Assembly (NCBI GenBank): GCA_005883075.1 | Contig: VBAX01000047.1 | Coordinates: forward strand, 29,598-93,597 | Reading direction: 5' to 3' | Origin: Candidatus Bathyarchaeota archaeon | GTDB lineage: Archaea; Thermoproteota; Bathyarchaeia; 40CM-2-53-6 | DNA: 64,000 nt | Shown here: positions 1 to 64,000 of the stretch, piece after piece | How the letters are laid out: each line of letters starts with the position of its first letter | How positions within the stretch are numbered: the stretch's first letter is position 1 | Notes under the pieces: model-generated | Told to the model about the DNA's origin: nothing | Seen by the model: the letters and a program-made list of their open reading frames with translations, nothing else | Databases searched by the model: none | Made by a program: the position numbers and the translations under genes

Positions 1-42
1 CGTACCCTACTCCAATTCCCAACAGTAACGGTTAGATGCACG

Positions 43-2601
43 TTATGCTTGTTCGAGAGCCCTCGTAATTTCCATTCGCGAAGCACGAAGTGCAGGATAG
101 AGAGACCCAGCTACCACTGCCAAGATTGACAATCCAAAGGCCTGCAGCATCGCATTGTATGGGATGACAAATGGTAGGTAGAACCCGGCAAGGGTTGTGC
201 TGTTAGTCGCTCCCTCCAATAGGAGTAGACCTCCTGGAACTGCGAGTAGGAAGCCAAATAGTCCCAGTAGAATTCCTTCGCTGAGAAAGAGCTCCGCTAT
301 CTGTTTCCTGCTCATTCCTTGTGATCGCAAGAGCCCGATCTCACGCTTTCTATCAGTTACGTTCATGATCATTGTGGCGCCTATTCCGAGGGTGGCGATG
401 AGGAGGGCGAAGTAGAGAACCAAGAGGATGATCGTGAATATTCTGTTGATCGTATCTCGGACCAAGGAGAGGAGTTGTCCGAGGGTCAACGAGTTCTCTG
501 CAAAATCATATTTCGGATACGAGGCGGCAATGTCGCGAGCGATAGTAGACGCTGCTGGCTTGTACTGCGGCTTGAGGTTGATCAGGAAGAGAGGGGCACT
601 GTTGTTGCCGCCGAAGAAATCTTTCTGTGACTTGAAGGAGACAACTATCGAGTCGCTGGCAAAGCTGTTTCCAAACTGGATGTACTGTAGGACAGGCCCG
701 GTGAATATTCCCGCTACATGAAACGGCAAGGTTCCATTAAACGTCGTTACGTCCACGCTTTCACCCGCTGAGACAGCGAGTCTCGATGCCAGAGAATCCG
801 GCAGGAGGACTGTCTGAGAATTGTTCGCTAGCTCGGCGTAGACTTGCTGTTGGGGAGGCGAGTTCACGAACTGGTAGCTTATGATCTGGGGGAATGTTGT
901 CGGGTCAACGGCTAGTACTCCTACTGATGTGCTGTTGCCGTTGGGTCCGAGGGCTTTGGGATTGAATGGTAGGAGGCTGGGTCCGAGGGGAGTTGCTAGA
1001 GAGACTTGTGCTATGTTGGTGAGATTGTTGGTGAAGCTGATTGGTAGGGACTGGTTTGCGATCAGGATTATGTCCGCCCCAAGCGCTTCCTGAATTCCTT
1101 GGTCGAGGGCGGTTTGGACCCCGCCTTGGATTCCCCCTAGCATGATTACGAAGCTGAGTGTGATGGTGATCATTCCGAACGAGATTGCGTTTCTGAGCAG
1201 CCTTCGTCTCCCGTTTCTCGATGCGATGTATCCTACGACCCTCGAGAATGGCAGGAGCGGTCCAGTGAGTATTCGTCCCGATCGTCCGAATAGTACTGCG
1301 CCAAGAATGACTAGCCCCATCGGGATTAGTGCAACGTCGAGGTATGACACGTGGAACGGCGTTAGTCTGGCAGCCTCTAGCGAGCCGACCGTGAGAATGC
1401 CCAAGCTGACAAGGACGATGATCGAATCTGGGATCCTATTGCGAGAGTTTCGGGCGGAGGGCCGAATCGCTTGAATAATATCGATTCGACTTGCAGAAGC
1501 GGCCGGGTAGAGCGATCCTGCGAAAACCGATGCAAACCCTGCTCCAAGCCCCATTAGAGTTATGGTTGGGGTAAGCTGGACTAGTGGGAGAGATGGGATT
1601 TGCAGAATGTTCTCAGCAACTGCCGTGAAGCCCCGCGAAAGAATTAATCCGGTAAAGACACCGGCGATTGTGCCAATCGTACCAATGAGTAATCCTTCTG
1701 CTAGGAAGATCATGAAGATCTGTGACCGGCTGGTCCCAACAGCCCTCATCACCCCAATCTCATACGTGCGTTCGTTTACTGTCATGAACAAGGTGTTGAA
1801 GACGATGAAAGCGCAAACAACGAGTGCGACAGCCACCATCACGTTCAGGCCAAGCTCGAACCCGGCGGTTTGTCCCGCTATTCTCTGAACTGCTTCCGCC
1901 TTTGGAGCGTTTACGTTGAAAAGCGGTGAGCCCAAGCGGCTTTGAATCTCATCCCGGACCTGCGGCGCCCTAGTCGGATCCTTGAGAGTTGCGTAAATGT
2001 GGGAGATCATTCCCTGAAAGTTTAGTTCCGATTGTAGCTGGGTAAGGTTGAGGTAGATCGAAGCGCCGATGTTACGTAGAGGATGGTTGATTCCTACTAC
2101 TGATAAAGGGATGGTTACGTTGGTTCTTGTGACGACGTTTGGGGTGACAACGTTGAGGGTCGAGCCGATTCCCAATCCGAACTTCTGGGCCAGCCCATCA
2201 TCCACTGTCGCCTGGTCGGGGAATAGGGTCTTTGCCCCGGTAATGTTGAAGCTGGAATAATCGAAATCCGTCCTATTGATCCCTACAAGAGAAAAGAATG
2301 TCCTGCTATCGGTGGTGCCAAACCAGACAAGTCTTCCAGCTGTCTGTTGAACTCCAGAGGTGTTATCGACAATGTGCAGATAACGGCTCTCGAAAACAGG
2401 CGGGAGTCCGCCGTAACTTACTACAATATCAGTGCGGCCCCAGAACTTATTGATGTAATTAGTAAACTCGCCAGTTGCGCTTGCGGTTGCCAGGTTTATG
2501 CCTACGAGCAGAGCGACTCCTAAGACAACTGCTAGAATTGTCAGCGCGGTTCTTGCGCGCCTTTTTGGGAGGTTGCGGTAGGCTATCTTTGCCGAGAGCA
2601 A
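43..2601 (-). CDS. ABC transporter permease, FtsX/MacB-like, with large extracytoplasmic domains
   Basis: 852-aa ORF with an N-terminal TM helix and two FtsX-like 4-TM modules, seen as the duplicated ...LAEGLLIGTIGTIAG... / ...LSEGILLGLFGFLLA... segments. Sits immediately downstream of an ABC ATPase on the same strand. Confidence 0.7.
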   Translation of the reverse strand: MLSAKIAYRNLPKRRARTALTILAVVLGVALLVGINLATASATGEFTNYINKFWGRTDIVVSYGGLPPVFESRYLHIVDNTSGVQQTAGRLVWFGTTDSRTFFSLVGINRTDFDYSSFNITGAKTLFPDQATVDDGLAQKFGLGIGSTLNVVTPNVVTRTNVTIPLSVVGINHPLRNIGASIYLNLTQLQSELNFQGMISHIYATLKDPTRAPQVRDEIQSRLGSPLFNVNAPKAEAVQRIAGQTAGFELGLNVMVAVALVVCAFIVFNTLFMTVNERTYEIGVMRAVGTSRSQIFMIFLAEGLLIGTIGTIAGVFTGLILSRGFTAVAENILQIPSLPLVQLTPTITLMGLGAGFASVFAGSLYPAASASRIDIIQAIRPSARNSRNRIPDSIIVLVSLGILTVGSLEAARLTPFHVSYLDVALIPMGLVILGAVLFGRSGRILTGPLLPFSRVVGYIASRNGRRRLLRNAISFGMITITLSFVIMLGGIQGGVQTALDQGIQEALGADIILIANQSLPISFTNNLTNIAQVSLATPLGPSLLPFNPKALGPNGNSTSVGVLAVDPTTFPQIISYQFVNSPPQQQVYAELANNSQTVLLPDSLASRLAVSAGESVDVTTFNGTLPFHVAGIFTGPVLQYIQFGNSFASDSIVVSFKSQKDFFGGNNSAPLFLINLKPQYKPAASTIARDIAASYPKYDFAENSLTLGQLLSLVRDTINRIFTIILLVLYFALLIATLGIGATMIMNVTDRKREIGLLRSQGMSRKQIAELFLSEGILLGLFGFLLAVPGGLLLLEGATNSTTLAGFYLPFVIPYNAMLQAFGLSILAVVAGSLYPALRASRMEITRALEQA

Positions 2602-2620
2602 TGTTCAGCCTCAGCCTTCG

Positions 2621-3391
2621 CTAGTTGGGCTGTGAGAGCGATCTCGCGGGCTCGGGTGGAACTGGCTCGATCGCTCTCAGCCTGAACGCTTCTCTGGGTC
2701 GCTGTTGCGTTCCTTTCGATATGATGCCGTCCCTCATTTCAAACAGTTTCTCCGCTCGATCTGCGACTACTGGGTCGTGTGTAACGACAAGAACAGAAGC
2801 ATTTTCTTTTTTCGCTGATTCGTACATTATCTGGACTACTTCTGAGCCTGTTTTCGTATCAAGGTCTCCCGTCGGTTCGTCGGCGAGTATGATTTTCGGG
2901 TGGTTTGCGAGGGCCCTGGCTATGGCAACACGTTGTTGCTCTCCCCCGCTCAATTCGTCCGGCAGATGGGTTAGGCGTTCTTTGAGACCTACGCGCTCAA
3001 GCATTAGGCTGGCCCGCTCTTTGGCGGGCTTCGGTTTCATTCCTGCAGTCAACAACGGCAGCTCCACGTTCTCTAGGGCCGTCAGGACGGGGATGAGGTT
3101 GTGGAATTGGAAGACGAAACCGATCTTGTGGCGTCTAAGCTTCGTCAGCTGACCATCCTTCATACCAGTAATTTCCTCTCCGTCAATTGTTACCGTTCCA
3201 GCTGATGGTTTATCTAGTGTTCCGATAATGTTGAGGAGCGTTGTTTTTCCGGACCCGGAAGGACCTGTTACGACTACGAACTCTGCTTGGTAGAGTGTGA
3301 AGTTGACCCCGCGAAGCGCTTGCACGTTGATGTTGCCGAGGCGGTAAGTCTTCTCCAGGTTCGCAACTTGGACTATAGCAGTGGTCTCCAA
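2621..3391 (-). CDS. ABC transporter ATP-binding protein (MacB/LolD-like)
   Basis: Walker A GPSGSGKTT, ABC signature LSGGEQQRVAIARAL and Walker B ILADEPTGDLD are all present. Confidence 0.9.
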   Translation of the reverse strand: METTAIVQVANLEKTYRLGNINVQALRGVNFTLYQAEFVVVTGPSGSGKTTLLNIIGTLDKPSAGTVTIDGEEITGMKDGQLTKLRRHKIGFVFQFHNLIPVLTALENVELPLLTAGMKPKPAKERASLMLERVGLKERLTHLPDELSGGEQQRVAIARALANHPKIILADEPTGDLDTKTGSEVVQIMYESAKKENASVLVVTHDPVVADRAEKLFEMRDGIISKGTQQRPREAFRLRAIEPVPPEPARSLSQPN

Positions 3392-3490
3392 CGAGAGTCA
3401 ATCTACGAGAGGTTACGGCTGAGGCCCGAATATCTTCCTTTCGAGAGTGCTCCCAAAGCGCTTAAGCTCTGAACCAGTAATCGGCAAACT

Positions 3491-4024
3491 ATGGCTGCTA
3501 AGATTGTGATTCTCGACATAGAGACGACATCTCTTGAGGGGGATGCTGGAGTACTCGTTGGTGCCGGGCTCATGTCGGACGCGGGACGGGGCGAGTACTT
3601 GGAAGCGAGGAGGACGAGTGAGGAGAAGGCGTTGTTGTCGAAACTGTCAAAACGTTTGGAGAGCTTTGATATCCTAGTGACCTGGAATGGCAGGAGCTTC
3701 GACATACCATTTCTCACAACCCGCCTCATGAAACATGGACTTGATCCACGATCCATCCTTCGCAAGTCACACATTGATCTCGCGGACGTCGTCAAGAGCC
3801 GATTGAGACTCACCTTCAACTATCTCGACCACGTTTGTGATTTCTTCCAGATTGATCGGAAGAAGGGTCCAATGGGTCTTGATGTTCCACACCTTTACGT
3901 TCTAGCGGTTGAGGGAGATAGGAAAGCTCTGTCATCGATACGGGAGCATTGTCTGGACGATTTGGGGGCGACGAGACAGGTCTTCTTGAAGCTTAAGCCG
4001 CTTTTGGAGCCGCAGTTAGAGTAG
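3491..4024 (+). CDS. RNase H-fold 3'-5' exonuclease-like protein (COG3359/YprB-like)
   Basis: N-terminal ILDIETTSL acidic motif typical of DEDD/RNase-H-like exonucleases. Size is about 177 aa. Confidence 0.45.
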   Translation: MAAKIVILDIETTSLEGDAGVLVGAGLMSDAGRGEYLEARRTSEEKALLSKLSKRLESFDILVTWNGRSFDIPFLTTRLMKHGLDPRSILRKSHIDLADVVKSRLRLTFNYLDHVCDFFQIDRKKGPMGLDVPHLYVLAVEGDRKALSSIREHCLDDLGATRQVFLKLKPLLEPQLE

Positions 4025-4693
4025 CCCGAGGGGCAGTCTGAGACCAAAGAACGTTGCGAGGATCGCGAGTATCGCGAGGTATATGCCGAAGAGTCCGAGC
4101 GTGATGAGGAGATTTCTCGGCCAGCGCTTGCTCCAGGAGATTCCGAAAGGAATGCCGACTGTGAAGCCTATGACATGCGCGATGTAGGCGATGTTAGGGT
4201 CGTAGCTCAGACCTGGAATCAGGGTCGGATCGTAGACAAGAGCAATGTTGTAGAGGAAGTAGAACATAGCGACCAGGCCCTGCGGGGCCATAAAGAGGAA
4301 CGAGAATTTCAAAGGATTCATCAGCATCACGCAGGCTGCCAAAGTGAAGATGGCTGCTGAAGCTCCGAGCATGCCTGTATCCGGCGCGTAGAGTCCGAGG
4401 GCTGGAGGAACGAGGAATGCTGTGAATCCCCCAATGAAAAAGACCGCTAGATGATAGTCTCTACCAATCATTTTTTCCAGAGTATTTCCAAACACGAACA
4501 GGAAGAGCATGTTTCCGAAGAGATGGGTGGGGCTAGCGTGGAGGAAGAGCGCGGTAAAGAGAGTCCAGACTCTTCCGGCCAACAGGTTGTTCCAGCTGAA
4601 CACAAAATTTGTATCGATGAAGTCGGGGTCCTGTTGCCAAGCCCAGAGGCTCAGGCCTACGCATCCAAGTATGAGTAGATAGTTGACCCTCAA
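4016..4693 (-). CDS. rhomboid-family intramembrane serine protease
   Basis: Polytopic membrane protein with a GASAAIF (GxSx) motif and a downstream AHVIGFTVG (AHxxGxxxG) motif, arranged as in rhomboids. Confidence 0.6.
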   Translation of the reverse strand: MRVNYLLILGCVGLSLWAWQQDPDFIDTNFVFSWNNLLAGRVWTLFTALFLHASPTHLFGNMLFLFVFGNTLEKMIGRDYHLAVFFIGGFTAFLVPPALGLYAPDTGMLGASAAIFTLAACVMLMNPLKFSFLFMAPQGLVAMFYFLYNIALVYDPTLIPGLSYDPNIAYIAHVIGFTVGIPFGISWSKRWPRNLLITLGLFGIYLAILAILATFFGLRLPLGLL

Positions 4694-4848
4694 CCTGAGA
4701 CCCCCTCGAAGCGTCCAGCCGCAAGTGGCCTATTTCAGAAGTTCCTAACCAAACCTTCAAGGACTCTTCGTCATTCAGCTTCGTTTTGTAAGGGCCGTTT
4801 GCGCCAAACCCTTTTACCGCCAATATACTCACGTCTCGCGTTCATCCT

Positions 4849-5718
4849 TTGGGGTCCAGAGCCCAGGCCTACGTCAACCTGACCAAGCCGAAGATAGTAT
4901 TCCTTCTGGACTTCACCGCTCTAATGGCTTTCCTGGTGGCTACACGAGGCATCAATCTGCTCAATCTGGCAGCGGTCTTGGTGGCCGGCACCCTGGCGTC
5001 TGGGGGTGCTGGTGCATTGAACTGCTATCTCGATCGTGACATTGACCAGAGTATGGGGCGCACAAGTCAGCGGCCGATTCCGAAAGGAGAGGTAACGCCC
5101 TTCAACGCGCTAATCTTTGGACTGTTGCTGGTGGGAGCCGGAGTCGGAATTTCCCTCTGGCTTCTGTCTCTCTGGGCTAGCCTATTCATCTTCCTCGGTG
5201 CCGCAATCTATGTTGGCTTCTACACCAAGTGGTTGAAGCGCCGGACAACTCTCAACATCGTTCTCGGCGGTTCAGCGGGAAGCTGCGCGCCACTAGCGGG
5301 TTGGGCCGCTGCCACTGGAAACATCGGTGCGATTGCACCGTGGTTGATGGCTTTGCTCGTCTTTGTCTGGACACCAAGCCACTTCTGGAGCCTGGCCCTT
5401 CGAGCCTCAAAGGACTACGCGAAAGCCGGCATTCCCATGCTTCCCATCGTCGTAGGGGACAAGAAGGCCGCGCAATACATTGCCCTCAACACTTTCCTCC
5501 TAGTCCCGTCATCTCTCATCTTCGTCCCTCTGGGAACATTTGGAATAATCTATCTCACGATCGCAGGGTTGCTTGGTCTTGGAATAATCATTGTCGACTT
5601 GAAGCTGGCTTTCAACCCGACGAAGGCTCAGGCGTGGACCGCTTTCAAATTCTCAAGCCCGTACCTAGCCATCGTATTCCTCGCAATGGTCCTAGACTAC
5701 TGGATTCCTCTACACTAG
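4849..5718 (+). CDS. ctaB: UbiA-family prenyltransferase, protoheme IX farnesyltransferase (heme O synthase)-like
   Basis: N-terminal YVNLTKPKIV motif characteristic of CtaB/CyoE. Polytopic membrane protein of 289 aa. Confidence 0.55.
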   Translation: MGSRAQAYVNLTKPKIVFLLDFTALMAFLVATRGINLLNLAAVLVAGTLASGGAGALNCYLDRDIDQSMGRTSQRPIPKGEVTPFNALIFGLLLVGAGVGISLWLLSLWASLFIFLGAAIYVGFYTKWLKRRTTLNIVLGGSAGSCAPLAGWAAATGNIGAIAPWLMALLVFVWTPSHFWSLALRASKDYAKAGIPMLPIVVGDKKAAQYIALNTFLLVPSSLIFVPLGTFGIIYLTIAGLLGLGIIIVDLKLAFNPTKAQAWTAFKFSSPYLAIVFLAMVLDYWIPLH

Positions 5719-5726
5719 AGAACCAT

Positions 5727-6329
5727 TCAGGACCCTCGAATTTGCTTCAAGAGATTCTGAATCATTATTCTCCCATGCGGATGGTCATCGTTTGACCTCT
5801 CAGGGTGAAATTGGACGCCGTATATCGACCTCGATCGGTGCACTATGGCCTCGACTTTGGATGTTGTCGATTGCGCGAGGTGTTGAAACTCGTCGGGAAC
5901 CTTGGTCAATTCCTGACGGTGTGATTCCGCTACCACAAATTCGGAGGGCAATCCGTCGAACAACGGATGTTTCCGGACGACGCTCACCTTTTCGTATCCA
6001 CGGAGCATTTGACCCATGTCTCGCGTTATGGCCCCAAACGCTGACCCGATGATCTGATGTCCGTAGCATATGCCCAGAATTGGAAACTTGGCCTTTCTGA
6101 CTAAGTCCATTTCGGGTTGGAATAGTTCGCGGGTTCTAGGTTTTGAGAGTAGGGCACTGGACCCTGTGAGAATGACCAGATCCGGTCCAGAACCTACAAC
6201 CCTATCGTAAAGGTCCGGTTGCTTGTAGTCTATTTTCTCTACCGATTGTCCGATGGAATTTTCTATGTTCTGGACTGCGCTGTCAGTTTGGCTCGGTTCT
6301 TTGTAGTTGTTTACGACAACTATTTTCAA
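5727..6329 (-). CDS. class I glutamine amidotransferase-like protein
   Basis: GICYGHQ catalytic Cys-His motif and a C-terminal HPE motif. Confidence 0.6.
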   Translation of the reverse strand: MKIVVVNNYKEPSQTDSAVQNIENSIGQSVEKIDYKQPDLYDRVVGSGPDLVILTGSSALLSKPRTRELFQPEMDLVRKAKFPILGICYGHQIIGSAFGAITRDMGQMLRGYEKVSVVRKHPLFDGLPSEFVVAESHRQELTKVPDEFQHLAQSTTSKVEAIVHRSRSIYGVQFHPERSNDDHPHGRIMIQNLLKQIRGS

Positions 6330-6332
6330 TGT

Positions 6333-7493
6333 TTAGAGGACGGCCAGGAGTTTGTCGATTTCTTCCTCGGTGTTGTAGTAGTGTGGTGAGGCTCTTAGTG
6401 CTTTGACTCTGCTTGCGACTGTGATGTTGAGCTTCTTCAACTTCTCATACGTTGCTCCGGGATCGGGGTCTTCGAAGACCACTATTCCGCTTCGCCGGTC
6501 TGGCTGTAACGGTGTGAGTATTTTGCGTCCTTTCTTTTTCAATCCCTCGATCAGGTGCTCTGTGACCTTCAGGACTCGGTGGGACCTTTCTGTCTGATCA
6601 TGCTTCAATGCGAATTCGAGGGCTGCTTTGGCGCCAACAATCGATATTACTCCCCAGCTTCCACCCTCAAACATTGTCGCGTCTGGCGCGGGTATCGTCT
6701 CTTCTATGTTGAACGGTTTTCCGAACAGATCTTGTTGGCTTGTGAGTCTTCTTGCGACTGAGTCTTGGACTCCATGCCAGCCGATATAGTTCGGGTCAAG
6801 TTCCTTCAGTCTATCGCGTTTGGTGTAGACGAAAGCTGCCCCGTGGGGTCCTTGCATCCACTTGTACATTCCACATACTAGCGCGTCAACTCCGTCTTGC
6901 CGAGCATCTATTGGAAAGACGCCTAGAGCGTGGAACGAGTCAGCGATGACAAACGCACCATGTTCGTGCGCGATCTTTGTGATCTCTCGAATTTTCTCTC
7001 GACAGCCGTTAGTCCACGAAACATAGTCAACAGAGACGATCGAGGTGTCGTCGTCGATCGCTTTCTCCCATTGTTCTAGCGGGATTGTGCCGTTATTATC
7101 GCGGTGAAGTAGGCGGACGTCCTTTGCTCGTCCGTGTTTTTTCTGGAGGTGCCAGAGGTAGATGTTTGTCGGAAAGTTAAGTTCACTGATAACGATGTTG
7201 CCTCTCGGTTTGTAGTTGATGCTGCTAGCGAGGCTGATGAGCGCGCTGGTGACGTTTGGGACGGACGCTATCTCGTCGAGGGGGACTCCACCTATCATCT
7301 TTCCAAATTGCCGGCGTGATTCAATGATTAGAGGAAGCCATTCCTCCCAGTTCTCGCCGTACTCTCGCCAGTCAGCCATGAACTCGTTGATCGCGTTGAG
7401 CACCGGTATGGACGGCGGACCCGTTCCCGCGTTGTCGAAATAGGCTCGCCGGGAGGTGACAGGTATCTGTTTCCTTACAAGGTCGATATTCAA
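6333..7493 (-). CDS. class V aminotransferase / cysteine-desulfurase-like PLP enzyme
   Basis: 386 aa with ADSFHALGVFPID....CGMYKWMQGPHG. The Lys of the YKW motif would be the PLP-binding Lys. Confidence 0.7.
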   Translation of the reverse strand: MNIDLVRKQIPVTSRRAYFDNAGTGPPSIPVLNAINEFMADWREYGENWEEWLPLIIESRRQFGKMIGGVPLDEIASVPNVTSALISLASSINYKPRGNIVISELNFPTNIYLWHLQKKHGRAKDVRLLHRDNNGTIPLEQWEKAIDDDTSIVSVDYVSWTNGCREKIREITKIAHEHGAFVIADSFHALGVFPIDARQDGVDALVCGMYKWMQGPHGAAFVYTKRDRLKELDPNYIGWHGVQDSVARRLTSQQDLFGKPFNIEETIPAPDATMFEGGSWGVISIVGAKAALEFALKHDQTERSHRVLKVTEHLIEGLKKKGRKILTPLQPDRRSGIVVFEDPDPGATYEKLKKLNITVASRVKALRASPHYYNTEEEIDKLLAVL

Positions 7494-7548
7494 AGAGACA
7501 CCGAGATTTGTCGAAGTTCATTTGGCCGGGCTGAGTATAAAGGAAGTG

Positions 7549-7827
7549 CTAGCTGGTGTGGAAGCTCTGGACTCCCATTTCGGCTATGCAATTCCTGCAC
7601 CAGAACTGGTTCCTTTCTGGGCTGTACTGGGCATGACTGTCTGTTACTATGTTTCCGCAGTGTCCGCAGCGTACGATGAAGACTTTCCGCATTTTGTGAT
7701 GGGGGAGGTCTTTCTTGTGCTGTTCTACATCGATATCCCTGGGTTCTAGGACCATATTGCAGTTCTCACAGTAGTAGATTGTTTCGAGAATTGCCTTGTC
7801 GCGTTCGTCTACCCAGTTCTCAGCCAT
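7549..7827 (-). CDS. small zinc-ribbon protein of unknown function
   Basis: 92 aa with CENC...CGHCGN...CRNC Cys pairs. Confidence 0.4.
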   Translation of the reverse strand: MAENWVDERDKAILETIYYCENCNMVLEPRDIDVEQHKKDLPHHKMRKVFIVRCGHCGNIVTDSHAQYSPERNQFWCRNCIAEMGVQSFHTS

Positions 7828-7976
7828 GGAAGTGATAGTGCTCCTTTATGGGAAAGAGCTTCGATCGTGCTTGTTTTCGCCATTCTAATCTAGACGCGCC
7901 TTCCTTGTTTATATAGAATCCACGAAAGGAAAGTCATGTCTAGGGCAAAATCGCTCACATCTCGGCTATTTTTCGA

Positions 7977-9161
7977 GTGTTTTTTACTCGGAGAGTTATG
8001 CTCCATCTTTCCTCGCGAAGCAAGGTTCACTATACCCTGTCGCAGACGTATGGAGAAGGAGAGGTAGAGAGTTTGGGTCTTCCAGAGAAGATTAAGCAGA
8101 TTGAAGAGGAGATGAAGAAGACCCAGATCAACAAGAAGACTGAACACCACATCGGCCTTCTCAAAGCAAAGCTTGCCCGGTTGCACGAGGAGCTGGAAGC
8201 CTCTACTTCGAAGGGAGGAGGTCCGGCTTTCGAGATTCGCAAGGGTGGCGACGCGACAGTCGTTCTCATCGGCCTCCCCAGTGTTGGTAAGTCGACTATT
8301 CTGAATCGGTTGACAAATGCGAAATCGAAAGTTGCGGCATACGCCTTCACAACCCTCACGGTTGTTCCGGGGATTCTGCGTCTCAACGGAGCGGACATTC
8401 AGATCCTCGACCTTCCAGGAATCATCAGCGGTGCATCTTCGGGACGAGGGAGGGGAAGGAGAGTTCTCTCGGTCGCCAGGAACGCGGACCTCGTATTGTT
8501 GGTCTTGGATGTGTTTCAGCCGGGGCAGGTCCAATTGTTGAAGAATGAGCTTCATGCGATGGGTATTCGGATCGACCAGAAGCCTCCCGATGTGGTCATC
8601 AATAGGGGCAGTAAGGGAGGGCTAGCTCTCACCACGAGTGTCAAGCTTACGAAACTGACCCCGGCAACTGTCAAGGGAATAGTCGAAGCCTACGGGATTA
8701 GTAATGGTGGCATTTTGGTACGCGAAGATGTTACAGACGAGCAATTGATTGACGTTTTGACCGGGAACCGGAGGTATGTTTCCTCCCTGGTCGTCTTGAA
8801 CAAGGTGGACTTGGTAAACGAGCAGTACCTTACTGCTGCGAAGAAACAGATTGGAAGCGATTTTGTCCCCATATCCGCTGAGAAGGGATTGAACATGGAC
8901 GTCCTCGCTGATAGAATCTGGGAGACCCTCAATTTCATCCGAATATATCTGAAACGTCCTGACGGTGACGCGGACTTCGAGAAACCACTCATTCTCCCCG
9001 CAGGCTCGACGTTACGTGATGTTTGCAAGAAGATTAGTCCCCGATTTGTCGAGGGAGCCAAGTACGCTTTTGTCTCAGGGTCCAGCGTGAAATTCACGGG
9101 TCAGCGAGTGAGTCTCGACCATATCCCTGCTGACAAGGACGTCGTCACGATCATGCGCTAA
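7977..9161 (+). CDS. drg: developmentally regulated GTP-binding protein (Drg/Obg-family GTPase with TGS domain)
   Basis: G1 GLPSVGKST, DLPG and NKVD motifs, plus a C-terminal TGS domain. Archaeal/eukaryotic Drg-type N-terminus is LPEKIKQIEEEMKKTQ. The true start is probably a TTG near 8073, preceded by a GGAG-rich Shine-Dalgarno. Confidence 0.85.
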   Translation: MFFTRRVMLHLSSRSKVHYTLSQTYGEGEVESLGLPEKIKQIEEEMKKTQINKKTEHHIGLLKAKLARLHEELEASTSKGGGPAFEIRKGGDATVVLIGLPSVGKSTILNRLTNAKSKVAAYAFTTLTVVPGILRLNGADIQILDLPGIISGASSGRGRGRRVLSVARNADLVLLVLDVFQPGQVQLLKNELHAMGIRIDQKPPDVVINRGSKGGLALTTSVKLTKLTPATVKGIVEAYGISNGGILVREDVTDEQLIDVLTGNRRYVSSLVVLNKVDLVNEQYLTAAKKQIGSDFVPISAEKGLNMDVLADRIWETLNFIRIYLKRPDGDADFEKPLILPAGSTLRDVCKKISPRFVEGAKYAFVSGSSVKFTGQRVSLDHIPADKDVVTIMR

Positions 9162-9172
9162 GCTAGGCAGGC

Positions 9173-10570
9173 TCAGCGACCTAGATTGAATTCTTCGTGA
9201 ATTGCCCTCACTGCTTCCGGGCCATCCTTGTGTGATACCACGAAGGATACGTTGTACTCGGAGGACCCCTGCGCGACCATACGGACATTCGCCTTTCGTT
9301 TCGCGACCGCCGTAAATATCCTAGCAGCCACTCCCGGCGTCCCTTTCATCCCAGATCCAACAACAGCAATAATGCAGGCATCTTTCTCCTCGGATATTCT
9401 ATCCACGTATCCCTGTCCCATCAGCGCCAATTGAAGAGCCCTGACGGCGCGGTCAACGTCTCTGTTCGCAACAACGCAGGATATCGTGGCTTCAGAAGAG
9501 CCTTGAGATATCATCATCACGTTGACGTTGTTTGAACCGAGTGTCTGGAAGACTTTTGCAGCGACTCCGGGAGCTCCCATCATTCCACTACCACTTACCG
9601 TCACGATGCCTACGTCCCTGATGATCGAAACCGCCTTCACCACTTTGCCTCCATTACTGGATTCGCTAGCGGAAACAAGAGTTCCATTCCGCGCTGGTCT
9701 AGAAGAGTTCTTTATTCGGACCGGGATTTTCTTTTGTCCAGCCGGTTGCAGTGCCCTAGGGTGCATCATTTTTGCACCGAAATAGGATAGTTCTAGTGCC
9801 TCTCCGAACGAAATGTATGGGAGAAGAGTCGCGTTCTTTACGATTCGAGGGTCAGCCGTCATCAGCCCGTCCACGTCAGTCCATATCCATATCTCGTCTG
9901 CTCCCAACGCGGCGGCCAGTAAGGTCGCGGTGTAATCAGATCCTCCTCGTCCGAGGGTCGTGATGCTTCCATCAACTGTAGCGGCGATGAACCCCGTTAC
10001 AACCGGAATTACTCGGCGACTCCATAACGGGTCCAGCCGTTGGCGAACCTGCTGGTAACTGATCTCCACCAGGGGCTTTGCCTCTCCGAAATTATCATCT
10101 GTTGTAATACCCGCTTCAGAGCCCGTCAGTGTCCTTGTCCGTAGGCCCAAGGCTGATATCGTCGCTGCAAGAATCGGTGTAGAAAGTCGCTCGCCGAAGG
10201 ACAGAAGATAGTCGCGGCTTCGAGATGTTAATTCTCTGAGGTGTACTATTCCTTCCACTGTTCGCTCAAGTTCGGAGTTTAGCTGGTCCAATCTCGATAC
10301 GAGGTCCCGGGTTCCTCCTCTACCGGAAACTATCCGTGCTATCTTGAGATGGTAAGCCTGAATCTTGCTGAGGAGTTTTCTCGCCTGCTTTAGATTCCCC
10401 TTCTTGGCGAGTTCGGCGATCTCGACGAGTTGATCTGTTGTCTCTCCAATCGCGGAGGCGACTACAACAATCTTGTTCCTGGGAGAGTGTTGCTGGATTA
10501 TTAGCGCCGCGTTTTTCACTCTGGGCGCGTTCGCCAGGGATGTGCCTCCGAACTTCATCACGAGCTTCAA
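9173..10570 (-). CDS. lysC: aspartate kinase
   Basis: Begins MKFGGTSLAN. Aspartokinase fold with C-terminal ACT domains. Last gene of the thr operon. Confidence 0.9.
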   Translation of the reverse strand: MKLVMKFGGTSLANAPRVKNAALIIQQHSPRNKIVVVASAIGETTDQLVEIAELAKKGNLKQARKLLSKIQAYHLKIARIVSGRGGTRDLVSRLDQLNSELERTVEGIVHLRELTSRSRDYLLSFGERLSTPILAATISALGLRTRTLTGSEAGITTDDNFGEAKPLVEISYQQVRQRLDPLWSRRVIPVVTGFIAATVDGSITTLGRGGSDYTATLLAAALGADEIWIWTDVDGLMTADPRIVKNATLLPYISFGEALELSYFGAKMMHPRALQPAGQKKIPVRIKNSSRPARNGTLVSASESSNGGKVVKAVSIIRDVGIVTVSGSGMMGAPGVAAKVFQTLGSNNVNVMMISQGSSEATISCVVANRDVDRAVRALQLALMGQGYVDRISEEKDACIIAVVGSGMKGTPGVAARIFTAVAKRKANVRMVAQGSSEYNVSFVVSHKDGPEAVRAIHEEFNLGR

Positions 10571-10580
10571 TCTTGACCCT

Positions 10581-11597
10581 CTATGTAGCGTATTCTTGGC
10601 GTATGCTGACTAGGTCTCGAACTATTGCACTAGCCGTTCTTTCGCCTCCGGCGCCGGGCCCGATGAGAGTTATGTCGCCAGCGTGTTCTGTCGTGAATGT
10701 GAGCGCGTTCAGGGTATCTGGGACACATGTTGGGTCAGCCATAGGGATCTGTTCGGGAGCTACTGAGGCTGAAGACTCTTCGATCCTGCCGATGAGTTTG
10801 ACTTTGGCGTTTGATGCTTTGGCCTGCTTGAGTTTCTGCGGTGTGATTTTAGTGATGCCCGTAATGTCTAGGTCTCGAAGACTGTACCGTTTTTTCAGAA
10901 CCCAGTTTGCGATTATTACGATCTTCGCGGCGGTATCGAATCCTTCGACATCATTTGTAGGATCCTTTTCCGCATACCCTTTCCTTTGCGCCTCTGCCAG
11001 CGCTTTCTCGAATGTTAGGGAGGCAGTTTCCATTCTAGTAAGGATGTAATTTGTCGTTCCGTTGAGGATGCCTCTAACTCGTATGATTCGTTCTCCAGGC
11101 ATGCATTTCGCGGCAAAATCCAGGAATGGTGTTCCCCCACCTACTGTTCCGCTAAAACGAAGCTGTCGGTTGCGGTGATTGGCTAGCTCGAGCAGCGCGG
11201 GCATCGCTAGTGCCAGAGGGCCCTTGTTCGCTGTGACAACGTGCTTTCCGTTGGCGAGCGCAGCTTTGATATTGGAGAGCCCGGGTTCTGCGTCTTTGAA
11301 GTTGGTGGGCGTTGTTTCAACAACAACCTCCGCTTCACTGTTAGTGATGATGTGAGCGCTATCATTGTTCCGGCGGCCCTTTCTGGGATACCTGGCTACC
11401 GTTCCATATTCCTTCTTAGTTTTCAGGACTAGCGAGATGTCGAGGCCTGCGTCGTCGGAGCAGGATCCTTGGCTGTCAACTATGGTGGTGATTTGGGGCC
11501 GGAAGCCGTAGGCTTGGGTGATTCGGTCTGCGTCTTGGTGTAGAACCTGGGCGAGCGCTTGCCCGACAGTTCCGAAGCCGGCCAGTATGATTCTCAA
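10581..11597 (-). CDS. hom: homoserine dehydrogenase
   Basis: N-terminal ILAGFGTVGQ Rossmann motif. Positioned between thrC and ask. Confidence 0.85.
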   Translation of the reverse strand: MRIILAGFGTVGQALAQVLHQDADRITQAYGFRPQITTIVDSQGSCSDDAGLDISLVLKTKKEYGTVARYPRKGRRNNDSAHIITNSEAEVVVETTPTNFKDAEPGLSNIKAALANGKHVVTANKGPLALAMPALLELANHRNRQLRFSGTVGGGTPFLDFAAKCMPGERIIRVRGILNGTTNYILTRMETASLTFEKALAEAQRKGYAEKDPTNDVEGFDTAAKIVIIANWVLKKRYSLRDLDITGITKITPQKLKQAKASNAKVKLIGRIEESSASVAPEQIPMADPTCVPDTLNALTFTTEHAGDITLIGPGAGGERTASAIVRDLVSIRQEYAT

Positions 11598-12823
11598 AGG
11601 GCCCGCTCGATGTTGTCTATACTAGTTTGGTCGCTAGTTTCGAGACTGTAACCAGTCTGGGATTTGGGTAAGCGGTTCAGAATCGAGGGGTCTTTCAGAC
11701 CATGGCCTGTCGTCACGCACACGATGGTTTCCGATGGGTCGACCCTCCTGTTCGTCTTGAGCTTCTTTAGTCCCGCGATGGAGGCTGCGCTTGCTGGTTC
11801 TACAAAAATTCCCTCGAGGGTTGCAAGTTGTCTTTGAGCCTCGAGGATTTCAGAATCGGTTACAGTTTCGGCAGTTCCCTTCGATTCTTTTATGGCCTTG
11901 AGGACTTTTGGCCAGTTTACTGGAGATCCTATCCTGATTGCGGTCGCGATTGTTTGCGGATTGTGAACTGGGCGAATCTTGTTCTCTCTTCTTTTCACAG
12001 CTTTCGCGATCGGTGAGGCCTTCTCTGCCTGAATCCCGATCATTCGGGGCCTCGTCTTTGCGATCGATAGTTGTTGGAACTCGGTGAAGCCTTTCCAAGC
12101 GGCGCTGATGTTGCCTCCATTTCCGACAGGCAGTATTACAGTGTCGGGTGTTTTCGAGTCAAGCTGGTCAGAGATCTCGAAGGCAAGGGTCTTTTGTCCT
12201 TCGAGTCTGTATGGGTTGAGGGAATTCATCAAGTAGAGTTCTCTCCTCCGTTTCGTTAGTTCCAGAGCTGTTACGAAGGCTTGATCAAAGTCTCCCTTGA
12301 CCTGAATTATCTTGGCTCCGTGCATTGTAACTTGGAGCATCTTGCCACCTGCGACCTTTCCCTTCGGGACGAGGACTATGCATTCCATGCCCGCTCGTGC
12401 CGAGTAAGCAGCTAGGGAAGCCGCCGTGTTCCCGGTTGACGCGCAGAGAACTTTCTTTTTTCCGAGCTCCTTCGCTTTTGAGATTGCAACTGTCATTCCT
12501 CGGTCTTTGAAAGAGCCAGTTGGGTTTTCACCTTCGTTCTTGACATAGAGTTTCTGGAGGCCGAGTTCGCGTCCAAGGCGCCTGCACCTATGGAGCCCTG
12601 TTCCTCCTTCAGCGAGGCTCACAATAGATTCTTCATTTTCGATGGGGAGGATCTCTCTGTACTTCCACACTGAGAGTTGTCTGTGGTCCCAAGCTGGTTT
12701 CTTCTTTCCCTTGAGATCGAACTTTACTTCTAGTAGTCCACCGCAGATCGTGCACCGGAAATCGGCTTCACTGGCCGCGGGTTCTCTTTGACAGTCGAAG
12801 CACTGGAGCTTGTGGCGCAACAA
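11594..12823 (-). CDS. thrC: threonine synthase
   Basis: PLP Lys motif FKDRG. N-terminal CxxC...CxxC zinc ribbon as in archaeal ThrC. Confidence 0.85.
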   Translation of the reverse strand: MLRHKLQCFDCQREPAASEADFRCTICGGLLEVKFDLKGKKKPAWDHRQLSVWKYREILPIENEESIVSLAEGGTGLHRCRRLGRELGLQKLYVKNEGENPTGSFKDRGMTVAISKAKELGKKKVLCASTGNTAASLAAYSARAGMECIVLVPKGKVAGGKMLQVTMHGAKIIQVKGDFDQAFVTALELTKRRRELYLMNSLNPYRLEGQKTLAFEISDQLDSKTPDTVILPVGNGGNISAAWKGFTEFQQLSIAKTRPRMIGIQAEKASPIAKAVKRRENKIRPVHNPQTIATAIRIGSPVNWPKVLKAIKESKGTAETVTDSEILEAQRQLATLEGIFVEPASAASIAGLKKLKTNRRVDPSETIVCVTTGHGLKDPSILNRLPKSQTGYSLETSDQTSIDNIERAL

Positions 12824-12828
12824 TTGGA

Positions 12829-13779
12829 CTAGTTGCCCCTGATGATGCGGGCTCCGCCGGCCGGGCTGGTTACGAAGAAAGTGGAGTCAATGTTGTTCTT
12901 CGAGAATTCTTTCACCATTACTCTTCCGATCTTCTTGGGGTCCTGCTTGGTTTTGTCGACGAATGCAACTACACTGGGACCTGCGCCGCTGATCGCGACT
13001 CCGCTTGCGTGTGCGCTAAGTGCTGCTTTCTTGACCATTTTGTAGCCCGGGACAAGTTTCTCTCTTCGGGGTTCTGCAATTGCATCTTCCATTCCGCTCC
13101 CGATCAGTTCGATATCTCCTCTTGCAAAGCCCAGGGCGATGGCTGATGCTCGTCCGATATTGAGAACCGCCTCCTTGACCCCGATTGTCTTCGGAACCAA
13201 CTTCCTAGAGAGGCTTGTTTTGTTCTTTGGAAGCCGAATATTCGGGGAGACGACAACAACGGAAAGCTTGGCTGGCGCTCTTGTGGAGATGGTTCTCAAA
13301 GGGTCCCCGTATGCTATTACGAATCCCCCGAGCAAGGATGCGCTTACGTTGTCAGTGTGGGCTGACCCTGAAGAAGCGGCCTCTCCGAGACTGGCAATCT
13401 TGACCAATTCATCGGGGGGAAGATGGAGCTCTAGGAGGTGGTTAATTGCCTGCGTGCATGCTGCAGCCGTTGCGCCGCTGCTGCCAAGACCTAGACCGGG
13501 CGGAATGTTCTTCTCGATAGTTATCTCGACACCGTTGTCCAGTCTGCTCCTACCAAGTAATGCTCGGGCTGGGGGACCAGCAGAATTCTTGTCGGGGGAA
13601 ATCGGCAGCCCCCTGCCGTAGGGTCCTAGGATCATGATCTTGACAATTCGTGTTCTTGAAGTTTTGACCTGAACTCGGTCGGCATATTTGCCGAGTGCTA
13701 ATCCGAAAGTGTCGAATCCGGCTCCAAGATTGGCCGTGGAACAGTACGCCTCGACCCTCACCGCTTTGTCAGGGATCAA
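12829..13779 (-). CDS. thrB: homoserine kinase (GHMP kinase)
   Basis: GHMP motif PPGLGLGSSGATAAA. First gene of the thrB-thrC-hom-ask operon. Confidence 0.8.
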   Translation of the reverse strand: MIPDKAVRVEAYCSTANLGAGFDTFGLALGKYADRVQVKTSRTRIVKIMILGPYGRGLPISPDKNSAGPPARALLGRSRLDNGVEITIEKNIPPGLGLGSSGATAAACTQAINHLLELHLPPDELVKIASLGEAASSGSAHTDNVSASLLGGFVIAYGDPLRTISTRAPAKLSVVVVSPNIRLPKNKTSLSRKLVPKTIGVKEAVLNIGRASAIALGFARGDIELIGSGMEDAIAEPRREKLVPGYKMVKKAALSAHASGVAISGAGPSVVAFVDKTKQDPKKIGRVMVKEFSKNNIDSTFFVTSPAGGARIIRGN

Positions 13780-13872
13780 CGGTCGAATTTCTCAACTGAG
13801 ACTCCGCCTTTCGTTCGATAATAACTGGCCTCGTACCAATGTCTCAATTTCGGCCGACAGGGAAAGCTTTCA

Positions 13873-14082
13873 GAATCGCCCATTATCAGCCCTGAACTCG
13901 ATTCTGGAAACCCCCTATGAACTCTCCCGAGATTCGTTCGGAATTGTCGTCTTCTTTCCATTCTGATCCCAGCCTAAATCCTGCCCTGAATCGTGTGACT
14001 CGCCCAGAATTAGTGCCAGACAGGAAGTCGTTTCCAGAAAATAGGGGGTCTTAGCGACCGACCCTCGCGTCGCAAGAGCGGC
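13873..14082 (+). repeat. copy A of a 4-copy, ~215-bp non-coding intergenic repeat family (candidate ncRNA or MITE)
   Basis: Aligns over its full length with 29626-29842 in the same orientation and with 47166-47384 and 58719-58930 as reverse complements. Conserved blocks are GCCCTGAAT, CTCGCC, CCAGACAG.AA.TC.TTC, AAAATAGGGGGTC and CGCG.CGCAAG. Confidence 0.8.
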
Positions 14083-14274
14083 GAAACTGATAAGCCCCAG
14101 AATTGGTTTAGGTATGTCATTCGTGGTCATGACCAATAGACCATTTTCGTGACACATAACTGTGTACTTCTCCGAATCTCGTTTCGTAGCGAAGGCTTAC
14201 GTTTCAGCCAAGCTCGCACGGTTCTAAGCACGAAACTACAGTATACCCAACCATTCGTTTTTTCTTGCAGACGC

Positions 14275-15030
14275 TCAGATCATTTTGAAATCTGTTTGTG
14301 GAATGTCTGCTCGAAGAACTGCTCCCGAGCTTCCGTCCAGCAGCGCGTTGTAGCTTCGTCCCTTGTACTCGTAGGTGCTGAACCAGATCGGTGCGTGAAT
14401 GTACGTCGGGCTGTCAACCTTGAAACTAGTATTGAAGGACGTTATCTGGTCCACTTCCTGTTTCGCCAAGAACCTCTGGTTCGCCTCCACTTCATACTTA
14501 GCACGTTGAATCGCCTCCTCGCTAGTCATCTCGCTGTTGAGGAAGTTCGCTCCCGAATCTATTCTCTTGAAATCGAAAGGAATCTTCCCTGTATTCGGGA
14601 TACTGTACTCCCGTGTCGGAAACTGCGCTCCCTTTCTTCCTAGGACAAGCCAGTCGTAATCCCTGTCTATCACGCCTTTCCTAGGCGAAGGTGGAGAGAC
14701 TCGCTCTAGTACTCCTTCGTAGTCGCTTGTTGCATCAACCTGGACGAGCCAGAACGGAAGATACCGCAATTCCAACGTCAAAATCTTGCTCTTCTTCGCG
14801 AGGTCTCCAGGCTTCATGAATCCCTCCCTCATCCAGTCGCGAAGAGCGTTCTCGATACTCGCAGCGTTGTTATTGTTGATGATGAGACTGTGTTCTAGCT
14901 GGAACGGTTGATCCGCCCCGACAACCGCAGTATAGCCACAGTAGCGGCAAGTCGAAACGATCTCTCCAGGGTTAATGCTGAAAGGCGCGCCACAATTCTC
15001 GCATTCTATTTCCGAAACAATGTCCACCAC
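14275..15030 (-). CDS. hypothetical protein with N-terminal zinc ribbon
   Basis: 251 aa with CENCGAPF...CRYCGY near the N-terminus. No recognisable family. Confidence 0.4.
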   Translation of the reverse strand: MVDIVSEIECENCGAPFSINPGEIVSTCRYCGYTAVVGADQPFQLEHSLIINNNNAASIENALRDWMREGFMKPGDLAKKSKILTLELRYLPFWLVQVDATSDYEGVLERVSPPSPRKGVIDRDYDWLVLGRKGAQFPTREYSIPNTGKIPFDFKRIDSGANFLNSEMTSEEAIQRAKYEVEANQRFLAKQEVDQITSFNTSFKVDSPTYIHAPIWFSTYEYKGRSYNALLDGSSGAVLRADIPQTDFKMI

Positions 15031-15103
15031 TGTCTCTTCCCCGATTGTTCTAGGAATGAATTAATGAAGGCCGAATTAAGCTCTCTAGACCAAGGAAGCT
15101 GAA

Positions 15104-16147
15104 TTGGCAGGACTCGGCGCGCTCAAGCGCACAATGGGTTTCACGATAATTCTAGTCTTCGCCATATTCCTCGGCCTCCTCTTCGTCATATCCGCCTTCT
15201 TCCTAGACCCTCTCACAGGACTAGTTCTTGGGCTAGTAGGCGCTTTCTTCATAATACTGCTTCAGTACCTGATCGGTCCTGTAATCGTCCGCGCTACCAG
15301 TCGTTTGCACTACTTGGCCCCTGGGGAGAATAGTTGGCTTGAAGCAAAAGTAAGCCAGCTCGCCTCGAAGTCAGGTATTCCCATACCCCGACTCGCCGTC
15401 TCCCCTGATCCAACTCCCAACGCGTTCGTGTTTGGCCGGACCCGCAACAGCGCGACACTCGCCGTTCACCAGGGTCTACTCCAACGTCTAGACGAGAACG
15501 AGATAGAGGGAGTCATTGGACATGAGCTTGGCCATGTAAAGCATCGCGACTTCATCGTGGTGACGATGATTAGCGCGATACCTCTGGTCGCGTATCTCAT
15601 CGCCCGCTCTGTTCTCTGGGGAGGCATCGCTAGCGGCTACAGCGGCCGCAGCAACAAGAATAACAGCGCCGGACTCTTGATCATCGTCGCGGTCGCCGCC
15701 TACGCAGTCTATATTCTTACCACCCTACTAGCACTCCGACTCACTCGTCTTCGGGAGAGCTACGCAGACGCATATTCTGCATTTCTCACCCAGCAGCCGC
15801 GAGAGCTAGAAAGCGCCCTAACCAAGATCGCTTACGGACTATCTCTCGCCCCCGGACAGCCTCACGGAGCCCGAGCCTTCTTCATCGAGGACCCTGCTCA
15901 GGCAAAACAGGACGTTGCAAGCATAATGGACCAAAAGTCGAAATATGATCTTGACAAGGATGGCGTCCTCGACGAGCGAGAGCTAGAAGCCGCTATGGAG
16001 CAGGAAGCCAAGTCAAACTGGCGGAAGGCTGCAGAGCTCTTCATGACGCATCCGCCCACCTACAAGAGGATCCTTATGCTGAGAGAGATCGAGCAGGACA
16101 TACGCTCAGGAAACTTCGAGCAGAACAACGCGTACGATCACGTCTGA
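15104..16147 (+). CDS. htpX: HtpX-like M48 zinc metalloprotease with C-terminal extension containing an EF-hand-like loop
   Basis: HELGHVKH zincin motif with 4 TM helices. The C-terminal segment carries DLDKDGVLDERE, a canonical 12-residue EF-hand loop. Confidence 0.8.
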   Translation: MAGLGALKRTMGFTIILVFAIFLGLLFVISAFFLDPLTGLVLGLVGAFFIILLQYLIGPVIVRATSRLHYLAPGENSWLEAKVSQLASKSGIPIPRLAVSPDPTPNAFVFGRTRNSATLAVHQGLLQRLDENEIEGVIGHELGHVKHRDFIVVTMISAIPLVAYLIARSVLWGGIASGYSGRSNKNNSAGLLIIVAVAAYAVYILTTLLALRLTRLRESYADAYSAFLTQQPRELESALTKIAYGLSLAPGQPHGARAFFIEDPAQAKQDVASIMDQKSKYDLDKDGVLDERELEAAMEQEAKSNWRKAAELFMTHPPTYKRILMLREIEQDIRSGNFEQNNAYDHV

Positions 16148-16230
16148 CAACTGGCGATCCACCCAGCACTCATCGTGATGATTACAATAGAACTATAAAC
16201 CGGAACGCCTGCCAGTTCGACAAGATCAAA

Positions 16231-16614
16231 ATGACGCGGGTTCCATGGGCTCCACTGAACGGAGGAGCATTCCTGATAATATTCGGAACCGTAATGCTCC
16301 TCTCCGTTGTCGGGGTCGCTGGGCTAAACCCGTTCTCTGGCATTCCGCTTGTCTTTTTGGCATTCGGGGTCTGGCTTGTCATAGCAGCATTCACATTCTC
16401 CGGTCCTGATGATCGTTACGCCCCGCCTCGATCAATGATCCTCGCCTGGGGCGCATTCGTCACTATCCTCGGAGCCGTATGGTTTGTAGGCACAATCGCG
16501 CTTTCTCTCGTACCTATTGTCCTCTTTGTTGTACTCGTTGTGGCAGGCATAGGCGCGGTCGGTTATGCTCTTACTCGAGCCGAAGCTAAGAAGGCGCAAC
16601 CTACAGTCGCGTAG
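16231..16614 (+). CDS. small polytopic membrane protein
   Basis: 127 aa, strongly hydrophobic with about 4 TM helices. Lies between htpX and the methyltransferase in the same orientation. Confidence 0.4.
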   Translation: MTRVPWAPLNGGAFLIIFGTVMLLSVVGVAGLNPFSGIPLVFLAFGVWLVIAAFTFSGPDDRYAPPRSMILAWGAFVTILGAVWFVGTIALSLVPIVLFVVLVVAGIGAVGYALTRAEAKKAQPTVA

Positions 16615-16617
16615 ACC

Positions 16618-17328
16618 GTGTACGATTCCAAGGCCCGCTACGTCCGCAACCTCTTCTCCAAGGTTCCGTTAGAATACGACCTGCTCTTAGGGCTCCTCAG
16701 TTTCGGCCAAGATAGAAAATGGCGAGCCTTCGTGGTCGAACAAGCCCGGCCTCAACCTGACAGCGTAATACTCGACGTGGCCACCGGTACAGGACTCTTG
16801 GCGGCGGATTTTGCAAACGCGATCGCCAACAACGGGTTGGTAGTTGGTGTCGATCTGACTCTCTCAATGCTGCAAACCGCAAAGGAAAGGCTGGAACAGA
16901 AAGGGCTCATCGGAAGAACAGACTGGGTTTTGGCCCGCGCTGAGAACTTACCATTCAGAGACGATTGTTTCAGGTCTGCATCGATCAGCCTTGCGCTCAG
17001 AAACGTATCCGACGCGCGACTAACATTCAGGGAGATGGCTCGAGCAACAACATCAGGCGGTGTCGTGATCTCGCTCGACTTCGCCCGGCCCCCGAACAGG
17101 ATATTCCGACTATTTTACTACGACTACCTCCTCGGACTTTTTCCTATTTTCGGAAGAATTGTCTCGAAGGCTTGGGGTAGAACGCTTTCATACCTTGGCC
17201 GTTCGATTCTAAAGTCTAGAACAGGACCTCAGATTGCCACCCTAATGGTAGAGGAGGGACTGCCCGACACAAGGCCTATTCCACTAACGCAGGGAATCGT
17301 CTATGCGGTCTATGGGAAGAAACGATAG
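16618..17328 (+). CDS. class I SAM-dependent methyltransferase, UbiE/MenG-like
   Basis: Motif I VLDVATGTGLLA and a UbiE/COQ5-like architecture. Confidence 0.75.
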   Translation: MYDSKARYVRNLFSKVPLEYDLLLGLLSFGQDRKWRAFVVEQARPQPDSVILDVATGTGLLAADFANAIANNGLVVGVDLTLSMLQTAKERLEQKGLIGRTDWVLARAENLPFRDDCFRSASISLALRNVSDARLTFREMARATTSGGVVISLDFARPPNRIFRLFYYDYLLGLFPIFGRIVSKAWGRTLSYLGRSILKSRTGPQIATLMVEEGLPDTRPIPLTQGIVYAVYGKKR

Positions 17329-17360
17329 GAGGCAAAAGCCAAAGTGAACCTTGAATCTTG

Positions 17361-18581
17361 CTACATCACGGCAGCCACTGATTTCACAGTTGGTTTTGAC
17401 GGCGAGGATTCGGCATTCTTCCGAAAGCTTAGCCAGGCTAGGATTGCAAGCGCCACGAACGATGTCGAGGTTGTGTAGAAGATGCTTATTGGGGTTAGAG
17501 TGTAGAGTAAACCACCGAGGTAGGATCCAAATACAAACCCTAGGCTCTCTAGCGTCAGATAGAACCCGAACTGTCCTGCTCTCGATGCTCCTTTCCGTAC
17601 ATTCGAAAGGATGGAGTAGGCAACGAGGCTTGGTGCCCTAGCGCTTCCGATGAGGAAGACCATTGGAAACGCGAACAAGAGGTTTCTGGTCAGAAGAATT
17701 CCTACAAGACCTGTTGAAGATAGGAGAAGACCCAGAGCCATGGTCCCGCCCTGACTTTTCGCGTCCGCTCTTCTCCCGAGGAGAATGGCGAAGACGGCGG
17801 CACCAAGAGACTGCAGAGCACCGAGAAGTAGGATGATCGAAGGGCCTAGGTTGAGAGCGTCTTGGAAGTAGAGCGGTATGAATGGCGAGGCTACGCTCCA
17901 GGCAAGCGCCGCGCCGGCTAGATAGAGAAGGAGGGATCCTTCTCGACGCGACCTAGGAAATTCAAATCGAGGAGACCGAGCATCGCTTTCCAGTGGAGGC
18001 TGGGGCTTCATGAAGAAGAGAACTATCGTTGAGATGGAAAAGAACACGAATGTAAGTATGAAGATGTTTCTTACAGTGATCCAGTTGAGTAGAACGCTTC
18101 CAACGAGAGGTGAAAAGACTATTCCAAGCGGTGCGGATGCCCAAGTTACACCGAAGTTGGACGCAGATTTTGCGTTGTCGGCAGCTCCTACGATGTAGGC
18201 GTTGAATGCTGGTACATTGAACGCTGATACTTGAAACAGGACTATTCCAGGAATCACGTCAGTCCAGGTTCTCGCGAAATAGTACATGAGCGGTGGTGGT
18301 ATGCTCATTACCCAGCCTATGATCAACAACGCTTTCAACTCGTATTTGTTCGCGAGTACACCTCCCGGAATCATGCTTAGGGCCGCGGCGAGGAACCCGA
18401 TTGAGAATACGAGACCTACGTCGCTAGGGGAAGCTTGGAGGTCTCTTAGGTAGAGTGGCCAGATGTAGTTGTAGAGTCCTAACCCGAAGGTCCAGAGAAA
18501 CAATGAGAGAAAGAGCAGCCGAAGGTCTCTGGGAAGTGCTTGGACCGAGGCTAGCAGATTCAGCCGGCTAACTGGAAACAC
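17361..18581 (-). CDS. MFS transporter
   Basis: 406 aa with about 12 TM helices and MFS-like loop motifs. Confidence 0.7.
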   Translation of the reverse strand: MFPVSRLNLLASVQALPRDLRLLFLSLFLWTFGLGLYNYIWPLYLRDLQASPSDVGLVFSIGFLAAALSMIPGGVLANKYELKALLIIGWVMSIPPPLMYYFARTWTDVIPGIVLFQVSAFNVPAFNAYIVGAADNAKSASNFGVTWASAPLGIVFSPLVGSVLLNWITVRNIFILTFVFFSISTIVLFFMKPQPPLESDARSPRFEFPRSRREGSLLLYLAGAALAWSVASPFIPLYFQDALNLGPSIILLLGALQSLGAAVFAILLGRRADAKSQGGTMALGLLLSSTGLVGILLTRNLLFAFPMVFLIGSARAPSLVAYSILSNVRKGASRAGQFGFYLTLESLGFVFGSYLGGLLYTLTPISIFYTTSTSFVALAILAWLSFRKNAESSPSKPTVKSVAAVM

Positions 18582-18636
18582 GACTCATCTGCCCCTCCTG
18601 CTAAGGGGCTCACGGAAAAGTCGCAAAGGTCTCCTG

Positions 18637-19320
18637 TCACGAGATTACCCTTGTTGCGATCAGAATTCCTGATATGAAGAAGTAAGAACCGAACGAGAGG
18701 AGGACCATGCCTGCGATGAGATCTAGCAGCCACCTTGGAACCTGCATCAGGTAATCATAGGAGAACGCGCACACGACAATTAGGAGGATTAGGCTAGCTA
18801 GCGCGCCTACGAGTGTCCATTTTATGTCGAAGGCTCCGGCGGCCGCGAGGATAAGGCTTGCTTCAAATCCTTCCGTCATTGTGATGCTGAAAACCGGTAG
18901 CGAGTTTCGGATCGAGAAAGGTATTTGGCCTTCTGTTGTCGTGAGGCCTTCATTGTGCTTCCGGTCTTCTTCAACGACTTCGTCCCTCCATTTTTCCATC
19001 TTTGCTCTGAACGATTTGCCTCGGAAATAGTACTTGACGAAGCCTCGTAGAAACCGATAGGAAAAGTAGAGTATGACTACACCCGGTATCAGGTTAATCA
19101 GAGCATCGGAGACAATCTTTAGTGCAAGGAAGGCTTGTTCGACGATTACAAACGTGACGACAGACCCTAGGCTGCCGAGGGCGACGCCGAGGAAGACATT
19201 CCTTCGGCCGATCTGCTTGATTGTGGCAAGAGAGAGGATTGCGACCTCGCTTCCCTCTATTAGAATGGCTTTGAAAGCCAGGAGGAATGATGCGACGATT
19301 ACAACATCTAGTCCAGCCAT
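18637..19320 (-). CDS. membrane protein with duplicated ExxE motifs (FTR1/EfeU-like iron permease?)
   Basis: Two internal repeats carry IEGSEVA and TEGFEAS in TM helices, reminiscent of the REGLE motifs of FTR1 permeases. Assignment is tentative. Confidence 0.35.
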   Translation of the reverse strand: MAGLDVVIVASFLLAFKAILIEGSEVAILSLATIKQIGRRNVFLGVALGSLGSVVTFVIVEQAFLALKIVSDALINLIPGVVILYFSYRFLRGFVKYYFRGKSFRAKMEKWRDEVVEEDRKHNEGLTTTEGQIPFSIRNSLPVFSITMTEGFEASLILAAAGAFDIKWTLVGALASLILLIVVCAFSYDYLMQVPRWLLDLIAGMVLLSFGSYFFISGILIATRVIS

Positions 19321-19465
19321 CTATTCTCCCATCCCGTTATCGTGAGGAACTGTCTAAGCGTTCACGGACTAACGCGTTCATATCTCTAACGGTAGCATGC
19401 GCTAGAATCAATTTTCCCACACGCCGCTTGCCGGTCCAAAAAACGGGGGTCGATTATACTTTAGG

Positions 19466-19870
19466 CTAGGTTGATCCGCCCTTCTCATCAGTTTTCTTGA
19501 AGTCTAAAGCGAGTGAGTTAACGCAGTACCGTAGTCCAGTAGGCTGGGGACCATCCTCGAACACGTGGCCTAGATGACCGCCACACTTCTTGCATAAAAT
19601 CTCGACCCTTTTCATGAAGAGGCTGCGGTCGGACTTTTCCTCAACATTCTCCTTTTCTGCTGGGGTCCAGAAGCTGGGCCAGCCTGTTCCTGAGTCAAAC
19701 TTTGTATCAGAAGAGAATAGTGGTGCTCCACATCCAGCGCAGAGATACATCCCCTCCTCTTTGTTGTGGAGGTATTTTCCTGTAAAGGGACGTTCGGTGG
19801 CCTTCTTTCTCAAAACTTGATAGGTTTCCGTGTCCAGCTGTTTCTTCCATTCTTCTTCGGATTTCTTCAT
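19466..19870 (-). CDS. msrB: peptide-methionine (R)-S-oxide reductase
   Basis: SelR fold with two CxxC zinc motifs and GTGWPSFW. Catalytic region is RVEILCKKCGGHLGHVF. Confidence 0.9.
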   Translation of the reverse strand: MKKSEEEWKKQLDTETYQVLRKKATERPFTGKYLHNKEEGMYLCAGCGAPLFSSDTKFDSGTGWPSFWTPAEKENVEEKSDRSLFMKRVEILCKKCGGHLGHVFEDGPQPTGLRYCVNSLALDFKKTDEKGGST

Positions 19871-20005
19871 ACTATCTAGAGGGCTATAGCGGTAGATATC
19901 CTAATCGCTCTTTGGGAGCGATCTCTGACCCATCTAGAACCTTGTTCAACGGACAAGACCAGACTTTCTTCAGTTTGCGGTGCCTTTGAGATGTTGCTAT
20001 GGGAC

Positions 20006-20647
20006 CTAGGGAATGCGTTTCGCAACTTGCCCCACAAAGGGGTTGGCTAGTTTTTCGTCACCTATGCTTGTCTCTGGTCCATGACCGGGATACACGATGG
20101 TATCGTTATCTAGGGTGAACAAGCGCTTGGTTATAGAACGTATTAGCGTGTCGAGGTCGCCTCCTGGAAGGTCGGTTCGTCCGATCGACTGGTTGAACAG
20201 TGCGTCCCCGGTTAGGACAAAGCCTTGACCGGCTAGGCTGATGCTCCCCGGAGAATGTCCTGGGGTGTGAATCACCTTCACCTGGTCCTCTCCAAAGGCT
20301 ATCGATTCTCCGTCCTTGAGAAACCGATCCACCTTAGGTGGCGGCGGGACGCTGAAACCCATAATCTGGCGGACACGCTTCTGCATAGACTCGAGCGTCG
20401 AGAGATCGTCATGGTGGATTAGAAATGGAATCGTGAGCTTGGCGCGAATAGAGTCAACACCAAGTACATGATCAAAGTGAGTATGAGTCGCAATGATTCC
20501 GTTGGGCTCGACAGAGACGTCGGTGAGGAAGCGAAGAATTCTTTCCGGTTCGTCGCCCGGATCGACGACCAACGCAGCCGAGTCTGATTGAAGAATATAG
20601 CAGTTTGTCTGTAAGCGCCCCACCACAAGTGTGTGTACCTTAGCCAT
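20006..20647 (-). CDS. MBL-fold metallo-hydrolase (glyoxalase II-like)
   Basis: HTHFDH metal-binding motif. About 213 aa. Confidence 0.75.
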   Translation of the reverse strand: MAKVHTLVVGRLQTNCYILQSDSAALVVDPGDEPERILRFLTDVSVEPNGIIATHTHFDHVLGVDSIRAKLTIPFLIHHDDLSTLESMQKRVRQIMGFSVPPPPKVDRFLKDGESIAFGEDQVKVIHTPGHSPGSISLAGQGFVLTGDALFNQSIGRTDLPGGDLDTLIRSITKRLFTLDNDTIVYPGHGPETSIGDEKLANPFVGQVAKRIP

Positions 20648-20925
20648 TTTCGAATGTCAGTCGTGACCCCTGCTCAGGGGGAAGAATATGAACTTGGAGC
20701 GACCTGATTACGAGATGCCTTCCTCGGGTATATCCATCGATCAACCGGCGGAACTTTGCCTGTTTTCTACTTTCATGCGGATGATGGGAAAGCAGGAGAA
20801 TTTGGCCGGGTGCGGGAAACGAAGTTTTGAGAGTAGCTTGGGCTAGAGATTTCATCTCATGTGTATCTGGGTCTATCTTCGAGAAGCCATGAACTTAAAT
20901 GGGTAGTAGGTTTTGATCCATAACT

Positions 20926-22359
20926 ATGAAGAAAATACTGACCATTACAGCTCTAGTTGTTACTGCTCTAATGCTTGCAACCCCTCTCGGAGTCGGGACA
21001 ATCGTCAGCGACTTCTACTACAAACCGAGCCTGAGCTATGTTCAGCTCGGTCCCCTAACGACACTTCCACAAGGCATACCTCTCTGCAAGAGCGCGTCTC
21101 TCGGCAACATCGTGTGCTACTCGCCGAGTTTCATCAAGAAGGCGTACGAGTTCCCATCGACCTCTACCCTTGATGGTTCGGGCCAGACAATCGTGATCGT
21201 TGACGCTTTCGGGAGCCCAACGATTGCCAACGACCTAGCATTGTTTGACGCACGCTTTGGAATTTCAGCACCGCCGTCTTTCACAATATTCTGCGGCAAT
21301 TCTCCGACCCCACTCGACCCCAGCACGTGCCCAGTGGTCAACATCAATGCGAATCCGAAACATGACGAATTCGGCTGGACTATAGAGACAAGCCTCGATG
21401 TAGAATACGCCCACGCCATGGCTCCAGGAGCCAACATTGTCCTTGACGTTGCATCAACCTCGTCCGGGAACGCAATCAATGACGCTGAGACCGCGGCCAT
21501 AGCAGCCTACCCAGGCGCTATATTCTCGCAAAGCTTCGGCATTCCAGAAATCTTCCTCACCGGAAACGGAAACCCAGGCCAAGTCAGTCAAGCCCAAGCG
21601 AACTATGCGAACGGCGTCGCCAAAGGTGACACATTCTTCGCCTCAGCAGGAGACACAGGTGCAACTTTCGGCACCAACACCGCAATGGCGAACTTCCCCG
21701 GCTCTGACCTGCACAACACCGGTGTCACTGGAACTCAGGGACTACCCTACAATGCAACTGGAACCCTCACGCCATGCACTACTGCCACACCTTTCTCGTG
21801 CACCTCGGGACTATCCTCCTACCACGGTCCATGTGTCCTTGGCCGAACGATCCCACCCAATTGTGTACCCGATGGGTACGGTGGGGAACAGGTCTGGAAC
21901 GAACCTAGCTTCGGAGCCGCGACCGGTGGAGCGCAGAGCTTACTTTTCGGCGTACCATCCTACCAGGCCGGCCTTGGTCTATCAGCAAGGGGTCCGGATG
22001 TGGACTACAACGCAGCCATCGACGGTGGAGTTTTGGTCGTCTACGGAGGCTTCGGATTCCCAGTCCTATTCATAGTTGGAGGAACCAGCGCTGGTTCTCC
22101 ACAATGGGCGGGAATCACTGCCTTGGTGAACCAGGCTCGGGCCAATGCGGGTAAAGGTCCGATCGGCGACTTGAACCCAGCTCTCTATGCGATCTATCAC
22201 AGCACACGCTACTCGACTGACTTCCACGACATTACCGTAGGTAGCGATCAACTGGTCGGCACACCGGTTGGTTTCTCAGCGGGCACAGGGTACGATGTCG
22301 CATCAGGCATCGGCTCCCCCGTCGTGGACCAACTGATCGTCGACCTAACAGCAGCATAG
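20926..22359 (+). CDS. secreted sedolisin-like (S53) serine-carboxyl peptidase
   Basis: N-terminal signal peptide and a pro-domain-like region. GGTSAGSP resembles the catalytic Ser motif of S53/S8 peptidases. Confidence 0.6.
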   Translation: MKKILTITALVVTALMLATPLGVGTIVSDFYYKPSLSYVQLGPLTTLPQGIPLCKSASLGNIVCYSPSFIKKAYEFPSTSTLDGSGQTIVIVDAFGSPTIANDLALFDARFGISAPPSFTIFCGNSPTPLDPSTCPVVNINANPKHDEFGWTIETSLDVEYAHAMAPGANIVLDVASTSSGNAINDAETAAIAAYPGAIFSQSFGIPEIFLTGNGNPGQVSQAQANYANGVAKGDTFFASAGDTGATFGTNTAMANFPGSDLHNTGVTGTQGLPYNATGTLTPCTTATPFSCTSGLSSYHGPCVLGRTIPPNCVPDGYGGEQVWNEPSFGAATGGAQSLLFGVPSYQAGLGLSARGPDVDYNAAIDGGVLVVYGGFGFPVLFIVGGTSAGSPQWAGITALVNQARANAGKGPIGDLNPALYAIYHSTRYSTDFHDITVGSDQLVGTPVGFSAGTGYDVASGIGSPVVDQLIVDLTAA

Positions 22360-22373
22360 ACTAGACTGAAAGT

Positions 22374-22407
22374 GGGAGGCATGTCCTCCCCAACCCCCTC
22401 TTTTTTT
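22374..22407 (+). terminator. hairpin + T-run terminator between convergent genes
   Basis: GGGAGGcatgtCCTCCC stem-loop followed by CCCCCTCTTTTTTT, directly after the S53 peptidase stop. Confidence 0.5.
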
Positions 22408-22585
22408 GACCTTCTCTTGAACGTCCGACAGTAAGATCCATAGTAACGTGGGCTGTTCTCTCAGAGAGATAAGCCTGATTTCTCCCTGACTCAGCCCGGT
22501 CCCCAATCTCGGGGCTTTGTAGAAGAAAAGAGGGACCTTTTCGCTGTAGGTCCATAGTATCGGAGCTATTGTTTCGGGTCAACTC

Positions 22586-24625
22586 TCACATTGGATGTAT
22601 GTGGGACTCAGCACATGAGGCTGGGAAGGAACCGGTGGCAACGGGGGAGAAAACTTCAATCCGGTTGTTGCTCGTTCCACTGGAGGTTCCTGTATCGACC
22701 ACGTAGACATTCCCTGAACTGTCCACGGCCAGCCCGTTCGGATTCACGAGCTGGCCATTTGCAGACCCCATCATCCCGAAGGATGTGAGAAACGTGCCGT
22801 TGCTGGCGAACTCTTGGACTCGGTTATTGAAAGTGTCGGCCACGTAGACATTCCCAGCTGAGTCTAGGGCTAAGTGTCCAGGGACATTGAACTGCCCATT
22901 TCCGGGACCGGAAGATCCCCAGGAGATGAGGAATCCTCCCGAGCTGTTGAATTTCTCGATACGATTGTTCGATGAGTCGCTTACATACACGTTGCCTGAG
23001 GCGTCTACAACGATGCCAGTTGGATTGCTGAACTGGCCGTTAGCGGTCCCCAACGACCCCCAAGTCATGATGAAGTTTCCTAAACTGTCAAACTTTTGCA
23101 CTCGATTGCCCGAGTAATCTGTAACGTAGACGTTGTTTGAACTGTCTGTTGCGACACCGTATGGACCGTTGAACTGCCCGTTGCCCAATCCAAAGGATCC
23201 CCATGCTCTAGTGAAAGTACCGTTCGGAAGGAATTTTTCAATTCGGTTATTGGAATAATCTGAAACATAGACGCTACCACTGTGGTCGACGGCAACTCCA
23301 AAAGGACCGTCGAGCTGGCCGGCTGCATTCCCAGTCGCTCCCCACGCCAATAGGAAAGTTCCAGATGTGGAGAACACTTGTATTCGATTATTTAGTTCGT
23401 CAACAACATAGACGCGGCCCGAACTGTCCACGGCTCCATCATAAGGACTAGAGAACAGTCCGAATCTTGGATATGTGAGACTTGAAATGTACGATCCTGT
23501 GCTAGCTGAGAATTTCTGAACTCTAAAGTTGTTTGAATCACCAACATACAGGTTCTGCAGAGAATCAACGGCTACCCCAACCGGGTTGTTGAACTGTCCA
23601 GGCAATCCGCCCGGAGAGCCCCACATCAAGATGAGGTTGCCGGTCGTAGTGTCGAACCTTTCCACATCATTCCGCAGGTTGTCGGTGACATAGATGTTGG
23701 ATGCGTTGTCGACTGCCATCATCGCCGGTGCCGCAAGGCTGCCCCCGAAATTCAGCCCTCCCCACGTTAGGACAAGACTGCCCGTCTTGGTAAATTTAGT
23801 AATATTGTTCGACTTGGTGGCGCTGTCGCTCACGTATACGAATCCTGACGAATCCACCGCTATTCCATACGGACTCAGGAATTTGCCTTGACTCGTACCA
23901 AGCCCGCCGAAAGATCCAACGTATGTTCCATTATTCCTGAATATCTGAACACGTTGGTTTCCTTGATCTACCACGTATACGAAGCCGGTAGCGTTAACGC
24001 TAACCCCGAGCGGGGTCTTGAATTGGCCATTTCCGGACCCAGTCGAGCCCCATGAGGTGATGAAGTTCCCGGAAGAATCGAACTTCTGAATGTTGTTATT
24101 CACTGAATCAGAAACGTACACGTTTCCTTGGGGGTCCCGAGCGATTCCTTGTGGGGTGTTGAACCGTCCTGGCCCGGTCCCTTGGGATCCCCATGTGGTT
24201 ACGAGCGATCCATCCCTTGCTAGTTTGTAAACCGCGTAGTTCTTTGCATCGGCGATGAAGATGTTGCCTGCAGAATCTACTGCAACCCCGTTGGGGGCTA
24301 AGGGTCCCCCATACCCGCCCCATTGCCGAGAGTAGACAAAGGAGTTGGTTCCAGCAACCGTAGCCTGGGTTCGGCCTCCCGCTACCCCGGCCAGCACCAT
24401 GGTCCCCTGAGTGATTATCAGAATCGTCACGGAAAGGGACAACACAAAAAGAATCATAGACCGGAGGAAAATCGGCCTTTTTTCCGTATTAACTGCGCTA
24501 GAACGAGACGCGTAGTTCACTCGCGAATTGGGACGACGTTGTGAAGAGGAGTCCTTTCTGCCAGGCCAGAGCTCTGGGTTGGTCGGGGTTCCCCTCTGTG
24601 CAAAGGTCATGAGGAGAAGAAGCAT
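22586..24625 (-). CDS. NHL-repeat beta-propeller protein (about 13 repeats) with N-terminal signal anchor
   Basis: About 13 tandem 45-47-aa repeats of the form NNRIQKFxxxGxFxxxWGSxGxGNGQFxxPxGxAVDxxGNVYVxD. Likely real start at MILFVLSLSV (about 24460), a signal anchor. Confidence 0.85.
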   Translation of the reverse strand: MLLLLMTFAQRGTPTNPELWPGRKDSSSQRRPNSRVNYASRSSAVNTEKRPIFLRSMILFVLSLSVTILIITQGTMVLAGVAGGRTQATVAGTNSFVYSRQWGGYGGPLAPNGVAVDSAGNIFIADAKNYAVYKLARDGSLVTTWGSQGTGPGRFNTPQGIARDPQGNVYVSDSVNNNIQKFDSSGNFITSWGSTGSGNGQFKTPLGVSVNATGFVYVVDQGNQRVQIFRNNGTYVGSFGGLGTSQGKFLSPYGIAVDSSGFVYVSDSATKSNNITKFTKTGSLVLTWGGLNFGGSLAAPAMMAVDNASNIYVTDNLRNDVERFDTTTGNLILMWGSPGGLPGQFNNPVGVAVDSLQNLYVGDSNNFRVQKFSASTGSYISSLTYPRFGLFSSPYDGAVDSSGRVYVVDELNNRIQVFSTSGTFLLAWGATGNAAGQLDGPFGVAVDHSGSVYVSDYSNNRIEKFLPNGTFTRAWGSFGLGNGQFNGPYGVATDSSNNVYVTDYSGNRVQKFDSLGNFIMTWGSLGTANGQFSNPTGIVVDASGNVYVSDSSNNRIEKFNSSGGFLISWGSSGPGNGQFNVPGHLALDSAGNVYVADTFNNRVQEFASNGTFLTSFGMMGSANGQLVNPNGLAVDSSGNVYVVDTGTSSGTSNNRIEVFSPVATGSFPASCAESHIHPM

Positions 24626-24857
24626 TCTCTCTTTTTCCGTCCCAGGTCTCTTGTCTTAAAAAACACTTTCTCGAGTTTTCATAGCCCCACTATTGACACG
24701 GAAATATCCAGGGATAGCTTACGCCGGCTTGATATTTCTCCGGGGGGCCTCTCACAATGTGTGAGTGGAGAGAATGTGAAGGGAGCCGACTCGCCCGAAA
24801 TTCGCAGAGAATCCCTGTTCTGGAATGGTGGCAAGAAAAGACATAAGAAAATCTTTG

Positions 24858-27716
24858 TTAGTTATTCCAGAAAGGCCTTGTTGCTATGAACTGTAGCTTA
24901 GCCTCCAGAAGGTCTCTATAGAATTCGTCATCGCTTTCATGCATCTTCGACAGAACTCTCGCAGCGGTTTGCGGTCCGATACCGTATACTGACTGGGCTA
25001 TTATCGCTCTCCTCCCATAGGCGATTACGAGATCCGCTGAACGTCGTGCTCTGGTCAAAGCCTTCTGCTCGTTCTCGTCCAGTGATTGTTTGTCTTGCTT
25101 TTTGTGGAGAATGTTCGTTGCATAGGCACTGGACCAGAAAAGTGGAGCCAGAAGCTTGGAGCTGCAATCTTGGCAGAACGGATGGTCTGGAAGACTTGCT
25201 ATACTAGCATCTCTGGTGAGCTTGCCGCAGTCGAAGCACAGCATGTCGATGGATCGTCCTTCGATCGAAATGCGGAGTCTAGTCATATTGTCCGTGGCAA
25301 CGTTCTCCGGTGCGATTAGCTCAGGGATGTCAACGTGTCGATAGAGGATGTGGTAGGCTAGTGGTGTGGGCTTGTCTTTGGATCTGAAGAATCTCAGGTC
25401 AATTTTTCCTTCACTGATCTCTTTGAAGATTCCTTTCACGCCGTCGAAGTCAGAATGTTCCATCAGTGCTTCCCTGATTGTCTCGTCGTAGATGGGAGTG
25501 AGTCGAAATCTCAGCATCAGTTCCTTCATAGCATCTCCATACATGAGCCGCCCACGGGCAAGTGCTCCGAACCTCTCGGCGGCATGTTTCATATGGAGCT
25601 GCCACGGGAAGTGACGATGAAGCACTCCGTGACATGCTCCTCCTAGCACGGGCTCTTCGACCCCGAACACTTTCTTCAGGAACAGATCCTCTAGATCCAA
25701 GTCAGACGTGTCAGCGGTCATCTCAAACAGAATTCGGTAGGGGTCCGACCACCACATTCGGACGAGGCCTTGGCGGCGGAACAGTTCTTCGATAACTTCT
25801 CCAAGTGTAAAGTTGAGTATGTCTCCGAGATGGGTGTGAAGGATGATGTATCGGTCAAATCCTTCGATGAGGACTCGTTGATCGGTTGGAACAGGCGCTC
25901 CAGTAGCCTTGTGGGTTTCTATCTCTTCAATAAGTCGTCTCAATCCATAGATGTCGCAAGGCCAACGCTGAGAAAGGGTCTCAACCGCCGTCGATTTCGT
26001 GGTGTTTTCATCAATTAGCTTGTCCATGATGGATCGGTAGACTCCGACCTTGGTTGCAAGTGCGCGGGGCACGGGGAGTATCTGCCCATCCCATCCGGGG
26101 ATGGCCGCTGTGGGGTCAATGATGGGGAGAACGTAGACTTTTCCATCGTCTGTGATCTGCTTGATCTGCCAGACCCGCCCTTTAACGATGAAGTTGAGTC
26201 CAATGCGAGCCTTGGTGATCATGAACTCTTCACCGAGTATACCGACGTTTTGCTGGCTGGTGAGATCTACAACCAGGTAACGGCGTTCGTCTGGGATCAT
26301 GCTCAGGTTTTCGAAATAGTAGAACCGGGTCCTGGAAGTGCGGTAGAGTGCGAAATCATCTTTCTTGAGGTATCCCATCTTGCGCATGAATTCGATGACC
26401 TTGTCAAACGCTCCATCTTCTAACTCATGGTATGGGTAGGCTCTCTTGATGATGTTCTTGGCTTGAAAGATCTCAAGGCTTCCGTCCGAGTCCATCAGCA
26501 CTCCAGCAATCTGATGGGCGAGCACGTCTAAGGCTCCAAGATGGATAATAGTGTGCTCTAGTCTTCCCTCCCTTGCGAGCTCGATTACTCCGACAGATTC
26601 TAGGATATCCTCGGTCGAGACTGAAACTAGAACGCCTTGGGAAGTTCTGGTGAGAGTATGACCTGACCGCCCTACGCGTTGAACGAGGCTGTTTACTTGT
26701 CTCGGGGACATGTATTGTACGACAAGGTCAACGGATCCAATGTCTATTCCCAGTTCAAGGGTGGATGTGCACACGAGACCTTTGATTTCTCCGCCCTTGA
26801 ATGCTTCCTCGGCTCGAACTCTTTCCTCTCTTGGGAGCGACCCGTGGTGGACCATTATCTTTCGGTCCATCATGTTGAACTTGGATCCGAGCAGTTCTGC
26901 GTTGACCCGGCTGTTAACGAAGATGAGTGTGGAATCGTGAGCCTCTACCAGGTCGTCTACGAGTGTAAGCCGCGCCGCAGCCTCGGGCGTAGTGTATAGT
27001 CGTCGGGCGAGGTCTCGATCCTCCTCTCCTGGTGCCGGATACTCCACCTTGTACCTGGTCAGCTTGTTCAGTGGAATCTGTACTGTCTTGACAGGCTGGT
27101 CGCCGCCGAGGAATAATGCGATCTCTTCGGGGTTTCCTACAGTAGCTGAGAGTCCCACCCTCTGGAAACCGTTGACGCAGATCTCTCTCAACCGTTCGAG
27201 ACCGACGGTCAGTTGGACTCCTCTACGGTCGCCTGCCAGCTCGTGGATCTCATCGATTACTACGGATTTGACGTGACGAAGATGATCTCTCATGCGTTTG
27301 CCCGGCAGTACAGCTTGGAGGGTTTCCGGTGTTGTGATGAGAAGGTCGGGGGGCTTGACTGCCATTCGTCTTCTTTCTTTGGCCGGGGTATCCCCGTGTC
27401 GAACTTCGACCGAGAAGCCAAGCTTGCTGGACCATGATTGGAGTCGCTTGAGGAGGTCTCGGTTTAGCGCCCTGAGCGGTGTAACATAGATGAGCGAGAT
27501 GCCTTGTCTGTCCGGATTCCGGATCATTGCATCGATTAACGGCAGTAGTGCTGCCTCGGTCTTGCCTGAACCCGTGGGGGCGATTATGAGGACGTTGTCG
27601 CCCTGGGCGATCAGGGGGATGGCTTCGACCTGTGGTGGGGTGGGTTTTGAGAGTCCTGTCTCCTGGAGCAGTCCTTTCAGTGAGGGAGAGAGGAAGGCGA
27701 AGGCTTCCAGGGCCAT
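24858..27716 (-). CDS. lhr: Lhr-family ATP-dependent DEAD/DEAH-box helicase with C-terminal zinc-ribbon domain
   Basis: Motif I APTGSGKTEAAL and motif II DEIHEL. Length of about 950 aa, with a C-terminal CFDCG...CQDC zinc ribbon as in archaeal Lhr-core homologs. Confidence 0.85.
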   Translation of the reverse strand: MALEAFAFLSPSLKGLLQETGLSKPTPPQVEAIPLIAQGDNVLIIAPTGSGKTEAALLPLIDAMIRNPDRQGISLIYVTPLRALNRDLLKRLQSWSSKLGFSVEVRHGDTPAKERRRMAVKPPDLLITTPETLQAVLPGKRMRDHLRHVKSVVIDEIHELAGDRRGVQLTVGLERLREICVNGFQRVGLSATVGNPEEIALFLGGDQPVKTVQIPLNKLTRYKVEYPAPGEEDRDLARRLYTTPEAAARLTLVDDLVEAHDSTLIFVNSRVNAELLGSKFNMMDRKIMVHHGSLPREERVRAEEAFKGGEIKGLVCTSTLELGIDIGSVDLVVQYMSPRQVNSLVQRVGRSGHTLTRTSQGVLVSVSTEDILESVGVIELAREGRLEHTIIHLGALDVLAHQIAGVLMDSDGSLEIFQAKNIIKRAYPYHELEDGAFDKVIEFMRKMGYLKKDDFALYRTSRTRFYYFENLSMIPDERRYLVVDLTSQQNVGILGEEFMITKARIGLNFIVKGRVWQIKQITDDGKVYVLPIIDPTAAIPGWDGQILPVPRALATKVGVYRSIMDKLIDENTTKSTAVETLSQRWPCDIYGLRRLIEEIETHKATGAPVPTDQRVLIEGFDRYIILHTHLGDILNFTLGEVIEELFRRQGLVRMWWSDPYRILFEMTADTSDLDLEDLFLKKVFGVEEPVLGGACHGVLHRHFPWQLHMKHAAERFGALARGRLMYGDAMKELMLRFRLTPIYDETIREALMEHSDFDGVKGIFKEISEGKIDLRFFRSKDKPTPLAYHILYRHVDIPELIAPENVATDNMTRLRISIEGRSIDMLCFDCGKLTRDASIASLPDHPFCQDCSSKLLAPLFWSSAYATNILHKKQDKQSLDENEQKALTRARRSADLVIAYGRRAIIAQSVYGIGPQTAARVLSKMHESDDEFYRDLLEAKLQFIATRPFWNN

Positions 27717-27795
27717 GGACTCCGCTAGTGAATGACAGAATTAATGTCTCGAAGATAAACTTCCTAGGCGACCAAAAGTGTCGTTCTTCGGACCC

Positions 27796-28206
27796 TTATT
27801 TCTTCTCTGTTATTTTCTTCAAAAAGTCCTTGTAGTCTGGGGCTTTCATGAGACTGGGCAGTTCGCTCTTCAGATCTGCCGGTTGGATTATTGTGATCCA
27901 GCCATCTCCGTACGGGTGTTTGTTGACCAGTTCGGGAGCATCAGAGAGAGTGTTGTTGACGTCGACAATTGTGCCTGAGATCGGGGAGAAGACGTCAGCG
28001 ACGGCCTTTACCGATTCGACTGTCCCGAGGCTTTGCATATGGGTTACTTTAGCGCCTATTTTTGGAAGGTCGACGTAGACGATTTCGTGCAATGAGTTTT
28101 GAGCATAGTCCGTTACTCCTACTCTACATTTGTCTCCTTCTAGCCTGACCCACTCATGCTCTTTCGTATAGTAGACATCTTCCGGAACCTTGAACTCGCC
28201 TCTCAT
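27796..28206 (-). CDS. gcvH: glycine cleavage system H protein (lipoyl carrier)
   Basis: 136 aa. Lipoyl-Lys context SVKAVADVFSPISG. Confidence 0.85.
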   Translation of the reverse strand: MRGEFKVPEDVYYTKEHEWVRLEGDKCRVGVTDYAQNSLHEIVYVDLPKIGAKVTHMQSLGTVESVKAVADVFSPISGTIVDVNNTLSDAPELVNKHPYGDGWITIIQPADLKSELPSLMKAPDYKDFLKKITEKK

Positions 28207-28344
28207 TGCAGATCTTCCAGAGATCTATGGGGCGTTACGATTCGGTATAAAGATTCCAAGAAGGATTCTCCGCGGCTTCCGGTTTTGTTCCATCCGCAGG
28301 AATCGATCGAACTAATCTTGAGATAAGCGCGCCCTTCTCAGACC

Positions 28345-28923
28345 TTAGCCTTGTATTTGGTTGACCAGTTTTGGGATTTCTGCCCAGCTTTCGACTCTGA
28401 ACACTTGGCGTAGTTCTGGGACTGTCCTGTTCCAGGGTCGGCTGTATAGTATTCCCCACATTTTCGGGTTGCGTGAGATTAGGGGCATCAGTTCTGGAGC
28501 GTCGTCGATGTATACGTCGTAGTTGAGAAAGATCTTGTCCTTCCATCCAGGAACGCGTACGAACCGCTGATACGGTATCTTTTGCTCAGCGAGCCAGCTC
28601 TTTGCCGATTTGATGCTTTCTTTGCTGCGTCCTGTCACAACATCGATTTGTCCCGAGCGGGCTATCTTACGGACCTTTTCTGCCAGCCTAGGCTCCGTAG
28701 GCGGGATGGTTTCCCAGTCGTCCCATGCCTCGTCGAGGAATTGGAAGAACTGTTCTCTGCTAATCCCAAGCTTGCGCCAAGACGCCCAAGTATCTAGATC
28801 GGCAAGGTTGAGATTCGTGCCCAGAAACTCGTTGGCATGTTTGCACCATGCTTCCATTGTTTCAGCTAGGACCCCGTCGAGATCGACTGCGATTTTCAAC
28901 CGCTCATATCGAGACCCTGGCAA
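28345..28923 (-). CDS. HAD-superfamily 5'(3')-deoxyribonucleotidase-like hydrolase
   Basis: N-terminal DLDGVLAE, the HAD motif I DxDGV. Confidence 0.5.
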   Translation of the reverse strand: MPGSRYERLKIAVDLDGVLAETMEAWCKHANEFLGTNLNLADLDTWASWRKLGISREQFFQFLDEAWDDWETIPPTEPRLAEKVRKIARSGQIDVVTGRSKESIKSAKSWLAEQKIPYQRFVRVPGWKDKIFLNYDVYIDDAPELMPLISRNPKMWGILYSRPWNRTVPELRQVFRVESWAEIPKLVNQIQG

Positions 28924-28926
28924 TGT

Positions 28927-29592
28927 ATGATCTCATTGTGTGACGTGCGAGAGTCTTTAACCTTAGGCGAGATCCGGTTCGACATGCCGCGAGAGATGAC
29001 CGTACTAGAGGGAATCAACTCTCTTCGGTCCGTCCGAAAATTCAAGTCTGACCCCATTCCTGAGGACAAGTTGAGGATCATCCTCGAGTCCGCGTCCAAG
29101 GCCGCGTCTGGTAGCAATACTCAGCCATGGGAGTTCGTCGTGGTTCGTGATGCGAGGATGAAAGCGCGTCTCAAGGAACCGATGCTGAGAACATGGCTCG
29201 AAAAGCTTGCGGCTGGTTCGGGAATGTCTCAGCGTATGCGTGATGTCTATGACGATGCAACTGAGATGCTTCGGAACACTGACAATGTGCCCGTGATAAT
29301 CTACTGCTGCATTGACATCGATCGTGTTGGGAAGAGTGAGGAGGTCCGGTACGCAAGCATCTATCCTGCAGTCCAGAACCTTATGCTTGCAGCCCACGCG
29401 CTAGGTCTCGCAACCTGCCTGACTGTTCACGGGTCAACACCAACTCGTGGAGAGCCCGAGGTCAAGAAGCTACTTGAAATTCCGGAACACGTTAAGATCG
29501 CATGCCTTGTCTATCTAGGCTATCCAGCTGTTAGACTCGGTCATCCCAAGAGAAAGCCAATTGAGAAATTCACACACCACGACCACTGGTAA
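28927..29592 (+). CDS. nitroreductase-family protein
   Basis: Nitroreductase-fold motifs RSVRKF and SGSNTQPWEFVVV. Confidence 0.75.
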   Translation: MISLCDVRESLTLGEIRFDMPREMTVLEGINSLRSVRKFKSDPIPEDKLRIILESASKAASGSNTQPWEFVVVRDARMKARLKEPMLRTWLEKLAAGSGMSQRMRDVYDDATEMLRNTDNVPVIIYCCIDIDRVGKSEEVRYASIYPAVQNLMLAAHALGLATCLTVHGSTPTRGEPEVKKLLEIPEHVKIACLVYLGYPAVRLGHPKRKPIEKFTHHDHW

Positions 29593-29625
29593 GTCGCACC
29601 TTAATCGGGTTCCTTTCTAGCTTCT

Positions 29626-29842
29626 AAGCCCAAAGAGAAGCCAGATCGGGAATCTGGGACACCGTCAAATTCTCGCCTCCAAATTGTTCAGGAACTGACC
29701 TAAATTACACGTTAACTCGCTCTTTGATCAAAGCCCAAACCCTGCCCTGAATCGCAATATTCGCCCATTACCAATGCCAGACAGAAAATCTTCCCATCAA
29801 AAAATAGGGGGGTATTGCACAGAACATCTCACGACGCAAGTC
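29626..29842 (+). repeat. copy B of the ~215-bp intergenic repeat family
   Basis: Homologous to 13873-14082 in the same orientation. Lies between the convergent stops of the nitroreductase (+) and DUF35 (-) genes. Confidence 0.8.
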
Positions 29843-29845
29843 CGG

Positions 29846-30607
29846 CTATCCAGAGAGAGTGTCGCCAGGCTCGGTTTCAGAAGAGCTCTTAACCGCTTTC
29901 CGCCATTCTCTCGCCTTGTCCCCAAGCCTGCGAAGCAGCTTATCCTCTTCACGAGTGAGAAGTTCGCCTTTGCCAATCTTACTTCTTAGCGAGGATATCG
30001 TCATCTCATCCTCCTCTACCGGATATCCTGACTCTTCGATAGAATGGAGAAGCGACCTCGCCTGGTCATCCACCTTTCCCACATTCTGTCTCTCCGCTCT
30101 TCCACCCTCTACGGTTATCTTGCTTGGCACGGTTGAGATCGGTTTGAATGCGAGAATATCCGTGATAGCGCCTGTACGTTCTCCCAGGTTCTTGAGAGAT
30201 GGCGCTACTTTCATTCCGATCGATACGCTATCAGGATCCTCCGCAGCAAGCAAGTGGATTATTCCTCCCTTGACGCCTTCAAACTTCACGAGGCCCACTG
30301 TTACGGGCGAGTCGGTGTCAGAACCTGATCTGTTCCTATTGACACAAGTGAAACTGTAGACATAACCTGGCTTGTCGATTGGAAACTGGTCTTTCATCTC
30401 GATGAAACAGTCGGGGCAGTACATTCTGGCCGGAATGTAAGTGCTCTTGCACTTTGAGCATTTCGAGACTAGAAAGCGACCGTTATCCCGGAGTTCACGT
30501 CGAAACTCCTCCCCTGCAACCCCTGCAGTGTAGTGGTATTCCAGAGGTATGCTGTCCGTCCAGTGCCGAGCTTGACCGGGTTGAGCGAGTTTCTCTAAAA
30601 TTGGCAT
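29846..30607 (-). CDS. DUF35 OB-fold/zinc-ribbon protein with an about 90-aa charged C-terminal extension
   Basis: CSKCKS...CPDC rubredoxin-like ribbon followed by an OB fold. Extra C-terminal tail rich in E/K/R. Confidence 0.7.
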   Translation of the reverse strand: MPILEKLAQPGQARHWTDSIPLEYHYTAGVAGEEFRRELRDNGRFLVSKCSKCKSTYIPARMYCPDCFIEMKDQFPIDKPGYVYSFTCVNRNRSGSDTDSPVTVGLVKFEGVKGGIIHLLAAEDPDSVSIGMKVAPSLKNLGERTGAITDILAFKPISTVPSKITVEGGRAERQNVGKVDDQARSLLHSIEESGYPVEEDEMTISSLRSKIGKGELLTREEDKLLRRLGDKAREWRKAVKSSSETEPGDTLSG

Positions 30608-30613
30608 GTCTTA

Positions 30614-31132
30614 CTAGTCTCCTATCGGTTTGAAGTAGCGGATATCTGTGATCGCTCCTTGCCGCTCGCTGGATGATTTCCATACTGCTTTGACTTTCAT
30701 GCCTACTTTGATCTTTGAGGGCTCAACTTCTCCTAGGTTGTGGAGGATTCCCATTCCAGGAGTCGCGCGGTCGAGATCGACGACAGCGACGAGTATTGGT
30801 GTTTTTAATCGTCGTGCATCAGTTCCGACGTGCGATATGGAGTAGGTGTTGACGGTACCTGTGTCTTTGACTTGGATCCATTCGTCCGTAGGCCGGAAGC
30901 ATTGCTCGCAGTACATTCGCGGTGGTACAAGGATCCGTTCGCATCTCATGCATTTCCTAGCGATTATCCTCCCCTCTTTCAATTCGGCTAAGAAGCGGCT
31001 GATTGCGACGCCTGCAGCCCAGCTGTACTTGGGCTCAAACTTGTAGACAACATCGAGGTACTTTCCTTCCCTCACATCCTCCGGAGTAATTTCGTGGCCC
31101 GGATAACTCGTAATCTTCTGGGACATATTCAT
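30614..31132 (-). CDS. DUF35 OB-fold/zinc-ribbon protein (thiolase-associated scaffold)
   Basis: CMRCERILVPPRMYCEQC zinc ribbon and an OB fold. Directly upstream of the thiolase-like genes. Confidence 0.75.
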   Translation of the reverse strand: MNMSQKITSYPGHEITPEDVREGKYLDVVYKFEPKYSWAAGVAISRFLAELKEGRIIARKCMRCERILVPPRMYCEQCFRPTDEWIQVKDTGTVNTYSISHVGTDARRLKTPILVAVVDLDRATPGMGILHNLGEVEPSKIKVGMKVKAVWKSSSERQGAITDIRYFKPIGD

Positions 31133-31141
31133 CTTCCTCCT

Positions 31142-32302
31142 TTAAGACCTCATTACCGCAACAGTTCCAACTTGCATAAGGTCACCCCAGGCCTGAGCGA
31201 GACCAGTCCGAGCGTCCTTCTTCACCTGTCGCTTGCCCGCTTCTCCCCGAAGCTGCCAAAATACTTCGCAGATCTTCATCATCCCAGCCGCCGCGATAGG
31301 ATTACCAACACCCAACAGCCCACCGGAAGGACAGACAGGTAGATCACCGTCCCGCTGCGTAACACCGTCAACGGCCATCTGGGGAGCTTCCCCCTTTCCT
31401 GCCAATTGCAATCCTTCCATGTGGTGGAGTTCCTTGTAGTCGAACGGGTCGTATACTTCTGCGATATCGATCTCTTTCCTGGGCTTCTTGATCCCCGCCA
31501 TTTTATAGGCCATCCATGCAGCCTTCTCAACATATTCTGGATAGGCCAAGTCACGGTTCGTCCAGTGTGTTGAATCAAGCGTCCAACCAACACCGTCCAG
31601 CCAGACAGGCTGATCTGTCAGCTTCTTTGCAACTTTCTCGGAAGCAAGCACCACCGCAGCAGCACCGTCGCTGGGAGGACTCACGTCCAATCGTTTGACG
31701 GGCCAGCAGATCGGCTCGGAATTCATGACATCCTCGACAGTAATCTTGGCCCCTAGCTGAGCACAAGGATGATCAACAGCGTTCCCCTTGTTCTTCACGG
31801 CAACGCTCGCGATCTCCTCTTCCTTGATTCCATACTTGTGCATATACCGTCTCATCTCCAACGAGAAAATCCACAGCAACGTCGTGCCGAGCGGCCTCTC
31901 CAGGATCTGATCGAAGATGCTCCAGAACGCATACTGAGGATGAGGGTGCAAAGGTGACATCTTCTCTTCGGCTACACAGAGACAAGTATCGTACATTCCT
32001 GAGGCAACGTTCCACCATCCGCCGATAGGGGTGAAGACTCCGGTTCCCCCTCCAACGTAGACACGCTGGTTGGGCTTGCCGATCCCGCCAGTCCCGTCTA
32101 GAAGATATTCTCCCTTCATGTGCATCCCGTCAAACGCATCGGGAGCCGATCCAGATACCACTGATTGGATATCCTTCAGCTCAAGCCCTGCAGAGTCGAG
32201 AGCCATTCTCGTCGCTTCAAACGAAAGCTCCTTCGGGCTTTCCAGCATTCGGCGACGGAACAATGTCATACCCGCTCCAACAATTGCTACACGATTCTTC
32301 AT
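31142..32302 (-). CDS. thiolase-fold protein (SCP-x/archaeal thiolase-like), apparently lacking the catalytic Cys and His
   Basis: Aligns along its length with the neighbouring thiolase. It has VYVGGGTGV where the paralog has LCTISSDGI, and GVGNPIAAAG where the paralog has GVGHLLEATG. Confidence 0.75.
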   Translation of the reverse strand: MKNRVAIVGAGMTLFRRRMLESPKELSFEATRMALDSAGLELKDIQSVVSGSAPDAFDGMHMKGEYLLDGTGGIGKPNQRVYVGGGTGVFTPIGGWWNVASGMYDTCLCVAEEKMSPLHPHPQYAFWSIFDQILERPLGTTLLWIFSLEMRRYMHKYGIKEEEIASVAVKNKGNAVDHPCAQLGAKITVEDVMNSEPICWPVKRLDVSPPSDGAAAVVLASEKVAKKLTDQPVWLDGVGWTLDSTHWTNRDLAYPEYVEKAAWMAYKMAGIKKPRKEIDIAEVYDPFDYKELHHMEGLQLAGKGEAPQMAVDGVTQRDGDLPVCPSGGLLGVGNPIAAAGMMKICEVFWQLRGEAGKRQVKKDARTGLAQAWGDLMQVGTVAVMRS

Positions 32303-32315
32303 CCCTAGATACCTC

Positions 32316-33467
32316 CTAGTTTCCTAACACCGCTGCGGCACCTGTGGCCGTGGGTATTCCTCTCCAGCTCTGAACGACCGCTTTCTTCACCCTTGGAATC
32401 TGCAAGCGTCCCGCCTGCCCCCTGAGTTGAAGAACAGCCTCAAGCACTCTGTGAAGACCAGTTGCCTCCAACAGGTGTCCAACCCCAAGGGACCCGCCTG
32501 ACGCGTTTACAGGCAAGCGACCATCTCTGTCGAAAGTGCCTGACTCGACCATCTTACCAGCTTTGCCTTTCCCGGCAAGTTTGAGGGCTTCGAGGCTCTG
32601 AAGTTCCTTGTAGGAATAAGTATCATCTACCTCAGCGAGGTCAAAGTAGGTCGTAGGATTTCGTATTCCTGCCATTTTGTATGCGCGAGCTGCTGACTGT
32701 TCCACGTACACCGCTTTCGCCATATCTCGATCCTCTATCCACGGCGTATCAGAACTCCAACCGATACCGCTTATCGAGACAGTATGGTCACCGAGCTTCT
32801 TGGCCTTCTGAGCCGACGCTAACACGAACACGATGCTCCCATCGATAGTCTTGCTCGATTCCAATTCGGTAAGTGGGGAAGCCGCAACTTTCGAGCTGAG
32901 CACTGCCCTCTTATCCAAATTTGCTCCGTGTACTCCGCGAGGGTTCAGCAGCGCGTTTTTCTTGTTCTTCACGGCAACCTGCGCGCAGTGATCTCGCTTT
33001 GTTCCAGTGTCCTTCAAGTAGCGAGTCATTTCCATCCCAGCGACAAATCTCGGGTCGGCGTTAACATGGTGATTGTAGATCGGGTCTAGCGCGAAGCTCG
33101 AGATCTCGTCCGGGTTCAGAACATCTGAGATCTTGCTGTGAGACTCCACAACTGCCACATCTGCGATTCCAGACATAATGTGCATACAGGCCGTTGCTAG
33201 GCCAACAATTCCATCTGATGATATAGTGCACAATGGCTTGAGGACAGCCCCGAGCTGGTCGGGCATGTACTCGTCAGTTATGCTGATGCCCTCCCAAAAA
33301 TCCTCAGTACAACAGATGAAACTCTGAACGTCTTTTCGAGGGTCTATCCCCGCGTCCTCATAGGCGCGGCTTGCGGCTTCAAACATTAGCTCTCGGGTTG
33401 AGAGTCCAGGAGTCATCGAGTCGAAGCCCGAATATCCGACTCCGACAATTCCTACACGTAGAGGCAA
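32316..33467 (-). CDS. thiolase (acetyl-CoA C-acyltransferase-like, archaeal/SCP-x type)
   Basis: Thiolase fold with a candidate nucleophile in LCTISSDG and a GHP-type His in GVGHLL. Confidence 0.75.
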   Translation of the reverse strand: MPLRVGIVGVGYSGFDSMTPGLSTRELMFEAASRAYEDAGIDPRKDVQSFICCTEDFWEGISITDEYMPDQLGAVLKPLCTISSDGIVGLATACMHIMSGIADVAVVESHSKISDVLNPDEISSFALDPIYNHHVNADPRFVAGMEMTRYLKDTGTKRDHCAQVAVKNKKNALLNPRGVHGANLDKRAVLSSKVAASPLTELESSKTIDGSIVFVLASAQKAKKLGDHTVSISGIGWSSDTPWIEDRDMAKAVYVEQSAARAYKMAGIRNPTTYFDLAEVDDTYSYKELQSLEALKLAGKGKAGKMVESGTFDRDGRLPVNASGGSLGVGHLLEATGLHRVLEAVLQLRGQAGRLQIPRVKKAVVQSWRGIPTATGAAAVLGN

Positions 33468-33527
33468 GAATCGATCGGAAGCGACGGCACGAACGCGTTT
33501 ACTATAAGACTTCCTCGAATTAAATGC

Positions 33528-35180
33528 TCACTGCAGTGGCGGAGGTGGGGCCGATGATGAAGCAGGCACTTGCTGTGGGGGCGAGGGTTGCGGAGACCTG
33601 GCTCTAGGCGTTCCACACGTCGTGCAGAAGTTTTCTGTTGGACTGAGAGGCTTTCCACAAGCTCCACAATAGGCCGCGGGTATTCCAATCGGGTAAGGCA
33701 GAGTAGTTGGCATGGCGGCTCGGCGAGCATGTTCTCTCTTCAAGGCCACGAGTACAACTGTGATGGCGACAGTAATTGGAGGCAGGATTATCGTAAGAAG
33801 TTCTGCAATGCTGAAGACAGGGATCGAGATGTTGACTGGTCCTAGAACACTGGTACTAACGACAGACCGTACTCCATAGGGTACTGTAACGCGCAGGTTG
33901 TAGCTGCCTGGTGGCAATTGTGCAAGAGTAGCGTTCCCTTCAGGGCCGGTTTTTACCGTCTGATTTGTCGAGTCAGGGAGGAACGTGAGAACGGTCGCTC
34001 CGCTAACGGGCAGAGAGTAGAATCGACCGACTACTCGGACGGGAATTGAGAAGACATTTCCCTGGATTGTCTGGCTTGACGCCGCGCTCGAGACTAGAGT
34101 GTTGTTTACAACGTTGACGCCGTGCCAGTATGCGTAACTGATCGTATAAGTGCCGCTACTCGATTGAGGGATGCTCTGAGACATGTAGTGAGTATAGTAG
34201 ATGACATTGCCGGTGCCTGGGTCTCGTAGCGAAATCCAATCTGGCGTGAAAGGGCTCCCATTGCGATCAATGAAGTTGAAGGAGGTAATGGTGGGAAATC
34301 CTGATGTGGGCCAGAGTGGTGTAGAGGGAGGGATCTGTCCAACTACCTTTTGATCCGCGGGAATATTGCTTCCAGCGAGGAAGTCGTTGTCAATCGATTC
34401 GACCTCAACCACCCCATAGGGATTCAGGAGGTTTGATTGACTGCTGTACCCGAAGCAGCAGTGGCTTACCCCGGTTGGCATTTGGTGCCATGGACCTGCC
34501 TGGCGTATTTCTAGATCTTTGAACTCGGCAGGGCCGATTATGTCTTTGTTGTCCGAGGCCTGGGCTACTTCCGCGATTCCCGCTGGAGCCTGGTTGCCTG
34601 AGCTAGTTGCTCCTGCTCCAAGATAGTTTCTTTCCGATGGAAGAGGTGATTTTCCGAGTAGATTGCCATCCATGTAGAAGGACCAGACGCCATTGCCGGT
34701 GTGGGTCATTGAGTATGTGTGCCAGGACCCTATTGGTCCGGCTGACCCTTCAGGGCCGATTATGGGCGGACAGTCACAATTAGGGGTGTTGAAGGTTTCG
34801 AAGAACCAGGCGCAACAGTACGGTTGGCCAGTAGTGCTTAGTCCGTTAAGATATCCTACTTGGACGAAACCTCCGGTGGAGAGTAGGGATCCTACCCAGT
34901 AAGAATGCGCGTCGTTCCGAACCTGGTCATAGACCGTTCTCATTGTAATGTTCGCGCTGTCAACATTGTAACTGTTGTTGTCACCAATGGCTCCGATCTG
35001 GAACCAGTAATAGCTTCCAAGAGCAAAGGTGGTGGTTTGGAGTGGTGCTTGCCTAATTGGTTGAGGGACGAGAGCCGAGTTGGAATTGACAGTCCACGGG
35101 TTATGGCCGAGAACCATTAGAGACTGGAGGCCGGCGACGCTAATGATGGCTAGGGTAATCCAAAAGGTCCTTGTCCTCAT
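33528..35180 (-). CDS. secreted/cell-surface protein with beta-sandwich domains, C-terminal TM anchor and a cytoplasmic Zn-ribbon plus Pro-rich tail
   Basis: Signal peptide. The N-terminal domain has YWVGSLLSTGGFVQVGY, weakly resembling the WVGIDG...LQTG region of G1 (eqolisin) peptidases. The C-terminus is a TM helix followed by CGACGKPLSPTENFCTTCG and PQPSPPQQ. Confidence 0.5.
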   Translation of the reverse strand: MRTRTFWITLAIISVAGLQSLMVLGHNPWTVNSNSALVPQPIRQAPLQTTTFALGSYYWFQIGAIGDNNSYNVDSANITMRTVYDQVRNDAHSYWVGSLLSTGGFVQVGYLNGLSTTGQPYCCAWFFETFNTPNCDCPPIIGPEGSAGPIGSWHTYSMTHTGNGVWSFYMDGNLLGKSPLPSERNYLGAGATSSGNQAPAGIAEVAQASDNKDIIGPAEFKDLEIRQAGPWHQMPTGVSHCCFGYSSQSNLLNPYGVVEVESIDNDFLAGSNIPADQKVVGQIPPSTPLWPTSGFPTITSFNFIDRNGSPFTPDWISLRDPGTGNVIYYTHYMSQSIPQSSSGTYTISYAYWHGVNVVNNTLVSSAASSQTIQGNVFSIPVRVVGRFYSLPVSGATVLTFLPDSTNQTVKTGPEGNATLAQLPPGSYNLRVTVPYGVRSVVSTSVLGPVNISIPVFSIAELLTIILPPITVAITVVLVALKREHARRAAMPTTLPYPIGIPAAYCGACGKPLSPTENFCTTCGTPRARSPQPSPPQQVPASSSAPPPPLQ

Positions 35181-35323
35181 CGCAGCTCCTTCACCGGTGG
35201 TCTTAGAGGCCTCGCGATTTTAGGAGCGTGGAACTCTCCCTCGTTGCTCTTGATCAAGATTTAGTTCTCGGCTAAGGTATAAACCGGAGCTTCCAAAAAA
35301 GGAATCTCCTAGAGGCTAATCGC

Positions 35324-36484
35324 TTGGGGTTCTTCGGAAACGAGCAGAAAGAACTCATTCAGATGATGTATGGGTCCAGCTCCGAGGACTATCTTCTCCT
35401 TCTAGACTCTCTCGGGGATTTTATCGAGAAAGAGATCGAGCCTACTGCACGAGAGATCGACGTGAACGCTCAGTTTCCACGCGAGAACATTGCCAAAATG
35501 TTCGAACAGGGCTTCACAAGCATGGGCTTTCCCAAAGAGTACGGAGGCCTTGAGCTTCCTTGGCCAGTCTACGTTGCCGCCATGGAGATGGTTGGCAAGG
35601 CTTGTGCCAGCACTGCCCTCTCTCTGGCGATTCATGGAACCTGTTGCGAAGGAGTTCGCCAGTTCAGTAATCCAGAGCAGAAGAAGCAGTTCCTTCCCGG
35701 GATGATCAGCGGAAAATCGTTTGCCGCGTTTTCCCTAACCGAGCCAGGTGCGGGATCGGACGCGCGAAATATGCAAACGCAGGCCCGGTTGGACGGCAAT
35801 GAATGGGTAGTTAACGGAACGAAAATGTTCACTACGAACGGTGGCTACTGTGACCTGTATTTTCTCTTCGCTAAGACAGCCAAAGGTCCTTCAGCATTTC
35901 TGGTCGATTCGAAGAAGGCGAAGTCAAGCAAGGACATTGAGAAGCTAGGCGTGAGAGGATCAGTGACTTCAGAGGTCGTGTTCGAAAACGCAAAGATTCC
36001 GAAAGAGAACCTTGTGGGAACGGAGGGAGAAGGATTCGAGTATGCAAAGAGGATGCTATGGGGTGGACGTGTGACTATTGGAGCGCTGACAACCGGAATT
36101 GCTCACGCCGCCTTCCAGAAAGCTGTGAAATACAGCAAGGAGAGGAGTGCATTTGGGAAAACGATATCCGAGTTCGAGATGACCCAAGCCAAGCTCGCTG
36201 ACATGTTGACGATGATTAACGCGTCCCGGATGATGGTTTACCGTGCTGCGCATCTCAAGAGTCAGGGACAGCCGTTCGAGTCAGAAGCTGCTCAAGGCAA
36301 ACTGTTGGCCACCGAGAGTGCGCTGAAGGTGTGCGATGAGGCAATTCAGATCTTTGGAGGTTATGGGTATGCGGACGAGTTTGATGTTCACCGTCACTGG
36401 CGGGACGCGAGACTGATGACGGTGGGCGAGGGGACCTCGGAGATCATGAGGCTGATTATCTCGAAGAATATACTTCATCCCTAG
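35324..36484 (+). CDS. acyl-CoA dehydrogenase
   Basis: 386-aa ACAD fold, including the IFGGYGY region and the catalytic-Glu region EGTSEI. Confidence 0.9.
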   Translation: MGFFGNEQKELIQMMYGSSSEDYLLLLDSLGDFIEKEIEPTAREIDVNAQFPRENIAKMFEQGFTSMGFPKEYGGLELPWPVYVAAMEMVGKACASTALSLAIHGTCCEGVRQFSNPEQKKQFLPGMISGKSFAAFSLTEPGAGSDARNMQTQARLDGNEWVVNGTKMFTTNGGYCDLYFLFAKTAKGPSAFLVDSKKAKSSKDIEKLGVRGSVTSEVVFENAKIPKENLVGTEGEGFEYAKRMLWGGRVTIGALTTGIAHAAFQKAVKYSKERSAFGKTISEFEMTQAKLADMLTMINASRMMVYRAAHLKSQGQPFESEAAQGKLLATESALKVCDEAIQIFGGYGYADEFDVHRHWRDARLMTVGEGTSEIMRLIISKNILHP

Positions 36485-36489
36485 TAAGG

Positions 36490-36993
36490 TCACAACTTCT
36501 TCTCGTAGAGGCTAGCTTTCCAGCCAGGTGTCTCAGTGTCTCTAACGTGGATGAATCCGACTTTCTGGTAGTATTCGCGGATAGTCTTGTTGCTAGCGAG
36601 ACAGTCAAGCCGCAAGTATCTCTTTCCTTCGGCTCTCGCTTTGGCCTCAGCCCATTGTATCATTCGAAGTCCGAGATGTTGACCGCTGTAGGAGCGTTTG
36701 ATGGCGAGCTTGTGAACGTACCCGGCATCCGGTGGGAGGTCGCCCCAGAACTTCTTGTCGTTCCATTGGAGGGTGATTGTCCCCACGGTCGCCTCTATCG
36801 CCTTCACAACGTATACCTCGCCTCGCTCAATATTGTCCTTGATTGTCTGCCGGAAACCCGGGCTGGGCCGCCACTGACTCTCAAGCCCCTTTGAAGATAA
36901 CCATCGAGAGGCTTCCTCCAGAATTTCCAGAACCGTATCAAGATCGCCTTGGTGCGCTCGGATTATCCTGACATCCGATCCAACGTTGACCAA
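36490..36993 (-). CDS. GNAT-family N-acetyltransferase
   Basis: 167 aa with a GNAT acetyl-CoA-binding Q/RxxGxG/A-like region. Confidence 0.7.
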   Translation of the reverse strand: MVNVGSDVRIIRAHQGDLDTVLEILEEASRWLSSKGLESQWRPSPGFRQTIKDNIERGEVYVVKAIEATVGTITLQWNDKKFWGDLPPDAGYVHKLAIKRSYSGQHLGLRMIQWAEAKARAEGKRYLRLDCLASNKTIREYYQKVGFIHVRDTETPGWKASLYEKKL

Positions 36994-37175
36994 ATAGCTG
37001 GCCCTATCTTCAACCCTTGCCTTCGTAAGATTTGGACGTTACCAGCACTTCGACCGACACGAGATACTCCTGAGACCTGCGCGTCGAGAGGCCGGGCTTT
37101 GTGTTACCTGATTCCCATTGTGAGGGTTAGGCTCTGGCTATCATAGGCCTTGCCAATGGCCCTAGCGACCCAACC

Positions 37176-37529
37176 ATGAAGGTCAAGCACAAAGCCAAGG
37201 CGAAGACAAGATCGAAACCTAAGACCAGAGCCAAATCCAAGACGAGCCGAACAACCCGGGCAAGGACGGCCACGATGCCAACCCCGATTACAACGCCAAA
37301 CCTGAGCCCCGATTTCAAGACCTGTGAAGAGGTAGAAGTTGGAGATATCGGCGGCTTCGGAATCACCAGCGAGGAACGGATGGAACGAGAGACCCGATGC
37401 TCTCAGCGCGCAATACAGTTCTGCAAGAGCTGTGCTAGGAACCTATGCAATACTCATTACGACCTCCTTCACAAAGACCACGACAATATCGTCCGCCACG
37501 ATTCAGGGCCGAGCCCAGTTCAAATGTAG
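37176..37529 (+). CDS. small protein with Lys/Arg/Thr-rich N-terminus and C-terminal Cys/His zinc-finger-like cluster
   Basis: C-terminal CSQRAIQFCKSCARNLCNTHYDLLHKDH. An antisense hydrophobic ORF (37127-37366) overlaps it. A terminator hairpin follows immediately. Confidence 0.3.
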   Translation: MKVKHKAKAKTRSKPKTRAKSKTSRTTRARTATMPTPITTPNLSPDFKTCEEVEVGDIGGFGITSEERMERETRCSQRAIQFCKSCARNLCNTHYDLLHKDHDNIVRHDSGPSPVQM

Positions 37530-37533
37530 GCGT

Positions 37534-37570
37534 ATGGTGGGACACCCGTCCCATCTTCTCCTTTTTTTTC
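37534..37570 (+). terminator. hairpin + T-run terminator
   Basis: GTGGGACacccGTCCCAtcttctccTTTTTTTT. Confidence 0.45.
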
Positions 37571-37882
37571 GGAACAATTGGGGTCTTCATGTTTCAAGCC
37601 AAATCATCGAAATGAAGCGCGATTGTGCCCTAGTCTCCCTCATCAAGGCCGAACTCGCTTGAATGGCTGTGTGTCCACGGTTGCTTCCCGCATCCTCTTG
37701 ATACAGTCGAAATAGGCTTCAATTGGGAAAAATGGATTCGTTTCAGCCGAATTGTGGGTAAGATCCTGAGCGCACCGATTGTCTTGGACGTCCTTTCGGG
37801 AACGGAAGCTTATTACTCGGTACGTCCAACCGGCCTTCAGCTATTACCTAACATTTCCCGAAAAAAAGGTGGAAAACAGCCT

Positions 37883-38554
37883 ATGAGAACACTTATCGTT
37901 GGAGCGGGACGAATTGGAATGCACCTAATTGGCTACTTATCTTCGAGTGATGAGAACCAGCTTACGGTTATCGAGAAGGAAGGAGAACGATGCAAGGACG
38001 TCGCCGACAAGTACGACGCGATCATTCTAAACGAAGACGGGTCGAAGCTGGATATTCTGAAGAAAGCAGACGCATCTCAAGCCGACCTGTTGCTCGTAGC
38101 TACGGATGATGATCGAGTGAACCTCGCCACTACCAGAGCTGCGAAGAAGGAGTTCGGCATTCCCCGGGTCATTGCGGTTGCTAACAGTCCCAAGAGCAAG
38201 ACACGGCTTATGCAAGCAGGAGCCGACGTGGTTATCTGTCCTGTTGACCTAGCCCTACGCGACTTTGAGAACGTACTCTCGAAAGATCACTCTATTACAC
38301 TCATGTATCGGTCTGCTGAGAACCTGCGGGTGGCTGAAGCTGTTATCCCATTGAACGCGTCGCTCATAGGCAAGAAAATTCACGAGATACAGCTACCCGA
38401 AAAGTGCAGGGTCGGTCTCGTGTGCCGGGACAACGGCTTCGTATTCCCTGAACCTGAGCTTGAATTGAAATCGGGCGACAAGGTCTTGCTTTTAGGCGAC
38501 GCACCCTCAGTGGCACGAACCGTGGAACTCCTAAGGTCGAGTGAATCAGCTTAG
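37883..38554 (+). CDS. trkA: TrkA-family K+ transport regulatory protein (RCK N- and C-domains)
   Basis: MRTLIVGAGRIG Rossmann motif preceded by an AAAAAAAGGTGG Shine-Dalgarno at 37861-37872. The six-frame ORF starts earlier, at 37754. Confidence 0.8.
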   Translation: MRTLIVGAGRIGMHLIGYLSSSDENQLTVIEKEGERCKDVADKYDAIILNEDGSKLDILKKADASQADLLLVATDDDRVNLATTRAAKKEFGIPRVIAVANSPKSKTRLMQAGADVVICPVDLALRDFENVLSKDHSITLMYRSAENLRVAEAVIPLNASLIGKKIHEIQLPEKCRVGLVCRDNGFVFPEPELELKSGDKVLLLGDAPSVARTVELLRSSESA

Positions 38555-38587
38555 GCTCGATCATAACGAAGGTCTTGCCCGGTTACT

Positions 38588-39355
38588 TTGGCTATTCCAA
38601 CCATCTACGACCTTTTGACTAGCAACTTCGCGATCAGTCTCCTCCAAGTCGTCGTAACCCTCCTCATCACCTTCTTGGTCGTGCGTTTTTACCGGATCAT
38701 TATTCAGAGAGCGGCAGGGTCCGTTCCTTCCGGTCTCGTAGCCAGCCTTCAGCAGATCGGGTCTTGGGCTATCTGGATTCTCGGAATAATCATCGTCCTC
38801 AGCCAACTCGCTGTAGCGATCAATGTGCTCCTTCTCATATTGTTCCTTGGAGGGGCTGCGATAATCGTCGCTTACAGGAATATTCTCACTGACATGGCCG
38901 CGTCCCAGTTCATCTCCACCTACCAATCGTTCAAAGTGGGAGAGTGGATAGAAATCCAGGACTATTATGGCAGGGTTGTTGAGAGAAACCTGATCCAGAC
39001 GAAGATTCTGACCCCGGACAACGAGATCGTTATAGTCCCGAATTCGACTTTGTTGAAGAGGTCCGTTGTAAACAGAAGCCGGTCCGGTGGCTTGCGGGTC
39101 CAGATTCCAGTGACTGTCGACAGCAAGTTTGACCTGAAAAACGTGGAGAAGATCCTCCTGGAAATTGGCCAGGAGCTGAAGACTGATCTTGTTCCTGACG
39201 CTCCTCCCCAGGTGAGAGTCACAGAGGTTACATCCCAGCAAGCTCACCTCGTCCTTATGCTCCGAGTAACTAATCCGGCCAAGCGTGATCAGCTCATCTC
39301 AGATGTTCAAGAGAAATTCTACGAACTCCTTCCTGAACTCGACGCTCGAAAGTAG
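38588..39355 (+). CDS. mechanosensitive ion channel (MscS family)
   Basis: 3 TM helices followed by an MscS beta-domain (VGEWIEIQDYYGRVVERNLIQTKILTPDNEIVIVPNS). Confidence 0.8.
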   Translation: MAIPTIYDLLTSNFAISLLQVVVTLLITFLVVRFYRIIIQRAAGSVPSGLVASLQQIGSWAIWILGIIIVLSQLAVAINVLLLILFLGGAAIIVAYRNILTDMAASQFISTYQSFKVGEWIEIQDYYGRVVERNLIQTKILTPDNEIVIVPNSTLLKRSVVNRSRSGGLRVQIPVTVDSKFDLKNVEKILLEIGQELKTDLVPDAPPQVRVTEVTSQQAHLVLMLRVTNPAKRDQLISDVQEKFYELLPELDARK

Positions 39356-39436
39356 CCATTGAACGTTAAGCCATATTAGCCCGAGGTTTCGGGAACCCGT
39401 TTCTGTAACTCACGAAATCGTAGAGGACATTCTTCC

Positions 39437-40933
39437 TTGACCCCGCTCCCTGAGAAGCCTGCGCGACAGAAGGGACTGAAGAGAACTATTGGAATTGGCG
39501 GGTTGTTCTCCATTGGATATGCTGACGTTGGAGCCGGGATATATCTTGCCCTGAGCTTGGTTGCGTTACATGCAGGTTACGCCACTCCGATAGCAATCGG
39601 AATTGCGGCTATCGCCTATTTTCTGACAGGACTCACCTACGCGGAATTATCTTCAACGTATCCCACCGCGGGAGGGTCAGCGGCATTCGGCCGAGCAGCA
39701 TTTGGAGACACCGTGAGTTTCCTCGCGGGGTGGATGCTCTGCTTGGACTATGTCGTCACCGCGGCAATCTTCTCCATCCCAGCTATCGGCTACCTATCCT
39801 ATTTCACGCCGCTCCTCAAAGAGCCTATCTGGCTGGGTACAGGAGCGATCGTCCTCCTGGTCAGTCTTCTTCTTCTAAACGTAGTCGGAATCAAAGAGTC
39901 CGCGAATTTCACCTTCGGGCTTAGCATTCTCAGCCTGCTCAGCGAGATCGCGCTCATCATTCTCGGCCTCGCGCTGGTGATACCTAACGGCAGCCTCTTC
40001 CACTGGCCTCAAACGTTCAACCTCGGCACCATGCCCACGTGGTCCCAGCTCATTCAAGGGATAACCCTGGCCATGGTCTCCTATCTTGGAATAGAAGCGC
40101 TGGCCCAGGCAGCAGAGGAAACGAAGATTGCGGGAAAGACTATTCCTCGAGCAACGATGCTGACTCTAGTAATTGTAATTGCACTCTATCTCGCAATTTC
40201 CTTGGTTGCGGTCAATGTGGTTCCGCCGACAATTTTGTCGAGCACATGGAAGAACGATCCTCTCTCAGGAGTTGCAAGTAATCTACCTGGAACGGGTGCA
40301 CTCATCACGGGTTGGATCGCGCTATTGGGAAGTGCCATCAGCATTATTGGGGCGAACGCTGGGATCATCGGGTCTTCGAGAACTCTCTTCGCGCTGTCTC
40401 GATACAGGCTACTTCCAAGACGATTCGGTCAGATACATCCTAAGTTCAGAACTCCTTACATCGCCGTAATGACTTTCGGCATCGGGAGCATACTTTTGGT
40501 CCTATTCAGCACATTCGTCTATCTAACCGGCGGCGAGGACCCTCTCGTCTTACTGGGAAGCCTCTACAATGTAGGAGCTCTTGTCGCATATGTCTCCGCG
40601 CATGCGAGTCTCATTGTCACCCGCAACACCGACAGACCGAGATTCAGACCCTTCAGGGTGCCGCTTACGCTCCGTTTCAAGAAGAAAACTGGAGTGCTGG
40701 AACTTCCTATCTTACCGCTGGTCGGATTGTTGGCCACCAGCGCGATATGGGTGGCGGTGATTGTGACGCACGAGTTGGGGAGGGAACTGGGCATTGTTTG
40801 GGTCGTTATGGGAATGGGATTGTACATCTACTTTAGACGGAAGAATCGCTTGCCCCTCCGCGGACGTGCGCCTCCGGAGCCCCGGGAAGTGTCTAGCCCT
40901 GGGAAAGGAGAAATGCCTATTCTGTCTCCTTGA
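39437..40933 (+). CDS. APC-superfamily amino-acid permease
   Basis: About 12 TM helices and an APC-like N-terminal G-rich motif. 498 aa. Confidence 0.85.
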   Translation: MTPLPEKPARQKGLKRTIGIGGLFSIGYADVGAGIYLALSLVALHAGYATPIAIGIAAIAYFLTGLTYAELSSTYPTAGGSAAFGRAAFGDTVSFLAGWMLCLDYVVTAAIFSIPAIGYLSYFTPLLKEPIWLGTGAIVLLVSLLLLNVVGIKESANFTFGLSILSLLSEIALIILGLALVIPNGSLFHWPQTFNLGTMPTWSQLIQGITLAMVSYLGIEALAQAAEETKIAGKTIPRATMLTLVIVIALYLAISLVAVNVVPPTILSSTWKNDPLSGVASNLPGTGALITGWIALLGSAISIIGANAGIIGSSRTLFALSRYRLLPRRFGQIHPKFRTPYIAVMTFGIGSILLVLFSTFVYLTGGEDPLVLLGSLYNVGALVAYVSAHASLIVTRNTDRPRFRPFRVPLTLRFKKKTGVLELPILPLVGLLATSAIWVAVIVTHELGRELGIVWVVMGMGLYIYFRRKNRLPLRGRAPPEPREVSSPGKGEMPILSP

Positions 40934-41306
40934 GCCTTTTCTCTATGAAGTCTAACTGTTTTGTAAGGAACTTCTTGTATGTTCTGAGAAGCTTCACCTG
41001 CTGAGGCTTCGTCTGCTTGTCGATTGTGGTCATGGTCCGACGGAAAGTCTCAACAGTCTCTTCTAGTCCGGCTGACACTTTTGGACCCGTGTCTTGCACG
41101 AATTTCTCTGTAGAAGTTTTGAGTGTCTTGCTTGCAGCAACTAGGTCCCTGCTCAATTGTTGGAGGTCTTTTCGCATGGCCTCGAGGGCTTCCTTAGCCT
41201 CGCGGCGCACTTCATCTCGCCTATTCTTCTTTTCTGACATCTCTGACTCTGAGAATTGGCATCTGAAGATAAAGCTTCGAATTTGAACGGTTTTATCTGA
41301 ATTCAT
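40917..41306 (-). CDS. coiled-coil hypothetical protein
   Basis: Charged, heptad-like sequence. Real start probably at MSEKKNRRDE. Confidence 0.35.
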   Translation of the reverse strand: MNSDKTVQIRSFIFRCQFSESEMSEKKNRRDEVRREAKEALEAMRKDLQQLSRDLVAASKTLKTSTEKFVQDTGPKVSAGLEETVETFRRTMTTIDKQTKPQQVKLLRTYKKFLTKQLDFIEKRLKETE

Positions 41307-41315
41307 ATTAGACTC

Positions 41316-41753
41316 GTGGTTGGGCTGCGGAGCATGAAAGGGGTTCGGGACAAGGTTTACTCAGCGTGGAAAGAGGGGAAACCTCCTAGCCCTGCGATCG
41401 GGACGCTGGGGATTAGAGTTCGCAGCATAGAAGAGAGCAGAACGGTCCTCGAAATGGACGTGGACGAGCATTTGCACAACTTGTCCGGGACGATGCATGG
41501 GGGAGTCATGGTGGATATTGCGGATGCTGCGATGGGGATTGCGGTGGCGTCGACCCTGAAGCCCGATGAAGATATGACTACTATCGAGTTGAAGATGAGT
41601 TTCATGCGCCCTCACGTCAAGGGGCGGTTGGTTGCGGAGGGGACGATTGCCAAGAGGGGCCGGCGTATCGCCTTCACCGAGGCCGTTCTCACGAACGTGA
41701 AGAAGGAGATCGTAGCGAAGTGTAGCGGGACGTGGCTAATAATGCCCGCTTAG
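41316..41753 (+). CDS. PaaI/hotdog-fold acyl-CoA thioesterase
   Basis: HGGVMVDIADAAMG hotdog motif. Confidence 0.8.
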   Translation: MVGLRSMKGVRDKVYSAWKEGKPPSPAIGTLGIRVRSIEESRTVLEMDVDEHLHNLSGTMHGGVMVDIADAAMGIAVASTLKPDEDMTTIELKMSFMRPHVKGRLVAEGTIAKRGRRIAFTEAVLTNVKKEIVAKCSGTWLIMPA

Positions 41754-41765
41754 CTTGGCCTTGCC

Positions 41766-42590
41766 ATGTCGTCAAAGCGTCCTGTTGAACTCGGTAGAGA
41801 CGCGAGGCTCTTCCTCCTCTTCCTATCAGAAATCAATCTTGTAATGGGGGCTCTGTTCTTTGTCTATCCGAGCCTGGTGATCGGTCTATGGCCTTGGACT
41901 GTGAAGGCGTTGGCGGTACGGTTCATCGGCGCGATATTCCTAGCGATTGCGTTTGGCTGCTGGTCCGCTCTCAGAGCTAAGATCTGGCAGAGAGCGAAGA
42001 TTCTCGTGCTAGTCGGAGGAACGTTCTTCGGAATCACATCGATCGTCGCGATCGTCCTCGCGGCCTCACAAGGTGGCGGATACGTTATCTCCGGTTGGAC
42101 GGGATATTTCCTCGTCGCAAGTCTCGGAAATTTCTACCTGTTGAACCGATATGGTTGGCCCCGGAAGCCTCAAGATAGATTGAGTGCTGGCCGACCTTGG
42201 AAGACCGCCCGTTGGTTCTTCCGGATACAAACTGTCGTTGTCGGGGTGTTCGGCATCATGATGCTCTTGCTACCGGATGTCGCCCAGCGCGAGTTTTGGC
42301 CTTGGCTGGTAGCAACACCTACTCTGCAAATGTTCGCAGGCTTGTTCTTGGCCACTTGTCTCGCAACTGGTTGGGCCTCGTTGCAGACGGATATCGGTAG
42401 GGTCAGGGTTTTACTGCCTCTGGACGTGATCTTTCCAAGCCTCGCACTGTTGGCTGTGGGGATCCACTGGGATGTAATATTAAGCCAAAGCCCCAGTGCG
42501 CTAGTGACCGGAGTGTGGGTCTTCATCTACGCTTTCGTAGCAGTAGGTTCTGCTTACCTCTACTTCTACTCTAGAAAAATAGTGATGTAA
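41766..42590 (+). CDS. polytopic membrane protein, unknown function
   Basis: 274 aa, hydrophobic with at least 7 TM helices. Confidence 0.4.
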   Translation: MSSKRPVELGRDARLFLLFLSEINLVMGALFFVYPSLVIGLWPWTVKALAVRFIGAIFLAIAFGCWSALRAKIWQRAKILVLVGGTFFGITSIVAIVLAASQGGGYVISGWTGYFLVASLGNFYLLNRYGWPRKPQDRLSAGRPWKTARWFFRIQTVVVGVFGIMMLLLPDVAQREFWPWLVATPTLQMFAGLFLATCLATGWASLQTDIGRVRVLLPLDVIFPSLALLAVGIHWDVILSQSPSALVTGVWVFIYAFVAVGSAYLYFYSRKIVM

Positions 42591-42753
42591 TTTAGAAGAA
42601 TGCCTGATCTCGGCAAACGAGATCTACTCACGAAAAGTCTACTGAGAACAAGAAGCTAACGGGGCCGCGACGCGGATGGTCCCGTGGACGGGCGCTTCGC
42701 GTTCAAACTCTTGATCTAAATATCCCGATCGCCATTGTCGTAGCAGTTGGAAA

Positions 42754-43077
42754 ATGGCATCGCAAGTACCGTTGCTTACGCTAGCGAAATTCCTGGTCCT
42801 GATCGGAGGCGTCGTTCTCTTGGTCGGGGGAATATTGCAGGCTATTGACGTGAGACTAATGGATTTCGGTACCAACTTGGCCCGATTAGGAAGTTTCACA
42901 GGGATAGTCGTAGGAATCCTCGTAGGAATATTGGCACTAGTTGGATCAAGGGAGGTTGCCAATCCGGCATGGAGCCTCATCCTTCTAATACTCGGCTTAT
43001 TCGTTGGAAGCCTCGGCGGCATACTGGTCTTCATCGGAGGGCTGATCGGCCTCGTCGCCCACTACGTGAAGGTCTAA
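42754..43077 (+). CDS. small membrane protein (related to the 53040-54847 paralog family?)
   Basis: 107 aa with 3 TM helices and G/I/L-rich segments resembling the tandem membrane paralogs downstream. Confidence 0.4.
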   Translation: MASQVPLLTLAKFLVLIGGVVLLVGGILQAIDVRLMDFGTNLARLGSFTGIVVGILVGILALVGSREVANPAWSLILLILGLFVGSLGGILVFIGGLIGLVAHYVKV

Positions 43078-43371
43078 CGAGCCGATAGGTTCGAAAAACG
43101 AGGGTAAGATGTTGGAGATAGAAGTATACAATTGCGGTTGCAAGGTCCGCATCTATGCGGTGGAGTTCGGGGAGTCAAAGAACGACCTCACAGAGCGACC
43201 TAGCGTTATTTCAGATTACAGCCCTTGTTCCAAGCACCGGAATGCGCGTAGGATTCCGCCTCAAGAGGCTCGCCTCTTGAAGGTAAGGGGCGAACATGAG
43301 GCCTTTCTGAACGAGTAAAGACCCGCTTTCATTAGTGATTCACTCTTATTATTCGGTCGATGGCGCGGACC

Positions 43372-43842
43372 CTAGTTCTTTTTCCTATGCAGTAGATAGA
43401 GCGCTCCGAGTAGAACGGATACTGAAACAGCTCCGAATAGGATTGGGTTCGAGGACGCAAGTTGAAAGCCGACCTGAACTGCTGGGCTCTCTGTGACCCC
43501 TCTCAAGTACGGTATTTCGTAGGCTCCTGTAACATATCCGTATAGCCACACAGCTGCGAATCCTCCCAGAAAGATTACGAGTGCACCACGAGCGGAACCT
43601 CGATTTCGGGGTCTGGCCTCGACAGCAGTCGCGTTAGGTCCCTGGAACTGGGCTGCCTCTTCCGTCTCAGGAGCGGTTTCTTCGGGCTCTTGTGGGTGTG
43701 CGTGTTTGGTCAGACTGGTCAAAATATCATCCCTCGTAACGTTGGCCGCTCGAGGTATGGAAGAACCCTCAGGTCGCTTGCTCTGGCCGGAAAAACTGAA
43801 CCGGTGTCGTGGCCTCGGGGGTTTCTTCGAATCTGACCCCAA
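43372..43842 (-). CDS. membrane protein, unknown
   Basis: 156 aa with a charged N-terminus and C-terminal TM helices. Confidence 0.35.
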   Translation of the reverse strand: MGSDSKKPPRPRHRFSFSGQSKRPEGSSIPRAANVTRDDILTSLTKHAHPQEPEETAPETEEAAQFQGPNATAVEARPRNRGSARGALVIFLGGFAAVWLYGYVTGAYEIPYLRGVTESPAVQVGFQLASSNPILFGAVSVSVLLGALYLLHRKKN

Positions 43843-43960
43843 AGTTTGCTTTCCCCCATTATTCCATAGGCTTCGTTCGATTTGGGTGTAGACGTACTGT
43901 CGAGCCTCGGGCCTCGGACAGAGGTAACCTCTCGGTGCACATCACATAGAGTGGTCCGCT

Positions 43961-44650
43961 TTGGGACTCTCATGTTCAGAAAAATTGACGGTTCGGGCCG
44001 ATTTCATGTTCTGTTCAATAGTGAAGAACATGAAACCCGTTAAATCCATGTCCTGTGGAGTTGGTGGTCTAGCAATGTCCAAACTAGGCGCGGTAAACTT
44101 TCCCAGGATCAACATGATTTCCCTTCTAGCCGGAGCTCTCGCGCTTGCCAGCGTCTTTCTTCCCTGGTGGGGTATAGACGCATCCGGCTTCGGTTCCTCC
44201 GTCTCCTCCCGCTGGACTCTCTGGAACGGACCCTCAACGGACAGTATCTTTAGAGGTTCAACGCAGCCATATCCGACCTTGACCTCAGCAAGCCCGATAA
44301 TCGGGGCCCTAGTAGTAATCTCCGGTCTTCTGGCTATTGCGGGAAGTTTCACTTGGAATATTCGGCCTCTGATTGGGAGCTTCATACTCAGCGTTCTGAC
44401 GCCTATCGTGTATCTGGGAGTGGTCAGCTATTCTGTCACGAACTCCTGCGGTGGCCAGTCGAACTGTCTGAGCGGACCCTTCGGTACAGAAACTGTTTTC
44501 GGAATTACTCTGAACTGGGGCTTCCAATTAGGCTTCTATCTCTACCTTTTTGCTGGAGCTCTGACGCTGGTCGGGCTGGGCTTCCATCGAATCTTTCACA
44601 AGACAACTTCAACACTCGAGGCTTCCCAAGTTTCCGCGGGCCCGAGCTAG
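43961..44650 (+). CDS. membrane protein, unknown
   Basis: 229 aa with multiple TM helices. Confidence 0.4.
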   Translation: MGLSCSEKLTVRADFMFCSIVKNMKPVKSMSCGVGGLAMSKLGAVNFPRINMISLLAGALALASVFLPWWGIDASGFGSSVSSRWTLWNGPSTDSIFRGSTQPYPTLTSASPIIGALVVISGLLAIAGSFTWNIRPLIGSFILSVLTPIVYLGVVSYSVTNSCGGQSNCLSGPFGTETVFGITLNWGFQLGFYLYLFAGALTLVGLGFHRIFHKTTSTLEASQVSAGPS

Positions 44651-44774
44651 GCTCAGGTCCAAGTTGCGAGGCCCATTGTCGTCGGGCCGGAGTATGTTCT
44701 AAATTGGGGGAATTACCTGGTACCATTGAACCGGTGTTAGTCCTCTGTCAGCGACACATGCCGATGCCCAAGTT

Positions 44775-45608
44775 TTGGTTTTCTTAGGTACGGGTGGCGC
44801 AGATTGTACTCCCCGAGTTGGATGTTTGTGCGACATATGCACGGAAGCTCGTCGAAAGAAGGGAAGATATGCTCGTAACGGGCCTGGTGTTTTCTTTACC
44901 GGTATCGATTTGCTTCTTGATACTCCGGAAGACGTCGCCCACAGTCTGGAAAGGGAGGATATTCATCACGTGTCCCATCTGCTCTACCGTCACTGGCATC
45001 CGGATCATACGATGGGTCGCCGGGTTCTAGAACAGCTCAATCTGAACCTTCGAAAGAGAACGAAAACGATCACTGACGTGTGGCTACCGTCATGAGTCCG
45101 CGAGGACTTTCGAAAAATGCTTGGTCTGGAGGATCATTTCCAGTTCTTTGTGAAGATGGGGATTGTGCGGATTCACGAGTTCGAGGAGGGTGAAGCGGTC
45201 AAGCTTGGCGAGGCAACCGTGAAGGCTTTTCGTATGGCTCAGCCGGGTCTCGCTTCGTATCTAGTTCAACAGGGTGGGAAACGGGTCGTGCTCGCTCTCG
45301 ACGAGATTAAGGATTGGGATCCTGGGAGTGAGCTGTTGGAGCCAGATGTACTGGTCCTCGAGACTGGCTGGTTTGAACAAGATAAGGAGGGCGAGCAGAT
45401 CATCCCAACTGATCACTGGATTCGCAAGTCAGAAGCTTCTTTCGAAGAGACCCTCGAACTCGTCGAGAAAATCAATCCAAGATTGGCGATTGCAACGCAC
45501 ATTGAAGAGTTGAACGGGCGCTCTTACGTTGACTATCTTGAACTTGAGAAGGGGTTCAAGAAATACAGGTTGCGCTTTGCGTATGATGGGTTTCGAGTCT
45601 CCCTCTGA
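44775..45608 (+). pseudogene. PhnP-like MBL-fold phosphodiesterase interrupted by a single in-frame TGA at 45093-45095
   Basis: The N-terminal half (GTGGADCTPRVGCLCDIC...HWHPDH) and the C-terminal half (45117-45608) are in the same frame. They are separated by one TGA and 7 further codons. Confidence 0.55.
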
Positions 45609-45705
45609 AGATAGTCGCGAGGTTTGAATCTCGACATCCAAGCTCGAGCGAAAAGTAGGCTCAGGGCTGGGAATGTTAACATAACGCCTGCGAGTTTGGG
45701 ATGCC

Positions 45706-46683
45706 ATGTCTGGACAGAGGACTCTCTCCCTTGCGACAAGAGAGTTCGATCCCACCGACTATGCGAGGCTGGCTGAGATTTACAATGCGAACTATCCAGA
45801 CTATCCTCGTAGTGTCGGCGAGTGGCGTTCTAGGGATGAGAGCTTGGACAGGTCGAAGTACTATCTGCAAAGATACTCCTTTCTCGAGAATGATGTGATT
45901 GTCGGATTCGGGGTTGTGTCGCATGTTACTGACATGTTTCATCCGCGCAAGTTCTGGGTCGAGATACTTGTCGATCCACTATCGCAGGGAAGAGGAATTG
46001 GGGCCGCGATCTATGAGAGACTAGGTGGCGAACTGAGCAAACTGAACGCTGTTACGGCCTGGGCTGGAGGCAGAGAAGATCTGCCGAGACTCACCGGTTT
46101 CTATCAGCGGCGAGGTTTCATGGAGAAGCAGATTGCGTGGGAGTCACGTCTTGACGTGTCCAGTGTGGACTTTGAGCAATTCCGAGAGTATCCTGAGACG
46201 GTGCAGAGGCAGGGAATCACACTTACGACTCTCGCTGAAGCGCGGAGGGAAGGTCAAGATTCACTGAAGAAGCTTCACGAGCTTGTCCAGATTATCTCTG
46301 CTGACATGCCAAGTATAGCGTCTTTCACGCCGACCTCGTACGAACAGTGGGAGGCGTTCGAGCTCAAGAATCCGAATCTCCTGCCTGAGGGTTACATGAT
46401 AGCGAAGGACGGTTCCAACTATGTTGGACTCAGCACCGTCTGGCGCATCGATAAGGAGCCGAGAGGCCTCGTCCAGGGAAACACGGGTGTCAGGCGTGAA
46501 TATCGTGGTAGGGGAATAGCAATCGCGTTGAAGCTGGGAGTCATCGATTTCGCGAGACGGAACGGGTACGAGAAGGTGAAGACATGGAACGCATCCGATA
46601 ATGCACCTATGCTAGCGGTCAACACAAAGCTCGGCTTCAAGCGAGAAGTTGGCTGGATAATGCTGGAAAAGAACCTCGCCTGA
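45706..46683 (+). CDS. tandem-GNAT N-acetyltransferase
   Basis: Two GNAT-like halves (QGRGIGAA... and RGRGIAIALK...). Confidence 0.7.
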   Translation: MSGQRTLSLATREFDPTDYARLAEIYNANYPDYPRSVGEWRSRDESLDRSKYYLQRYSFLENDVIVGFGVVSHVTDMFHPRKFWVEILVDPLSQGRGIGAAIYERLGGELSKLNAVTAWAGGREDLPRLTGFYQRRGFMEKQIAWESRLDVSSVDFEQFREYPETVQRQGITLTTLAEARREGQDSLKKLHELVQIISADMPSIASFTPTSYEQWEAFELKNPNLLPEGYMIAKDGSNYVGLSTVWRIDKEPRGLVQGNTGVRREYRGRGIAIALKLGVIDFARRNGYEKVKTWNASDNAPMLAVNTKLGFKREVGWIMLEKNLA

Positions 46684-47165
46684 AAAACGTTAAGGCAACG
46701 TTTCTTGGTCCGTTTTCACATCTTCGCGTCCTCCTCGACGGAGTAGGTACTCCGAGAAACAAGTCACTTCGAGGCTGAGGCTCTGGTAACGACCAGCAAA
46801 TTGCCGGACTATGTCTGTCTTGTATGGAATACTAAGGGCAGGGATGCGGGGACTTGGCGACCTGGGAAGAACCTAGAGAACTGGACACTGACAATGAGGC
46901 TGTGATCAGCCTCTACGACGGCATCAAGAAAATACTGGAAAAACAGCCGAAGCCCAAGTCCAAGCCAAGCTCTGGCATCCCGAGAGAAGCAAGACACATC
47001 TTACGTTGCGGTCGAATCCTCAAGGTCGATATCGAACGGAAACTCATCGTTATTACTGTCATGAAAACGGACGGCGAGCTTCACCAGCTTCGAATAGAAG
47101 CCAACCAAGACTAACCGAACACCGGATCGGATCTAGGGATACTTTCGGAATACTCCGTTTCTCCC

Positions 47166-47384
47166 TCTCTTGTGACGCGAGGGTCGGTCGCTAAGACCCC
47201 CTATTTTCTAGAAAAGATTTCCTGTCTGGCATAGATAATCGGCGAGTCTCGCGATTCAGGGCACGATCCGGGCTTAGATGTGATCGCAAAAAACGGGAAG
47301 TCTAGCGCCATTCCCGAACGATTCAGGGGGCGAGATAGGGGTGTGGTCCCAGATTCGGGATCAGGGCTGATTTTGGGCGATCCA
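47166..47384 (-). repeat. copy C of the ~215-bp intergenic repeat family (reverse orientation)
   Basis: Its reverse complement aligns with 13873-14082, and the 3' half is nearly identical. Located downstream of the stop of the mutase gene. Confidence 0.8.
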
Positions 47385-47410
47385 AGACGCATAATTCCCT
47401 CTAGGTAACG

Positions 47411-48991
47411 TCACACGTCGCGCCTTACCCGGTATTCTCCGAAGGCGTCTCTTAGAACTTCGCTGATTTCACCGACGGTGCAGTTTGCCCGGACGGCGCT
47501 TAAGATGCGATTCACGAGATTCTCTTCGTGCTTCGCAGAACTGGAAAGGCGTCCAAGAGCATTTTTGACCAGCGCAGTATTTCTCGTTCCTTTCATCATC
47601 TTCAGCTGTCTTATCTGATCTCTCTCGAGCTTGGGGTCGATGCGCTGGATTTTTGGTCCACTGCTTCCCTCGGTAAACTTGTTGACTCCGACAATAATCG
47701 TTCGTCCTTCGTCAACAGATTTCTGGAACCTGTAAGCGCTTTCCTGTATCTCGCGATGGACAAATCCGGATTCTATCGCCTTTCTCGCGCCACCTAAATC
47801 TTCCACTTTCTCTAAGAGACGAGTCGCGTCGGCCTCAAGATCTCTTGTCAAGGATTCCAGATAGTAGCTACCGGCTAGTGGATCCGCCGTTTTGGTCACT
47901 CCTGATTCGTGGGCAATTATCTGCTGGGTACGCAAGGCAATTTGAACCGACTCTTCGGTTGGCAGAGAGAGTGCCTCGTCCCTGGAATTTGTATGCAGAG
48001 ATTGTGTTCCACCGAGAACTCCTGCAAGGGCTTGGATTGCGACCCGGACAATGTTGTTGTCAGGCTGTTGGGCGGTCAAAGTCTCACCACTTGTCTGGGT
48101 GTGAAATCGTAGCTTGCAGGATTCAGGATCCCGGGCTTTGAAACGGTCCTTCATGATCCGGGCCCAGATTCTACGCGCAGCTCTGAATTTCGCGATCTCC
48201 TCCAAGAAATCATTCCTGCAGGCAAAGAAGAAAGAAAGTTGGGGGGCGAACTGGTCTATCTTGAGCCCTCGTTCAAGAGCCGCCTTAACGTATTCGATCG
48301 CGTTTGCAAAACAAAAGCCTAGTTCCTGGATCGCGTTCGCGCCCGACTCGCGAATATGATAGCCACTGATGCTGATCGGGTGCCACCGGGGCATCTTGTA
48401 GGCGCAGTATTCTATGAGATCGACGGAGAGCTTTAGCGATGATTCTGGAGGATAGATGTAGGTATTCCTTGCGATGTACTCCTTCAGAATATCATTCTGT
48501 GTCGTTCCCGTTAACTTGTTCTGAGGGACCCCCTGTTCCATTCCAACCGCGACGTAGAGAGAAAGCAGGATTGGTGCGGTGGCGTTGATTGTCATGCTAG
48601 TGCTGACCTTTCCAAGGTCGATGCCCTCGAAGAGACGCCTCATGTCATAGACGCTACTTATTGCAACTCCCACTCTCCCAACTTCTCCAGCAGCCCTTGG
48701 ATAGTCTGAGTCGAGACCGAGCTGTGTTGGCAGGTCGAATGCTGTGCTGAGCCCGGTCTCACCGTGAGATATCAGATACTTGAAGCGGCGATTAGTTTCT
48801 TTGGCAGACCCGAAACCCGTGTATTGACGCATGGTCCAAAGCCGATCCCGATACATTCCATCGTAGATCCCACGCGTGTATGGGAACTGGCCCGGTTTCC
48901 CCAGTGACCTTGTCCAGTTCGGTGGAACATCCTTTTTCTCGTAGATTTTTTTGACGAGGATCCCAGAGTCTGTTGTTACAGGGTCGGTCAA
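47411..48991 (-). CDS. mcmA: methylmalonyl-CoA mutase, catalytic (large) subunit lacking the B12-binding domain
   Basis: MCM TIM-barrel with RQYTGFG (Tyr) and RNTYIYPP (Arg) signature residues. 526 aa, so no C-terminal B12 domain. Confidence 0.9.
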   Translation of the reverse strand: MTDPVTTDSGILVKKIYEKKDVPPNWTRSLGKPGQFPYTRGIYDGMYRDRLWTMRQYTGFGSAKETNRRFKYLISHGETGLSTAFDLPTQLGLDSDYPRAAGEVGRVGVAISSVYDMRRLFEGIDLGKVSTSMTINATAPILLSLYVAVGMEQGVPQNKLTGTTQNDILKEYIARNTYIYPPESSLKLSVDLIEYCAYKMPRWHPISISGYHIRESGANAIQELGFCFANAIEYVKAALERGLKIDQFAPQLSFFFACRNDFLEEIAKFRAARRIWARIMKDRFKARDPESCKLRFHTQTSGETLTAQQPDNNIVRVAIQALAGVLGGTQSLHTNSRDEALSLPTEESVQIALRTQQIIAHESGVTKTADPLAGSYYLESLTRDLEADATRLLEKVEDLGGARKAIESGFVHREIQESAYRFQKSVDEGRTIIVGVNKFTEGSSGPKIQRIDPKLERDQIRQLKMMKGTRNTALVKNALGRLSSSAKHEENLVNRILSAVRANCTVGEISEVLRDAFGEYRVRRDV

Positions 48992-49938
48992 GCGTGTTCT
49001 CCTAGCTTGGATATGATTTCCACAAGTCTCGATGCAGCTGTCTCTGGATCAAGTTCACGTTTGACAACTCTTCCGACTAGAGCGTCGAGTTCTTTCTGAT
49101 CTCCGAGACGCTTGACGGTCTGATGATAGAAATCTGAGAAAGCGGCATCTACCAGCTCGGACTGGATCCTTTTGCTCAATCTTTTCTCCCTGAGGCTTCC
49201 AGTCTCCAAATGCTTCCGGAATTTTTCGATTGCATCAACAACCGCAGGGACACCTGTTCCCTTGACCGCCACAGTCTTCAGAACCGGTGGCCTCCATCCA
49301 TCTCTCTCTTGCAGACCGCTTGCGATGTTGTAGATCGTCTTCGCTGGGTTGACCAGGTCTGACTTGTTGATGACGAACAGGTCGCCAATCTCAGCGAAGC
49401 CTGCCTTGAACGCCTGAACCTCATCGCCTAGCTGAGGCATCAGAACGACAATCGTGGCGTCCACTGTCGACGCGATTTGTACCTCCGTCTGGCCTGCTCC
49501 CACAGTCTCCACGATGATAACGTCCATCCCGGCTGCATCCAGTACTCGTATCGTGTTTCTCGCGGCTCGAGCGAGTCCACCCAGGTCACCTCGAGAGGCC
49601 ATGCTCCGAATGTAGACTTTCTTCTCCAGGCTATGGTCCATCATCCTCACCCGGTCCCCCAGCAACGCACCACCAGTGAACGCGCTGGACGGGTCGATTG
49701 CTAGAACTCCAACGCTACGTTCTCTCTCTCGATACTCTCCAACTATCTTGTCCACGAGAGTGCTCTTGCCAGTCCCAGTCGGACCAGTAACGCCGATGGT
49801 GAAGGCCTTGCCCGTATGCGGATACAATTCTTGAATCAGCTTTCGGCTCGGCTCTCCGCCAGCCTCGACTATCGAGATCGCCTTGGCAACAGCGCGATGC
49901 TCACTCTTGAGCACTTGAGAAGATAGCTCCCGAGCCAA
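48988..49938 (-). CDS. meaB: MeaB/ArgK methylmalonyl-CoA mutase-associated GTPase (G-protein chaperone)
   Basis: P-loop GPTGTGKST and an NKSD G4 motif. Overlaps the upstream mutase gene by 4 nt. Confidence 0.9.
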
Positions 49939-51807
49939 GTGAAATTCTCAGTTCTGCTCTCGCCTCTAGAGCGTATTTCAAGATTCGGCGATGAAGGGCG
50001 TCAGGATAATGGAAAAATAGGAACCTACGGGCATCTTCTATTGTTTCGTGATCGTGTTTTGGCAAAGGGTTACTGGAAGAAAGTTCTAGACGAGATCAAA
50101 CAGGAAAGAAGGGCTCCACCAACCACCTTCGACAGGAAGCAACTTGCGAAGGTCAAGCAAGAGAGGGTCCGGTGGGAAACCAAGACGCTCAAACCGTGGA
50201 CCCGCGTTAGCCCTGAACAAAAGGAGGAATTCAGAAACCTATCCAATATTCCAGTGAAAAGAGTCTACACCCCAGAAGACGTATCACACCTAAACCAGTC
50301 CGAGGAGATCGGACTTCCAGGCGAGTATCCCTATGTCCGCGGGGTCTACCCGACGATGTACCGGGGACGACCGTGGACGATGCGCATGTTCTCCGGCTTC
50401 GGAACCCCGGAAGACACGAACAAACGTCTACACTACTTGCTGGAACATGGAGAGACTGGTCTGAGCATTGCATTCGACATGCCGACGCTCTACGGGTATG
50501 ACCCTGACAGTCAGCGGGCTGAGGGAGAGGTGGGACGCTGCGGTGTGTCGGTGGGCTCGTTAAAGGACATGGAGATTATTCTCGAAGGTATACCGTTGGA
50601 GAAGGTGAGTACTAGTATGACGATCAATGCTCCCGCGTCGGTTCTAACTGCGATGTATGTTGGCGTTGCTGAGAGACAGGGTCTGAAACCGAAGGAGCTT
50701 CGAGGGACAGTTCAAGCGGACATTCTCAAGGAGTACATCGCTCAGAAGGAGTGGGCTTTCCCACCTGAGGCGCATCTCAGAATCATCCGTGACATGATGG
50801 TGTATTGTACTAAAGAGATGCCGCAGTGGAACTACATCAGCATCAGCGGCTACCATATCCGTGAAGCAGGGTCCAGCGCAGTTCAGGAACTAGCGTTCAC
50901 GCTCGCCGATGGTTTCGCGTATGTTGACCTCGGAATCGAAGCAGGGCTCAAGGTCGAGGATTTCGCGCCCCGCCTTTCCTTCTTCTTTAACTGCGGGATG
51001 GACTTTTTCGAAGAGGTCGCAAAGTTCCGGGCTGCACGGCGAATCTGGGCAAGGGTGTTGAGAGACAAGTACAAGGTCAAAGACCCTAGATCACTCTTGT
51101 TGAGGACGCACGCCCAGAACTCTGGCGCATCTCTAACATGGCAGCAACCCCTCAACAATATTGTACGAACAACCATTGAGGCATTAGCAACGGTGCTTGG
51201 CGGGACCCAATCGCTTCATACCAATTCTTACGATGAGGCGTGGGCATTGCCCTCTGAAGCAGCGGCTACTGTTGCCCTGAGGACCCAGCAGATCATTGCG
51301 GAAGAGACTGGTGTCACAGACACTATCGATCCGCTGGCCGGATCGTACTATCTGGAATGGCTGACTGATGAGATGGAGGAACGAGCCTTCCAGTACTTCG
51401 ACAAGATAGAAAGAGCTGGCGGATTGTTGGACGCGATCAAGACCGGGTTCATTCAGAGAGAGATCGCTGAGAACTCCTACCGTTTCCAGCAGGAACTTGA
51501 GAGAGGGGACAGGGTTGTCGTTGGCGTGAACAAGTACCAGATCGAAGAGAAGAAGCCGATTGATACGTTGAAGATCAACGAAGAGGCACAACGACGCCAG
51601 GTCGCAAGGATAAACATGGTGCGGGAAACACGGGACAACAAGAAAGTTGAGCAAGCGTTAGATGAACTACGGAAGACATTCAAGGACGAGAAAGCGAACT
51701 CCATGTATCCTATGGTCAAAGCCGTCAAAGCCTACGCAACGCTAGGGGAGATCATGGATGTGGGACGGAAGATTTTCGGCGAATACAAGGAACCACCGAT
51801 TCTCTGA
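49939..51807 (+). CDS. second B12-dependent acyl-CoA mutase catalytic subunit, isobutyryl-CoA-mutase-like (Phe/Gln signature)
   Basis: Homologous along its length to the 47411-48991 mutase, but with RMFSGFG (Phe for Tyr) and QKEWAFPP (Gln for Arg). The true start is probably a TTG/GTG about 100-120 nt downstream of 49939. Confidence 0.85.
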
Positions 51808-51980
51808 TCAAGGAGACCCGAGCAACGAAGAAGACTCTCGCATCAGCACTAGCTCGGACTAGCTATGAAGTCAAGGAACTAAACTCCGCCACTTGGCCTG
51901 ATTTCGAAAAATTCTTCGCAAAACACAACGGAGTCCAAGGCGGTTGCTGGTGCACCTTCTACCACCATGAGGAAGGTCGC

Positions 51981-52451
51981 TTGCTGAAAGAGGGCTTGAG
52001 GCGGGAGGACGCGATTGCCTTGAATCGAAGGGAAAAGAAGACTCTAGTCACCAAGGGCCGATCTCATGGAATCCTCGTCTATGCTGGGGGTCAAGCGGTC
52101 GGATGGTGCCAATATGGTCTAAGGGAGGAGTTGCCTCGGATCGATTCAGGCCGCAACTACAGCAAACTCGATCTTTCAAGTGATCAAGGCCGAAAACTCT
52201 GGCGTCTCACATGTTTCTTCGTAGACAGGGATTTCCGGAAAAAGGGCGTAGCAGGTGTCGCGTTGAGGGCAGCGCTCGATTCGATACGTGAGCAGGGCGG
52301 AGGAATAGTCGAAGCCTACCCGTCCACTTCCAAGGAAGGTGGAACTTGGTCTCTCTGGTTTGGAACAGTAGCCATGTTTGAGAGAGAAGGCTTCAAAGCA
52401 CACGCAAAACTGGGCGAGAAACACCTGCTCATGCGCAAGACGCTCGCGTAA
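51981..52451 (+). CDS. GNAT-fold acetyltransferase-like protein (N-terminus uncertain)
   Basis: FFVDRDFRKKGVAGVALRAALD GNAT motif. The reading frame stays open upstream through WPDFEKFFAKHNGVQGGCWCTFYHHEEG with no ATG/GTG/TTG. Confidence 0.5.
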   Translation: MLKEGLRREDAIALNRREKKTLVTKGRSHGILVYAGGQAVGWCQYGLREELPRIDSGRNYSKLDLSSDQGRKLWRLTCFFVDRDFRKKGVAGVALRAALDSIREQGGGIVEAYPSTSKEGGTWSLWFGTVAMFEREGFKAHAKLGEKHLLMRKTLA

Positions 52452-52459
52452 AGTGTTCC

Positions 52460-53062
52460 ATGTTGTCAAGAGAGAACCTGAAGTTTCGCAGGACGCCGAA
52501 ACCTTGGAAGACACTAGAGAGCAGGAAGATTGCGTCGCTGGGCGACTTGAAGCTTCATCGCGACCGGATCGTCTCCAAAACCGGCTTCCAAATGGTCCAT
52601 CCACGACTATTCGTTGACGATTTCTCGATCGTCATCCCGGTTCTTGGTCGGGATAAGCTTGTGATGATATGGAATTATCGATACGCTATCCAGGGCTGGG
52701 AGCTCGAGCTTCCAGCCGGCCACATCGAAGATGGTGAGAGCCCGGAGGCTTGTGCCAGGAGGGAGCTGGAAGAGGAGACGGGGTACTCTGCGGGTTCATG
52801 GAAGAGGCTTGGATGGTTTCATCCCTCTCCAGGGTTATCTTCCCAGAGGGCGTATGTCCATCTTGCCCGCAACCTGAAAGCCGGATCTTTGCATCGGGAG
52901 CGCTACGAGGTTGGTATGGAAGTTAAGATTCTCAACCTACGGGATGCGTACAAGCAGCTGTGGCATGGCGAGATTGTTCATTCGCCAACCGCGTCCGCTC
53001 TAGGGATAGCTCAGCCGAGAATTCTAAGAGCGGAAAGAGCTACTGTTTCGCGCCGCAACTAG
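52460..53062 (+). CDS. NUDIX hydrolase (ADP-ribose pyrophosphatase-like)
   Basis: Nudix box GHIEDGESPEACARRELEEETG. Confidence 0.8.
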   Translation: MLSRENLKFRRTPKPWKTLESRKIASLGDLKLHRDRIVSKTGFQMVHPRLFVDDFSIVIPVLGRDKLVMIWNYRYAIQGWELELPAGHIEDGESPEACARRELEEETGYSAGSWKRLGWFHPSPGLSSQRAYVHLARNLKAGSLHRERYEVGMEVKILNLRDAYKQLWHGEIVHSPTASALGIAQPRILRAERATVSRRN

Positions 53063-53693
53063 TGCAGAACGAGTTCCCCGGTGCAAGCGGGACGCCACAT
53101 GAACGACATTTCGCCATTGCAGCAGCCACCACCGGTGCTTGTCCCGGTGCTGAGGGGGAAGGGTTGTACTGGAGGGTTGGTTGTGCCGCCGGAGCGTACT
53201 GAGTCTGTGATTGAAGGGTGGGAGAGTACCTTAGTGTCGGTTGAGTGTTCATCGCGGGCATGGAGGTTGGGACCATTCCCTTGCCGAAGAAGACTTTGAC
53301 GTGAGATCTGGTGAGATAGATGATCATGATGAGCCAGAAGACTAACGCGTAGCCTGCTTGGTACAGTCCGGTAAACGCGGCGTAGGCTGCGCCGAGGATC
53401 GAGAGCACCGTGAAGATCATTCCAAGGGTCCACGCCCAACCTCTTCCATGGAGAAAGCCGACCCCGGTCGCCAGCCATACGAGGCTGAAGAAGAGAAAGA
53501 CTCCACCGATAACGATCCCGACGGTACCGATCAGGGTTCCAACCGTGGGAAGAGTGGAGAATATGGCAGCCAAGCCGATGATAGCAAGGCTGACTAGAAG
53601 TCCAAGGACACCGATTAGGATCTGAATTATCGCGAGAAGTGTAATGCCGATTGGCCGGGAGGGCTTCTGCATCATGGAAAATCGAGTCTTCAC
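53040..53693 (-). CDS. membrane protein with C-terminal Q/P-rich linker and zinc ribbon (paralog 1 of 3)
   Basis: 4 TM helices, the shared HVKVFFGKG motif, and a C-terminal CRSCGVPLAPGNSFCTSCG. Confidence 0.55.
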   Translation of the reverse strand: MKTRFSMMQKPSRPIGITLLAIIQILIGVLGLLVSLAIIGLAAIFSTLPTVGTLIGTVGIVIGGVFLFFSLVWLATGVGFLHGRGWAWTLGMIFTVLSILGAAYAAFTGLYQAGYALVFWLIMIIYLTRSHVKVFFGKGMVPTSMPAMNTQPTLRYSPTLQSQTQYAPAAQPTLQYNPSPSAPGQAPVVAAAMAKCRSCGVPLAPGNSFCTSCGAKQ

Positions 53694-53810
53694 TGGAAGG
53701 TGTTAAGCGGACTGTTACCAACCTCCTTCACGAAGAGTGAGCTAGGTCGGAATGAGTGAACAGAAGTGTAAAGAAAGCCTAATTCTGATTGCTTTGAGAT
53801 ATCGGCTCGA

Positions 53811-54344
53811 CTAGGGTGTCGAGGAACCCGTTCCTGGCACAGTAGAGCGTAATGCCATCGGGGTTCCCTTACCGAAGAAGACTTTGACGTGCGGTCTCAT
53901 TAGATAGTAGATTATCAGTAGCGAGATTATCAAAGAGAGGATACTACCGTAATTGCCACCAACCATCTGAAATACGTCGAGAACTATTCCAATGACACTC
54001 ACTATGATCCCTAGATTCCACGCCCATCTCTTTCCACCCAAGAACCCAACTCCGACGGCTAGATAGAGGATTCCTAGAATCAAGATTGCCGCGCCGAGGG
54101 CGATTATTAATGCCGATATGGTTCCTACGCCGAGCGAGGCCAGTCCGGGATAGCCAGCATTTGTTATAGCGTTTGTAATGTCAATAGAAGCGGATAGCGT
54201 ACCAAGGAGGAGTCCAAGTCCAATGAGCACTGCTCCGCTAAACAGAAACGCTATTGCTCCTAGAATTGCTAACACGGCGAGAACTGTTACACCGGTTGGT
54301 CGCGGTGGTTTCGGCTGCATGGTTGTTAGATACTCGCTCCGCAA
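53811..54344 (-). CDS. membrane protein paralog (2 of 3)
   Basis: Shares GKRWAWNLG...YYLMRPHVKVFFGKG with paralog 1. Likely start at MQPKPPRP. Confidence 0.55.
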   Translation of the reverse strand: MRSEYLTTMQPKPPRPTGVTVLAVLAILGAIAFLFSGAVLIGLGLLLGTLSASIDITNAITNAGYPGLASLGVGTISALIIALGAAILILGILYLAVGVGFLGGKRWAWNLGIIVSVIGIVLDVFQMVGGNYGSILSLIISLLIIYYLMRPHVKVFFGKGTPMALRSTVPGTGSSTP

Positions 54345-54847
54345 CTAGGGCAGCGTGTTGCTCCAGCGGGAATGCTGGCACCGCAATTCTTACAGTTCGT
54401 GCCCATCGATCCCATGGGTGCTGAGCCCATCGGCATTGACGAGCTCATCATCGGTGGAGGCATTGCGCCCGGAGCCATTGTTGGCTTGAAGGTTAGTGCG
54501 AGTATCCCGCCGATTAGTCCGAGAAGGAAACCGATGAAGAAACCTCCGAAAGAGGAAGTGGCGAAGCTAATGAGGGACAGTATGAGTACGATCACTCCCC
54601 ACATTGTGTGAGATGTGGGCTTGGTGTACATCATAATGCCTCCAAGCATCATGATTATCCCGAAAATCAGTCCCAAGATTCCCAGTATGGCGACTGTTGA
54701 ACCTAATTCGGGTGCGCCTGTTGTCCCGCTAGTGCCTCCGAAACTAGAGATTGCGGCTCCGATAAAGGCTTGGAAGATGCCACCTATCAATACAAAGATT
54801 CCTCCGATCAGAGCTAAGACAAAGGCTGCTGTTGGTTTATCGCCCAT
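54326..54847 (-). CDS. membrane protein with M/P-rich linker and C-terminal zinc ribbon (paralog 3 of 3)
   Basis: G/I/L-rich TM helices and a C-terminal CKNCGASIPAGATRCPSCG. Confidence 0.55.
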   Translation of the reverse strand: MGDKPTAAFVLALIGGIFVLIGGIFQAFIGAAISSFGGTSGTTGAPELGSTVAILGILGLIFGIIMMLGGIMMYTKPTSHTMWGVIVLILSLISFATSSFGGFFIGFLLGLIGGILALTFKPTMAPGAMPPPMMSSSMPMGSAPMGSMGTNCKNCGASIPAGATRCPSCGASI

Positions 54848-55056
54848 ATCAGATCAGTCTCAGCGAGGCTCTGACAGTATATATAACGTATTCCGTTCTC
54901 GCCGAATTTCGGCGATTCTTGCGAAATTTGGGGATTTTTTCCGGTTTTGAAGCCAGATAACCGTTGACACGATCAGAGTCTCGGGATTGTGTTCGCGTTT
55001 CATGAAGGGCGGAGCGCGCGAAAATCGACCACCCCGGGGGTCACAGATTAGTTAGT

Positions 55057-55093
55057 GAAAAAAGAATAGTTACGGAGAAAAGAATAGTTACAG
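55057..55093. repeat. tandem direct repeat (2 x ~18 bp: GAAAAAAGAATAGTTACGG / AGAAAAGAATAGTTACAG)
   Basis: Seen directly in a 500-bp intergenic region. Confidence 0.5.
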
Positions 55094-55278
55094 AAAGAGG
55101 GCTGTGAGTCTCTACGAGGTTTCTCATATCCGGCTATCTTACGCCAGGTTCTGTTGGTTCGGTATTTCGGACCCAGGTTGAACGCTGGACTTGCTCCGTG
55201 GGAGTTGCGGGGCGGTTTCTCTTCTTTATCCAAAGGAGGTCGATGATGAAGTCGACCTAAAGGGTCGGAATGAAGCGA

Positions 55279-55330
55279 AAAAAGGGAATTTGATTCTCTG
55301 CGTTAGGCTAGCGCGTTGCTAGCAACGCGG
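55279..55330 (-). terminator. perfect 18-bp palindrome CGCGTTGCTAGCAACGCG + T-run (on the minus strand) after the VOC gene stop
   Basis: Palindrome at 55312-55329. On the minus strand it is followed by CCCTTTTTTCGC. Confidence 0.5.
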
Positions 55331-55343
55331 GCGGACGTTATGG

Positions 55344-55694
55344 TTACTTTTTGCTCCAGAGGCCGATGACGTTGCCGTGCGGGTCGCCGATTGTTCCCCA
55401 GTAGCCCATTCCGCCGCCGATCGACTTGCGCTTTTTCAGGATTCGTCCGCCGAGGCTTTTTGCCTTCTGCTGTGTTGCTGGTATAGTGTCCACGTTGACG
55501 TAGAATGTTGTTGAGCCGGGTTTGACTTTCTTGCCTAGTTGGAAGCCTCCGCCGACGCCTTTCTGCGAGGTCTTGAACATTGCATAGCCATCACCGAACA
55601 TCTCGAATTTCCAGCCGAAGAGTTTGGAGTAGAACTTCTTTGTCGTTATGAGGTCCTTGGATGTCAGTTCTATGTGGCCGATTTCCTTTCCCAT
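55344..55694 (-). CDS. VOC-family (glyoxalase/bleomycin-resistance fold) protein
   Basis: 116 aa. IGHIELTSKD...FYSKLFGWKF is typical of the VOC N-terminal half. Confidence 0.75.
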   Translation of the reverse strand: MGKEIGHIELTSKDLITTKKFYSKLFGWKFEMFGDGYAMFKTSQKGVGGGFQLGKKVKPGSTTFYVNVDTIPATQQKAKSLGGRILKKRKSIGGGMGYWGTIGDPHGNVIGLWSKK

Positions 55695-55766
55695 AGTAGC
55701 TGTATATTGCCAAATATTGAGTTTAAAAGTTCTTACACGGGGCTCAGAAACGCCCGTTTTGACGTA

Positions 55767-56741
55767 TCAACTGCTCATGGGGCTGGTCAAACGATCTAGA
55801 AAGAGCTGTTTGAAACTTCTAGAATCCACATTCTTGCAAATCATCATTTTCTTGCCCGGCGCCTTGCCTTCCTGCAGGCTTTCACGTCTATCTGCAACGG
55901 TCATGCCCACTGTGATTTCGCCTCTTGTCTCGACTTGGACTTTGTAGCGGGCGTATTCGAAGAGTGAGGGCTTGATCTCGGTGGCGACGGTCATCGGATC
56001 GTGCAACGCGAAGATTCGATGTTTGTGTATGTTCTTGTTGAGGATCCTAGCCGCGAAGCTGGCAACTCGGCCCCGGTTCTTCTTGATATCGGTGTAATTT
56101 TTCAGTGTTAACTGGTTCTTGGGGTTCATTGTCACGTCGAGGCCAACCGCTGTTAGCGGAACTCCTGATTCGAATACGATCTTTGCCGCCTCCGGGTCCG
56201 CGTAGATGTTAAACTCGGCAACCGGCGTTACGTTGCCAATGCCGTATTCTGTTACACCGTAGGCTCCGCCCATTACCACGAGTTCCTTGATCATTTTGGC
56301 GGATTCAGGGAAACCTGTTAGGAGAGCGGCAATGTCGGTGAGAGGACCCGTGCAGATTATGGTTAGGTCGCGACGCTTTGAGATAGCCAGTTCGTTAGAG
56401 ATCGTGTCTAGGGCATTCTTTTCTGCTGGACGAATCCTTGAAACTGGAAGGTTGGAATCGCCAAGCCCATCTTTTCCATGGAAGCTAGTGGCACGGACCG
56501 GATCTCGGACAAGCGGGTTTCCTAGCCCTCTAGCAACCGGCACGTCTCCCCTATTGAGAAGGTCAACGACTCGCAATCCATTCATTGTCGCTTGTTCTGC
56601 TGTTACGTTGCCGGAGACTGCTGTTATGGCCATGACTTCTAGTTCTGGGGATCTTAGTGCGAGGATGAGGGCGAGCGCGTCGTCTATTCCTCCATCTTGG
56701 TCGATGATGACGCGGGTGGGCTTCTTCGAGCCCGAGCCCAT
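55767..56741 (-). CDS. inosine-uridine-preferring nucleoside hydrolase family protein
   Basis: N-terminal IIDQDGGIDDALAL, the DxDxxxDD Ca-binding motif. Confidence 0.85.
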   Translation of the reverse strand: MGSGSKKPTRVIIDQDGGIDDALALILALRSPELEVMAITAVSGNVTAEQATMNGLRVVDLLNRGDVPVARGLGNPLVRDPVRATSFHGKDGLGDSNLPVSRIRPAEKNALDTISNELAISKRRDLTIICTGPLTDIAALLTGFPESAKMIKELVVMGGAYGVTEYGIGNVTPVAEFNIYADPEAAKIVFESGVPLTAVGLDVTMNPKNQLTLKNYTDIKKNRGRVASFAARILNKNIHKHRIFALHDPMTVATEIKPSLFEYARYKVQVETRGEITVGMTVADRRESLQEGKAPGKKMMICKNVDSRSFKQLFLDRLTSPMSS

Positions 56742-56742
56742 C

Positions 56743-57381
56743 CTAGAATAGTTTCGTGACTTTCTTAGTCGGTAGCACGTCTGTCAAGTACCAGAATTTG
56801 ACGTACTGTAATCCTGTCCGGTATTGTAGCTCGGTGAACGAGTTGACAGCGTCCTCTGCGACGATTGTCTCGTAGCCTTTGAAGAACGCGTCCGCGCAGG
56901 TATGTCTCACGCAACAGTCAGCGTGCAGTCCTGCGAGTATCAGGGTGTTCGCGCCCTTGCCATCGTAAGCTCTCTTCAATTCCTTCTCGAGCCTTGTATC
57001 GTGGAAGCTGCTGTAGGTTGTCTTGGGAATCTCAACATCCTTCTTTCGGGGCCTGAGGGCGCTGATCACCTTGGCGCCCTTTGTCCCTCTCATGGCGTGT
57101 TCGCCCCAGCGCTGGATCTCAAAGTCTCGGCGTGTGTGGGAATCGTTAGGATAGAAGACGGGAATGTCTGCGCTACGGGCTGCGTCGGCTAGGTCCCCGG
57201 ACTTGGGAATGATTGGGAGGGCGCGGTCGGTCTTGATCTTCCCGTAGACAAAGTCATAGAGCATATCGACCACCAAGACAGCGTATCGCCGGTCCTTGTT
57301 GTATACGTGAGGCGCGACTGACATTCCGGGATCGTAGAGTACTATCTTCTCTGTCGAGCCTTGTCCGTGACTTTTGCTCAA
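56743..57381 (-). CDS. pncA: isochorismatase-family cysteine hydrolase, nicotinamidase/pyrazinamidase-like
   Basis: VLVVDMLYDF (Asp), a Lys, and GLHADCCVRHT (catalytic Cys) arranged as in PncA. Confidence 0.7.
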   Translation of the reverse strand: MSKSHGQGSTEKIVLYDPGMSVAPHVYNKDRRYAVLVVDMLYDFVYGKIKTDRALPIIPKSGDLADAARSADIPVFYPNDSHTRRDFEIQRWGEHAMRGTKGAKVISALRPRKKDVEIPKTTYSSFHDTRLEKELKRAYDGKGANTLILAGLHADCCVRHTCADAFFKGYETIVAEDAVNSFTELQYRTGLQYVKFWYLTDVLPTKKVTKLF

Positions 57382-57437
57382 GAGATTCTCCTCAAGATCG
57401 ATCTAGGCATGGATTTTAAGATATCAACTAGATTGGC

Positions 57438-58688
57438 TTGGGGACGTCTGAGGAAGAAAACTTGCCCGGGAAGGCTGACGTTGTAATTGTGGGAGCGGGT
57501 ATAGCCGCTCTGGCACTGGCAGTAGAACTTCAGAAAAAAGGGATCTCGACAATCCTCCTTGAACGACAAAGGAGTCCTGAGGGCATTCCGCGTGGTCTGA
57601 CTTTCCAGCCGAATGGCTTGGCGGTTCTAGAAAGGCTTGGAGCACTTGGTCGGGCCAGAGAGGTTGGTTCTGCGTCCCAGATTCTCGAAGTGAAAAGCTG
57701 GGAGGGAGAAGTTCTGCTTGAAGCGGATTACAGCTTGTTGGATCACCCCCAGAACTATCTCCTGACGGCGAATGCTACTGAGCTGGAGCGGTTGCTCGTC
57801 TATGTGGCCGAGCAGGCCGGAGCGCAGGTTCTCTGGGGAACCTCCTTCCAAGAAATAGTCCTGAACGCGGGCCGGGCAGAAGGAGTAGTCTATGAAAGCG
57901 AGGGAGTTAGAGACGAGATCAGAGCACCTGTCGTAGTTGGAGCGGATGGTCCTCAATCGCATGTCCGAACTAGCCTTGGCGTAGAGGTGAAGACAAAGAA
58001 GTACCCTGATTCATTTCTAGTCGGACTCGTCGGTCCCGTTCCAGGCTTGGAGGGCAGGGCGCGCCAGTACCAGCATCCGGGAAAGATGCTTGGGATTATG
58101 CCTTCAGGACCTGAGGCGACCTATCTCTTCCATTGTGTGGGTCCGCGTAGTTTTGATAGTGTGAAGAAGGAGGGTTTGGGGTCTTTTAGGGCGGAGGTTG
58201 TTCAGGCGGCGCCGGAGATGGCGGACGCATTTACAGGTGTTGAAGCATGGACCAAGATGGCATACTTTACGCCCTCGTTCATACAAGTGAACAAGTGGGT
58301 GGGAAACGGGATCGCACTGCTCGGGGATTCAGCGCACACTTTTCATCCACACGCCGGACAGGGAGTAAACCTCGCACTGGAGGACGCAGTGGTGTTGGCC
58401 GAAGTGATCGAGAAATGTAAGATAGCGGGAGACTTCTCACAGACGGCATTGCTGGAATATCAGACCCAGCGGAAAGTGCGCGCTGACGTGATCGGGAAGC
58501 ATGCGAACTATACGGTGACGTATGCGCTGAGCGATAACTGGCTGATAAAACGGCTGAACCGGAGGGCGCTTCGGAAGTTGAACAAGGACAAGAAGCTGCA
58601 GAAGAAAGCGTTAGAGATCACTGCCGGGATCTTCGAGAAGAAGCCCGGACTGGTGACCTTGGCGAAGATTGGGGGAATACTACCCTGA
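57438..58688 (+). CDS. FAD-dependent monooxygenase (UbiH/geranylgeranyl-reductase-like)
   Basis: VVIVGAGIAALALA dinucleotide-binding motif, a DG motif, and GDSAHTFHPHAGQG. Confidence 0.75.
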   Translation: MGTSEEENLPGKADVVIVGAGIAALALAVELQKKGISTILLERQRSPEGIPRGLTFQPNGLAVLERLGALGRAREVGSASQILEVKSWEGEVLLEADYSLLDHPQNYLLTANATELERLLVYVAEQAGAQVLWGTSFQEIVLNAGRAEGVVYESEGVRDEIRAPVVVGADGPQSHVRTSLGVEVKTKKYPDSFLVGLVGPVPGLEGRARQYQHPGKMLGIMPSGPEATYLFHCVGPRSFDSVKKEGLGSFRAEVVQAAPEMADAFTGVEAWTKMAYFTPSFIQVNKWVGNGIALLGDSAHTFHPHAGQGVNLALEDAVVLAEVIEKCKIAGDFSQTALLEYQTQRKVRADVIGKHANYTVTYALSDNWLIKRLNRRALRKLNKDKKLQKKALEITAGIFEKKPGLVTLAKIGGILP

Positions 58689-58718
58689 ACCGCGGGCTCT
58701 TGAGCCTCCAGAGGGAAA

Positions 58719-58930
58719 CCGCTCTTGCGTCGCGAGGTGCGCTGTGCAAGACCCCCCCTTTTAGAGGAGAAAATTTTCTGTCTGGTAGTGATTATGGGCG
58801 AGACGGGCTATTCAGGGCTCAGACCAGGCTTGGATCAGGTGACGTTTTTACGAGTCGTCAAGAAGGATTTGCTATGCAATTAAGCGGACTGTCTACAGAT
58901 TCGAGATCAGGGCTTGAAATGGGCGAATCC
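58719..58930 (-). repeat. copy D of the ~215-bp intergenic repeat family (reverse orientation)
   Basis: Its reverse complement aligns with copies A and B. Lies between the convergent stops of the monooxygenase (+) and surface-protein (-) genes. Confidence 0.8.
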
Positions 58931-58962
58931 ACGGCTAGAAGCGCGTCGCATGTTGGATTGTC

Positions 58963-60495
58963 TCACTTGTCATCCTTTTCCTTCGCTACCTGATCCTTAA
59001 CCGACTTGAAGAAGTCCGTGCTCTCGATTCGTCCAGCTTCCGACCGGACAGCGTCCAAGTCAATTTTCAACCTGGCATGTGTTACCTTGCGACGTCTGAA
59101 CGCGAAGAATACAGCAACTAGTAGCAAGGCTAGTAGGGCGGCTATTATACCGAAATAATAGAGCGGGAAAGAAGCACTCCCCCCAGACGCATTCTGAACA
59201 GTGATGGCTCGCGTCGCAGAGCCAGTGTTGGGAGGCGTCGGCGAGTCTGATGCCGTGACAACCAGGGACCAGAGCCCACCAGTGTCCGAAGGTCGCACTG
59301 TATATGTTCCTATCCATAATCTCAGGGATGTGTCGAAAACAACCGGAACAGTATCGTTGATCGTGGGCGTCCCGCTGTAGAGTAAGTAAGCTTTCACAGT
59401 GCCCGGCTGGAAAACCGTACCGTCAGGATACGTGACGTTCGCATTGAAGGTAAGCTGTTGACCCACAGCGATGGTAGAGTTAGTGGTTACAATGACAGTT
59501 AGAGGGATAGTTGCTAGCAGCGGGGCGGTGGAGACTATTGTTCCGGGACCATTGTTCCCGTAAGCGTCGCTATAGGCATGTCCCCCCAAGCTTGCAGTCC
59601 ACGTCCCGGTCTGATTATCCAACGACGTCTGGTAAGACGCATCGAAAGTCTGAGACGCACTATCATATGTCGCCGTCAAAGTGACGGTGTTACCAGGCCC
59701 AGCCAAGTTTAGGAGAGCGACTCCTGTCGAGGGAATGGACCCATCTGGATAATTGGGCTGAAAGAAGAAACTCATCGTCTCCGTCCTCTGGTAGACTGAT
59801 TTGACGGACGTGATCGAGCTAACGATCATAATCGCAGGTCCCAGCGAGAAAGGTTGCGAATCAGCCGGATTCTTGACAGTGCTTGTCCCGGTCAAGGTAA
59901 CAATGTAAGTGTCTATTGTGGCGTTTCTTGGGGTCTTCCAGCTTGTAGCCACGATCCCCGTGCCCGTCGCTGGTACGTTTTGGGAAAAGACGAGCGTTGA
60001 GGTGCTCTGGGTCCTGATGGTTACTGTAACACTTTCTGACGCGCTGTATCCGCTTGCCTGTATGAGCACAGTTTGCGTTCTCTGATATGAGGAACTATCC
60101 GTGATGGTGAGTATGAACGAGGTCCCAGCTATGCTTGGCGATGCGGTGGGCCATAGCTCATCGACCTTGGCATTGTACTGGCCGACTAGCGTGTTCGATC
60201 CTTGGAATGAAGGACTTGGGTAGACAACTATCAGGGTAAACTTGTCTTGGCCTGGTGCGGTCGTATAGTTCGCCAGAGTTTGAGCGGTCTTCCCTGCTGG
60301 ATCGGTTACGGAGAACCTGAACCTGTATTGGGTGTTGGGAACGGCACTATTTGCAGATAGGACAAGGCTGACCGTGTTCCCTTCCGATGTCGCTGCCGGA
60401 ACGGAGTTCAGAGAGAATGGCGGGTCAGCGTGAACCATTGGGACTATATTGATCGATAGAAGAGGGACAAAGACGACGAGGGCAAGCAGAAGCAT
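58963..60495 (-). CDS. Thr/Ser-rich cell-surface (S-layer-like) glycoprotein candidate with C-terminal TM anchor
   Basis: Signal peptide, many N-x-S/T sequons and Ig-like repeats. The C-terminus is a TM helix (IIAALLALLLVAVFFAF) followed by an RRRK tail. Confidence 0.6.
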   Translation of the reverse strand: MLLLALVVFVPLLSINIVPMVHADPPFSLNSVPAATSEGNTVSLVLSANSAVPNTQYRFRFSVTDPAGKTAQTLANYTTAPGQDKFTLIVVYPSPSFQGSNTLVGQYNAKVDELWPTASPSIAGTSFILTITDSSSYQRTQTVLIQASGYSASESVTVTIRTQSTSTLVFSQNVPATGTGIVATSWKTPRNATIDTYIVTLTGTSTVKNPADSQPFSLGPAIMIVSSITSVKSVYQRTETMSFFFQPNYPDGSIPSTGVALLNLAGPGNTVTLTATYDSASQTFDASYQTSLDNQTGTWTASLGGHAYSDAYGNNGPGTIVSTAPLLATIPLTVIVTTNSTIAVGQQLTFNANVTYPDGTVFQPGTVKAYLLYSGTPTINDTVPVVFDTSLRLWIGTYTVRPSDTGGLWSLVVTASDSPTPPNTGSATRAITVQNASGGSASFPLYYFGIIAALLALLLVAVFFAFRRRKVTHARLKIDLDAVRSEAGRIESTDFFKSVKDQVAKEKDDK

Positions 60496-60673
60496 GCATT
60501 GGCTGATTCTAGAGTATCGCGTGGCTCGTCTTCTCCATAAGCGTCGATGATGAGCGAGGTAGTTCTGTCAGCGACTAAAGTGGGTCTCGTAACTTCTGGC
60601 TCTAAGTCGAAGTATCGAAGGAAGCCTGAGAACTGCGATTAGGGCCTGTTCGGGGCGAATCCTGAGTATTGCG

Positions 60674-61960
60674 CTAGGTTGTGGCAGGAACAACCTCTGC
60701 GATTGGTGCCAGAACCTGTTCCTCGGGTAGTTTGACGTCTTTGAATGAACGCCAGAAGTACGTGATCGCACTCAGGTAGAGTCCCGTGCAAATCATGAAC
60801 GGTATAACTAGGTAGATGCTGCTGGGACTCGTTGCTAGACCCATAATGTAGCCTCCGATACCGGTGCTGAACGAGTTGGGCAGCCTCCAGAGAGAAGCCA
60901 CGATGGCAGAAGCTACAGATCGCTCTTCGGCTGGAACCAAACCCATCAAAAGAGAGTTCTGAGCGGGGTTCGACATCATCATTAGCATGCTTCTGACGAT
61001 GTAGATCGAGAAGGCAGTGGCGAAGTTGGGCGAGAACGGAATCGAGAAAAGAAACAGAGTAGACGTTCCTTGCGTTAGCACGATTGTCCGAACGGTTCCG
61101 AATCTCCGGGCAAGCCGGGGAGTTGCAAGGTTGGCGAATCCCATCACAAGGCTGTTGATGCCGCCGAAGATTGGCCCAGTAACGTCGTTTGCTAGACCAT
61201 ACTTGAGAAAGGCCCAACCTGGAATAAGAGGGATTACCATGCCAGCGCCTAGAGCAATTACAATCCCGTAAGCAGCGTATCGAAAGACTATGCCGCGGCT
61301 CTTTCTCGGAAGAATGTGGAACCCAGATTCTTGGTTCGTCTCTAGCCTAGACTCGGAGACCCTGAGATAGACGATCATTGGACCGATGAGACTGATGGCA
61401 GCGACGCTGATGAACAGATATCGATTGCCAGTAACGAGGTCAACTTGGTAGGCTGATTTCAGTAGGTCGAGAAGACTGGTGCTGAAGCCTCCTAGAGCCG
61501 AGGCAATCGTGGCTACGAAGAATGAGAGGCCGAAGGCACTTGTCCGTTTCAGGTTTCCTGCTTTGTCTGCTAGCATGGCGCTCCAGGAGGACGCGTACAT
61601 GGCCTCGGAAAGTCCGGCCAGAACAGCCGCTCCGAACAAGTGAGAGATATTCGAGTCGACCGCAAAGATGGCTAGCGCTAGGCTTCCCAGTACTCCTCCA
61701 ATGACAACCAGCTTCTTCTTGCCATAACGATCGGCAACGCCACCAAATACAAGGGTGGAGGAGGCGCTAACGATTCCGAAGGTTCCTAGGATGAGGCTGC
61801 TGGTGGCGAACGAGATGCCTTCGAGTACGAGAAAGACCTGTAGGGAGATGAACAGTAATCCTGCAGCCGCCCAGGTGAAGAAGCTCGAATAGATCAGGAG
61901 ATTGGCTTCATGCGGTATCCCCTTGTACTCTTCGAAGATGGAACTTATGCGCTGGAACAA
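60674..61960 (-). CDS. MFS transporter
   Basis: 428 aa with 12 TM helices. Confidence 0.75.
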   Translation of the reverse strand: MFQRISSIFEEYKGIPHEANLLIYSSFFTWAAAGLLFISLQVFLVLEGISFATSSLILGTFGIVSASSTLVFGGVADRYGKKKLVVIGGVLGSLALAIFAVDSNISHLFGAAVLAGLSEAMYASSWSAMLADKAGNLKRTSAFGLSFFVATIASALGGFSTSLLDLLKSAYQVDLVTGNRYLFISVAAISLIGPMIVYLRVSESRLETNQESGFHILPRKSRGIVFRYAAYGIVIALGAGMVIPLIPGWAFLKYGLANDVTGPIFGGINSLVMGFANLATPRLARRFGTVRTIVLTQGTSTLFLFSIPFSPNFATAFSIYIVRSMLMMMSNPAQNSLLMGLVPAEERSVASAIVASLWRLPNSFSTGIGGYIMGLATSPSSIYLVIPFMICTGLYLSAITYFWRSFKDVKLPEEQVLAPIAEVVPATT

Positions 61961-62012
61961 TGACGAGCAACTATCCCTCTAGCTGGGCTCTCGGAGAAGC
62001 GTCGCAGTGGCT

Positions 62013-62960
62013 CTAAAGGATTAGTCTCGGAACGGGCGACTTCGCAACGCTTCTCTGTTGGTGAATCTTGGTTTGTAGCGATTTTCTGAGCCTTCTAGCT
62101 CCTGCTCTGTCTTCGGTAACGAAATTTTCTCCTGCAAGTTTCTTTCTGATGACTCGCTTGAGTTCGAGGTCAATTTCGTATCCGATTCCTTCTCTTCCCA
62201 GTTCCTTCGCGACCTTCAATGTCGTCCCGGATCCCGCGAAAGGGTCGAACACGGTTTCTCCAATCATGGTGAAGAGCTTGATCAATCGCCTGGGAATTTC
62301 GTCGGGGAAGGCGGCGATCCCTTCCTCCACGCGGCCAGCCATTGGGAGGACGTTGGTGATGTTCCAGACTGTCAGGTTCCATCTCTCCTTGTTGAGTTTT
62401 GTGGTATCTATTTTTGATGATTCTAGAATCTTCTTTGGTGCGTCTTTCAAGTGAGCGTAGTCGAATTCGCCGTTCTGGAATAAGAGGATGGATTCCTGAA
62501 TATTGTCCGGGTAAAAGTACATCGGGTATGGATGCTGGAGGACGACGCCGCTTCGCCTGCTGATTCTAGTGTAGCCAACGGGTTTGACCCAGGTTATCTT
62601 GTCGCGATAGAGAAAACCCTCGTCTAGGAAGATTCTGGTCGTATCCGCGACAAGGGGGTATTTCCGCCCACGACTGCCATCTCCTTCTTTCACCAGCATA
62701 TCATCGGTGACTATCGCGCAGATTCTGCCTTTTCCTAGGACTCTTTTGCTCTGAGAGGCGAAAGATTTGATCAAGTCCAGATAATCATCATAGGTTGGGA
62801 AAAGGTCTGGATAGTCGAAAGGGGCGTTGTAGTAGGGTGGAGAGGTAACGATCAGAGAAACCTCGCCATCAGCGATTTCCCTCGAGGTCATCTTTCTGAG
62901 ATCCCCGAAGAAAACTTGGAGACTTGGGGCGTCCTTGGACCTCTTGCTCTTAGGACTCAT
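62013..62960 (-). CDS. DNA methyltransferase, N4-cytosine/N6-adenine (beta class)
   Basis: Motif IV TSPPY lies near the N-terminus and motif I DPFAGSGTT near the C-terminus, which is the beta-group order. No restriction endonuclease partner in the window. Confidence 0.85.
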   Translation of the reverse strand: MSPKSKRSKDAPSLQVFFGDLRKMTSREIADGEVSLIVTSPPYYNAPFDYPDLFPTYDDYLDLIKSFASQSKRVLGKGRICAIVTDDMLVKEGDGSRGRKYPLVADTTRIFLDEGFLYRDKITWVKPVGYTRISRRSGVVLQHPYPMYFYPDNIQESILLFQNGEFDYAHLKDAPKKILESSKIDTTKLNKERWNLTVWNITNVLPMAGRVEEGIAAFPDEIPRRLIKLFTMIGETVFDPFAGSGTTLKVAKELGREGIGYEIDLELKRVIRKKLAGENFVTEDRAGARRLRKSLQTKIHQQRSVAKSPVPRLIL

Positions 62961-63039
62961 GACACAGCACCCCTATTCTGATCCAATTCCATGAATCCGA
63001 GGCAGTGAGTATATACGATGTCGTCACAGTAGATGGATT

Positions 63040-63624
63040 ATGCTGGATCCTGCGAAGGTTCCTGTTGAACAATCCGCTTTGCTGGTTATCGATGCTCAAG
63101 ACTCGTTCAGAGTCGGTCCGCGGTGGGCAAAACGCAACAACCCAGCTTTTGAAAAGAATGTTAGCGCTCTCGTCGAAGCTTATCGCGCTGCTCATCTGCC
63201 GGTTGTGTTCTTCCTTCATACTGACAGTGATGAGGCGTTTGCCAAAGACAGCCCATCGTTCAAGCTGATGGACTTTCTCAAACCTCGGAAGGATGAGCCT
63301 GTAATGGTCAAGAACACGCGGAACTGCTTCACGAGCACGACTTTGCAACCATACCTGATAGAGAAAGGTGTGAGACGCGTCAGCATCACAGGCATTCAGA
63401 TGGAACAATGCTGCGAGACGACCGCGAGGATCGCAGCGGACCTCGGTTACGCGGTAGACTTTGTTACTGAGGCGACGATGACTTTTCCCATTCCGAACTG
63501 GGACAAGCCAGGCGAAGAGCTAGGAGTCGACGCCATACGCGAACGTACAGAATACGCCCTACGACGCCGATTCGCACGCATCACCACAGTCAGTCAATTG
63601 CAAAAAGAACTAAAAGTGATGTAG
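63040..63624 (+). CDS. isochorismatase-family hydrolase
   Basis: LLVIDAQDSF and a C-terminal Cys region. 194 aa. Confidence 0.7.
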   Translation: MLDPAKVPVEQSALLVIDAQDSFRVGPRWAKRNNPAFEKNVSALVEAYRAAHLPVVFFLHTDSDEAFAKDSPSFKLMDFLKPRKDEPVMVKNTRNCFTSTTLQPYLIEKGVRRVSITGIQMEQCCETTARIAADLGYAVDFVTEATMTFPIPNWDKPGEELGVDAIRERTEYALRRRFARITTVSQLQKELKVM

Positions 63625-63650
63625 CCGAGTAGCTGAGTTCGTCCTCGTCT

Positions 63651-64000
63651 TCAGGGTCAGGTCGTACTTGCCGTCGCTTGCAGTCCTTCCCATGGGAAGG
63701 ATTTGTGCTTCTTGTAATACTCGACCAGGCCTCCTTCCCGCATGAGTCCTCGAAGGAACTCAGGAACCTTCAACGCATGATACACTTTTCCATCTTTAGT
63801 CGTGACTGACCAATCCTGAAGATTGATGGATATTTCGTCGAACTGCTTTACCTGTTTGGTTATTCCCGGGACCTCTAGTGCGGGTAGGCCTATGGCGAAG
63901 CTATTCCGATAGAATATTCTTGCGAAGCTTTCAGCGACTACTGCTGCTACTCCCGAATATTTGATGGCGACTGGTGCTTGTTCGCGGCTTGATCCTCCAC
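63651..64000 (-). CDS. LeuD-like aconitase-family small subunit (partial, runs off window end)
   Basis: The reverse-strand translation, ...AESFARIFYRNSFAIGLPAL..., is the conserved LeuD / aconitase-X small-subunit motif. Confidence 0.55.

Follow-up and report, generated by a model that had tools for sequence, protein, structure and literature searches.

What kind of element is a non-coding sequence of about 215 nt that recurs four times in a 64,000-nt stretch of a Candidatus Bathyarchaeota contig (VBAX01000047.1; here called the window)? A preliminary description of the window favored a structured RNA family and named a MITE as the alternative. We found that the four copies belong to a large family of non-coding repeats in soil Bathyarchaeia that had not been described before and has units of ~215 to 240 nt. 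The copies look more like an old mobile element of the single-strand type, or an element recognized by a protein, than like a folded RNA or a classical MITE.

The four copies and their family

A profile search of the window returned exactly four matches, the number originally claimed, and no fifth match up to an E value of 10. The nhmmer profile spans are 13854-14107 (+), 29601-29871 (+), 47141-47407 (-), and 58693-58952 (-), with E values of about 1e-63 to 1e-74. The conserved cores (13873-14081, 29626-29842, 47163-47383, and 58717-58931) place the copies within a few bases of where they were first drawn. The copies and the parts of copy A are as follows.

13873-14082, plus strand: copy A, a short "A-type" unit (nhmmer E 1e-70); its neighbors, both on the minus strand, are a GHMP-kinase-like gene on the 5' side (ends at 13779) and an ORF at 14275-15030
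13873-13909, plus strand: 5' motif of copy A, GAATCGCCCATTATCAGCCCTGAACTCGATTCTGGAA; in the family logo the left boundary is sharp between (G)AAA and TCGCC
13983-14023, plus strand: central invariant blocks of copy A, GCCCTGAAT (13983-13991), CTCGCC (13999-14004), and CCAGACAG (14016-14023)
14030-14048, plus strand: A-loop hairpin region of copy A from single-sequence folds, GTTTCC-AGAAAATA-GGGGG
14050-14081, plus strand: 3' subterminal hairpin and 3' motif of copy A, CTTAGCGAC...GTCGCAAG-AGCGG; right boundary GAGYGG(TT) in the family logo
29626-29842, plus strand: copy B, long type (nhmmer E 6e-63), flanked by a nitroreductase gene (stop 29592) and, in convergent orientation, a ChsH2-like gene (stop 29846)
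47163-47383, minus strand: copy C (nhmmer E 1e-74), 24 nt downstream of a methylmalonyl-CoA mutase gene (stop 47411)
58681-58931, minus strand: copy D, with a "D-type" central module (nhmmer E 2e-69); core 58717-58931 followed by a variable 3' tail of ~36 nt (58681-58716), between convergent genes with ends at 58963 and 58688

MAFFT aligned the four copies end to end, as described before, with a mean column identity of 71%. The blocks named at the outset (GCCCTGAAT, CTCGCC, CCAGACAG..AA.T, the G-run, and CTCGCG.CGCAAGAG) were all found and were invariant in this four-copy alignment, and the alternation of conserved blocks with variable spacers that had been pointed out is genuine. Copies A and C are indeed similar at their 3' ends, with ~91% identity over approximately the last 66 nt; the earlier wording, nearly identical over the 3' 90 nt, was slightly generous. 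The units in the window have sharp ends, (G)AAATCGCC ... CTCGCGACGCAAGAGYGG. The end sequences of the family are AAATCGCCCATTATCAGCCCTGA and CTCGCGACGCAAGAG, and its central blocks read, from 5' to 3', GCCCTGAATCG..CTCGCC..CCAGACAG. With up to 3 mismatches allowed, the 21-nt 5' motif occurs 2 times in the window against 0 expected. In an alignment of 34 copies, the central blocks GCCCTGAAT, CTCGCC, and CCAGACAG were invariant or nearly so; this invariance is to some extent built into the fetched loci, because the same blocks formed the search pattern.

The copies lie amid housekeeping genes at a density of roughly one per 15 to 16 kb. Three of them (B, C, and D) sit between convergent gene ends, in agreement with the preliminary description, and copy A sits between two genes of the opposite strand. 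The window contains no tRNA genes, and a tRNA-derived or tRNA-targeted element was ruled out on this ground. No reading frame is conserved, as had been proposed: in most copies every one of the six frames is interrupted by stops, and the conservation has no 3-base periodicity. A 50-locus "protein cluster" at the copies was merely the antisense translation of the element itself.

The window is syntenic with soil Bathyarchaeota MAGs at 80 to 91% nucleotide identity. The existence of a repeat family had been made to depend on further copies in the rest of the genome and its relatives, and such copies were abundant: 27 exact pattern matches in six Bathyarchaeota/"Crenarchaeota" MAGs, more than 119 in soil metagenomes, and 176 full copies in ~1 Mb of related contigs. 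To date, the family is known from just a few soil Bathyarchaeia, which are related to one another. A scan of viral contigs gave 0 matches, and a full-text literature search found nothing on repeats in Bathyarchaeia. Units are single or form head-to-tail arrays, with tandem pairs at ~30 loci and a triplet at one, all with a conserved linker. Diverged relatives, the type 2 and type 3 units, also exist; a match at L067 to the 3' half only, considered as an autonomous element, turned out to be a diverged type 3 unit. At one site, a gene-content difference of 2.3 to 2.6 kb lies directly at the element end.

Ends, mobility, and change in place

In the family logo (~120 copies), the left boundary at (G)AAA/TCGCC and the right boundary at GAGYGG(TT) are bordered by no conserved flank. 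GAAA precedes TCGCC in 82 to 90% of the copies and may be internal to the element, because a duplicated dimer shares ~15 nt more upstream. The 3' subterminal hairpin is followed by a heterogeneous, variable tail of 20 to 45 nt. Palindromes capable of forming hairpins lie near both ends, CCCTGAT-N5-ATCTGGG at the 5' side and CTTGC..GCAAG at the 3' side, and are mutually dissimilar. In copy A, the 5' motif holds the imperfect palindrome CCCTGA..N..TCTGG (inverted repeat I1), and CTCGCGTCGCAAGAG in the 3' region is a near-palindrome that matches on both strands. Three motif pairs occur as direct repeats within each unit (TCGCCCAT.ATCA, GCCCTGA(A)TC, and CGCAAGA); TCGCCCA and GCCCTGA, both contained in the 5' motif of copy A, each recur downstream (direct repeats D1 and D4). 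The end motifs of copy B, 5' AAGCCCAAAGAGAAGCCAGA and 3' CTCACGACGCAAGTC, are degenerate.

The MITE alternative found no support at these ends. The 5' end AAATCGCCCATTATCAG is unrelated to the reverse-complemented 3' end (CCRCTCTTGCGTCGCGAG), and a repeat search of the copies gave no terminal inverted pair. Target-site duplications were likewise absent from the flanks of the four window copies and from the flank logos of ~120 copies. A classical MITE is excluded because there are neither terminal inverted repeats nor target duplications.

The units were probably mobile in the past. One MAG carries a complete dimer at two loci that are otherwise unrelated: L004 and L009 (both of the VBAY01 MAG) have a 468-nt dimer in common, with 86% identity and unrelated flanks. 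No empty sites were found among orthologous sites, solely differences of one unit versus two, and no near-identical pairs were found at clearly different loci; hence, nothing indicates current mobility. Transposase, TnpB, and Rep genes adjoin none of the 176 copies in ~1 Mb of flanking DNA, where the recurrent neighbors are housekeeping genes.

Copies persist at orthologous sites across species. Copy A has an orthologous copy of a different subtype at L014:5070-5303 and is ~82 to 90% identical to the BA_4 MAG units L004:1316-1532 and L009:2329-2544. The orthologues of copy B are L008:7098-7329 (87% identity) and L024:1054-1285 (74%), and at third codon positions the flanking gene has identities of 83% and 77%, respectively. 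An insert beside the copy B orthologue in L024 was considered as a mobile-element gene and was rejected; it holds ordinary genes and no transposase. Copy C is a chimera of the two tandem units at the orthologous L009 site. Window positions 41709-47267 align with L009:8000-2437 and positions 47197-49470 with L009:2272-1, and it is from the overlap of these alignments that one unit in the window corresponds to two in L009. Copy D and its orthologue L035:630-856 are nearly identical in the 5' motif and the 3' third and differ in the central module, and the diverged tail stops where the flanks re-align. Where orthologous sites differ, they do so by exactly one unit or by an exchange of internal modules, and the one-unit-versus-two-unit polymorphisms have their breakpoints within the shared 5' motif. 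Judged from these alignments, the copies appear to be mosaics generated by unequal crossing-over and module swaps.

Between orthologues, substitutions were found at 10 of 314 sites in the conserved blocks (3.2%) and at 133 of 632 sites in the spacers (21%), a ~6.5-fold difference that is based on 8 strictly defined orthologous pairs. The spacers diverge about as fast as third codon positions do. A guide-like function of the spacers was ruled out because they are near-neutral between orthologues. The constraint on the blocks counts against plain decaying transposon relics, since such relics should not show it. Cut-and-paste MITEs with terminal inverted repeats and target-site duplications, or neutral dead relics in decay, would match short, non-coding copies in intergenic DNA that are more frequent between convergent genes (40 convergent versus 18 divergent settings among 116 sites), as well as the degenerate end motifs of copy B and spacers that change about as fast as third codon positions. 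Such elements are at odds with 5' and 3' ends that have no common inverted repeat, with the lack of a flanking direct duplication, with blocks ~6.5 times better conserved than spacers in orthologous pairs, and with an orientation that is non-random relative to GC skew (see below). We consider this explanation very improbable.

Hairpins and strand orientation

A structured RNA with compensatory changes was not supported. RNAalifold gave consensus energies of -3.4 kcal/mol (forward) and -4.0 kcal/mol (reverse) with 0 covarying pairs, and the terminal CTTGC..GCAAG hairpin, for which compensatory changes had been suggested, varies on one side only. In a pair-count test, four candidate helices were equal to shuffles (paired, 76.2% versus 76.6%; covariation score, 0.155 versus 0.164). 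An alignment-free self-versus-cross duplex scan of 130 copies, covering several hundred pairs of scan windows (t minimum -3.3, maximum +4.5), found no co-evolving complementary segments beyond noise. The consensus folding covered the 34-copy alignment (both strands), eight subfamily alignments, and averaged base-pair probabilities; the two largest subfamilies had no fold in common. Both arms of the A-loop in copy A are perfectly complemented upstream (13902-13911/14030-14039 and 13910-13918/14041-14049; inverted repeats I3 and I4). These complements and a long-range CCCC/GGGG pairing were rejected as a fold, as they are mutually crossing and not general. The junction hairpin AGAGUGG/CCACUCU gave a weak covariation signal (score 0.133 versus 0.103, 1/500 shuffles).

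The Rfam comparison proposed with the preliminary description gave 0 matches at the gathering score across the whole window. A permissive search of seven array-bearing loci gave one match only, at chance level (E = 9.8), and no ribozyme family in Rfam matched these loci with permissive filters. A self-cleaving ribozyme satellite or retrozyme-like tandem repeat was rejected, as no recognizable ribozyme core was present in the Rfam search.

A few hairpins do recur in the copies, chiefly the A-loop hairpin just 3' of CCAGACAG. It occupies the same position in types 1, 2, and 3 with stem sequences that are unrelated between types, and it is rich in G.U pairs, which exist on the forward strand only. 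The central position is filled by different hairpins in different module types. The conserved parts of the units are primary-sequence blocks plus a few hairpins, with no covarying helices. The local hairpins, chiefly the A-loop, suggest that a single-stranded form of the units, RNA or ssDNA, probably matters.

The orientation of the units is polar relative to a gene-independent GC skew. At 46 of 63 independent sites, the forward strand of the unit coincides with the C-rich strand (p = 3e-4), with gene strands at the same 63 sites balanced at 31 versus 32. The link between orientation and skew is also present in intergenic DNA (44 of 58) and in genes, both those on the same strand (third codon positions, 42 of 52) and those on the opposite strand (44 of 53), and all four copies in the window follow the C-rich-strand rule. 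A 3'-UTR or terminator module fixed relative to genes was rejected; an initial bias of 26 of 32 faded at 116 sites, and the strand balance is the 31 versus 32 given above. The leading strand is usually the G-rich one, and we make the assumption that GC skew is a replication signal in these archaea. Hairpins form better, owing to many G.U pairs, on the strand of the unit that coincides with the C-rich strand; if the G-rich strand leads, this strand of the unit seems to be the leading-strand template, contrary to the IS608 rule.

If the units are functional non-coding RNAs (small RNA genes or cis-acting 3'-UTR modules), they would be processed from arrays or read-through transcripts, with the invariant blocks as putative protein-binding or tertiary-contact sites and the variable modules as peripheral hairpins. 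This explanation is consistent with blocks constrained in situ (3.2% versus 21% substitutions), with an A-loop hairpin that keeps its position despite different stems in types 1 to 3 and has forward-only G.U pairs, with differing hairpins at the central position of each module type, with the weak signal of the junction hairpin, and with the persistence of copies at orthologous sites across species; polarity could stem from selection on transcription units relative to replication. However, a consensus structure is nearly absent on either strand, the candidate helices pair no better than shuffles, complementary windows do not co-evolve in 130 copies, and no Rfam family matches. In addition, there is no promoter-like conserved sequence upstream, the flanks being unconserved beyond GAAA. 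The independence of orientation from neighboring genes argues against a 3'-UTR module, and forward-strand transcription would run head-on to replication if the G-rich strand leads. We judge functional RNAs rather improbable.

The units could also be cis-acting DNA elements of the host, that is, composite polar platforms bound by a chromosomal protein that acts in replication, termination, segregation, or nucleoid organization. Their logic would be like that of BIME/REP, KOPS, or Ter sites, and they would have spread earlier by duplication and would now be under selection. Primary-sequence blocks conserved at fixed spacing without covariation point in this direction, as do the constraint on the blocks in situ, the orientation tied to a gene-independent strand asymmetry, and the location of copies amid housekeeping genes at ~one per 16 kb in the window; three direct-repeat motif pairs per unit form a pattern that would suit a multimeric binder. 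However, binding of double-stranded DNA leaves unexplained a hairpin that is kept in position with changing stems, and the head-to-tail arrays with a conserved linker and the dimer copied to a second locus are unexplained as well. A size of 220 to 240 bp is very large for a polar motif, and we know of no candidate protein. We regard a host element of this kind as unlikely.

Comparison with known elements and implications

An old non-autonomous element, PATE-like or rolling-circle-like, is the best reading of the family, and we hold it tentatively. The units would first have spread as non-autonomous elements via a single-stranded DNA intermediate, with an HUH-type enzyme acting in trans; the closest models would be PATEs derived from IS200/IS605, or rolling-circle elements in which terminator read-through gives multimers. 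Insertion coupled to replication would produce the strand polarity. The family would now be nearly immobile; unequal crossing-over between shared motifs and ectopic gene conversion would drive its evolution. As putative recognition sites for the mobilizing enzyme or for a factor of the host, the invariant blocks would be preserved in situ through selection or conversion.

PATEs are haloarchaeal non-autonomous derivatives of IS200/IS605-type transposons that have no terminal inverted repeats and no target duplication, are too short for a transposase, and, in archaea, carry a heterogeneous 3' tail beyond the palindrome (PMC3119063). The units likewise lack terminal inverted repeats and target duplication, are too short to encode a transposase, and have palindromes near both ends and a heterogeneous 3' tail. 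While the two near-terminal palindromes of IS200/IS605 elements and PATEs are usually similar (PMC3119063), those of the units are unlike each other. The units also differ from PATEs in that no IS605-type transposon with matching ends was found in ~1 Mb of flanking DNA, in their head-to-tail arrays with a conserved linker, which are not described for PATEs, and in the constraint on their conserved blocks in situ. Elements of this class insert 3' of a conserved tetra- or pentanucleotide; GAAA would be a candidate for such a target in the units, unless it is internal to the element. IS200/IS605 elements have a replication-linked orientation bias, with the active strand on the lagging-strand template (PMC5027513). 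The orientation of the units is similarly biased relative to a replication-like strand asymmetry, with a polarity apparently opposite to that of IS608 if the G-rich strand leads.

Rolling-circle elements (IS91/ISCR and Helitron type) have asymmetric ends, a 3' subterminal hairpin, and no terminal inverted repeats or target duplications. The units resemble them in their asymmetric ends and in a hairpin a few bases before the 3' end; the tandem multimers would be explicable by terminator read-through, and one dimer was duplicated in full at a new locus. On the other hand, no Rep/Y2 gene adjoins the copies, and the units have no conserved flanking di- or tetranucleotide. To our knowledge, no IS91/ISCR or Helitron-type elements have been reported from archaea.

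With BOX, ERIC/IRU, and REP/BIME sequences, the units share a lineage-specific, non-coding, intergenic nature, enrichment at gene 3' ends, a modular build with variable module number, and a debated function. Those bacterial elements are largely palindromic, whereas the archaeal units are not and are strand-polar. REP sequences in particular are GC-rich palindromes of 20 to 40 nt, often alternating, in contrast to units of 215 to 240 nt that are non-palindromic overall and arranged head to tail. Like TnpB omega-RNA and IscB HEARO RNA, the units are multi-copy, non-coding, and ~200 nt long, with a sharp conserved end against a variable flank; unlike them, they have no nuclease gene adjoining any copy, no HEARO match in Rfam, and no covarying scaffold.

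A bolder proposal, which we put forward as doubtful though conceivable, is that the units represent an undescribed class of archaeal elements oriented by the replication fork. They would be either an HUH-mobilized, multimer-forming single-strand transposon or a domesticated polar chromosomal element or abundant non-coding RNA, with a host protein reading approximately eight invariant blocks and with ~one copy per 15 kb chromosome-wide.

Bathyarchaeia are an abundant, uncultured group with an almost unexplored genome biology. The family influences local gene order and recombines among its copies, and it provides a ready model with which hundreds of unexplained intergenic segments can be masked or labeled in annotation. 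Because their orientation tracks a strand asymmetry independent of genes, the units are a potential marker of replication direction and of inversions in fragmented archaeal MAGs. They could also prove to be a case of replication-coupled single-strand transposition in archaea or, alternatively, a polar element of the host.

The repeat family in the window and in soil Bathyarchaeota

The preliminary description had reported four homologous copies of a non-coding repeat in the window. The four copies aligned end to end with a mean column identity of 71%, every conserved block named in that description was invariant in the alignment, and the repeat coordinates were right to within a few bases. A profile built from the four-copy alignment had exactly four matches in the window, with E values from 1e-63 to 1e-74.

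Profile matches in the window
13854-14107, + strand, copy A
29601-29871, + strand, copy B
47141-47407, - strand, copy C
58693-58952, - strand, copy D

The family profile found no fifth copy in the window up to E = 10. The 21-nt 5' motif occurred twice in the window at three or fewer mismatches (chance expectation 0), and relaxed searches with the 3' motif gained no extra units. At 34750-34770 (- strand), inside a 550-aa ORF, TCCGCCCATAATCGGCCCTGA resembles the 5' motif with 4 mismatches in 21; the family profile had no match there, and the resemblance is probably due to chance. The repeat was confirmed as non-coding in that no frame was open across the copies, and the runs of invariant bases were without 3-base periodicity. 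The antisense strand of the element often lacks stop codons for at least 100 codons (window 13915-14157, - strand; 58700-58993, + strand; about 50 related loci), and ORF callers will therefore list spurious "conserved hypothetical proteins" over these repeats.

Copies were also found outside the window. Scanning one representative genome per species with the pattern GCCCTGAATNGNNNNNNTCGCCN{9,13}CCAGACAG yielded 27 loci, all in six soil Bathyarchaeota or "Crenarchaeota" MAGs, and a metagenome scan yielded at least 119 further stretches, all from soil metagenomes among the matches listed. A profile search of 146 listed loci together with the window (1.04 Mb in total) returned 204 matches, 176 of them full length. 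Four of the 27 loci show synteny with the window at 80-91% nucleotide identity; the window is therefore a segment of a Bathyarchaeia chromosome. Housekeeping genes border the copies (GHMP kinase, nitroreductase, methylmalonyl-CoA mutase and FAD-dependent reductase). Viral contigs contained no match to the family. The Rfam search suggested earlier gave no match at gathering score over the whole window, nor did a permissively filtered search of seven loci with arrays, and full-text literature searches turned up no account of repeats of this kind. We conclude that the family is genuine; it is non-coding, abundant and so far undescribed.

Two related loci carry other features. L138:3303-5393 (- strand) encodes a thiamine-pyrophosphate enzyme, similar to the pyruvate:ferredoxin oxidoreductase beta subunit, with an intein that has a LAGLIDADG homing-endonuclease domain. 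L018:5960-6647, downstream of an element and a 5'-motif fragment, resembles the end of a ribosomal RNA gene (e.g., GGGCTTAGATGCTTTCAGC), a putative assignment.

Anatomy of the unit and its hairpins

Conservation begins sharply after (G)AAA, at TCGCCCATTATCAGCCCTGATCTCGAATCTGG, and stops at CTCGCGACGCAAGAGYGG(TT). The interior has short invariant blocks (AATCGTTCGG, ATCnAAGCC, GCCCTGAATCG, CTCGCCCAtaATCA, CCAGACAGnAAAT and a G-run), separated by spacers that are conserved in length and free in sequence. Three motifs, TCGCCCAT.ATCA, GCCCTGA(A)TC and CGCAAGA, occur twice per unit as direct repeats. Downstream of GAGYGG is a variable 3' tail of 20-45 nt, in which about 17 of 118 copies have GGTCCCTCGGACCCTTGTGAAAGTAA. 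No inverted repeat was found between the two ends of the unit and no target duplication beside the copies; both defining features of a classical MITE thus fail, and the MITE alternative of the preliminary description is excluded.

Units were arranged in head-to-tail pairs at about 30 loci and as a triplet at one, with a period of about 240 nt and a conserved junction, CAAGAG-YGGTTGAGGGAAcACTCtgaTTCgCGAA-ATCGCC. Diverged "type 2" units occur in mixed arrays, directly upstream of units of the window's type (type 1), with which they have in common only the 5' motif, AAGCC..GCCC, CAGACAGGAAA, the A-loop hairpin and the 3' motif. In type 2, AAUCUGG ahead of CAGACAG is a perfect complement of CCAGAUU past the hairpin. 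A "type 3" relative is more diverged than type 2; it is without the 5' motif and carries GCCCTGAATCG..ATCGCCC..CCAGACAG, a perfect CCCTCT-GAGA-AGAGGG hairpin and a terminal GACGTGAGAGAGG.

Diverged units at related loci
L031:625-880, - strand, type 2 unit
L118:722-974, + strand, type 2 unit
L052:4010-4266, + strand, type 2 unit
L079:2140-2392, + strand, type 2 unit
L023:2670-2925, - strand, type 2 unit
L067:1011-1115, + strand, type 3 relative

A few hairpins recur in the family. The A-loop hairpin, with an A-rich loop, begins 12-16 nt past the initial C of the CAGACAG block. Eleven of 12 representatives of types 1-3 form it, with mutually unrelated stems (UCUCC/GGAGG, GACCUCUCC/GGGGGGGUC, GGUCAU/AUGACC, GGGUCGU/AUGACCC and CCCUCU/AGAGGG). 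Most copies have the terminal CTTGC..GCAAG hairpin, with about 74% of cells paired at its three outer positions. Its variation is confined to one side, and the compensatory changes suspected earlier were not borne out.

RNAalifold applied to a 34-copy alignment gave five invariant pairs, with energies of -3.4 kcal/mol (forward strand) and -4.0 kcal/mol (reverse strand); the consensus folds of the two largest subfamily alignments were at about -3.7 kcal/mol. No column pair had an average pairing probability of 0.3 or more. When pairs in four candidate helices chosen by eye were counted against shuffled controls, 76.2% of cells were paired (76.6% in shuffles) and the covariation score was 0.155 (0.164 in shuffles). 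Since MAFFT may misalign variable stems, we also tested 130 copies of less than 92% identity without an alignment: duplex energies for all pairs of 14-nt windows were compared within a copy and between copies of different subfamilies. Among several hundred window pairs, t ranged from -3.3 to +4.5, extremes that mark the result as noise. For the junction hairpin AGAGUGG/CCACUCU, with 64% of cells paired, the covariation score was 0.133 vs 0.103, and 1 of 500 shuffles scored as high; this weak signal is within the method's stated false-positive range for related sequences. Covariation support for the structured-RNA family favored in the preliminary description was thus absent from the RNAalifold folds, the shuffle counts and the alignment-free scan, and we consider a functional RNA rather unlikely. 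What defines the family is its primary-sequence blocks rather than a covarying fold; judging from the predicted hairpins, a few stem-loops probably matter in some single-stranded form.

Constraint, recombination and strand orientation

Copy B was 87% identical to its orthologue in L008 and 74% identical to that in L024, close to the identities at third codon positions of the adjacent gene (83% and 77%, respectively), which indicates that the whole unit drifts at about the silent-site rate. In eight orthologous pairs whose flanks matched on both sides and whose elements were 75-97% identical, conserved columns (at least 90% across the family, search-pattern columns excluded) differed at 10 of 314 sites (3.2%) and variable columns at 133 of 632 (21%), figures from eight pairs only, with the column classes taken from the same data set. 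This difference indicates that the blocks stay intact in situ, whether selection or conversion from other copies preserves them. The search-pattern blocks are invariant partly by construction.

Two contigs of the VBAY01 MAG, L004 and L009, have in common a complete 468-nt dimer (86% identity) that extends from about 15 nt upstream of AATCGCC to GAGCGG between unrelated flanks, showing that a multimer with sharp ends was once, in the past, copied to a new locus. No empty site was found among the orthologous sites compared, which varied only as one unit versus two. The breakpoint in the one example inspected lay inside the shared 5' motif, which points to unequal recombination; copy C is such a collapse of the two L009 units. 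Copy D and its orthologue L035:630-856 have the rare 5' variant ATTTCAAG in common and are almost identical over the 3' third but differ in their central modules, a mosaic that implies ectopic gene conversion or module exchange; the same comparison shows that the 3' tail is part of the unit. Copies without recognizable flank homology were mostly 55-70% identical, with a high-identity tail inseparable from unrecognized orthologues or recent copies, and the sequences suggest the absence of a recent burst. No transposase-like gene recurred near copies in the flanking DNA examined, and the genes in the 2.3-kb insert next to copy B's orthologue in L024 are ordinary ones.

Right where copy B ends on its 3' side (29840-29845), relatives have an extra 2.3-2.6 kb (L024:1275-3547, and also L040 and L136), and this difference in gene content abuts the element end. 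The L024 insert, the one inspected, contains several ordinary ORFs, including one for a protein of 323 aa whose C-terminus has zinc-ribbon-like CxxC motifs.

Relative to neighboring genes, 116 sites were convergent (40), tandem-antisense (33), tandem-sense (25) or divergent (18); convergent spacers were commoner than divergent ones, and no clear strand rule emerged. Element orientation did track the local GC skew: with the elements masked first, 92 of 115 copies (±3 kb) and 46 of 63 independent sites (±4 kb; p=3e-4) had the forward strand of the unit on the C-rich strand. The gene-strand balance around the copies was 31 vs 32. The association with skew held in intergenic DNA (44 of 58 sites), at third codon positions of same-strand genes (42 of 52) and in opposite-strand genes (44 of 53), and the mean coding-strand skew was only +0.011. 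The asymmetry has a strand-wide, replication-type signature. In the window, the two + copies, A and B, are within the segment of negative skew (12-34 kb), and the two - copies, C and D, within that of positive skew (34-64 kb).

IS200/IS605 elements insert with replication-linked orientation (PMC5027513). The same orientation pattern would be expected from polar host motifs or co-directional transcription units; a polar host DNA element as the explanation of the family seems to us a little less likely than a functional RNA.

The cumulative GC skew of the window goes up to about 12 kb, down to a minimum near 34 kb and then rises steadily to 64 kb. The elements change orientation together with these two sign changes, and the skew switch could reflect an inversion of 12-34 kb or, near 34 kb, a switch of the kind seen at an origin or terminus.

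Comparison with known elements

The unit differs from REP/BIME in size, palindromy and array geometry, and from TnpB or IscB guide-RNA scaffolds in failing both gene association and an Rfam match. The closest description is that of the haloarchaeal PATEs (palindrome-associated transposable elements), which are without terminal inverted repeats or target duplication and have palindromes close to their ends, heterogeneous termini of 20-50 bp and deletions mediated by the repeats (PMC3119063). However, no IS605-type partner is demonstrated for the unit, its two palindromes are unlike each other, and unlike PATEs it forms head-to-tail arrays with a conserved linker. Its apparent polarity is also opposite to the IS608 rule. 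A rolling-circle element, by analogy, would account for the multimers and the 3' subterminal hairpin. The family is a strand-asymmetric, non-autonomous repeat that we assign to none of the MITE, REP/BIME, guide-RNA scaffold, PATE or rolling-circle kinds.

The best-supported mechanism, which we put forward tentatively, is that the family would have originated long ago as an element of the single-strand-intermediate type and would now be preserved and rearranged through recombination. A protein probably recognizes its sequence blocks.

Follow-up and report, generated by a model that had tools for sequence, protein, structure and literature searches.

A ~220-nt noncoding interspersed repeat of soil Bathyarchaeia and the probable history of one copy lodged between two convergent genes

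Introduction

In a 64,000-nt stretch of bathyarchaeal DNA (the whole of which we call the window), a nitroreductase gene and a DUF35/ChsH2-type gene converge on a short spacer. The initial annotation recognized in this spacer the second of four copies (A to D) of a repeat, described copy B as sitting exactly between the two stop codons, and raised the possibility that it doubles as a bidirectional terminator. This arrangement poses the question of whether copy B is a host element made for the ends of genes, or whether it is one copy of a dispersed and mobile sequence whose fit between two stop codons has a history of its own. The Bathyarchaeia are abundant and uncultured, and we know of almost nothing that has been established about their mobile DNA and their noncoding genome.

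Results

Copy B is a full-length member of a repeat with four copies in the window

The core pattern GCCCTGAA(9)TCGCCnA(9)CCAGACAG has exactly four matches in the window (13983+, 29744+, 47222- and 58778-), with a chance expectation of 0 in 100 shuffles. A profile made from 49 copies places B at 29628-29847 (E=5.6e-48), and the same family profile has only three other matches in the window, namely, A (13873-14084, +), C (47160-47382, -) and D (58716-58929, -). By pairwise blastn, B aligns with D at E=1e-15, with C at 4e-15 and with A at 3e-10, at global identities of 61-67%, so that the proposed homology of B with the other three copies is borne out. A four-way alignment of the window copies delimits ~220 nt of similarity with sharp boundaries on both the 5' side (…ATCGCCCA…) and the 3' side (…CGCAAGAG). 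Copy B covers this unit in full and, as the initial annotation had noted, it has the orientation of copy A, both being on the + strand, and carries the 3' module of the family, with an A-run, a G-run and a terminal …CACGACGCAAG (Table 1).

The extent first given for B was essentially right, with small corrections at its ends. The left edge lies four bases earlier, at 29622 (TTCTAAGCCC), where conservation among the orthologs begins, and the family homology ends on the right at 29840 (…CACGACGCAAG). Beyond this point, TCCGG stands in B for the usual family terminal AGTGG… and abuts the stop codon of the DUF35 gene. The two neighboring genes and the abutment on the right are as annotated, while the exact fit fails on the left, where a nonconserved linker of 29 nt separates the element from the nitroreductase stop codon; the flanking stop codons are TAA at 29590-29592 and CTA (the reverse complement of TAG) at 29846-29848. 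The same locus is found beyond the window, since an identical nitroreductase protein is encoded on contigs of the soil MAG GCA_005884215.1 and in JGI and ENA soil metagenomes.

Table 1. Positions in the window of the four repeat copies, the parts of copy B and its neighboring genes
Feature	Position	Strand	Basis or remark
Copy A, from the start of a mevalonate-kinase-like gene to the end of the next gene, antisense to both	13869..14089	+	BA_25 ortholog is L031
Nitroreductase gene, upstream of B, same orientation	28927..29592	+	PF00881, E=3e-29
Linker from nitroreductase stop to copy B, 29 nt, outside the repeat, neutral evolution	29593..29621	+	52% mean pairwise identity at orthologous loci
Copy B, whole element	29622..29840	+	Profile match, core pattern at 29744-29784, alignments with A, C, D and 45 copies from other genomes
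5' box of B, B-subfamily variant TTCTAAGCCCAAAGAGAAGCCAGATCGGGAATCTGGGA	29622..29659	+	Most conserved part among B orthologs
Small hairpin CCAGAT-CGGGA-ATCTGG in the 5' box of B	29641..29657	+	Present in the MFE fold
Variable middle region of B, subfamily-specific, neutral rate	29660..29724	+	52% identity among orthologs
Core of B, …AAGCCC…GCCCTGAATCG(6)TCGCCCA(9)CCAGACAGAAAATCT	29725..29791	+	69-71% pairwise identity among orthologs
A-run A6 (29799-29804), then G-run (29807-29812)	29799..29812	+	Sequence
3' module TATTGCACAGAACATCTCACGACGCAAG; 3' half conserved as sequence, 5' half subfamily-variable	29813..29840	+	Alignments
Junction TCCGG + CTA stop codon of the DUF35 gene, breakpoint of a ~2.3-kb deletion	29841..29848		Comparison with L052 and L021
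DUF35/ChsH2-type gene (zinc ribbon + OB fold), convergent with the nitroreductase gene	29846..30607	-	PF12172 zf-ChsH2, PF01796 OB_ChsH2_C
Copy C, 28 nt downstream of a methylmalonyl-CoA mutase gene, resembles a collapsed dimer	47156..47384	-	Dimer at orthologous loci L023 and L011
Copy D, between convergent genes (510-aa protein, FAD monooxygenase)	58711..58930	-	Alignment, profile

Within copy B, the 5' box is a subfamily variant, with TTCTAAGCCCAAAGAGAAGCC instead of GAAATCGCCCATTATCAGCCC. The element also contains internal direct repeats (29623-29634/29728-29739 and 29640-29655/29776-29791), by which the core repeats the motifs of the 5' box, TCTAAGCCCAAA/TCAAAGCCCAAA and GCCAGATCGGGAATCT/GCCAGACAGAAAATCT, in the same order and orientation.

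Distribution, build and gene context of the family

When 185,579 species genomes (one for each prokaryotic species) were scanned with the core pattern, 49 loci emerged, all of them in MAGs of soil Bathyarchaeota or a relative, namely, "Candidatus Bathyarchaeota" BA_4, 9, 21, 22, 24 and 25 and the related "Crenarchaeota archaeon 13_1_40CM_3_52_17." That the core is invariant among these 49 loci is partly due to the search pattern itself; the orthologs of B, described below, were found via the neighboring protein and hence are free of this bias. By profile search, 61 full-length copies of 208-231 nt each are present in 415 kb, with only four in the window, and the density of the family in the sequence examined is about one copy per 7-16 kb. 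A full-text search of the literature found no account of such repeats in Bathyarchaeota, and we consider the repeat previously undescribed and a member of no named family.

The family unit measures ~220 nt, or ~248 nt including its linker. It opens with a 5' box, (G)AAATCGCCCATTATCAGCCCTGATCTCGAATCTGGGA, which contains a small imperfect hairpin (CCCTGAT-loop-ATCTGGG), and continues with a variable middle of 50-75 nt that defines the subfamilies. Next come the core, AAGCCCGGATCGTGCCCTGAATCG(6)TCGCCCATAATCA(3)GCCAGACAGGAAAT, and a 3' part composed of a pyrimidine/A-rich stretch, a G-run and a 3' block ending in …CTCGCGACGCAAGAGTGG. An A-run of at least four is positionally conserved in 57 of 60 copies, and many copies have a T/A-rich quasi-palindrome (TTTTCTnnAGAAAA). 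The motif GCCC(N2-4)ATC occurs 2.4 times per copy, compared with 0.065 times in shuffles (~37-fold), and is absent from the other strand. Such a polarity, in a sequence that lacks a conserved fold, would point to recognition of the sequence rather than of an RNA shape.

Where do these copies lie with respect to genes? Based on crude ORF calls for 45 loci, with surroundings of ±4 kb compared around each copy, 22 copies are located between convergent genes, 15 between codirectional and 8 between divergent genes; in the codirectional gaps, 5 copies are co-oriented with the genes and 10 are anti-oriented. The copies are found mainly in short spacers at the 3' ends of genes, and a co-oriented upstream gene usually has its stop codon 24-35 nt before the start of the element. 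Head-to-tail dimers were detected at about ten loci by profile search. The earlier judgment that B is not a promoter is a reasonable one, given that both neighbors end at B, that no conserved archaeal TATA-like box is seen and that the family occurs in both orientations relative to its neighbors.

RNA structure, coding capacity and hallmarks of known elements

The conserved blocks of the repeat could be thought to reflect an RNA product. Rfam 15, however, gave no match at gathering scores for the whole window, nor at E≤10 for copy B and one dimer, and no tRNA or tmRNA was found. The minimum free energies of four copies did not differ from those of dinucleotide shuffles (z = +0.89, +0.20, +0.58 and -0.40). 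RNAalifold, applied to 49 dispersed copies and to 28 orthologs on both strands, yielded almost no consensus structure, with a folding term of about -3 to -6 kcal/mol and, for the dispersed copies, five invariant pairs, and a scan of all column pairs for covariation revealed no helix-like pattern. One candidate helix, which would join the X' box to the G-run, is 73% paired and shows a single GC<->UA exchange confined to one subfamily, with values for slid-partner controls that are not much lower. Given this weak or absent signal in the folds, in RNAalifold, in the covariation scan and in the test of two candidate helices, we rejected a structured RNA. A coding sequence was rejected as well: the best anchored frame is open in only 11 of 55 copies, the copy lengths are spread over the three classes modulo 3 (28, 19 and 12 copies), and the indels between copies are not multiples of three. 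No conserved TATA-like box of the TTTATA type that stands upstream of the window genes is present inside or upstream of the element as an internal promoter.

Hallmarks of classical transposable elements were sought at the ends and in the flanks. Terminal inverted repeats are missing from B, C and the dimer at locus L040; in the consensus, the 5' end (GAAATCGCCCA…) and the 3' end (…GCAAGAGTGG) are not complementary, and the 5' hairpin (CCCTGAT-loop-ATCTGGG) is unrelated to the 3' hairpin (CTTAGCGA…GCAAG), which itself differs between subfamilies. The longest word shared by the two flanks of a copy has a mean length of 4.10 in true pairs and 4.04 in mismatched pairs (permutation p=0.36), which speaks against a target-site duplication; a 6-nt CTCCGA repeat flanking the L040 dimer was dropped as a candidate duplication because this family-wide test showed no excess. 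The flanks contain a vague CCG(G/A)A on both sides and no clear target motif beyond it, with the left flank only loosely purine-rich. As for possible relatives or helpers, blastn found no match in the plasmids and phages of PLSDB and INPHARED and the pattern found none among the viruses of IMG/VR, and the Pfam matches of those window ORFs of at least 150 aa that were scanned include no transposase, integrase or reverse transcriptase. A longer element sharing both ends of the repeat was not found in ~0.75 Mb of fetched loci, where isolated 5' boxes occur only beside known copies and isolated 3' ends do not occur.

Intrinsic terminators of archaea are oligo-T tracts, and the suggested bidirectional terminator finds little support in the sequence of B. 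Its longest T-run on the + strand is T3; the - strand has a T6, the complement of the A6 in Table 1, 42 nt downstream of the DUF35 stop codon. Across 60 copies of the family, a tract of T5 or more is present in 10, a tract of A5 or more in 21 and both in none, and the young subfamily of L013 has no T-run at the tract position. Judging from these tracts, a contribution of B to termination in one direction is possible, and a general role of the family as a bidirectional terminator is not supported.

Near-identical copies, an empty site and dimers with a shared breakpoint

Two kinds of observation suggest that the family has moved. In BA_9 and BA_25, copies that are 96-98% identical lie at loci with unrelated flanks, in a family whose median identity is 57%. 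In addition, at locus L040 a dimer of 454 nt lies between the stop codon of a methionine aminopeptidase (MetAP) gene and that of a convergent gene for a 129-aa protein, and in three lineages with an 85% identical MetAP (L137-L139, L140-L141 and L144) the same two stop codons are only 5-6 nt apart. This site has further states: L143, a 97% relative, has a dimer that belongs to another subfamily and is followed by a different gene, and L142 has only a 14-nt remnant of the 5' box.

The dimers are informative about how units are joined. In six of them (L013, L017, L035b, L040, L041 and L048), unit 1 is 91-98% identical between loci, whereas unit 2 is 50-78% identical. The high identity extends through a 25-nt linker, TCGAGGGAACA(G/C)TCTGATTCGCG, and on into unit 2 for ~24 nt, a segment that contains a diagnostic CGCTTAT variant; it ends at …CCCTGAT, from where the older subfamilies diverge. 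The junction of 3' end, linker and 5' box reads …GCAAGAGTGGTCGAGGGAACAGTCTGATTCGCGAAATCGC…. From these alignments, we infer a crossover within ~14 nt of the 5' box, ending …GCCCTGAT, where stem and loop of the 5' hairpin meet, a point that maps to the equivalent position in the 5' box of B. As local duplication cannot produce pairs of one young and one old unit, the six dimers suggest that a young unit-length copy was joined to an older resident copy in six independent places.

Other loci show what has become of dimers and monomers. Copy C joins the 5' part of unit 1 to the 3' part of unit 2, each as present in the L023 and L011 dimers, and L072 and L076, which are monomers, are similar to the second unit of the L066 and L070 dimers. 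L067 equals L066 minus 355 nt (1.5 units) and represents a natural strain variant. Copy A and its ortholog L031 differ in their middle regions, which are 43% identical.

Copy B is an old insertion whose fit between the stop codons is derived

A metagenome scan with the nitroreductase protein provided a graded series of loci orthologous to that of B. The element is present, 33-38 nt after the nitroreductase gene and with a B-type 5' box, in all of the ~33 loci with at least ~76% protein identity, nine of which have a second unit, and it is absent from all 17 loci with 75% identity or less. Since these 17 element-free loci have a different downstream gene, they date the insertion and do not define an empty site; a clean empty site for B was rejected on these grounds.

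The series also accounts for the fit on the right-hand side. Most lineages have three genes between the element and the DUF35 gene, in the order of a convergent small zinc-ribbon gene, a gene of unknown kind and an SPFH/double-zinc-ribbon gene; these three are seen in L021, L052 and ~25 metagenome loci. The junction …GCAAG|TCCGG|CTA exists only in the window, L056 and L062 and marks a ~2.3-kb deletion bounded by the 3' end of the element on one side and the DUF35 stop codon on the other. The close fit between stop codons is thus a derived accident of a lineage-specific deletion and does not survive as a property of the element, which is how it had initially been presented.

Has copy B been constrained since its insertion? 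Mean pairwise identity by region among 26 B orthologs is 54% at 4-fold degenerate sites of the nitroreductase gene, 52% in the linker between stop codon and element and 52% in the middle of the element; it amounts to 78% in the 5' box, 71% in the AAGCCC block, 69% in the core and 62-63% in the 3' parts. Overwriting by canonical copies is an unlikely source of this similarity, since the B-type 5' box is distinct from the family consensus and has been retained as such in every lineage; conversion among other B-type boxes (L019, L035a and L050) may have contributed to it. Some orthologs of B are decaying, with profile scores of 64-98 bits and a mutated CCAGACAG. Altogether, we take these comparisons as moderate evidence for selection on parts of B in most of the lineages. 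The slower change of its boxes relative to neutral sites raises the possibility that the host has co-opted B, for example, as a protein-binding or 3'-end element.

Discussion

A mobile, recombining repeat with an old and possibly co-opted copy

We consider it probable that copy B is an old, fixed copy of a noncoding, nonautonomous mobile and recombining repeat of soil Bathyarchaeia, possibly co-opted by its host. In the scenario that we favor, new units would be added by recombination at the conserved boxes, when a unit-length copy, circular or tandem derived (such as a circle released from a dimer or a rolling-circle product), integrates into a resident copy by homologous recombination, site-specific recombination or a nick-dependent strand transfer. 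The resulting dimers would then collapse by recombination and leave chimeric monomers and flanking deletions. The oriented GCCC(N2-4)ATC boxes would be the probable recognition sites of a putative protein acting in trans. The insertion of copy B itself downstream of the nitroreductase gene would date to the common ancestor of every lineage with an ortholog at least ~76% identical, and the later 2.3-kb deletion in the lineage of the window would have brought the DUF35 stop codon up against its 3' end. Against this scenario, no enzyme or autonomous partner was found among the window ORFs scanned and in the ~0.75 Mb of fetched loci, and B shows no sign of recent movement; every descendant sampled has kept it, with boxes whose conservation exceeds the neutral level, and this retention and conservation fit a host function better than junk DNA. 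Some of the evidence for movement has other conceivable readings: the contrast between filled and empty MetAP sites could in principle reflect a precise loss instead of a gain, and the "young" copies could partly stem from gene conversion rather than transposition.

It is tempting to go further and to speculate that the repeat represents a new type of archaeal element, in which an HUH-type nickase or a site-specific recombinase reads the GCCC(N2-4)ATC motifs as iterons and cuts at …GCCCTGAT^, on the loop edge of the 5' hairpin. A unit of ~248 nt would then integrate at a resident 5' box, arrays would build up and collapse at the 3' ends of genes, and old copies would be kept by the host. As a complete model, this strikes us as distinctly unlikely at present.

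Alternative explanations

A rather unlikely alternative holds that the repeat is primarily a host cis-element at gene 3' ends (a terminator or insulator between convergent genes, or a platform to which a DNA- or RNA-binding protein attaches), that its mobility is secondary or long past, and that B serves the nitroreductase gene, the convergent gene or both. The gene context is what such an element would lead one to expect, with 22 of 45 loci convergent against 8 divergent and typical starts 24-35 nt after the stop codon, as is the persistence of B in all ~33 lineages of its clade. The 5' box of B, at 78% identity as opposed to 52-54% in the neutral classes, adds to this, and its lineage-specific variant argues against homogenization as the cause; so do the A-run of at least four in 57/60 copies, with the T6 of B 42 nt past the DUF35 stop codon, and the oriented GCCC(N2-4)ATC motif, at 2.4 per copy instead of the expected 0.065. 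A terminator, however, is hard to reconcile with a + strand of B that lacks any T-run of four or more, with only 10/60 copies having T5 or more and none having runs of five or more on both strands, and with a young subfamily (L013) devoid of the T-run. Nor is the orientation to transcription fixed (5 co-oriented and 10 anti-oriented copies in codirectional gaps, and copy A antisense to its neighbors); the strain variant L067 does without 1.5 units, a 5-nt spacer suffices at the MetAP site in three lineages, and some B orthologs are decaying (64-98 bits, CCAGACAG mutated).

Very unlikely, in our estimation, is the view that the copies are genes or 3'-UTR-derived forms of a multicopy structured small RNA, such as a guide RNA or a protein sponge. 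While conserved blocks and a strict strand asymmetry of motifs would suit such an RNA, and while B, C and D each follow a co-oriented gene from which they could be transcribed by read-through, the copies that are antisense to their neighbors in codirectional gaps and the lack of a conserved TATA-like promoter inside or upstream do not. The structural data weigh in the same direction, with no Rfam match at E≤10, folding energies equal to those of shuffles, an RNAalifold term of only about -3 to -6 kcal/mol and no helical covariation; the helix between X' box and G-run, despite its 73% pairing and one GC<->UA exchange, draws its compensatory pair from a single subfamily and stands little above its slid controls. 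That the repeat is a duplicated coding remnant or small ORF, or else an artifact of assembly, we regard as extremely improbable. A stop-free stretch over at least 90% of the length does exist in some frame of 23/59 copies, but the best frame is open in 11/55, the lengths fall in all modulo-3 classes and the indels are not multiples of three, and against an artifact stands the recurrence of the same locus in independent ENA, JGI, NCBI and Logan assemblies. The mobile and recombining repeat, with possible host use of old copies such as B, is the reading we prefer.

Implications

The repeat family provides a lineage-specific marker and is a source of deletions and synteny breaks; examples are the loss of 2.3 kb beside B, the rearranged MetAP site and the 355 nt missing from one strain. 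In MAGs, it probably causes breaks in the assemblies as well. Its movement without inverted repeats or target duplications, together with the addition of units at one point of a box, points to a putative recombination or nicking activity, and the slow evolution of the boxes at a site held for so long suggests that the host makes use of part of the element.

Comparison with known systems

Among archaeal signals at gene ends, the oligo-T terminators resemble the repeat in their place just past stop codons and in the T/A-rich quasi-palindrome of many copies. In the repeat, in contrast, most tracts are short (T4/A4), one subfamily has none and the + strand of B has none either, and the element far exceeds the length that a terminator would require.

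REP/BIME, REPIN-RAYT, BOX, ERIC and RUP sequences share with the family an extragenic location at gene 3' ends and in convergent gaps, conservation at orthologous sites and partial co-option; the modular build of BOX (boxA-boxB-boxC) is also reminiscent of it, and REP-type elements are presumed to be mobilized in trans by a single-copy enzyme. REPs are imperfect palindromes of 20-40 nt, and REPINs are inverted pairs of them. The archaeal repeat, on the other hand, is 208-231 nt long, is not palindromic, lacks a stable fold (z of -0.4 to +0.9) and forms pairs that are head-to-tail and not inverted.

The IS200/IS605-derived PATEs of haloarchaea and the IS91/Helitron-like elements come close in other respects, namely, the absence of terminal inverted repeats and target-site duplications, the polarity, a hairpin-capable sequence near the 3' end and the tandem copies. 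The position of the breakpoint at the edge of a small hairpin loop and the adjacent direct repeats recall the nick site and iterons of an HUH origin. Unlike in IS200/IS605 derivatives, however, the hairpins at the two ends bear no relation to each other, the 3' one lacks structural conservation, there is no conserved target tetra- or pentanucleotide, and a stable structure resembling an omega RNA is lacking. The monomers, moreover, keep the whole left 5' box, which differs from a simple nick-to-nick excision in rolling-circle elements, and no HUH/Rep gene was found in the sequence examined.

With the MITEs, exemplified by the Sulfolobus SM and the Correia elements, the repeat has in common its small size (100-400 nt), the noncoding and multicopy nature, the intergenic location, subfamilies of differing age, insertion polymorphism and the lack of a gene of its own. 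It deviates from them in having neither terminal inverted repeats nor target-site duplications, and in its strict orientation, direct internal repeats and head-to-tail dimers; no autonomous IS with the same ends was found in ~0.75 Mb of loci. What is expected of mobile elements in general is nonetheless observed, that is, a presence/absence polymorphism at the MetAP site and near-identical copies at unrelated sites. By analogy, then, and even though it fails their defining tests, the family would seem best placed among the prokaryotic interspersed noncoding mobile repeats, alongside MITEs, REP/BIME/REPIN, BOX, ERIC and Correia elements.

Loss, collapse and truncation of repeat units

Unit loss is seen in two metagenome contigs, L066 and L067, whose sole difference is a 355-nt deletion (L066 3286-3640 versus L067 3285/3286) that takes out 1.5 units of the repeat dimer behind the nitroreductase gene in L067 and carries GTGCC/TGGCC microhomology at its junction. 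L067 is a natural knock-out strain. Copy C of the element (47156-47384, - strand) is a monomer, and two other species have dimers at their orthologous loci. Copy C joins the 5' junction of unit 1 to the 3' portion of unit 2, which makes it a chimeric, collapsed copy. It follows the first of two methylmalonyl-CoA mutase large-subunit paralogs, which together flank a MeaB GTPase gene (47411-51807).

Some arrays terminate in a linker and a lone 5' box (the conserved start of the unit) joined directly to host sequence. These ends are truncated extra units, and they are consistent with breakage or crossover within the 5' box.

Gene content next to the element

Three genes that BA_4, a soil Bathyarchaeota genome, and the genome MNGN01 have between the element and the DUF35 gene are missing beside copy B in the window lineage, and the left breakpoint of this deletion coincides with the element's 3' end.

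The methionine aminopeptidase gene is followed by a spacer that is a hot spot: three lineages have it empty, at 5-6 nt (e.g., L137 2907-2911 and L140 2907-2912), and in one lineage it holds a dimer of a young and an old unit (L040 6272-6740). A 97% relative, L143 (2845-3298), has a different dimer and a different downstream gene; in L142 (2610-2635) the 5' box survives as a remnant of 14 nt, and L136 shows yet another gene order.

Features compared (L-numbers are loci from other genomes or metagenomes)
Feature	Location	Strand
Array ends with lone 5' box	L068 3640-3680; L083 3600-3640; L042 5760-5810; L082 3395-3450	
Dimers orthologous to copy C	L023 2085-2544; L011 5147-5593	
Methylmalonyl-CoA mutase large subunit, paralog 1	window 47411-48991	-
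MeaB GTPase	window 48988-49938	-
Methylmalonyl-CoA mutase large subunit, paralog 2	window 49939-51807	+
Intervals compared for deletion beside copy B	window 29841-29848; L052 1281-3547; L021 7326-8000	
Missing gene 1, 121-aa zinc-ribbon protein		-
Missing gene 2, 180-aa unknown protein		
Missing gene 3, 323-aa SPFH/Band7 protein with double zinc ribbon		
679-aa NHL/beta-propeller repeat protein	window 22586-24625	-
Adjacent 220-aa and 177-aa ORFs	window 53059-54344	-
Gaps	window 54848-55766; 40934-41765; 36994-37753; 42591-43371; 19321-20005	

Other repeats and conserved blocks in the window

The coding repeats of the NHL/beta-propeller protein form a direct-repeat family with spacings in multiples of 141 nt, which is unrelated to the interspersed repeat. 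Two adjacent ORFs without a Pfam match have a 63-nt stretch in common (53276-53338 and 53864-53926; 79% identity) and are probably tandem paralogs. Several gaps of 0.7-0.9 kb contain no ORF of at least 150 aa, tRNA or Rfam match.

To the right of copy A, a block of ~55 nt (CATTCGTGGTCATGACCAATAGACCATTTTCGTGACACATAACTGTGTACTTCTCC, about 14140-14196) is about 90% identical to its ortholog in the soil genome BA_25, against only about 55% for the surrounding intergenic DNA. Within it lie a perfect palindrome, TGGTCATGACCA, and an inverted repeat, ACACA(4)TGTGT, and the block may be an operator or small regulatory element. Another block, CTTCGTTCGATAATAACTGGYCTCGTAC (about 13800-13850), hardly differs from its BA_25 ortholog; located upstream of the mevalonate-kinase-like gene (12829-13779, - strand), it is probably the promoter or leader of that gene.

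Follow-up and report, generated by a model that had tools for sequence, protein, structure and literature searches.

In the 64-kb stretch of Bathyarchaeia DNA analysed here (the window), positions 47167-47383 of the minus strand hold a repeat, copy C, which belongs to a family of 225-245-nt elements and extends over 47150-47391 in an nhmmer search. On one side lies a methylmalonyl-CoA mutase gene (47411-48991, minus strand; Pfam E = 2.5e-216), whose stop codon is 27 nt before the element; the sequence-only reading had rightly placed the repeat downstream of this gene. On the other side, a gene of 86 aa (46854-47114, plus strand) runs convergently with the mutase gene and forms the flank of the element rather than a part of it. 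Two small open reading frames here had been taken as probably spurious, a judgement that stood for one of them only. The frame at 47201-47392 (minus strand, 63 aa) falls within copy C; in 12 of the 13 other copies it is closed after 14-25 codons, and indels between copies are not multiples of three; we therefore rejected a coding element, the frame not being conserved. The frame at 46854-47114, on the other hand, is a conserved gene: products of 86-89 aa are called in three other lineages, with 90-95% amino acid identity against ~77-90% at the DNA level, and the protein has no Pfam match.

The remainder of the window is ordinary chromosome, encoding two methylmalonyl-CoA mutases with MeaB, a mevalonate-kinase-like and a FAD_binding_3-family protein, the Lhr helicase, thiolases and transporters. 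Among the large reading frames scanned in the window, none had a Pfam match to a transposase or integrase, the Pfam-assignable ones being metabolic or housekeeping, and neither the window nor the fetched loci contained an autonomous partner or transposase. There is no tRNA and no Rfam family in the window. Orthologues come from entries labelled Bathyarchaeota, Bathyarchaeia or 'Crenarchaeota archaeon 13_1_40CM', apparently from soil metagenomes. Of note, contigs with close mutase orthologues are mostly 2-7 kb long, and assemblies might break at the adjoining repeat. The window also contains two repeats of other kinds: an NHL-repeat beta-propeller gene (22586-24625, minus strand) with six diverged DNA repeats at multiples of 141 nt, and a 63-nt direct repeat (53276-53338 and 53864-53926; 79% identical, 588 nt apart) in adjacent small paralogue-like genes, in whose counterpart region related loci carry annotated Zn-ribbon/DUF6114 proteins.

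A family of dispersed intergenic copies

Three further copies share the window with copy C. Copy A (13866-14094, plus strand) lies between two minus-strand genes, one for a 251-aa Zn-ribbon protein and the other mevalonate-kinase-like. Copy B (29613-29853, plus strand) fills the spacer between a nitroreductase gene and a convergent ChsH2-like gene, and copy D (58713-58936, minus strand) the one between the gene of an MG2-like surface protein and a convergent gene of the FAD_binding_3 family (geranylgeranyl-reductase-like). The four copies are 11-18 kb apart. A profile built from them found only those four matches in the window (nhmmer, E = 1e-62 to 3e-73), and a further 13 copies were gathered from related Bathyarchaeia contigs (loci designated by L numbers), giving 17 in the alignment.

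That copy C is a reverse-complement copy of A, as had been proposed, was confirmed by a window-wide repeat search, in which inverted arms at 13952-14081 and 47164-47293 (130 nt) were 81% complementary and were tied to 29725-29810 and 58752-58837. Two exact occurrences of the 29-mer CTTAGCGACCGACCCTCGCGTCRCAAGAG, and no more, exist in the window, at 14050-14078 (plus) and 47167-47195 (minus). Identity between C and A is 76% over the whole element and reaches 95% in the 3' module, in keeping with the near-identity claimed for it. Nor is the similarity confined to low-complexity stretches: the GC content of the repeat equals the window mean (0.52), and the E-values given above are those of the four window copies.

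The reach of the family in sequence collections is harder to read. Our pattern for the genome and metagenome collections had 12 unspecified bases between TCGCC and CCAGACAG, a gap that measures 11 nt in the window copies and carries a 1-nt insertion in L001/L003 and L002_C1; only the insertion variants could match, and the few matches obtained are thus no measure of the rarity, range or copy number of the family. An 11-base pattern found no match in the viral collection, plasmid and phage databases held no match to the repeat, and a literature search returned no paper on dispersed repeats in Bathyarchaeia.

Every one of the 17 copies is intergenic, and most lie between convergent genes. The spacers filled by B, C and D measure 253, 296 and 274 nt, most other convergent spacers in the window being shorter than 35 nt, and most convergent junctions in the window are without a copy. 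In B, C, D, L001 and L002 the repeat starts 6-36 nt past a co-oriented stop codon. We rejected the rule that a copy always follows a co-oriented gene, since it is trivial at convergent junctions and the informative cases are split: copy A is antisense to both neighbours, and the L001 copy follows a HerA-like gene in the sense orientation.

Anatomy of the unit

Read on the element strand, the unit (~230-245 nt) consists of a 5' module, a variable middle, a core box, an A-run with G5, a 3' module and a short tail. The 5' module has the consensus (G)GAATCGCCCATTATCAGCCCTGAtCtCGAATCTGGGA and reads GGATCGCCCAAAATCAGCCCTGATCCCGAATCTGGGAC in copy C (47346-47383, minus strand); it is the best conserved end of the family. 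The middle spans ~80-95 nt and contains a degenerate CCC..RAWTCGTTCGG box and a subfamily-specific insertion of 10-12 nt. The core box follows the consensus GCCCTGAATCG-N6-TCGCCCAttATCAnTGCCAGACAGGAAAT and is represented in copy C by GCCCTGAATCG-N6-TCGCC-N11-CCAGACAGGAAAT (47218-47263, minus strand). Two types of 3' module exist, type I (TCTTAGCGACCGACCCTCGCGTCGCAAGAG; A, C and L002_C2 among others) and type II (TaTTGCACAGnnCAyCTCrCGACGCAAGAG; B, D and L002_C1 among others). That of copy C (TCTTAGCGACCGACCCTCGCGTCACAAGAG; 47167-47196, minus strand) is of type I and shares 97% identity with L002_C2 and 95% with copy A. The tail (47115-47166, minus strand) arrived with the element; L002 and L026 have it too, and it is missing at the empty site of L027/L028. 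Across the alignment, the 5' and 3' modules have unrelated sequences. In tandem arrays, units follow each other head-to-tail at 230-249 nt, with no foreign spacer between them.

Copy C had been credited with three GATTC(A/G)GGG motifs. Two are exact, namely GATTCAGGG at 47253-47261 and again at 47320-47328 (plus strand; CCCTGAATC on the element strand for the latter); the third, GATTCGGGA at 47353-47361 (plus strand), matches GATTCRGGG at eight of nine positions and is part of a split CCCTGAnCnCGAATC box. The motif occurs seven times in the window against 1.69 expected, and four of these sites (13984, 29745, 47253 and 47320) lie inside repeat copies. Compared over the 17 copies, the sub-motifs keep their positions in part, and their sequence with degeneracy: the one at 47253 opens the core box, which is nearly invariant, as is the CCCTGAAT preceding that box, while the middle one (CCC..RAWTCGTTCGG) is degenerate in other copies and the 5' one is split (CCCTGAnCnCGAATC). 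The internal modularity suggested from these motifs is borne out by a broader bias, in that GCCC, TCGCC, GAATC and CCTGA are enriched four- to sevenfold on one strand only. GCCC reaches 18/kb in the repeat against 3.3/kb in the window, with its complement at 0.5/kb; TCGCC reaches 9.7/kb against 1.4/kb, and GAATC 9.2/kb against 1.5/kb. Besides, TCGCCCATTATCA occurs twice per unit in direct orientation. An internal duplication of a half-unit was weakly supported, by short box repeats only (z = 0.3-4.6), and was set aside; the same applies to a likeness of TTTCCAGAAAATAGGGGG in copy A to archaeal origin-recognition boxes, the TCCAG part of which is not conserved in other copies.

The ends of the unit do not resemble each other. 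In none of the four window copies did a search for inverted repeats reveal a terminal pair running end to end, and no common 5' flanking tetranucleotide or 4-5-nt target was seen among the collected copies. Copy A can form a 5' stem (GAATCG/CGATTC, with an A-T to T-A swap in copy D) and a 3' stem (GCGAC/GTCGC), and folding as single-stranded DNA gave z = -2.4 for its 5' end and z = -1.6 to -2.1 for the 3' modules of A, D and L018_B1. Copies C, B, L021_B1 and L018_B2 do not form such end hairpins, copy C lacking the 3' stem of A because a single G-to-A difference breaks it. The terminal hairpins proposed from copy A paired no better than column shuffles and are unsupported across copies.

Mosaic copies and variable sites

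Resemblance between copies does not track their position in the genome. Copy A is 90% identical to L002_C2, which sits at site C, and 82% to L021_B2 at site B, whereas its positional orthologues reach only 65-67%. Copy D shares 90% of its 5' module with the positional orthologue L014_D and 43% of its middle, and copies at one site can have just the first ~30 nt in common. Those at site B share a site-specific 5' start (GCCCAAAAT...), and their middles and 3' modules come from different subfamilies. Among the four orthologues at site A, identity is 87% in the 5' module, 79% in the 3' module and 50% in the middle, with unique spacers at 45-60%. Taken together, these comparisons indicate that copies exchange segments. 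A repeat that propagates and recombines usually shows just this combination of conserved ends, a free interior and segment swapping.

Copy C itself is a chimera, as comparison with L002 shows, of the two tandem units that this relative carries at site C. In its 5' part and middle, copy C is of the type of the first L002 unit, which its left flank and middle insertion match, and from about the A-run on, the copy is 97% identical to the second, tail included, up to where the neighbouring gene has its stop codon. Approached from both sides, the blastn alignments overlap at 47197-47268, a stretch likely to contain the crossover region. Unequal recombination between two tandem units would be expected to leave such a pattern, and the simplest history would have a two-unit array, as in L002, collapse in this way in the window lineage. 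The single A-like unit at site C in L026 points to the second unit as the older resident; loss of the first unit in L026 is an equally parsimonious alternative.

Occupancy varies from site to site. Site C has one unit in the window, two in tandem in L002 (flanks ~90% identical) and one in L026, and is empty in L027/L028, where 37 nt separate the stop codons. At site D, the window, ten near-identical strains and L014/L015 carry a copy, and L016 and L017 have none, their stop codons there being 15 nt apart. In the assembly GCA_035935655.1, L017 and L026 are parts of one contig, on which C is filled and D is empty, while in the window both hold a copy. L018, L021 and L023 have copies at sites A and B alike, the number of units at site B being one in the window, one plus a stub in L023, two in L021 and two plus a truncated third in L018. 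In L016, L022, L024, L025 and L027, which add up to ~92 kb, the search detected no copy. An absence of the family from outgroups does not follow, given that L026, which carries a copy at site C, shares its genome with the copy-free L017. As the compared lineages are roughly equidistant (81-86% nt), a difference between filled and empty sites may be read as gain or loss either way. On either reading, repeat sites are dispensable and turn over independently. No target-site duplication was evident at the filled and empty sites C and D, where the flanks, from lineages at about 80%, are too diverged for base-exact junctions.

Some further features were noted around sites A and B. The truncated third unit of L018 (19133-19160) consists of a 5' module only and abuts the stop codon of a 121-aa Zn-ribbon reading frame; a more decayed stub occupies the matching position in L023. 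Between copy A and the gene of the 251-aa Zn-ribbon protein (window ~14105-14205), a non-coding block of ~85 nt is 88% identical across four lineages (counterparts at 2722-2832 in L021, 3108-3218 in L023 and 3160-3270 in L018), the adjacent spacer being at ~45%. It has no Rfam match at E <= 10 and a weak three-hairpin consensus on the minus strand, and may be an unrecognised small RNA or regulatory site. Another conserved block (GAGACTC...TCGATAATAACTGGYCTCGTAC; window 13798-13836, L018 2848-2890) lies upstream of the mevalonate-kinase-like gene and is kept in L018-L020 though that gene is not adjacent there. A segment of 4.6 kb (window 9178-13797) is missing at that position (L018 ~2848) in L018, L019 and L020, where the spacer and copy A come immediately after a GTPase gene; the segment comprises an aspartate kinase gene, two genes whose L021/L023 counterparts have homoserine-dehydrogenase and PALP domains, and the mevalonate-kinase-like gene. 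The synteny break of L018 at site A was considered as an element boundary and discarded, since the break is actually ~70 nt to the left.

Nature of the repeat and its relation to known elements

We favour, at a probability of roughly 60%, the interpretation that the family is a lineage-restricted, non-coding, non-autonomous and recombining interspersed repeat in a clade of apparently soil-dwelling Bathyarchaeia, one that behaves like selfish DNA; the sequence-only reading had put forward no nature or mechanism. Original dispersal would have been the work of an enzyme acting in trans, upkeep and reshuffling would now proceed mostly through homologous recombination (gene conversion and unequal crossing-over), and copies would survive where they are harmless, mainly at the 3' ends of genes. 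As far as we can infer, no benefit to the host is demonstrated for the family, though the conservation of the end modules in place could equally reflect a host function, e.g. as a protein-binding platform or terminator.

Such a function is the substance of a competing explanation that we consider unlikely, in which the repeat is a cis-acting module of the host whose direct boxes (TCGCCCATTATCA twice, GCCCTGAATC two to three times) are bound by a lineage-specific protein, and which serves as a spacer, insulator or two-way terminator. The one-sided distribution of GCCC and TCGCC and the recurrence of short boxes at fixed positions are in line with it, as is the conservation of the end modules in positional orthologues (79-87%, against 45-60% in neighbouring spacers). 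T-rich tracts on both strands, mid-element in the sense and TATTTTCT in the antisense direction, also speak for it, yet they are not conserved columns. The sites are dispensable, matching gene pairs in relatives having spacers of 15 or 37 nt; besides, a copy is missing from most convergent junctions in the window, no functional theme unites the flanking genes, and the number of units per site varies from one to two or more. Still more tentatively, the family might represent an undescribed archaeal mode of moving DNA, which would operate without inverted repeats or duplication and place copies head-to-tail beside residents, with recombination thereafter, or else a domesticated platform of strand-specific boxes for a lineage-specific protein at convergent gene ends.

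It seems improbable that the copies are small non-coding RNA genes or RNA elements of 3' untranslated regions, transcribed from or through the repeat. The defined strand asymmetry and the start shortly past co-oriented stop codons would fit transcripts, and the AT-rich ATTATCA boxes could conceivably be weak TATA-like elements. Yet convergent junctions make the orientation rule trivial, both neighbours of copy A run antisense to it, and evolution in the middle of the unit resembles that of neutral spacer. A structured RNA was, moreover, rejected on thermodynamic and comparative grounds: copy C folded no better than shuffles on either strand (z = +0.69 and +0.35), RNAalifold gave -7.5 kcal/mol for eight copies and -4.1 kcal/mol for 14, compensatory changes being all but absent, and no Rfam family matched the repeat at the gathering threshold or at E <= 10.

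Derivation from an IS200/IS605-type element (single-strand, HUH/Y1), non-autonomous and placing new copies head-to-tail 5' of residents, is in our view quite improbable. The asymmetric ends without inverted repeats or evident duplication, the head-to-tail arrays and the near-end hairpins of some copies would be expected of it. Asymmetric ends that lack inverted repeats and duplication are also a feature of PATE elements, which derive from IS200/IS605, are common in archaea and have conserved subterminal hairpins and a fixed 5' target sequence. The present repeat departs from PATEs in both latter respects: hairpins are not conserved, being absent from C, B, L021_B1 and L018_B2, with pairing no better than shuffles, and copies share no 4-5-nt target on their 5' side. 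Nor was a TnpA or TnpB gene seen in the window. Chance similarity or low-complexity sequence can practically be discounted, given nhmmer E-values of 1e-48 to 1e-73 across the family copies, a 29-mer for which none of 100 shuffles produced a match, and a normal base composition.

Considered more broadly, the repeat behaves like the general class of non-autonomous intergenic repeats that includes MITEs, REP/BIME, BOX and ERIC elements. MITEs are known from archaea and bacteria, e.g. the SM-type elements of Sulfolobus and those of Haloquadratum. Like them, the family is short, non-coding, multi-copy (17 copies) and intergenic, falls into subfamilies with conserved ends and a variable interior, has filled and empty sites (C and D being polymorphic independently of each other) and carries no transposase of its own; unlike them, it lacks terminal inverted repeats and an evident target-site duplication, and no parent insertion sequence could be identified in the window or the fetched loci. 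Since inverted repeats, an evident duplication, conserved end hairpins and a common 5' target are all lacking, the repeat falls outside the definitions of both MITEs and IS200/IS605 derivatives. The REPs of enterobacteria, associated with RAYT transposases, are palindromes of 20-40 nt in alternating orientation. Our family resembles REP/BIME arrangements in its extragenic location at 3' ends and convergent junctions, its tandem clusters with variable unit number and its mosaic of modules, but differs in its archaeal host and in a unit of 230-245 nt that is arrayed head-to-tail and has no conserved palindrome. The BOX elements (boxA-boxB-boxC) and ERIC elements of bacteria are likewise modular intergenic units of ~100-300 nt, in which the end modules are conserved and the middle varies; they form stable stem-loops and have inverted ends, whereas no stem-loop fold is supported for the Bathyarchaeia repeat. 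With integron attC sites and the VCRs of Vibrio it has in common a repeat placed directly after a reading frame, but there is no cassette array, no nearby integrase and no conserved hairpin, and the neighbours are housekeeping genes in conserved order.

In summary, the present work describes a new family of a known general kind, an ordinary object in a little-studied lineage of archaea. Bathyarchaeia are abundant and uncultured, and in their genomes a dispersed repeat of 230 nt may break metagenome assemblies and may drive local rearrangement, while it provides presence/absence markers at the level of strains. If a specific enzyme or regulator does recognise the end modules, the family would offer a route to an archaeal recombinase or DNA-binding protein not yet described.

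Follow-up and report, generated by a model that had tools for sequence, protein, structure and literature searches.

A candidate mobile, non-coding repeat of about 245 bp in soil Bathyarchaeia, examined at a copy between convergent genes

Repeat copy D occupies positions 58718-58929 (+) of the window, the whole 64,000-nt stretch of Candidatus Bathyarchaeota archaeon DNA that was analysed. It is probably one unit of a ~245-bp, non-coding interspersed repeat without terminal inverted repeats, which behaves as non-autonomous mobile DNA and has spread by recombination at its 3' arm and by collapse of dimers. As judged from alignments, the family appears to be selfish repeated DNA that spreads by joining onto older copies and overwriting them.

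Copy D matches positions 1-220 of the profile model of the family (nhmmer 171.5 bits, E=3.7e-51), and alignments of the copies support it. It lies, as an earlier note on this DNA had stated, between two convergent genes. These encode a FAD-dependent oxidoreductase (57438-58688, +; PF01494, E=4e-43) and a 510-aa protein (58963-60495, -), called MG2-like from a sub-threshold MG2 match. The whole 274-nt spacer between the two stop codons (58689-58962) is the insertion footprint and comprises the element and site-specific flanks. The MG2-like gene is itself present or absent among relatives. In contigs L138 and L144 the oxidoreductase gene and the element are followed directly by an MFS transporter gene, with no MG2-like gene, and L063 has neither element nor MG2-like gene.

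Three further copies are present in the window. Copy A (13873-14082, -) lies between two co-oriented genes and has a syntenic copy in L030. Copy B (29623-29846, -) starts at the stop codon of a ChsH2-like gene, lies between convergent genes, and has syntenic copies in L019 and L054. Copy C (47163-47383, +), also between convergent genes, is a chimeric monomer; L020 and L176 have a dimer at this site. The orientation of D is that of C and opposite to that of A and B. The core pattern CTGTCTGG-N11-GGCGA-N8-ATTCAGGGC has exactly four matches in the window (13983-14023 and 29744-29784 on the reverse strand, 47222-47262 and 58778-58818 on the forward strand), compared to 0.00 expected from 100 shuffles, which bears out the earlier count of D as the fourth copy. 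The distal-arm string of D, GATTCGAGATCAGGGCTTGAAATGGGCGAATCC at 58898-58930, has counterparts in C (47353-47384) and A (13875-13906, reverse complement), and an arm pattern matches the same four elements (0.06 expected). Copies A to D align across about 210-225 nt at ~70% identity, so the family exceeds the core of about 110 bp, and the unit reaches 22-25 nt further 5' to a total of ~245 nt. The earlier proposal that the distal arm belongs to a longer family therefore stands; the arm is among the best-conserved parts of the family in alignments of 56, and then 187, copies.

Other features of the window adjoin these copies or are repetitive in their own right. Exactly at the 5' boundary of copy B (window 29840-29845), L054 has 2.27 kb of extra DNA (L054 1280-3546) with coding sequence for three proteins, one of 323 aa with zinc ribbons at its C-terminus, one of 180 aa, and a zinc-ribbon protein of 121 aa; L019 too loses similarity to the window at this boundary. 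Upstream of copy C, 480 nt (46684-47163) between a GNAT acetyltransferase gene and the element are without a called gene. Just upstream of C, the sequence at ~47110-47136 (CCGGATCGGATCTAGGGATACTTT) looks like the decayed arm of an older unit, and similar remnants precede many single copies. A 679-aa ORF at 22586-24625 (-) contains direct repeats spaced at multiples of 141 nt (47 codons), and its product is probably built of tandem 47-residue repeats. The segments 48319-48396 and 50816-50893 form a 78-nt inverted repeat (74% complementary) in or near a methylmalonyl-CoA mutase gene (47411-48991, -) and a 622-aa ORF (49939-51807, +); the two arms are perhaps paralogous coding segments on opposite strands. 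A 63-nt direct repeat (53276-53338 and 53864-53926, 79% identity, 588 nt apart) lies in two adjacent small ORFs on the reverse strand, which are probably tandem paralogues.

The family unit consists, from 5' to 3', of a variable extension, ACCAC, the P1 sequence, a C-run, the core, a variable stretch, and the 3' arm. The extension is 22-25 nt long and falls into two main classes; class I reads CGCGAATCAGAGTGTTCCCTC.... P1 follows ACCAC directly and is an imperfect hairpin, TCTTGC-GTC-GCGAGA in the family and TCTTGC-GTC-GCGAGG in D (58723-58737, +), where pair counts identify a conserved T.G position. The C-run of D (CCCCCCC; 58752-58758, +) is a conserved family block with nearly invariant alignment columns. 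Invariant blocks of the core are CTGTCTGG, GGCGA, and ATTCAGGGC; the first (58778-58785, + in D) is unchanged in 56/56 copies. All three were fixed by the retrieval pattern, so copies retrieved with it are in part bound to show them unchanged. Two modules are doubled in direct orientation, X (TGATWATGGGCGA) and Y (GATTC..CAGGGC), in the order X-7 nt-Y in the core and Y'-X in the arm. In D, the core copy of X is TGATTATGGGCGA (58789-58801, +), which includes the invariant GGCGA and from which ATGGGCGA recurs exactly at 58919-58926. The invariant core copy of Y, ATTCAGGGC (58810-58818, +), contains TCAGGGCT, which recurs exactly at 58907-58914. The stretch between core and arm is variable and carries subtype-specific indels of 10-11 nt. 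The 3' arm of the family is CAGATTCGAGATCAGGGCTGATAATGGGCGATTT, and beyond it similarity ends abruptly in unrelated sequence. The arm of D (58896-58929, +), which is the distal arm of the earlier note, reads CAGATTCGAGATCAGGGC-TTGAAATGGGCGA-ATC in the Y'-X order and is the putative recombination site.

No inverted repeat of at least 8 nt was found in 58689-58962, so D is without terminal inverted repeats, and in the consensus of 56 copies the two ends show no complementarity to each other. A coding family was rejected because an open frame crosses the element in just 28% of copies and lengths are evenly spread modulo 3. Bacterial-type promoters and terminators were sought in D and none was relevant; upstream of the copies there is no conserved promoter.

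An exact-pattern scan with one genome per species placed 55 of 58 matches in eight soil MAGs labelled Bathyarchaeota or Crenarchaeota; the remaining three were bacterial, with different spacing and no further similarity, at about chance level. At least 119 further contigs matched in a metagenome scan, and viral contigs contained neither the core nor the arm pattern. A profile built from 56 aligned copies then picked out 228 copies in the fetched DNA (187 sequences, 1.29 Mb). Taken together, these scans describe a genuine, lineage-restricted family. The window is syntenic with contigs of the soil MAGs at 80-91% nucleotide identity, and the best alignment of any fetched sequence to it does not exceed 93%. 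As far as these scans reach, the family appears confined to one clade of soil Bathyarchaeia. With 4 copies per 64 kb in the window, genomes probably hold tens to over a hundred copies each. A literature search found no such element described in Bathyarchaeia.

Presence or absence at orthologous sites is informative for mobility. Orthologues of the oxidoreductase were found, their contigs were fetched, and the spacers were compared. Four contigs (L059-L062), with 82-89% protein identity, have an empty site, with only 15-16 nt from one stop codon to the other. In the window and four closer relatives (L064-L067; 90-91% identity) the spacer is 274-310 nt long with an element of about 220 nt, and each of these filled sites carries a different element subtype. 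L138 and L144 also retain an element, and L063 has none. The filled state was taken as derived because the empty state is found in more distant relatives. By this comparison, an element evidently inserted into what was a 16-bp spacer separating the convergent oxidoreductase and MG2-like genes, on the branch that leads to the window. The presence/absence polymorphism that the earlier note had proposed as a sign of mobility was thus found at D; an unvarying element at syntenic sites in all relatives, which would have counted against mobility, was not. Copies A, B, and C do lie at syntenic sites in other species, but sites vary in monomer or dimer state and in subtype. No clean target-site duplication was seen between empty and filled D sites; on either side of the element the filled site has 30-55 nt of additional site-specific sequence, which lies beyond the model proposed below. 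At the filled sites of L064-L067 (L066 2127-2165) the oxidoreductase stop codon lies inside a 10-bp inverted repeat, TAGATAGGGG...CCCCTATCTA, whose second arm is missing from the empty sites.

Copy D itself is a mosaic. Its body (58723-58912, +) has high identity to non-orthologous loci and low identity to the orthologous site: it is 93-94% identical to L131 and L145 at unrelated loci (177/190 and 178/190) but 54-61% identical to the orthologous-site copies L065 and L066 (104/194 and 119/200). The ends have the opposite affinity. The arm tail (58913-58929) is 82-88% identical to L065/L066 and 71-76% to L131/L145, and for the 3' flank the values are 58-67% and 27-32%. The 5' extension (58696-58722, +; class II, ...CCAGAGGGAAACCGC) likewise follows the orthologous-site copies and not the donor subtype. 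These identities of body and ends indicate that a resident element was overwritten by another family member. The body was evidently replaced later by a different member, with breakpoints at P1 on the left and inside the arm on the right; what is left of the resident copy is its 5' extension and arm tail, together with the flanks.

Tandem copies show how units are added. The census includes 33 head-to-tail pairs and one trimer, and in 30 of the 33 pairs the 20-26 nt between profile matches are the 5' extension of the second unit. Downstream units have a median best identity to a non-orthologous copy of 0.92, with 11/27 at 95% or more; the corresponding figures are 0.74 and 0/24 for upstream units, and the median is 0.81 for single copies. 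By this measure the downstream unit of a pair is the younger one. Copies of the "type-3" subfamily, present in two species at no fewer than nine loci whose flanks are unrelated, share 97-99% identity. Six type-3 dimers with unrelated flanks were compared by mean pairwise identity between loci. Identity was 0.3-0.7 across unit 1 and 0.77 in the first half of arm 1, rose to 0.97 from GATAATAAGCGATTT on, stayed at 0.88-1.0 up to the middle of arm 2, and fell past that point to 0.49 and then to 0.13-0.37 in the flanks. On this identity profile, new units evidently sit in head-to-tail order, precisely at the 3' ends of resident ones, and the newly arrived DNA is evidently exactly one period, from mid-arm to mid-arm and in register. 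Exactly such a pattern would result if a unit-length circle, or a tandem donor, underwent one crossover with a resident arm.

Many orthologous sites differ by one unit, as monomer and dimer. At the site downstream of radA, the monomers of L007 and L027 belong to different subtypes, and L035 has a dimer, in which the type-3 unit sits exactly between ...GCGATTT and the shared 3' flank; flank sequence is not duplicated at this insertion. The 5' part of the monomer at window copy C matches the first unit of the L020 dimer and its 3' part matches the second, and L131 is a chimeric monomer that relates to the L043 dimer likewise. Some monomers are thus, to judge by these alignments, chimeras of the two units of a dimer. 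A 167-nt indel between the 96% identical contigs L127 (2114-2280) and L095, ~110 nt downstream of a repeat copy, is unlike the repeat.

The events described above are documented by comparative sequence, and from them we infer a circular intermediate and a role for the invariant blocks. A one-unit circle, or a tandem donor, would recombine with the 3' arm of a resident copy, with the crossover near GATCAGGGCTGA. Recombination between the two arms of a dimer would release a unit circle again, and recombination at P1 or at CTGTCTGG...ATTCAGGGC would collapse dimers to chimeric monomers. Such collapse would overwrite the resident copy, as at D, leaving resident ends and an imported body. The invariant blocks may be recognition or homology sequences for recombination and not parts of an RNA fold. 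Naive spacers at gene ends would be entered occasionally. The activity in trans might be that of a site-specific recombinase or of the host's homologous recombination. Against this explanation, arms of ~35 nt are short for ordinary homologous recombination, and internal blocks that are invariant across subtypes only ~70% alike could reflect a host function and not mobility. A bolder version, which we regard as speculative and rather unlikely, is that the family is an archaeal mobile element of a new class: a "recombination cassette" without genes, excised from dimers as one-unit circles and re-inserted at the 3' arms of resident copies. The invariant blocks would then serve as recognition sequences for a dedicated trans-acting recombinase, either site-specific or RNA-guided, and copies would be replaced genome-wide and among related species with no terminal inverted repeats and no duplication of the target.

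Genomic context was counted after orthologous sites had been collapsed to 59 independent ones. These comprise 24 convergent, 6 divergent, 19 tandem co-oriented, and 10 tandem opposed sites. Convergent intergenic sites exceed divergent ones (24 vs 6, p=0.0014), so the family favours gene 3' ends. Among tandem genes, the difference between co-oriented and opposed elements is not significant (19 vs 10, p=0.14), and an apparent orientation bias among the first 67 copies was no longer significant when orthologous sites were counted once. The median distance after a co-oriented stop codon is 72 nt. Neighbouring copies have the same orientation in 12 cases and opposite orientation in 6. No fixed target motif was found at the left end; T reaches just 30-38% at -27 to -19 upstream of 138 single copies, a weak enrichment, and the ATTT before tandem copies is the arm of the preceding unit.

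A partner gene was sought near the copies. Neighbour proteins were clustered twice across 1.29 Mb, and no recurrent protein family, transposase, or recombinase was found next to the copies; recurrent neighbours were merely housekeeping genes (radA, thiolase, threonine synthase, ABC ATPases, and orc1/cdc6). No integrase was seen near them either. An apparent protein "family" overlapping the elements consisted of spurious ORFs that read through the repeat itself. One orc1/cdc6-like gene (L006 723-1970, -; named by sequence only) has a 424-nt upstream spacer that includes a motif, CTTCCAGTGGAAT (L006 2003-2015), which we take to resemble an archaeal origin-recognition box. Half of the spacer is taken up by a repeat copy ~90 nt from this motif, and nine orthologous contigs are arranged likewise; the repeat may have inserted into a replication origin. 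A loose resemblance of the C-run/dyad region of the repeat to such a box was set aside once a proper box-like sequence had been seen elsewhere in L006.

The elements could be a structured ncRNA or a cis-acting 3'-UTR element that is transcribed with the upstream gene, kept by selection, and multi-copy through use by many genes. The preference for gene 3' ends, at the median distance given above, is in line with this, as are the syntenic sites of A, B, and C across species and the invariance of some blocks. The conserved T.G position of P1 could form a pair on the element strand only, and most of its variants preserve pairing. About 91% of cells in P1 are paired, with no excess over shuffles; P1 is plausible as a small hairpin, with pairing not above the level expected from column composition. 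The arm can form a hairpin, ATCA-GGGC-TGAT, with an outer stem that is not conserved (type-3 copies, for example, have TTTTCAAG). Tests for a fold were negative or neutral. Rfam gave no match at the gathering score over the window and none at E<=10 over 58600-59050. The RNAalifold consensus was -3.9 kcal/mol without a compensatory pair. For 28 copies the MFE z-score averaged +0.38 (element strand) and +0.28 (reverse strand), and for D it was +1.23 and +1.71. When pairing probability was averaged over 155 non-redundant copies, no column pair reached 0.25. A helix scan of the alignment did not support an RNA fold. In a separate pair-count test, the three best candidate helices had 92.0% of cells paired compared to 91.6% in shuffles, with a covariation score of 0.215 compared to 0.213. 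The lack of a significant orientation bias in tandem genes and of a conserved upstream promoter, and the swapping of copies at one site between subtypes, also count against an RNA. A tRNA-derived element was rejected because ARAGORN found no tRNA gene in the window. The alternative that the earlier note had raised, an ncRNA in place of a mobile element, thus finds no support in Rfam or in five structure tests, and we consider it improbable.

REP/BIME elements bind gyrase and IHF in enterobacteria. The archaeal repeat could likewise be a composite DNA site, homogenised by gene conversion, that binds a nucleoid protein, a termination or replication factor, or another chromosomal protein. Several blocks of 5-9 nt are invariant across all subtypes and two modules are directly repeated, which would suit protein binding, as would gene-end placement at the high copy number seen in the window; subtype variants look species-specific, suggesting concerted evolution. 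We nevertheless assign this explanation a low probability. The D site is empty in related genomes without apparent consequence, upstream units of dimers decay and lose the ATTCAGGGC block, and the exact addition of one unit is a property of mobile DNA. A host role is compatible with the mobile repeat as a later domestication, with a binding protein that is hypothetical.

IS200/IS605-derived palindrome-associated elements (PATE) and TnpB omega-RNA regions have subterminal hairpins, a sharp right end, and neither inverted repeats nor target duplication. The family resembles them in these features, and a deletion derivative of an RNA-guided transposon (IS200/IS605 with TnpB omega-RNA, or IS110 with bridge RNA), mobilised in trans and with the conserved blocks as RNA scaffold, was considered. 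In its favour are small hairpins close to both ends (P1 at ~25 nt from the left, the other at ~12 nt from the right), the recurrence of modules X and Y in core and end, and the tendency of neighbours to share an orientation. However, these hairpins are weak and dissimilar, P1 (TCTTGC/GCGAGA) being unrelated to the arm hairpin, and the fold evidence is negative where omega-RNAs and bridge RNAs are strongly structured. No TnpA-like or DEDD-type gene was found near any copy in 1.29 Mb, and a zinc-ribbon screen for TnpB-like proteins near copies found none; no fixed 4-5-nt target motif was evident next to the left end. Nor is the switch of orientation in the window explained by a replication origin, as GC skew is weak and there is no orc1/cdc6 gene between copies B and C. 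We regard such a derivative as quite improbable. Chance similarity or assembly artefact has next to no probability, given four matches with none expected by shuffling and hundreds of copies in assemblies that several projects made independently.

By their defining features, and with no Rfam match, the repeats are not classical MITEs, REPs, or IS200/IS605 derivatives. Archaeal hosts of MITEs include Sulfolobus, Halobacterium, Haloquadratum, and Desulfurococcus, besides others that are not named (PMC10969869). Like MITEs, the family is small, non-autonomous, multi-copy, intergenic, and polymorphic in presence or absence between relatives; at ~245 nt and 228 copies it is short, non-coding, and repeated, with no transposase gene. 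Unlike them, it has neither terminal inverted repeats nor target-site duplication, and no recognisable parent insertion sequence or transposase-like neighbour was seen in the 1.29 Mb around the copies. REPs are imperfect palindromes of 20-40 nt that are associated with RAYT (Y1) transposases. REP/BIME elements share with the archaeal family high copy number, extragenic location, clustering, and placement at gene 3' ends and between convergent genes, but the archaeal unit is ~245 nt long and not palindromic, and D is without an inverted repeat.

Integron gene cassettes carry attC, an imperfect palindrome that folds as a single strand, and depend on an integrase and an attI platform. The proposed mechanism would resemble them in that a unit circle recombines at a short end site and builds head-to-tail arrays. 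The archaeal units differ in being gene-less, the arm is not an attC-like palindrome (no inverted repeat, weak pairing), and additions occur at the 3' end of single dispersed copies and not at one attI site. BOX (of Streptococcus pneumoniae), ERIC, and RUP are alike in being non-coding mosaics of a few hundred bases with many intergenic copies, clustered or inserted side by side, with no adjacent transposase. Clustering of the pneumococcal repeats has been reviewed (PMC10969869). BOX belongs to another domain of life, has no sequence relation to the archaeal family, and is predicted to fold stably, which the archaeal family is not. To our knowledge, BOX has not been described as adding whole units strictly head-to-tail in a fixed register. 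By analogy, the archaeal family would work most like these bacterial mosaic intergenic repeats, with a mode of addition reminiscent of cassette integration.

Mobile DNA of uncultured archaea is poorly charted. The family described here marks gene 3' ends, and intergenic regions with it differ between close relatives. Because it is abundant and makes these regions variable, it affects assembly, binning, and annotation of these soil genomes. Addition of single units and replacement of copies provide a tractable sequence signature of recombination activity. If a dedicated enzyme exists, it would represent a new site-specific system from an uncultured lineage.
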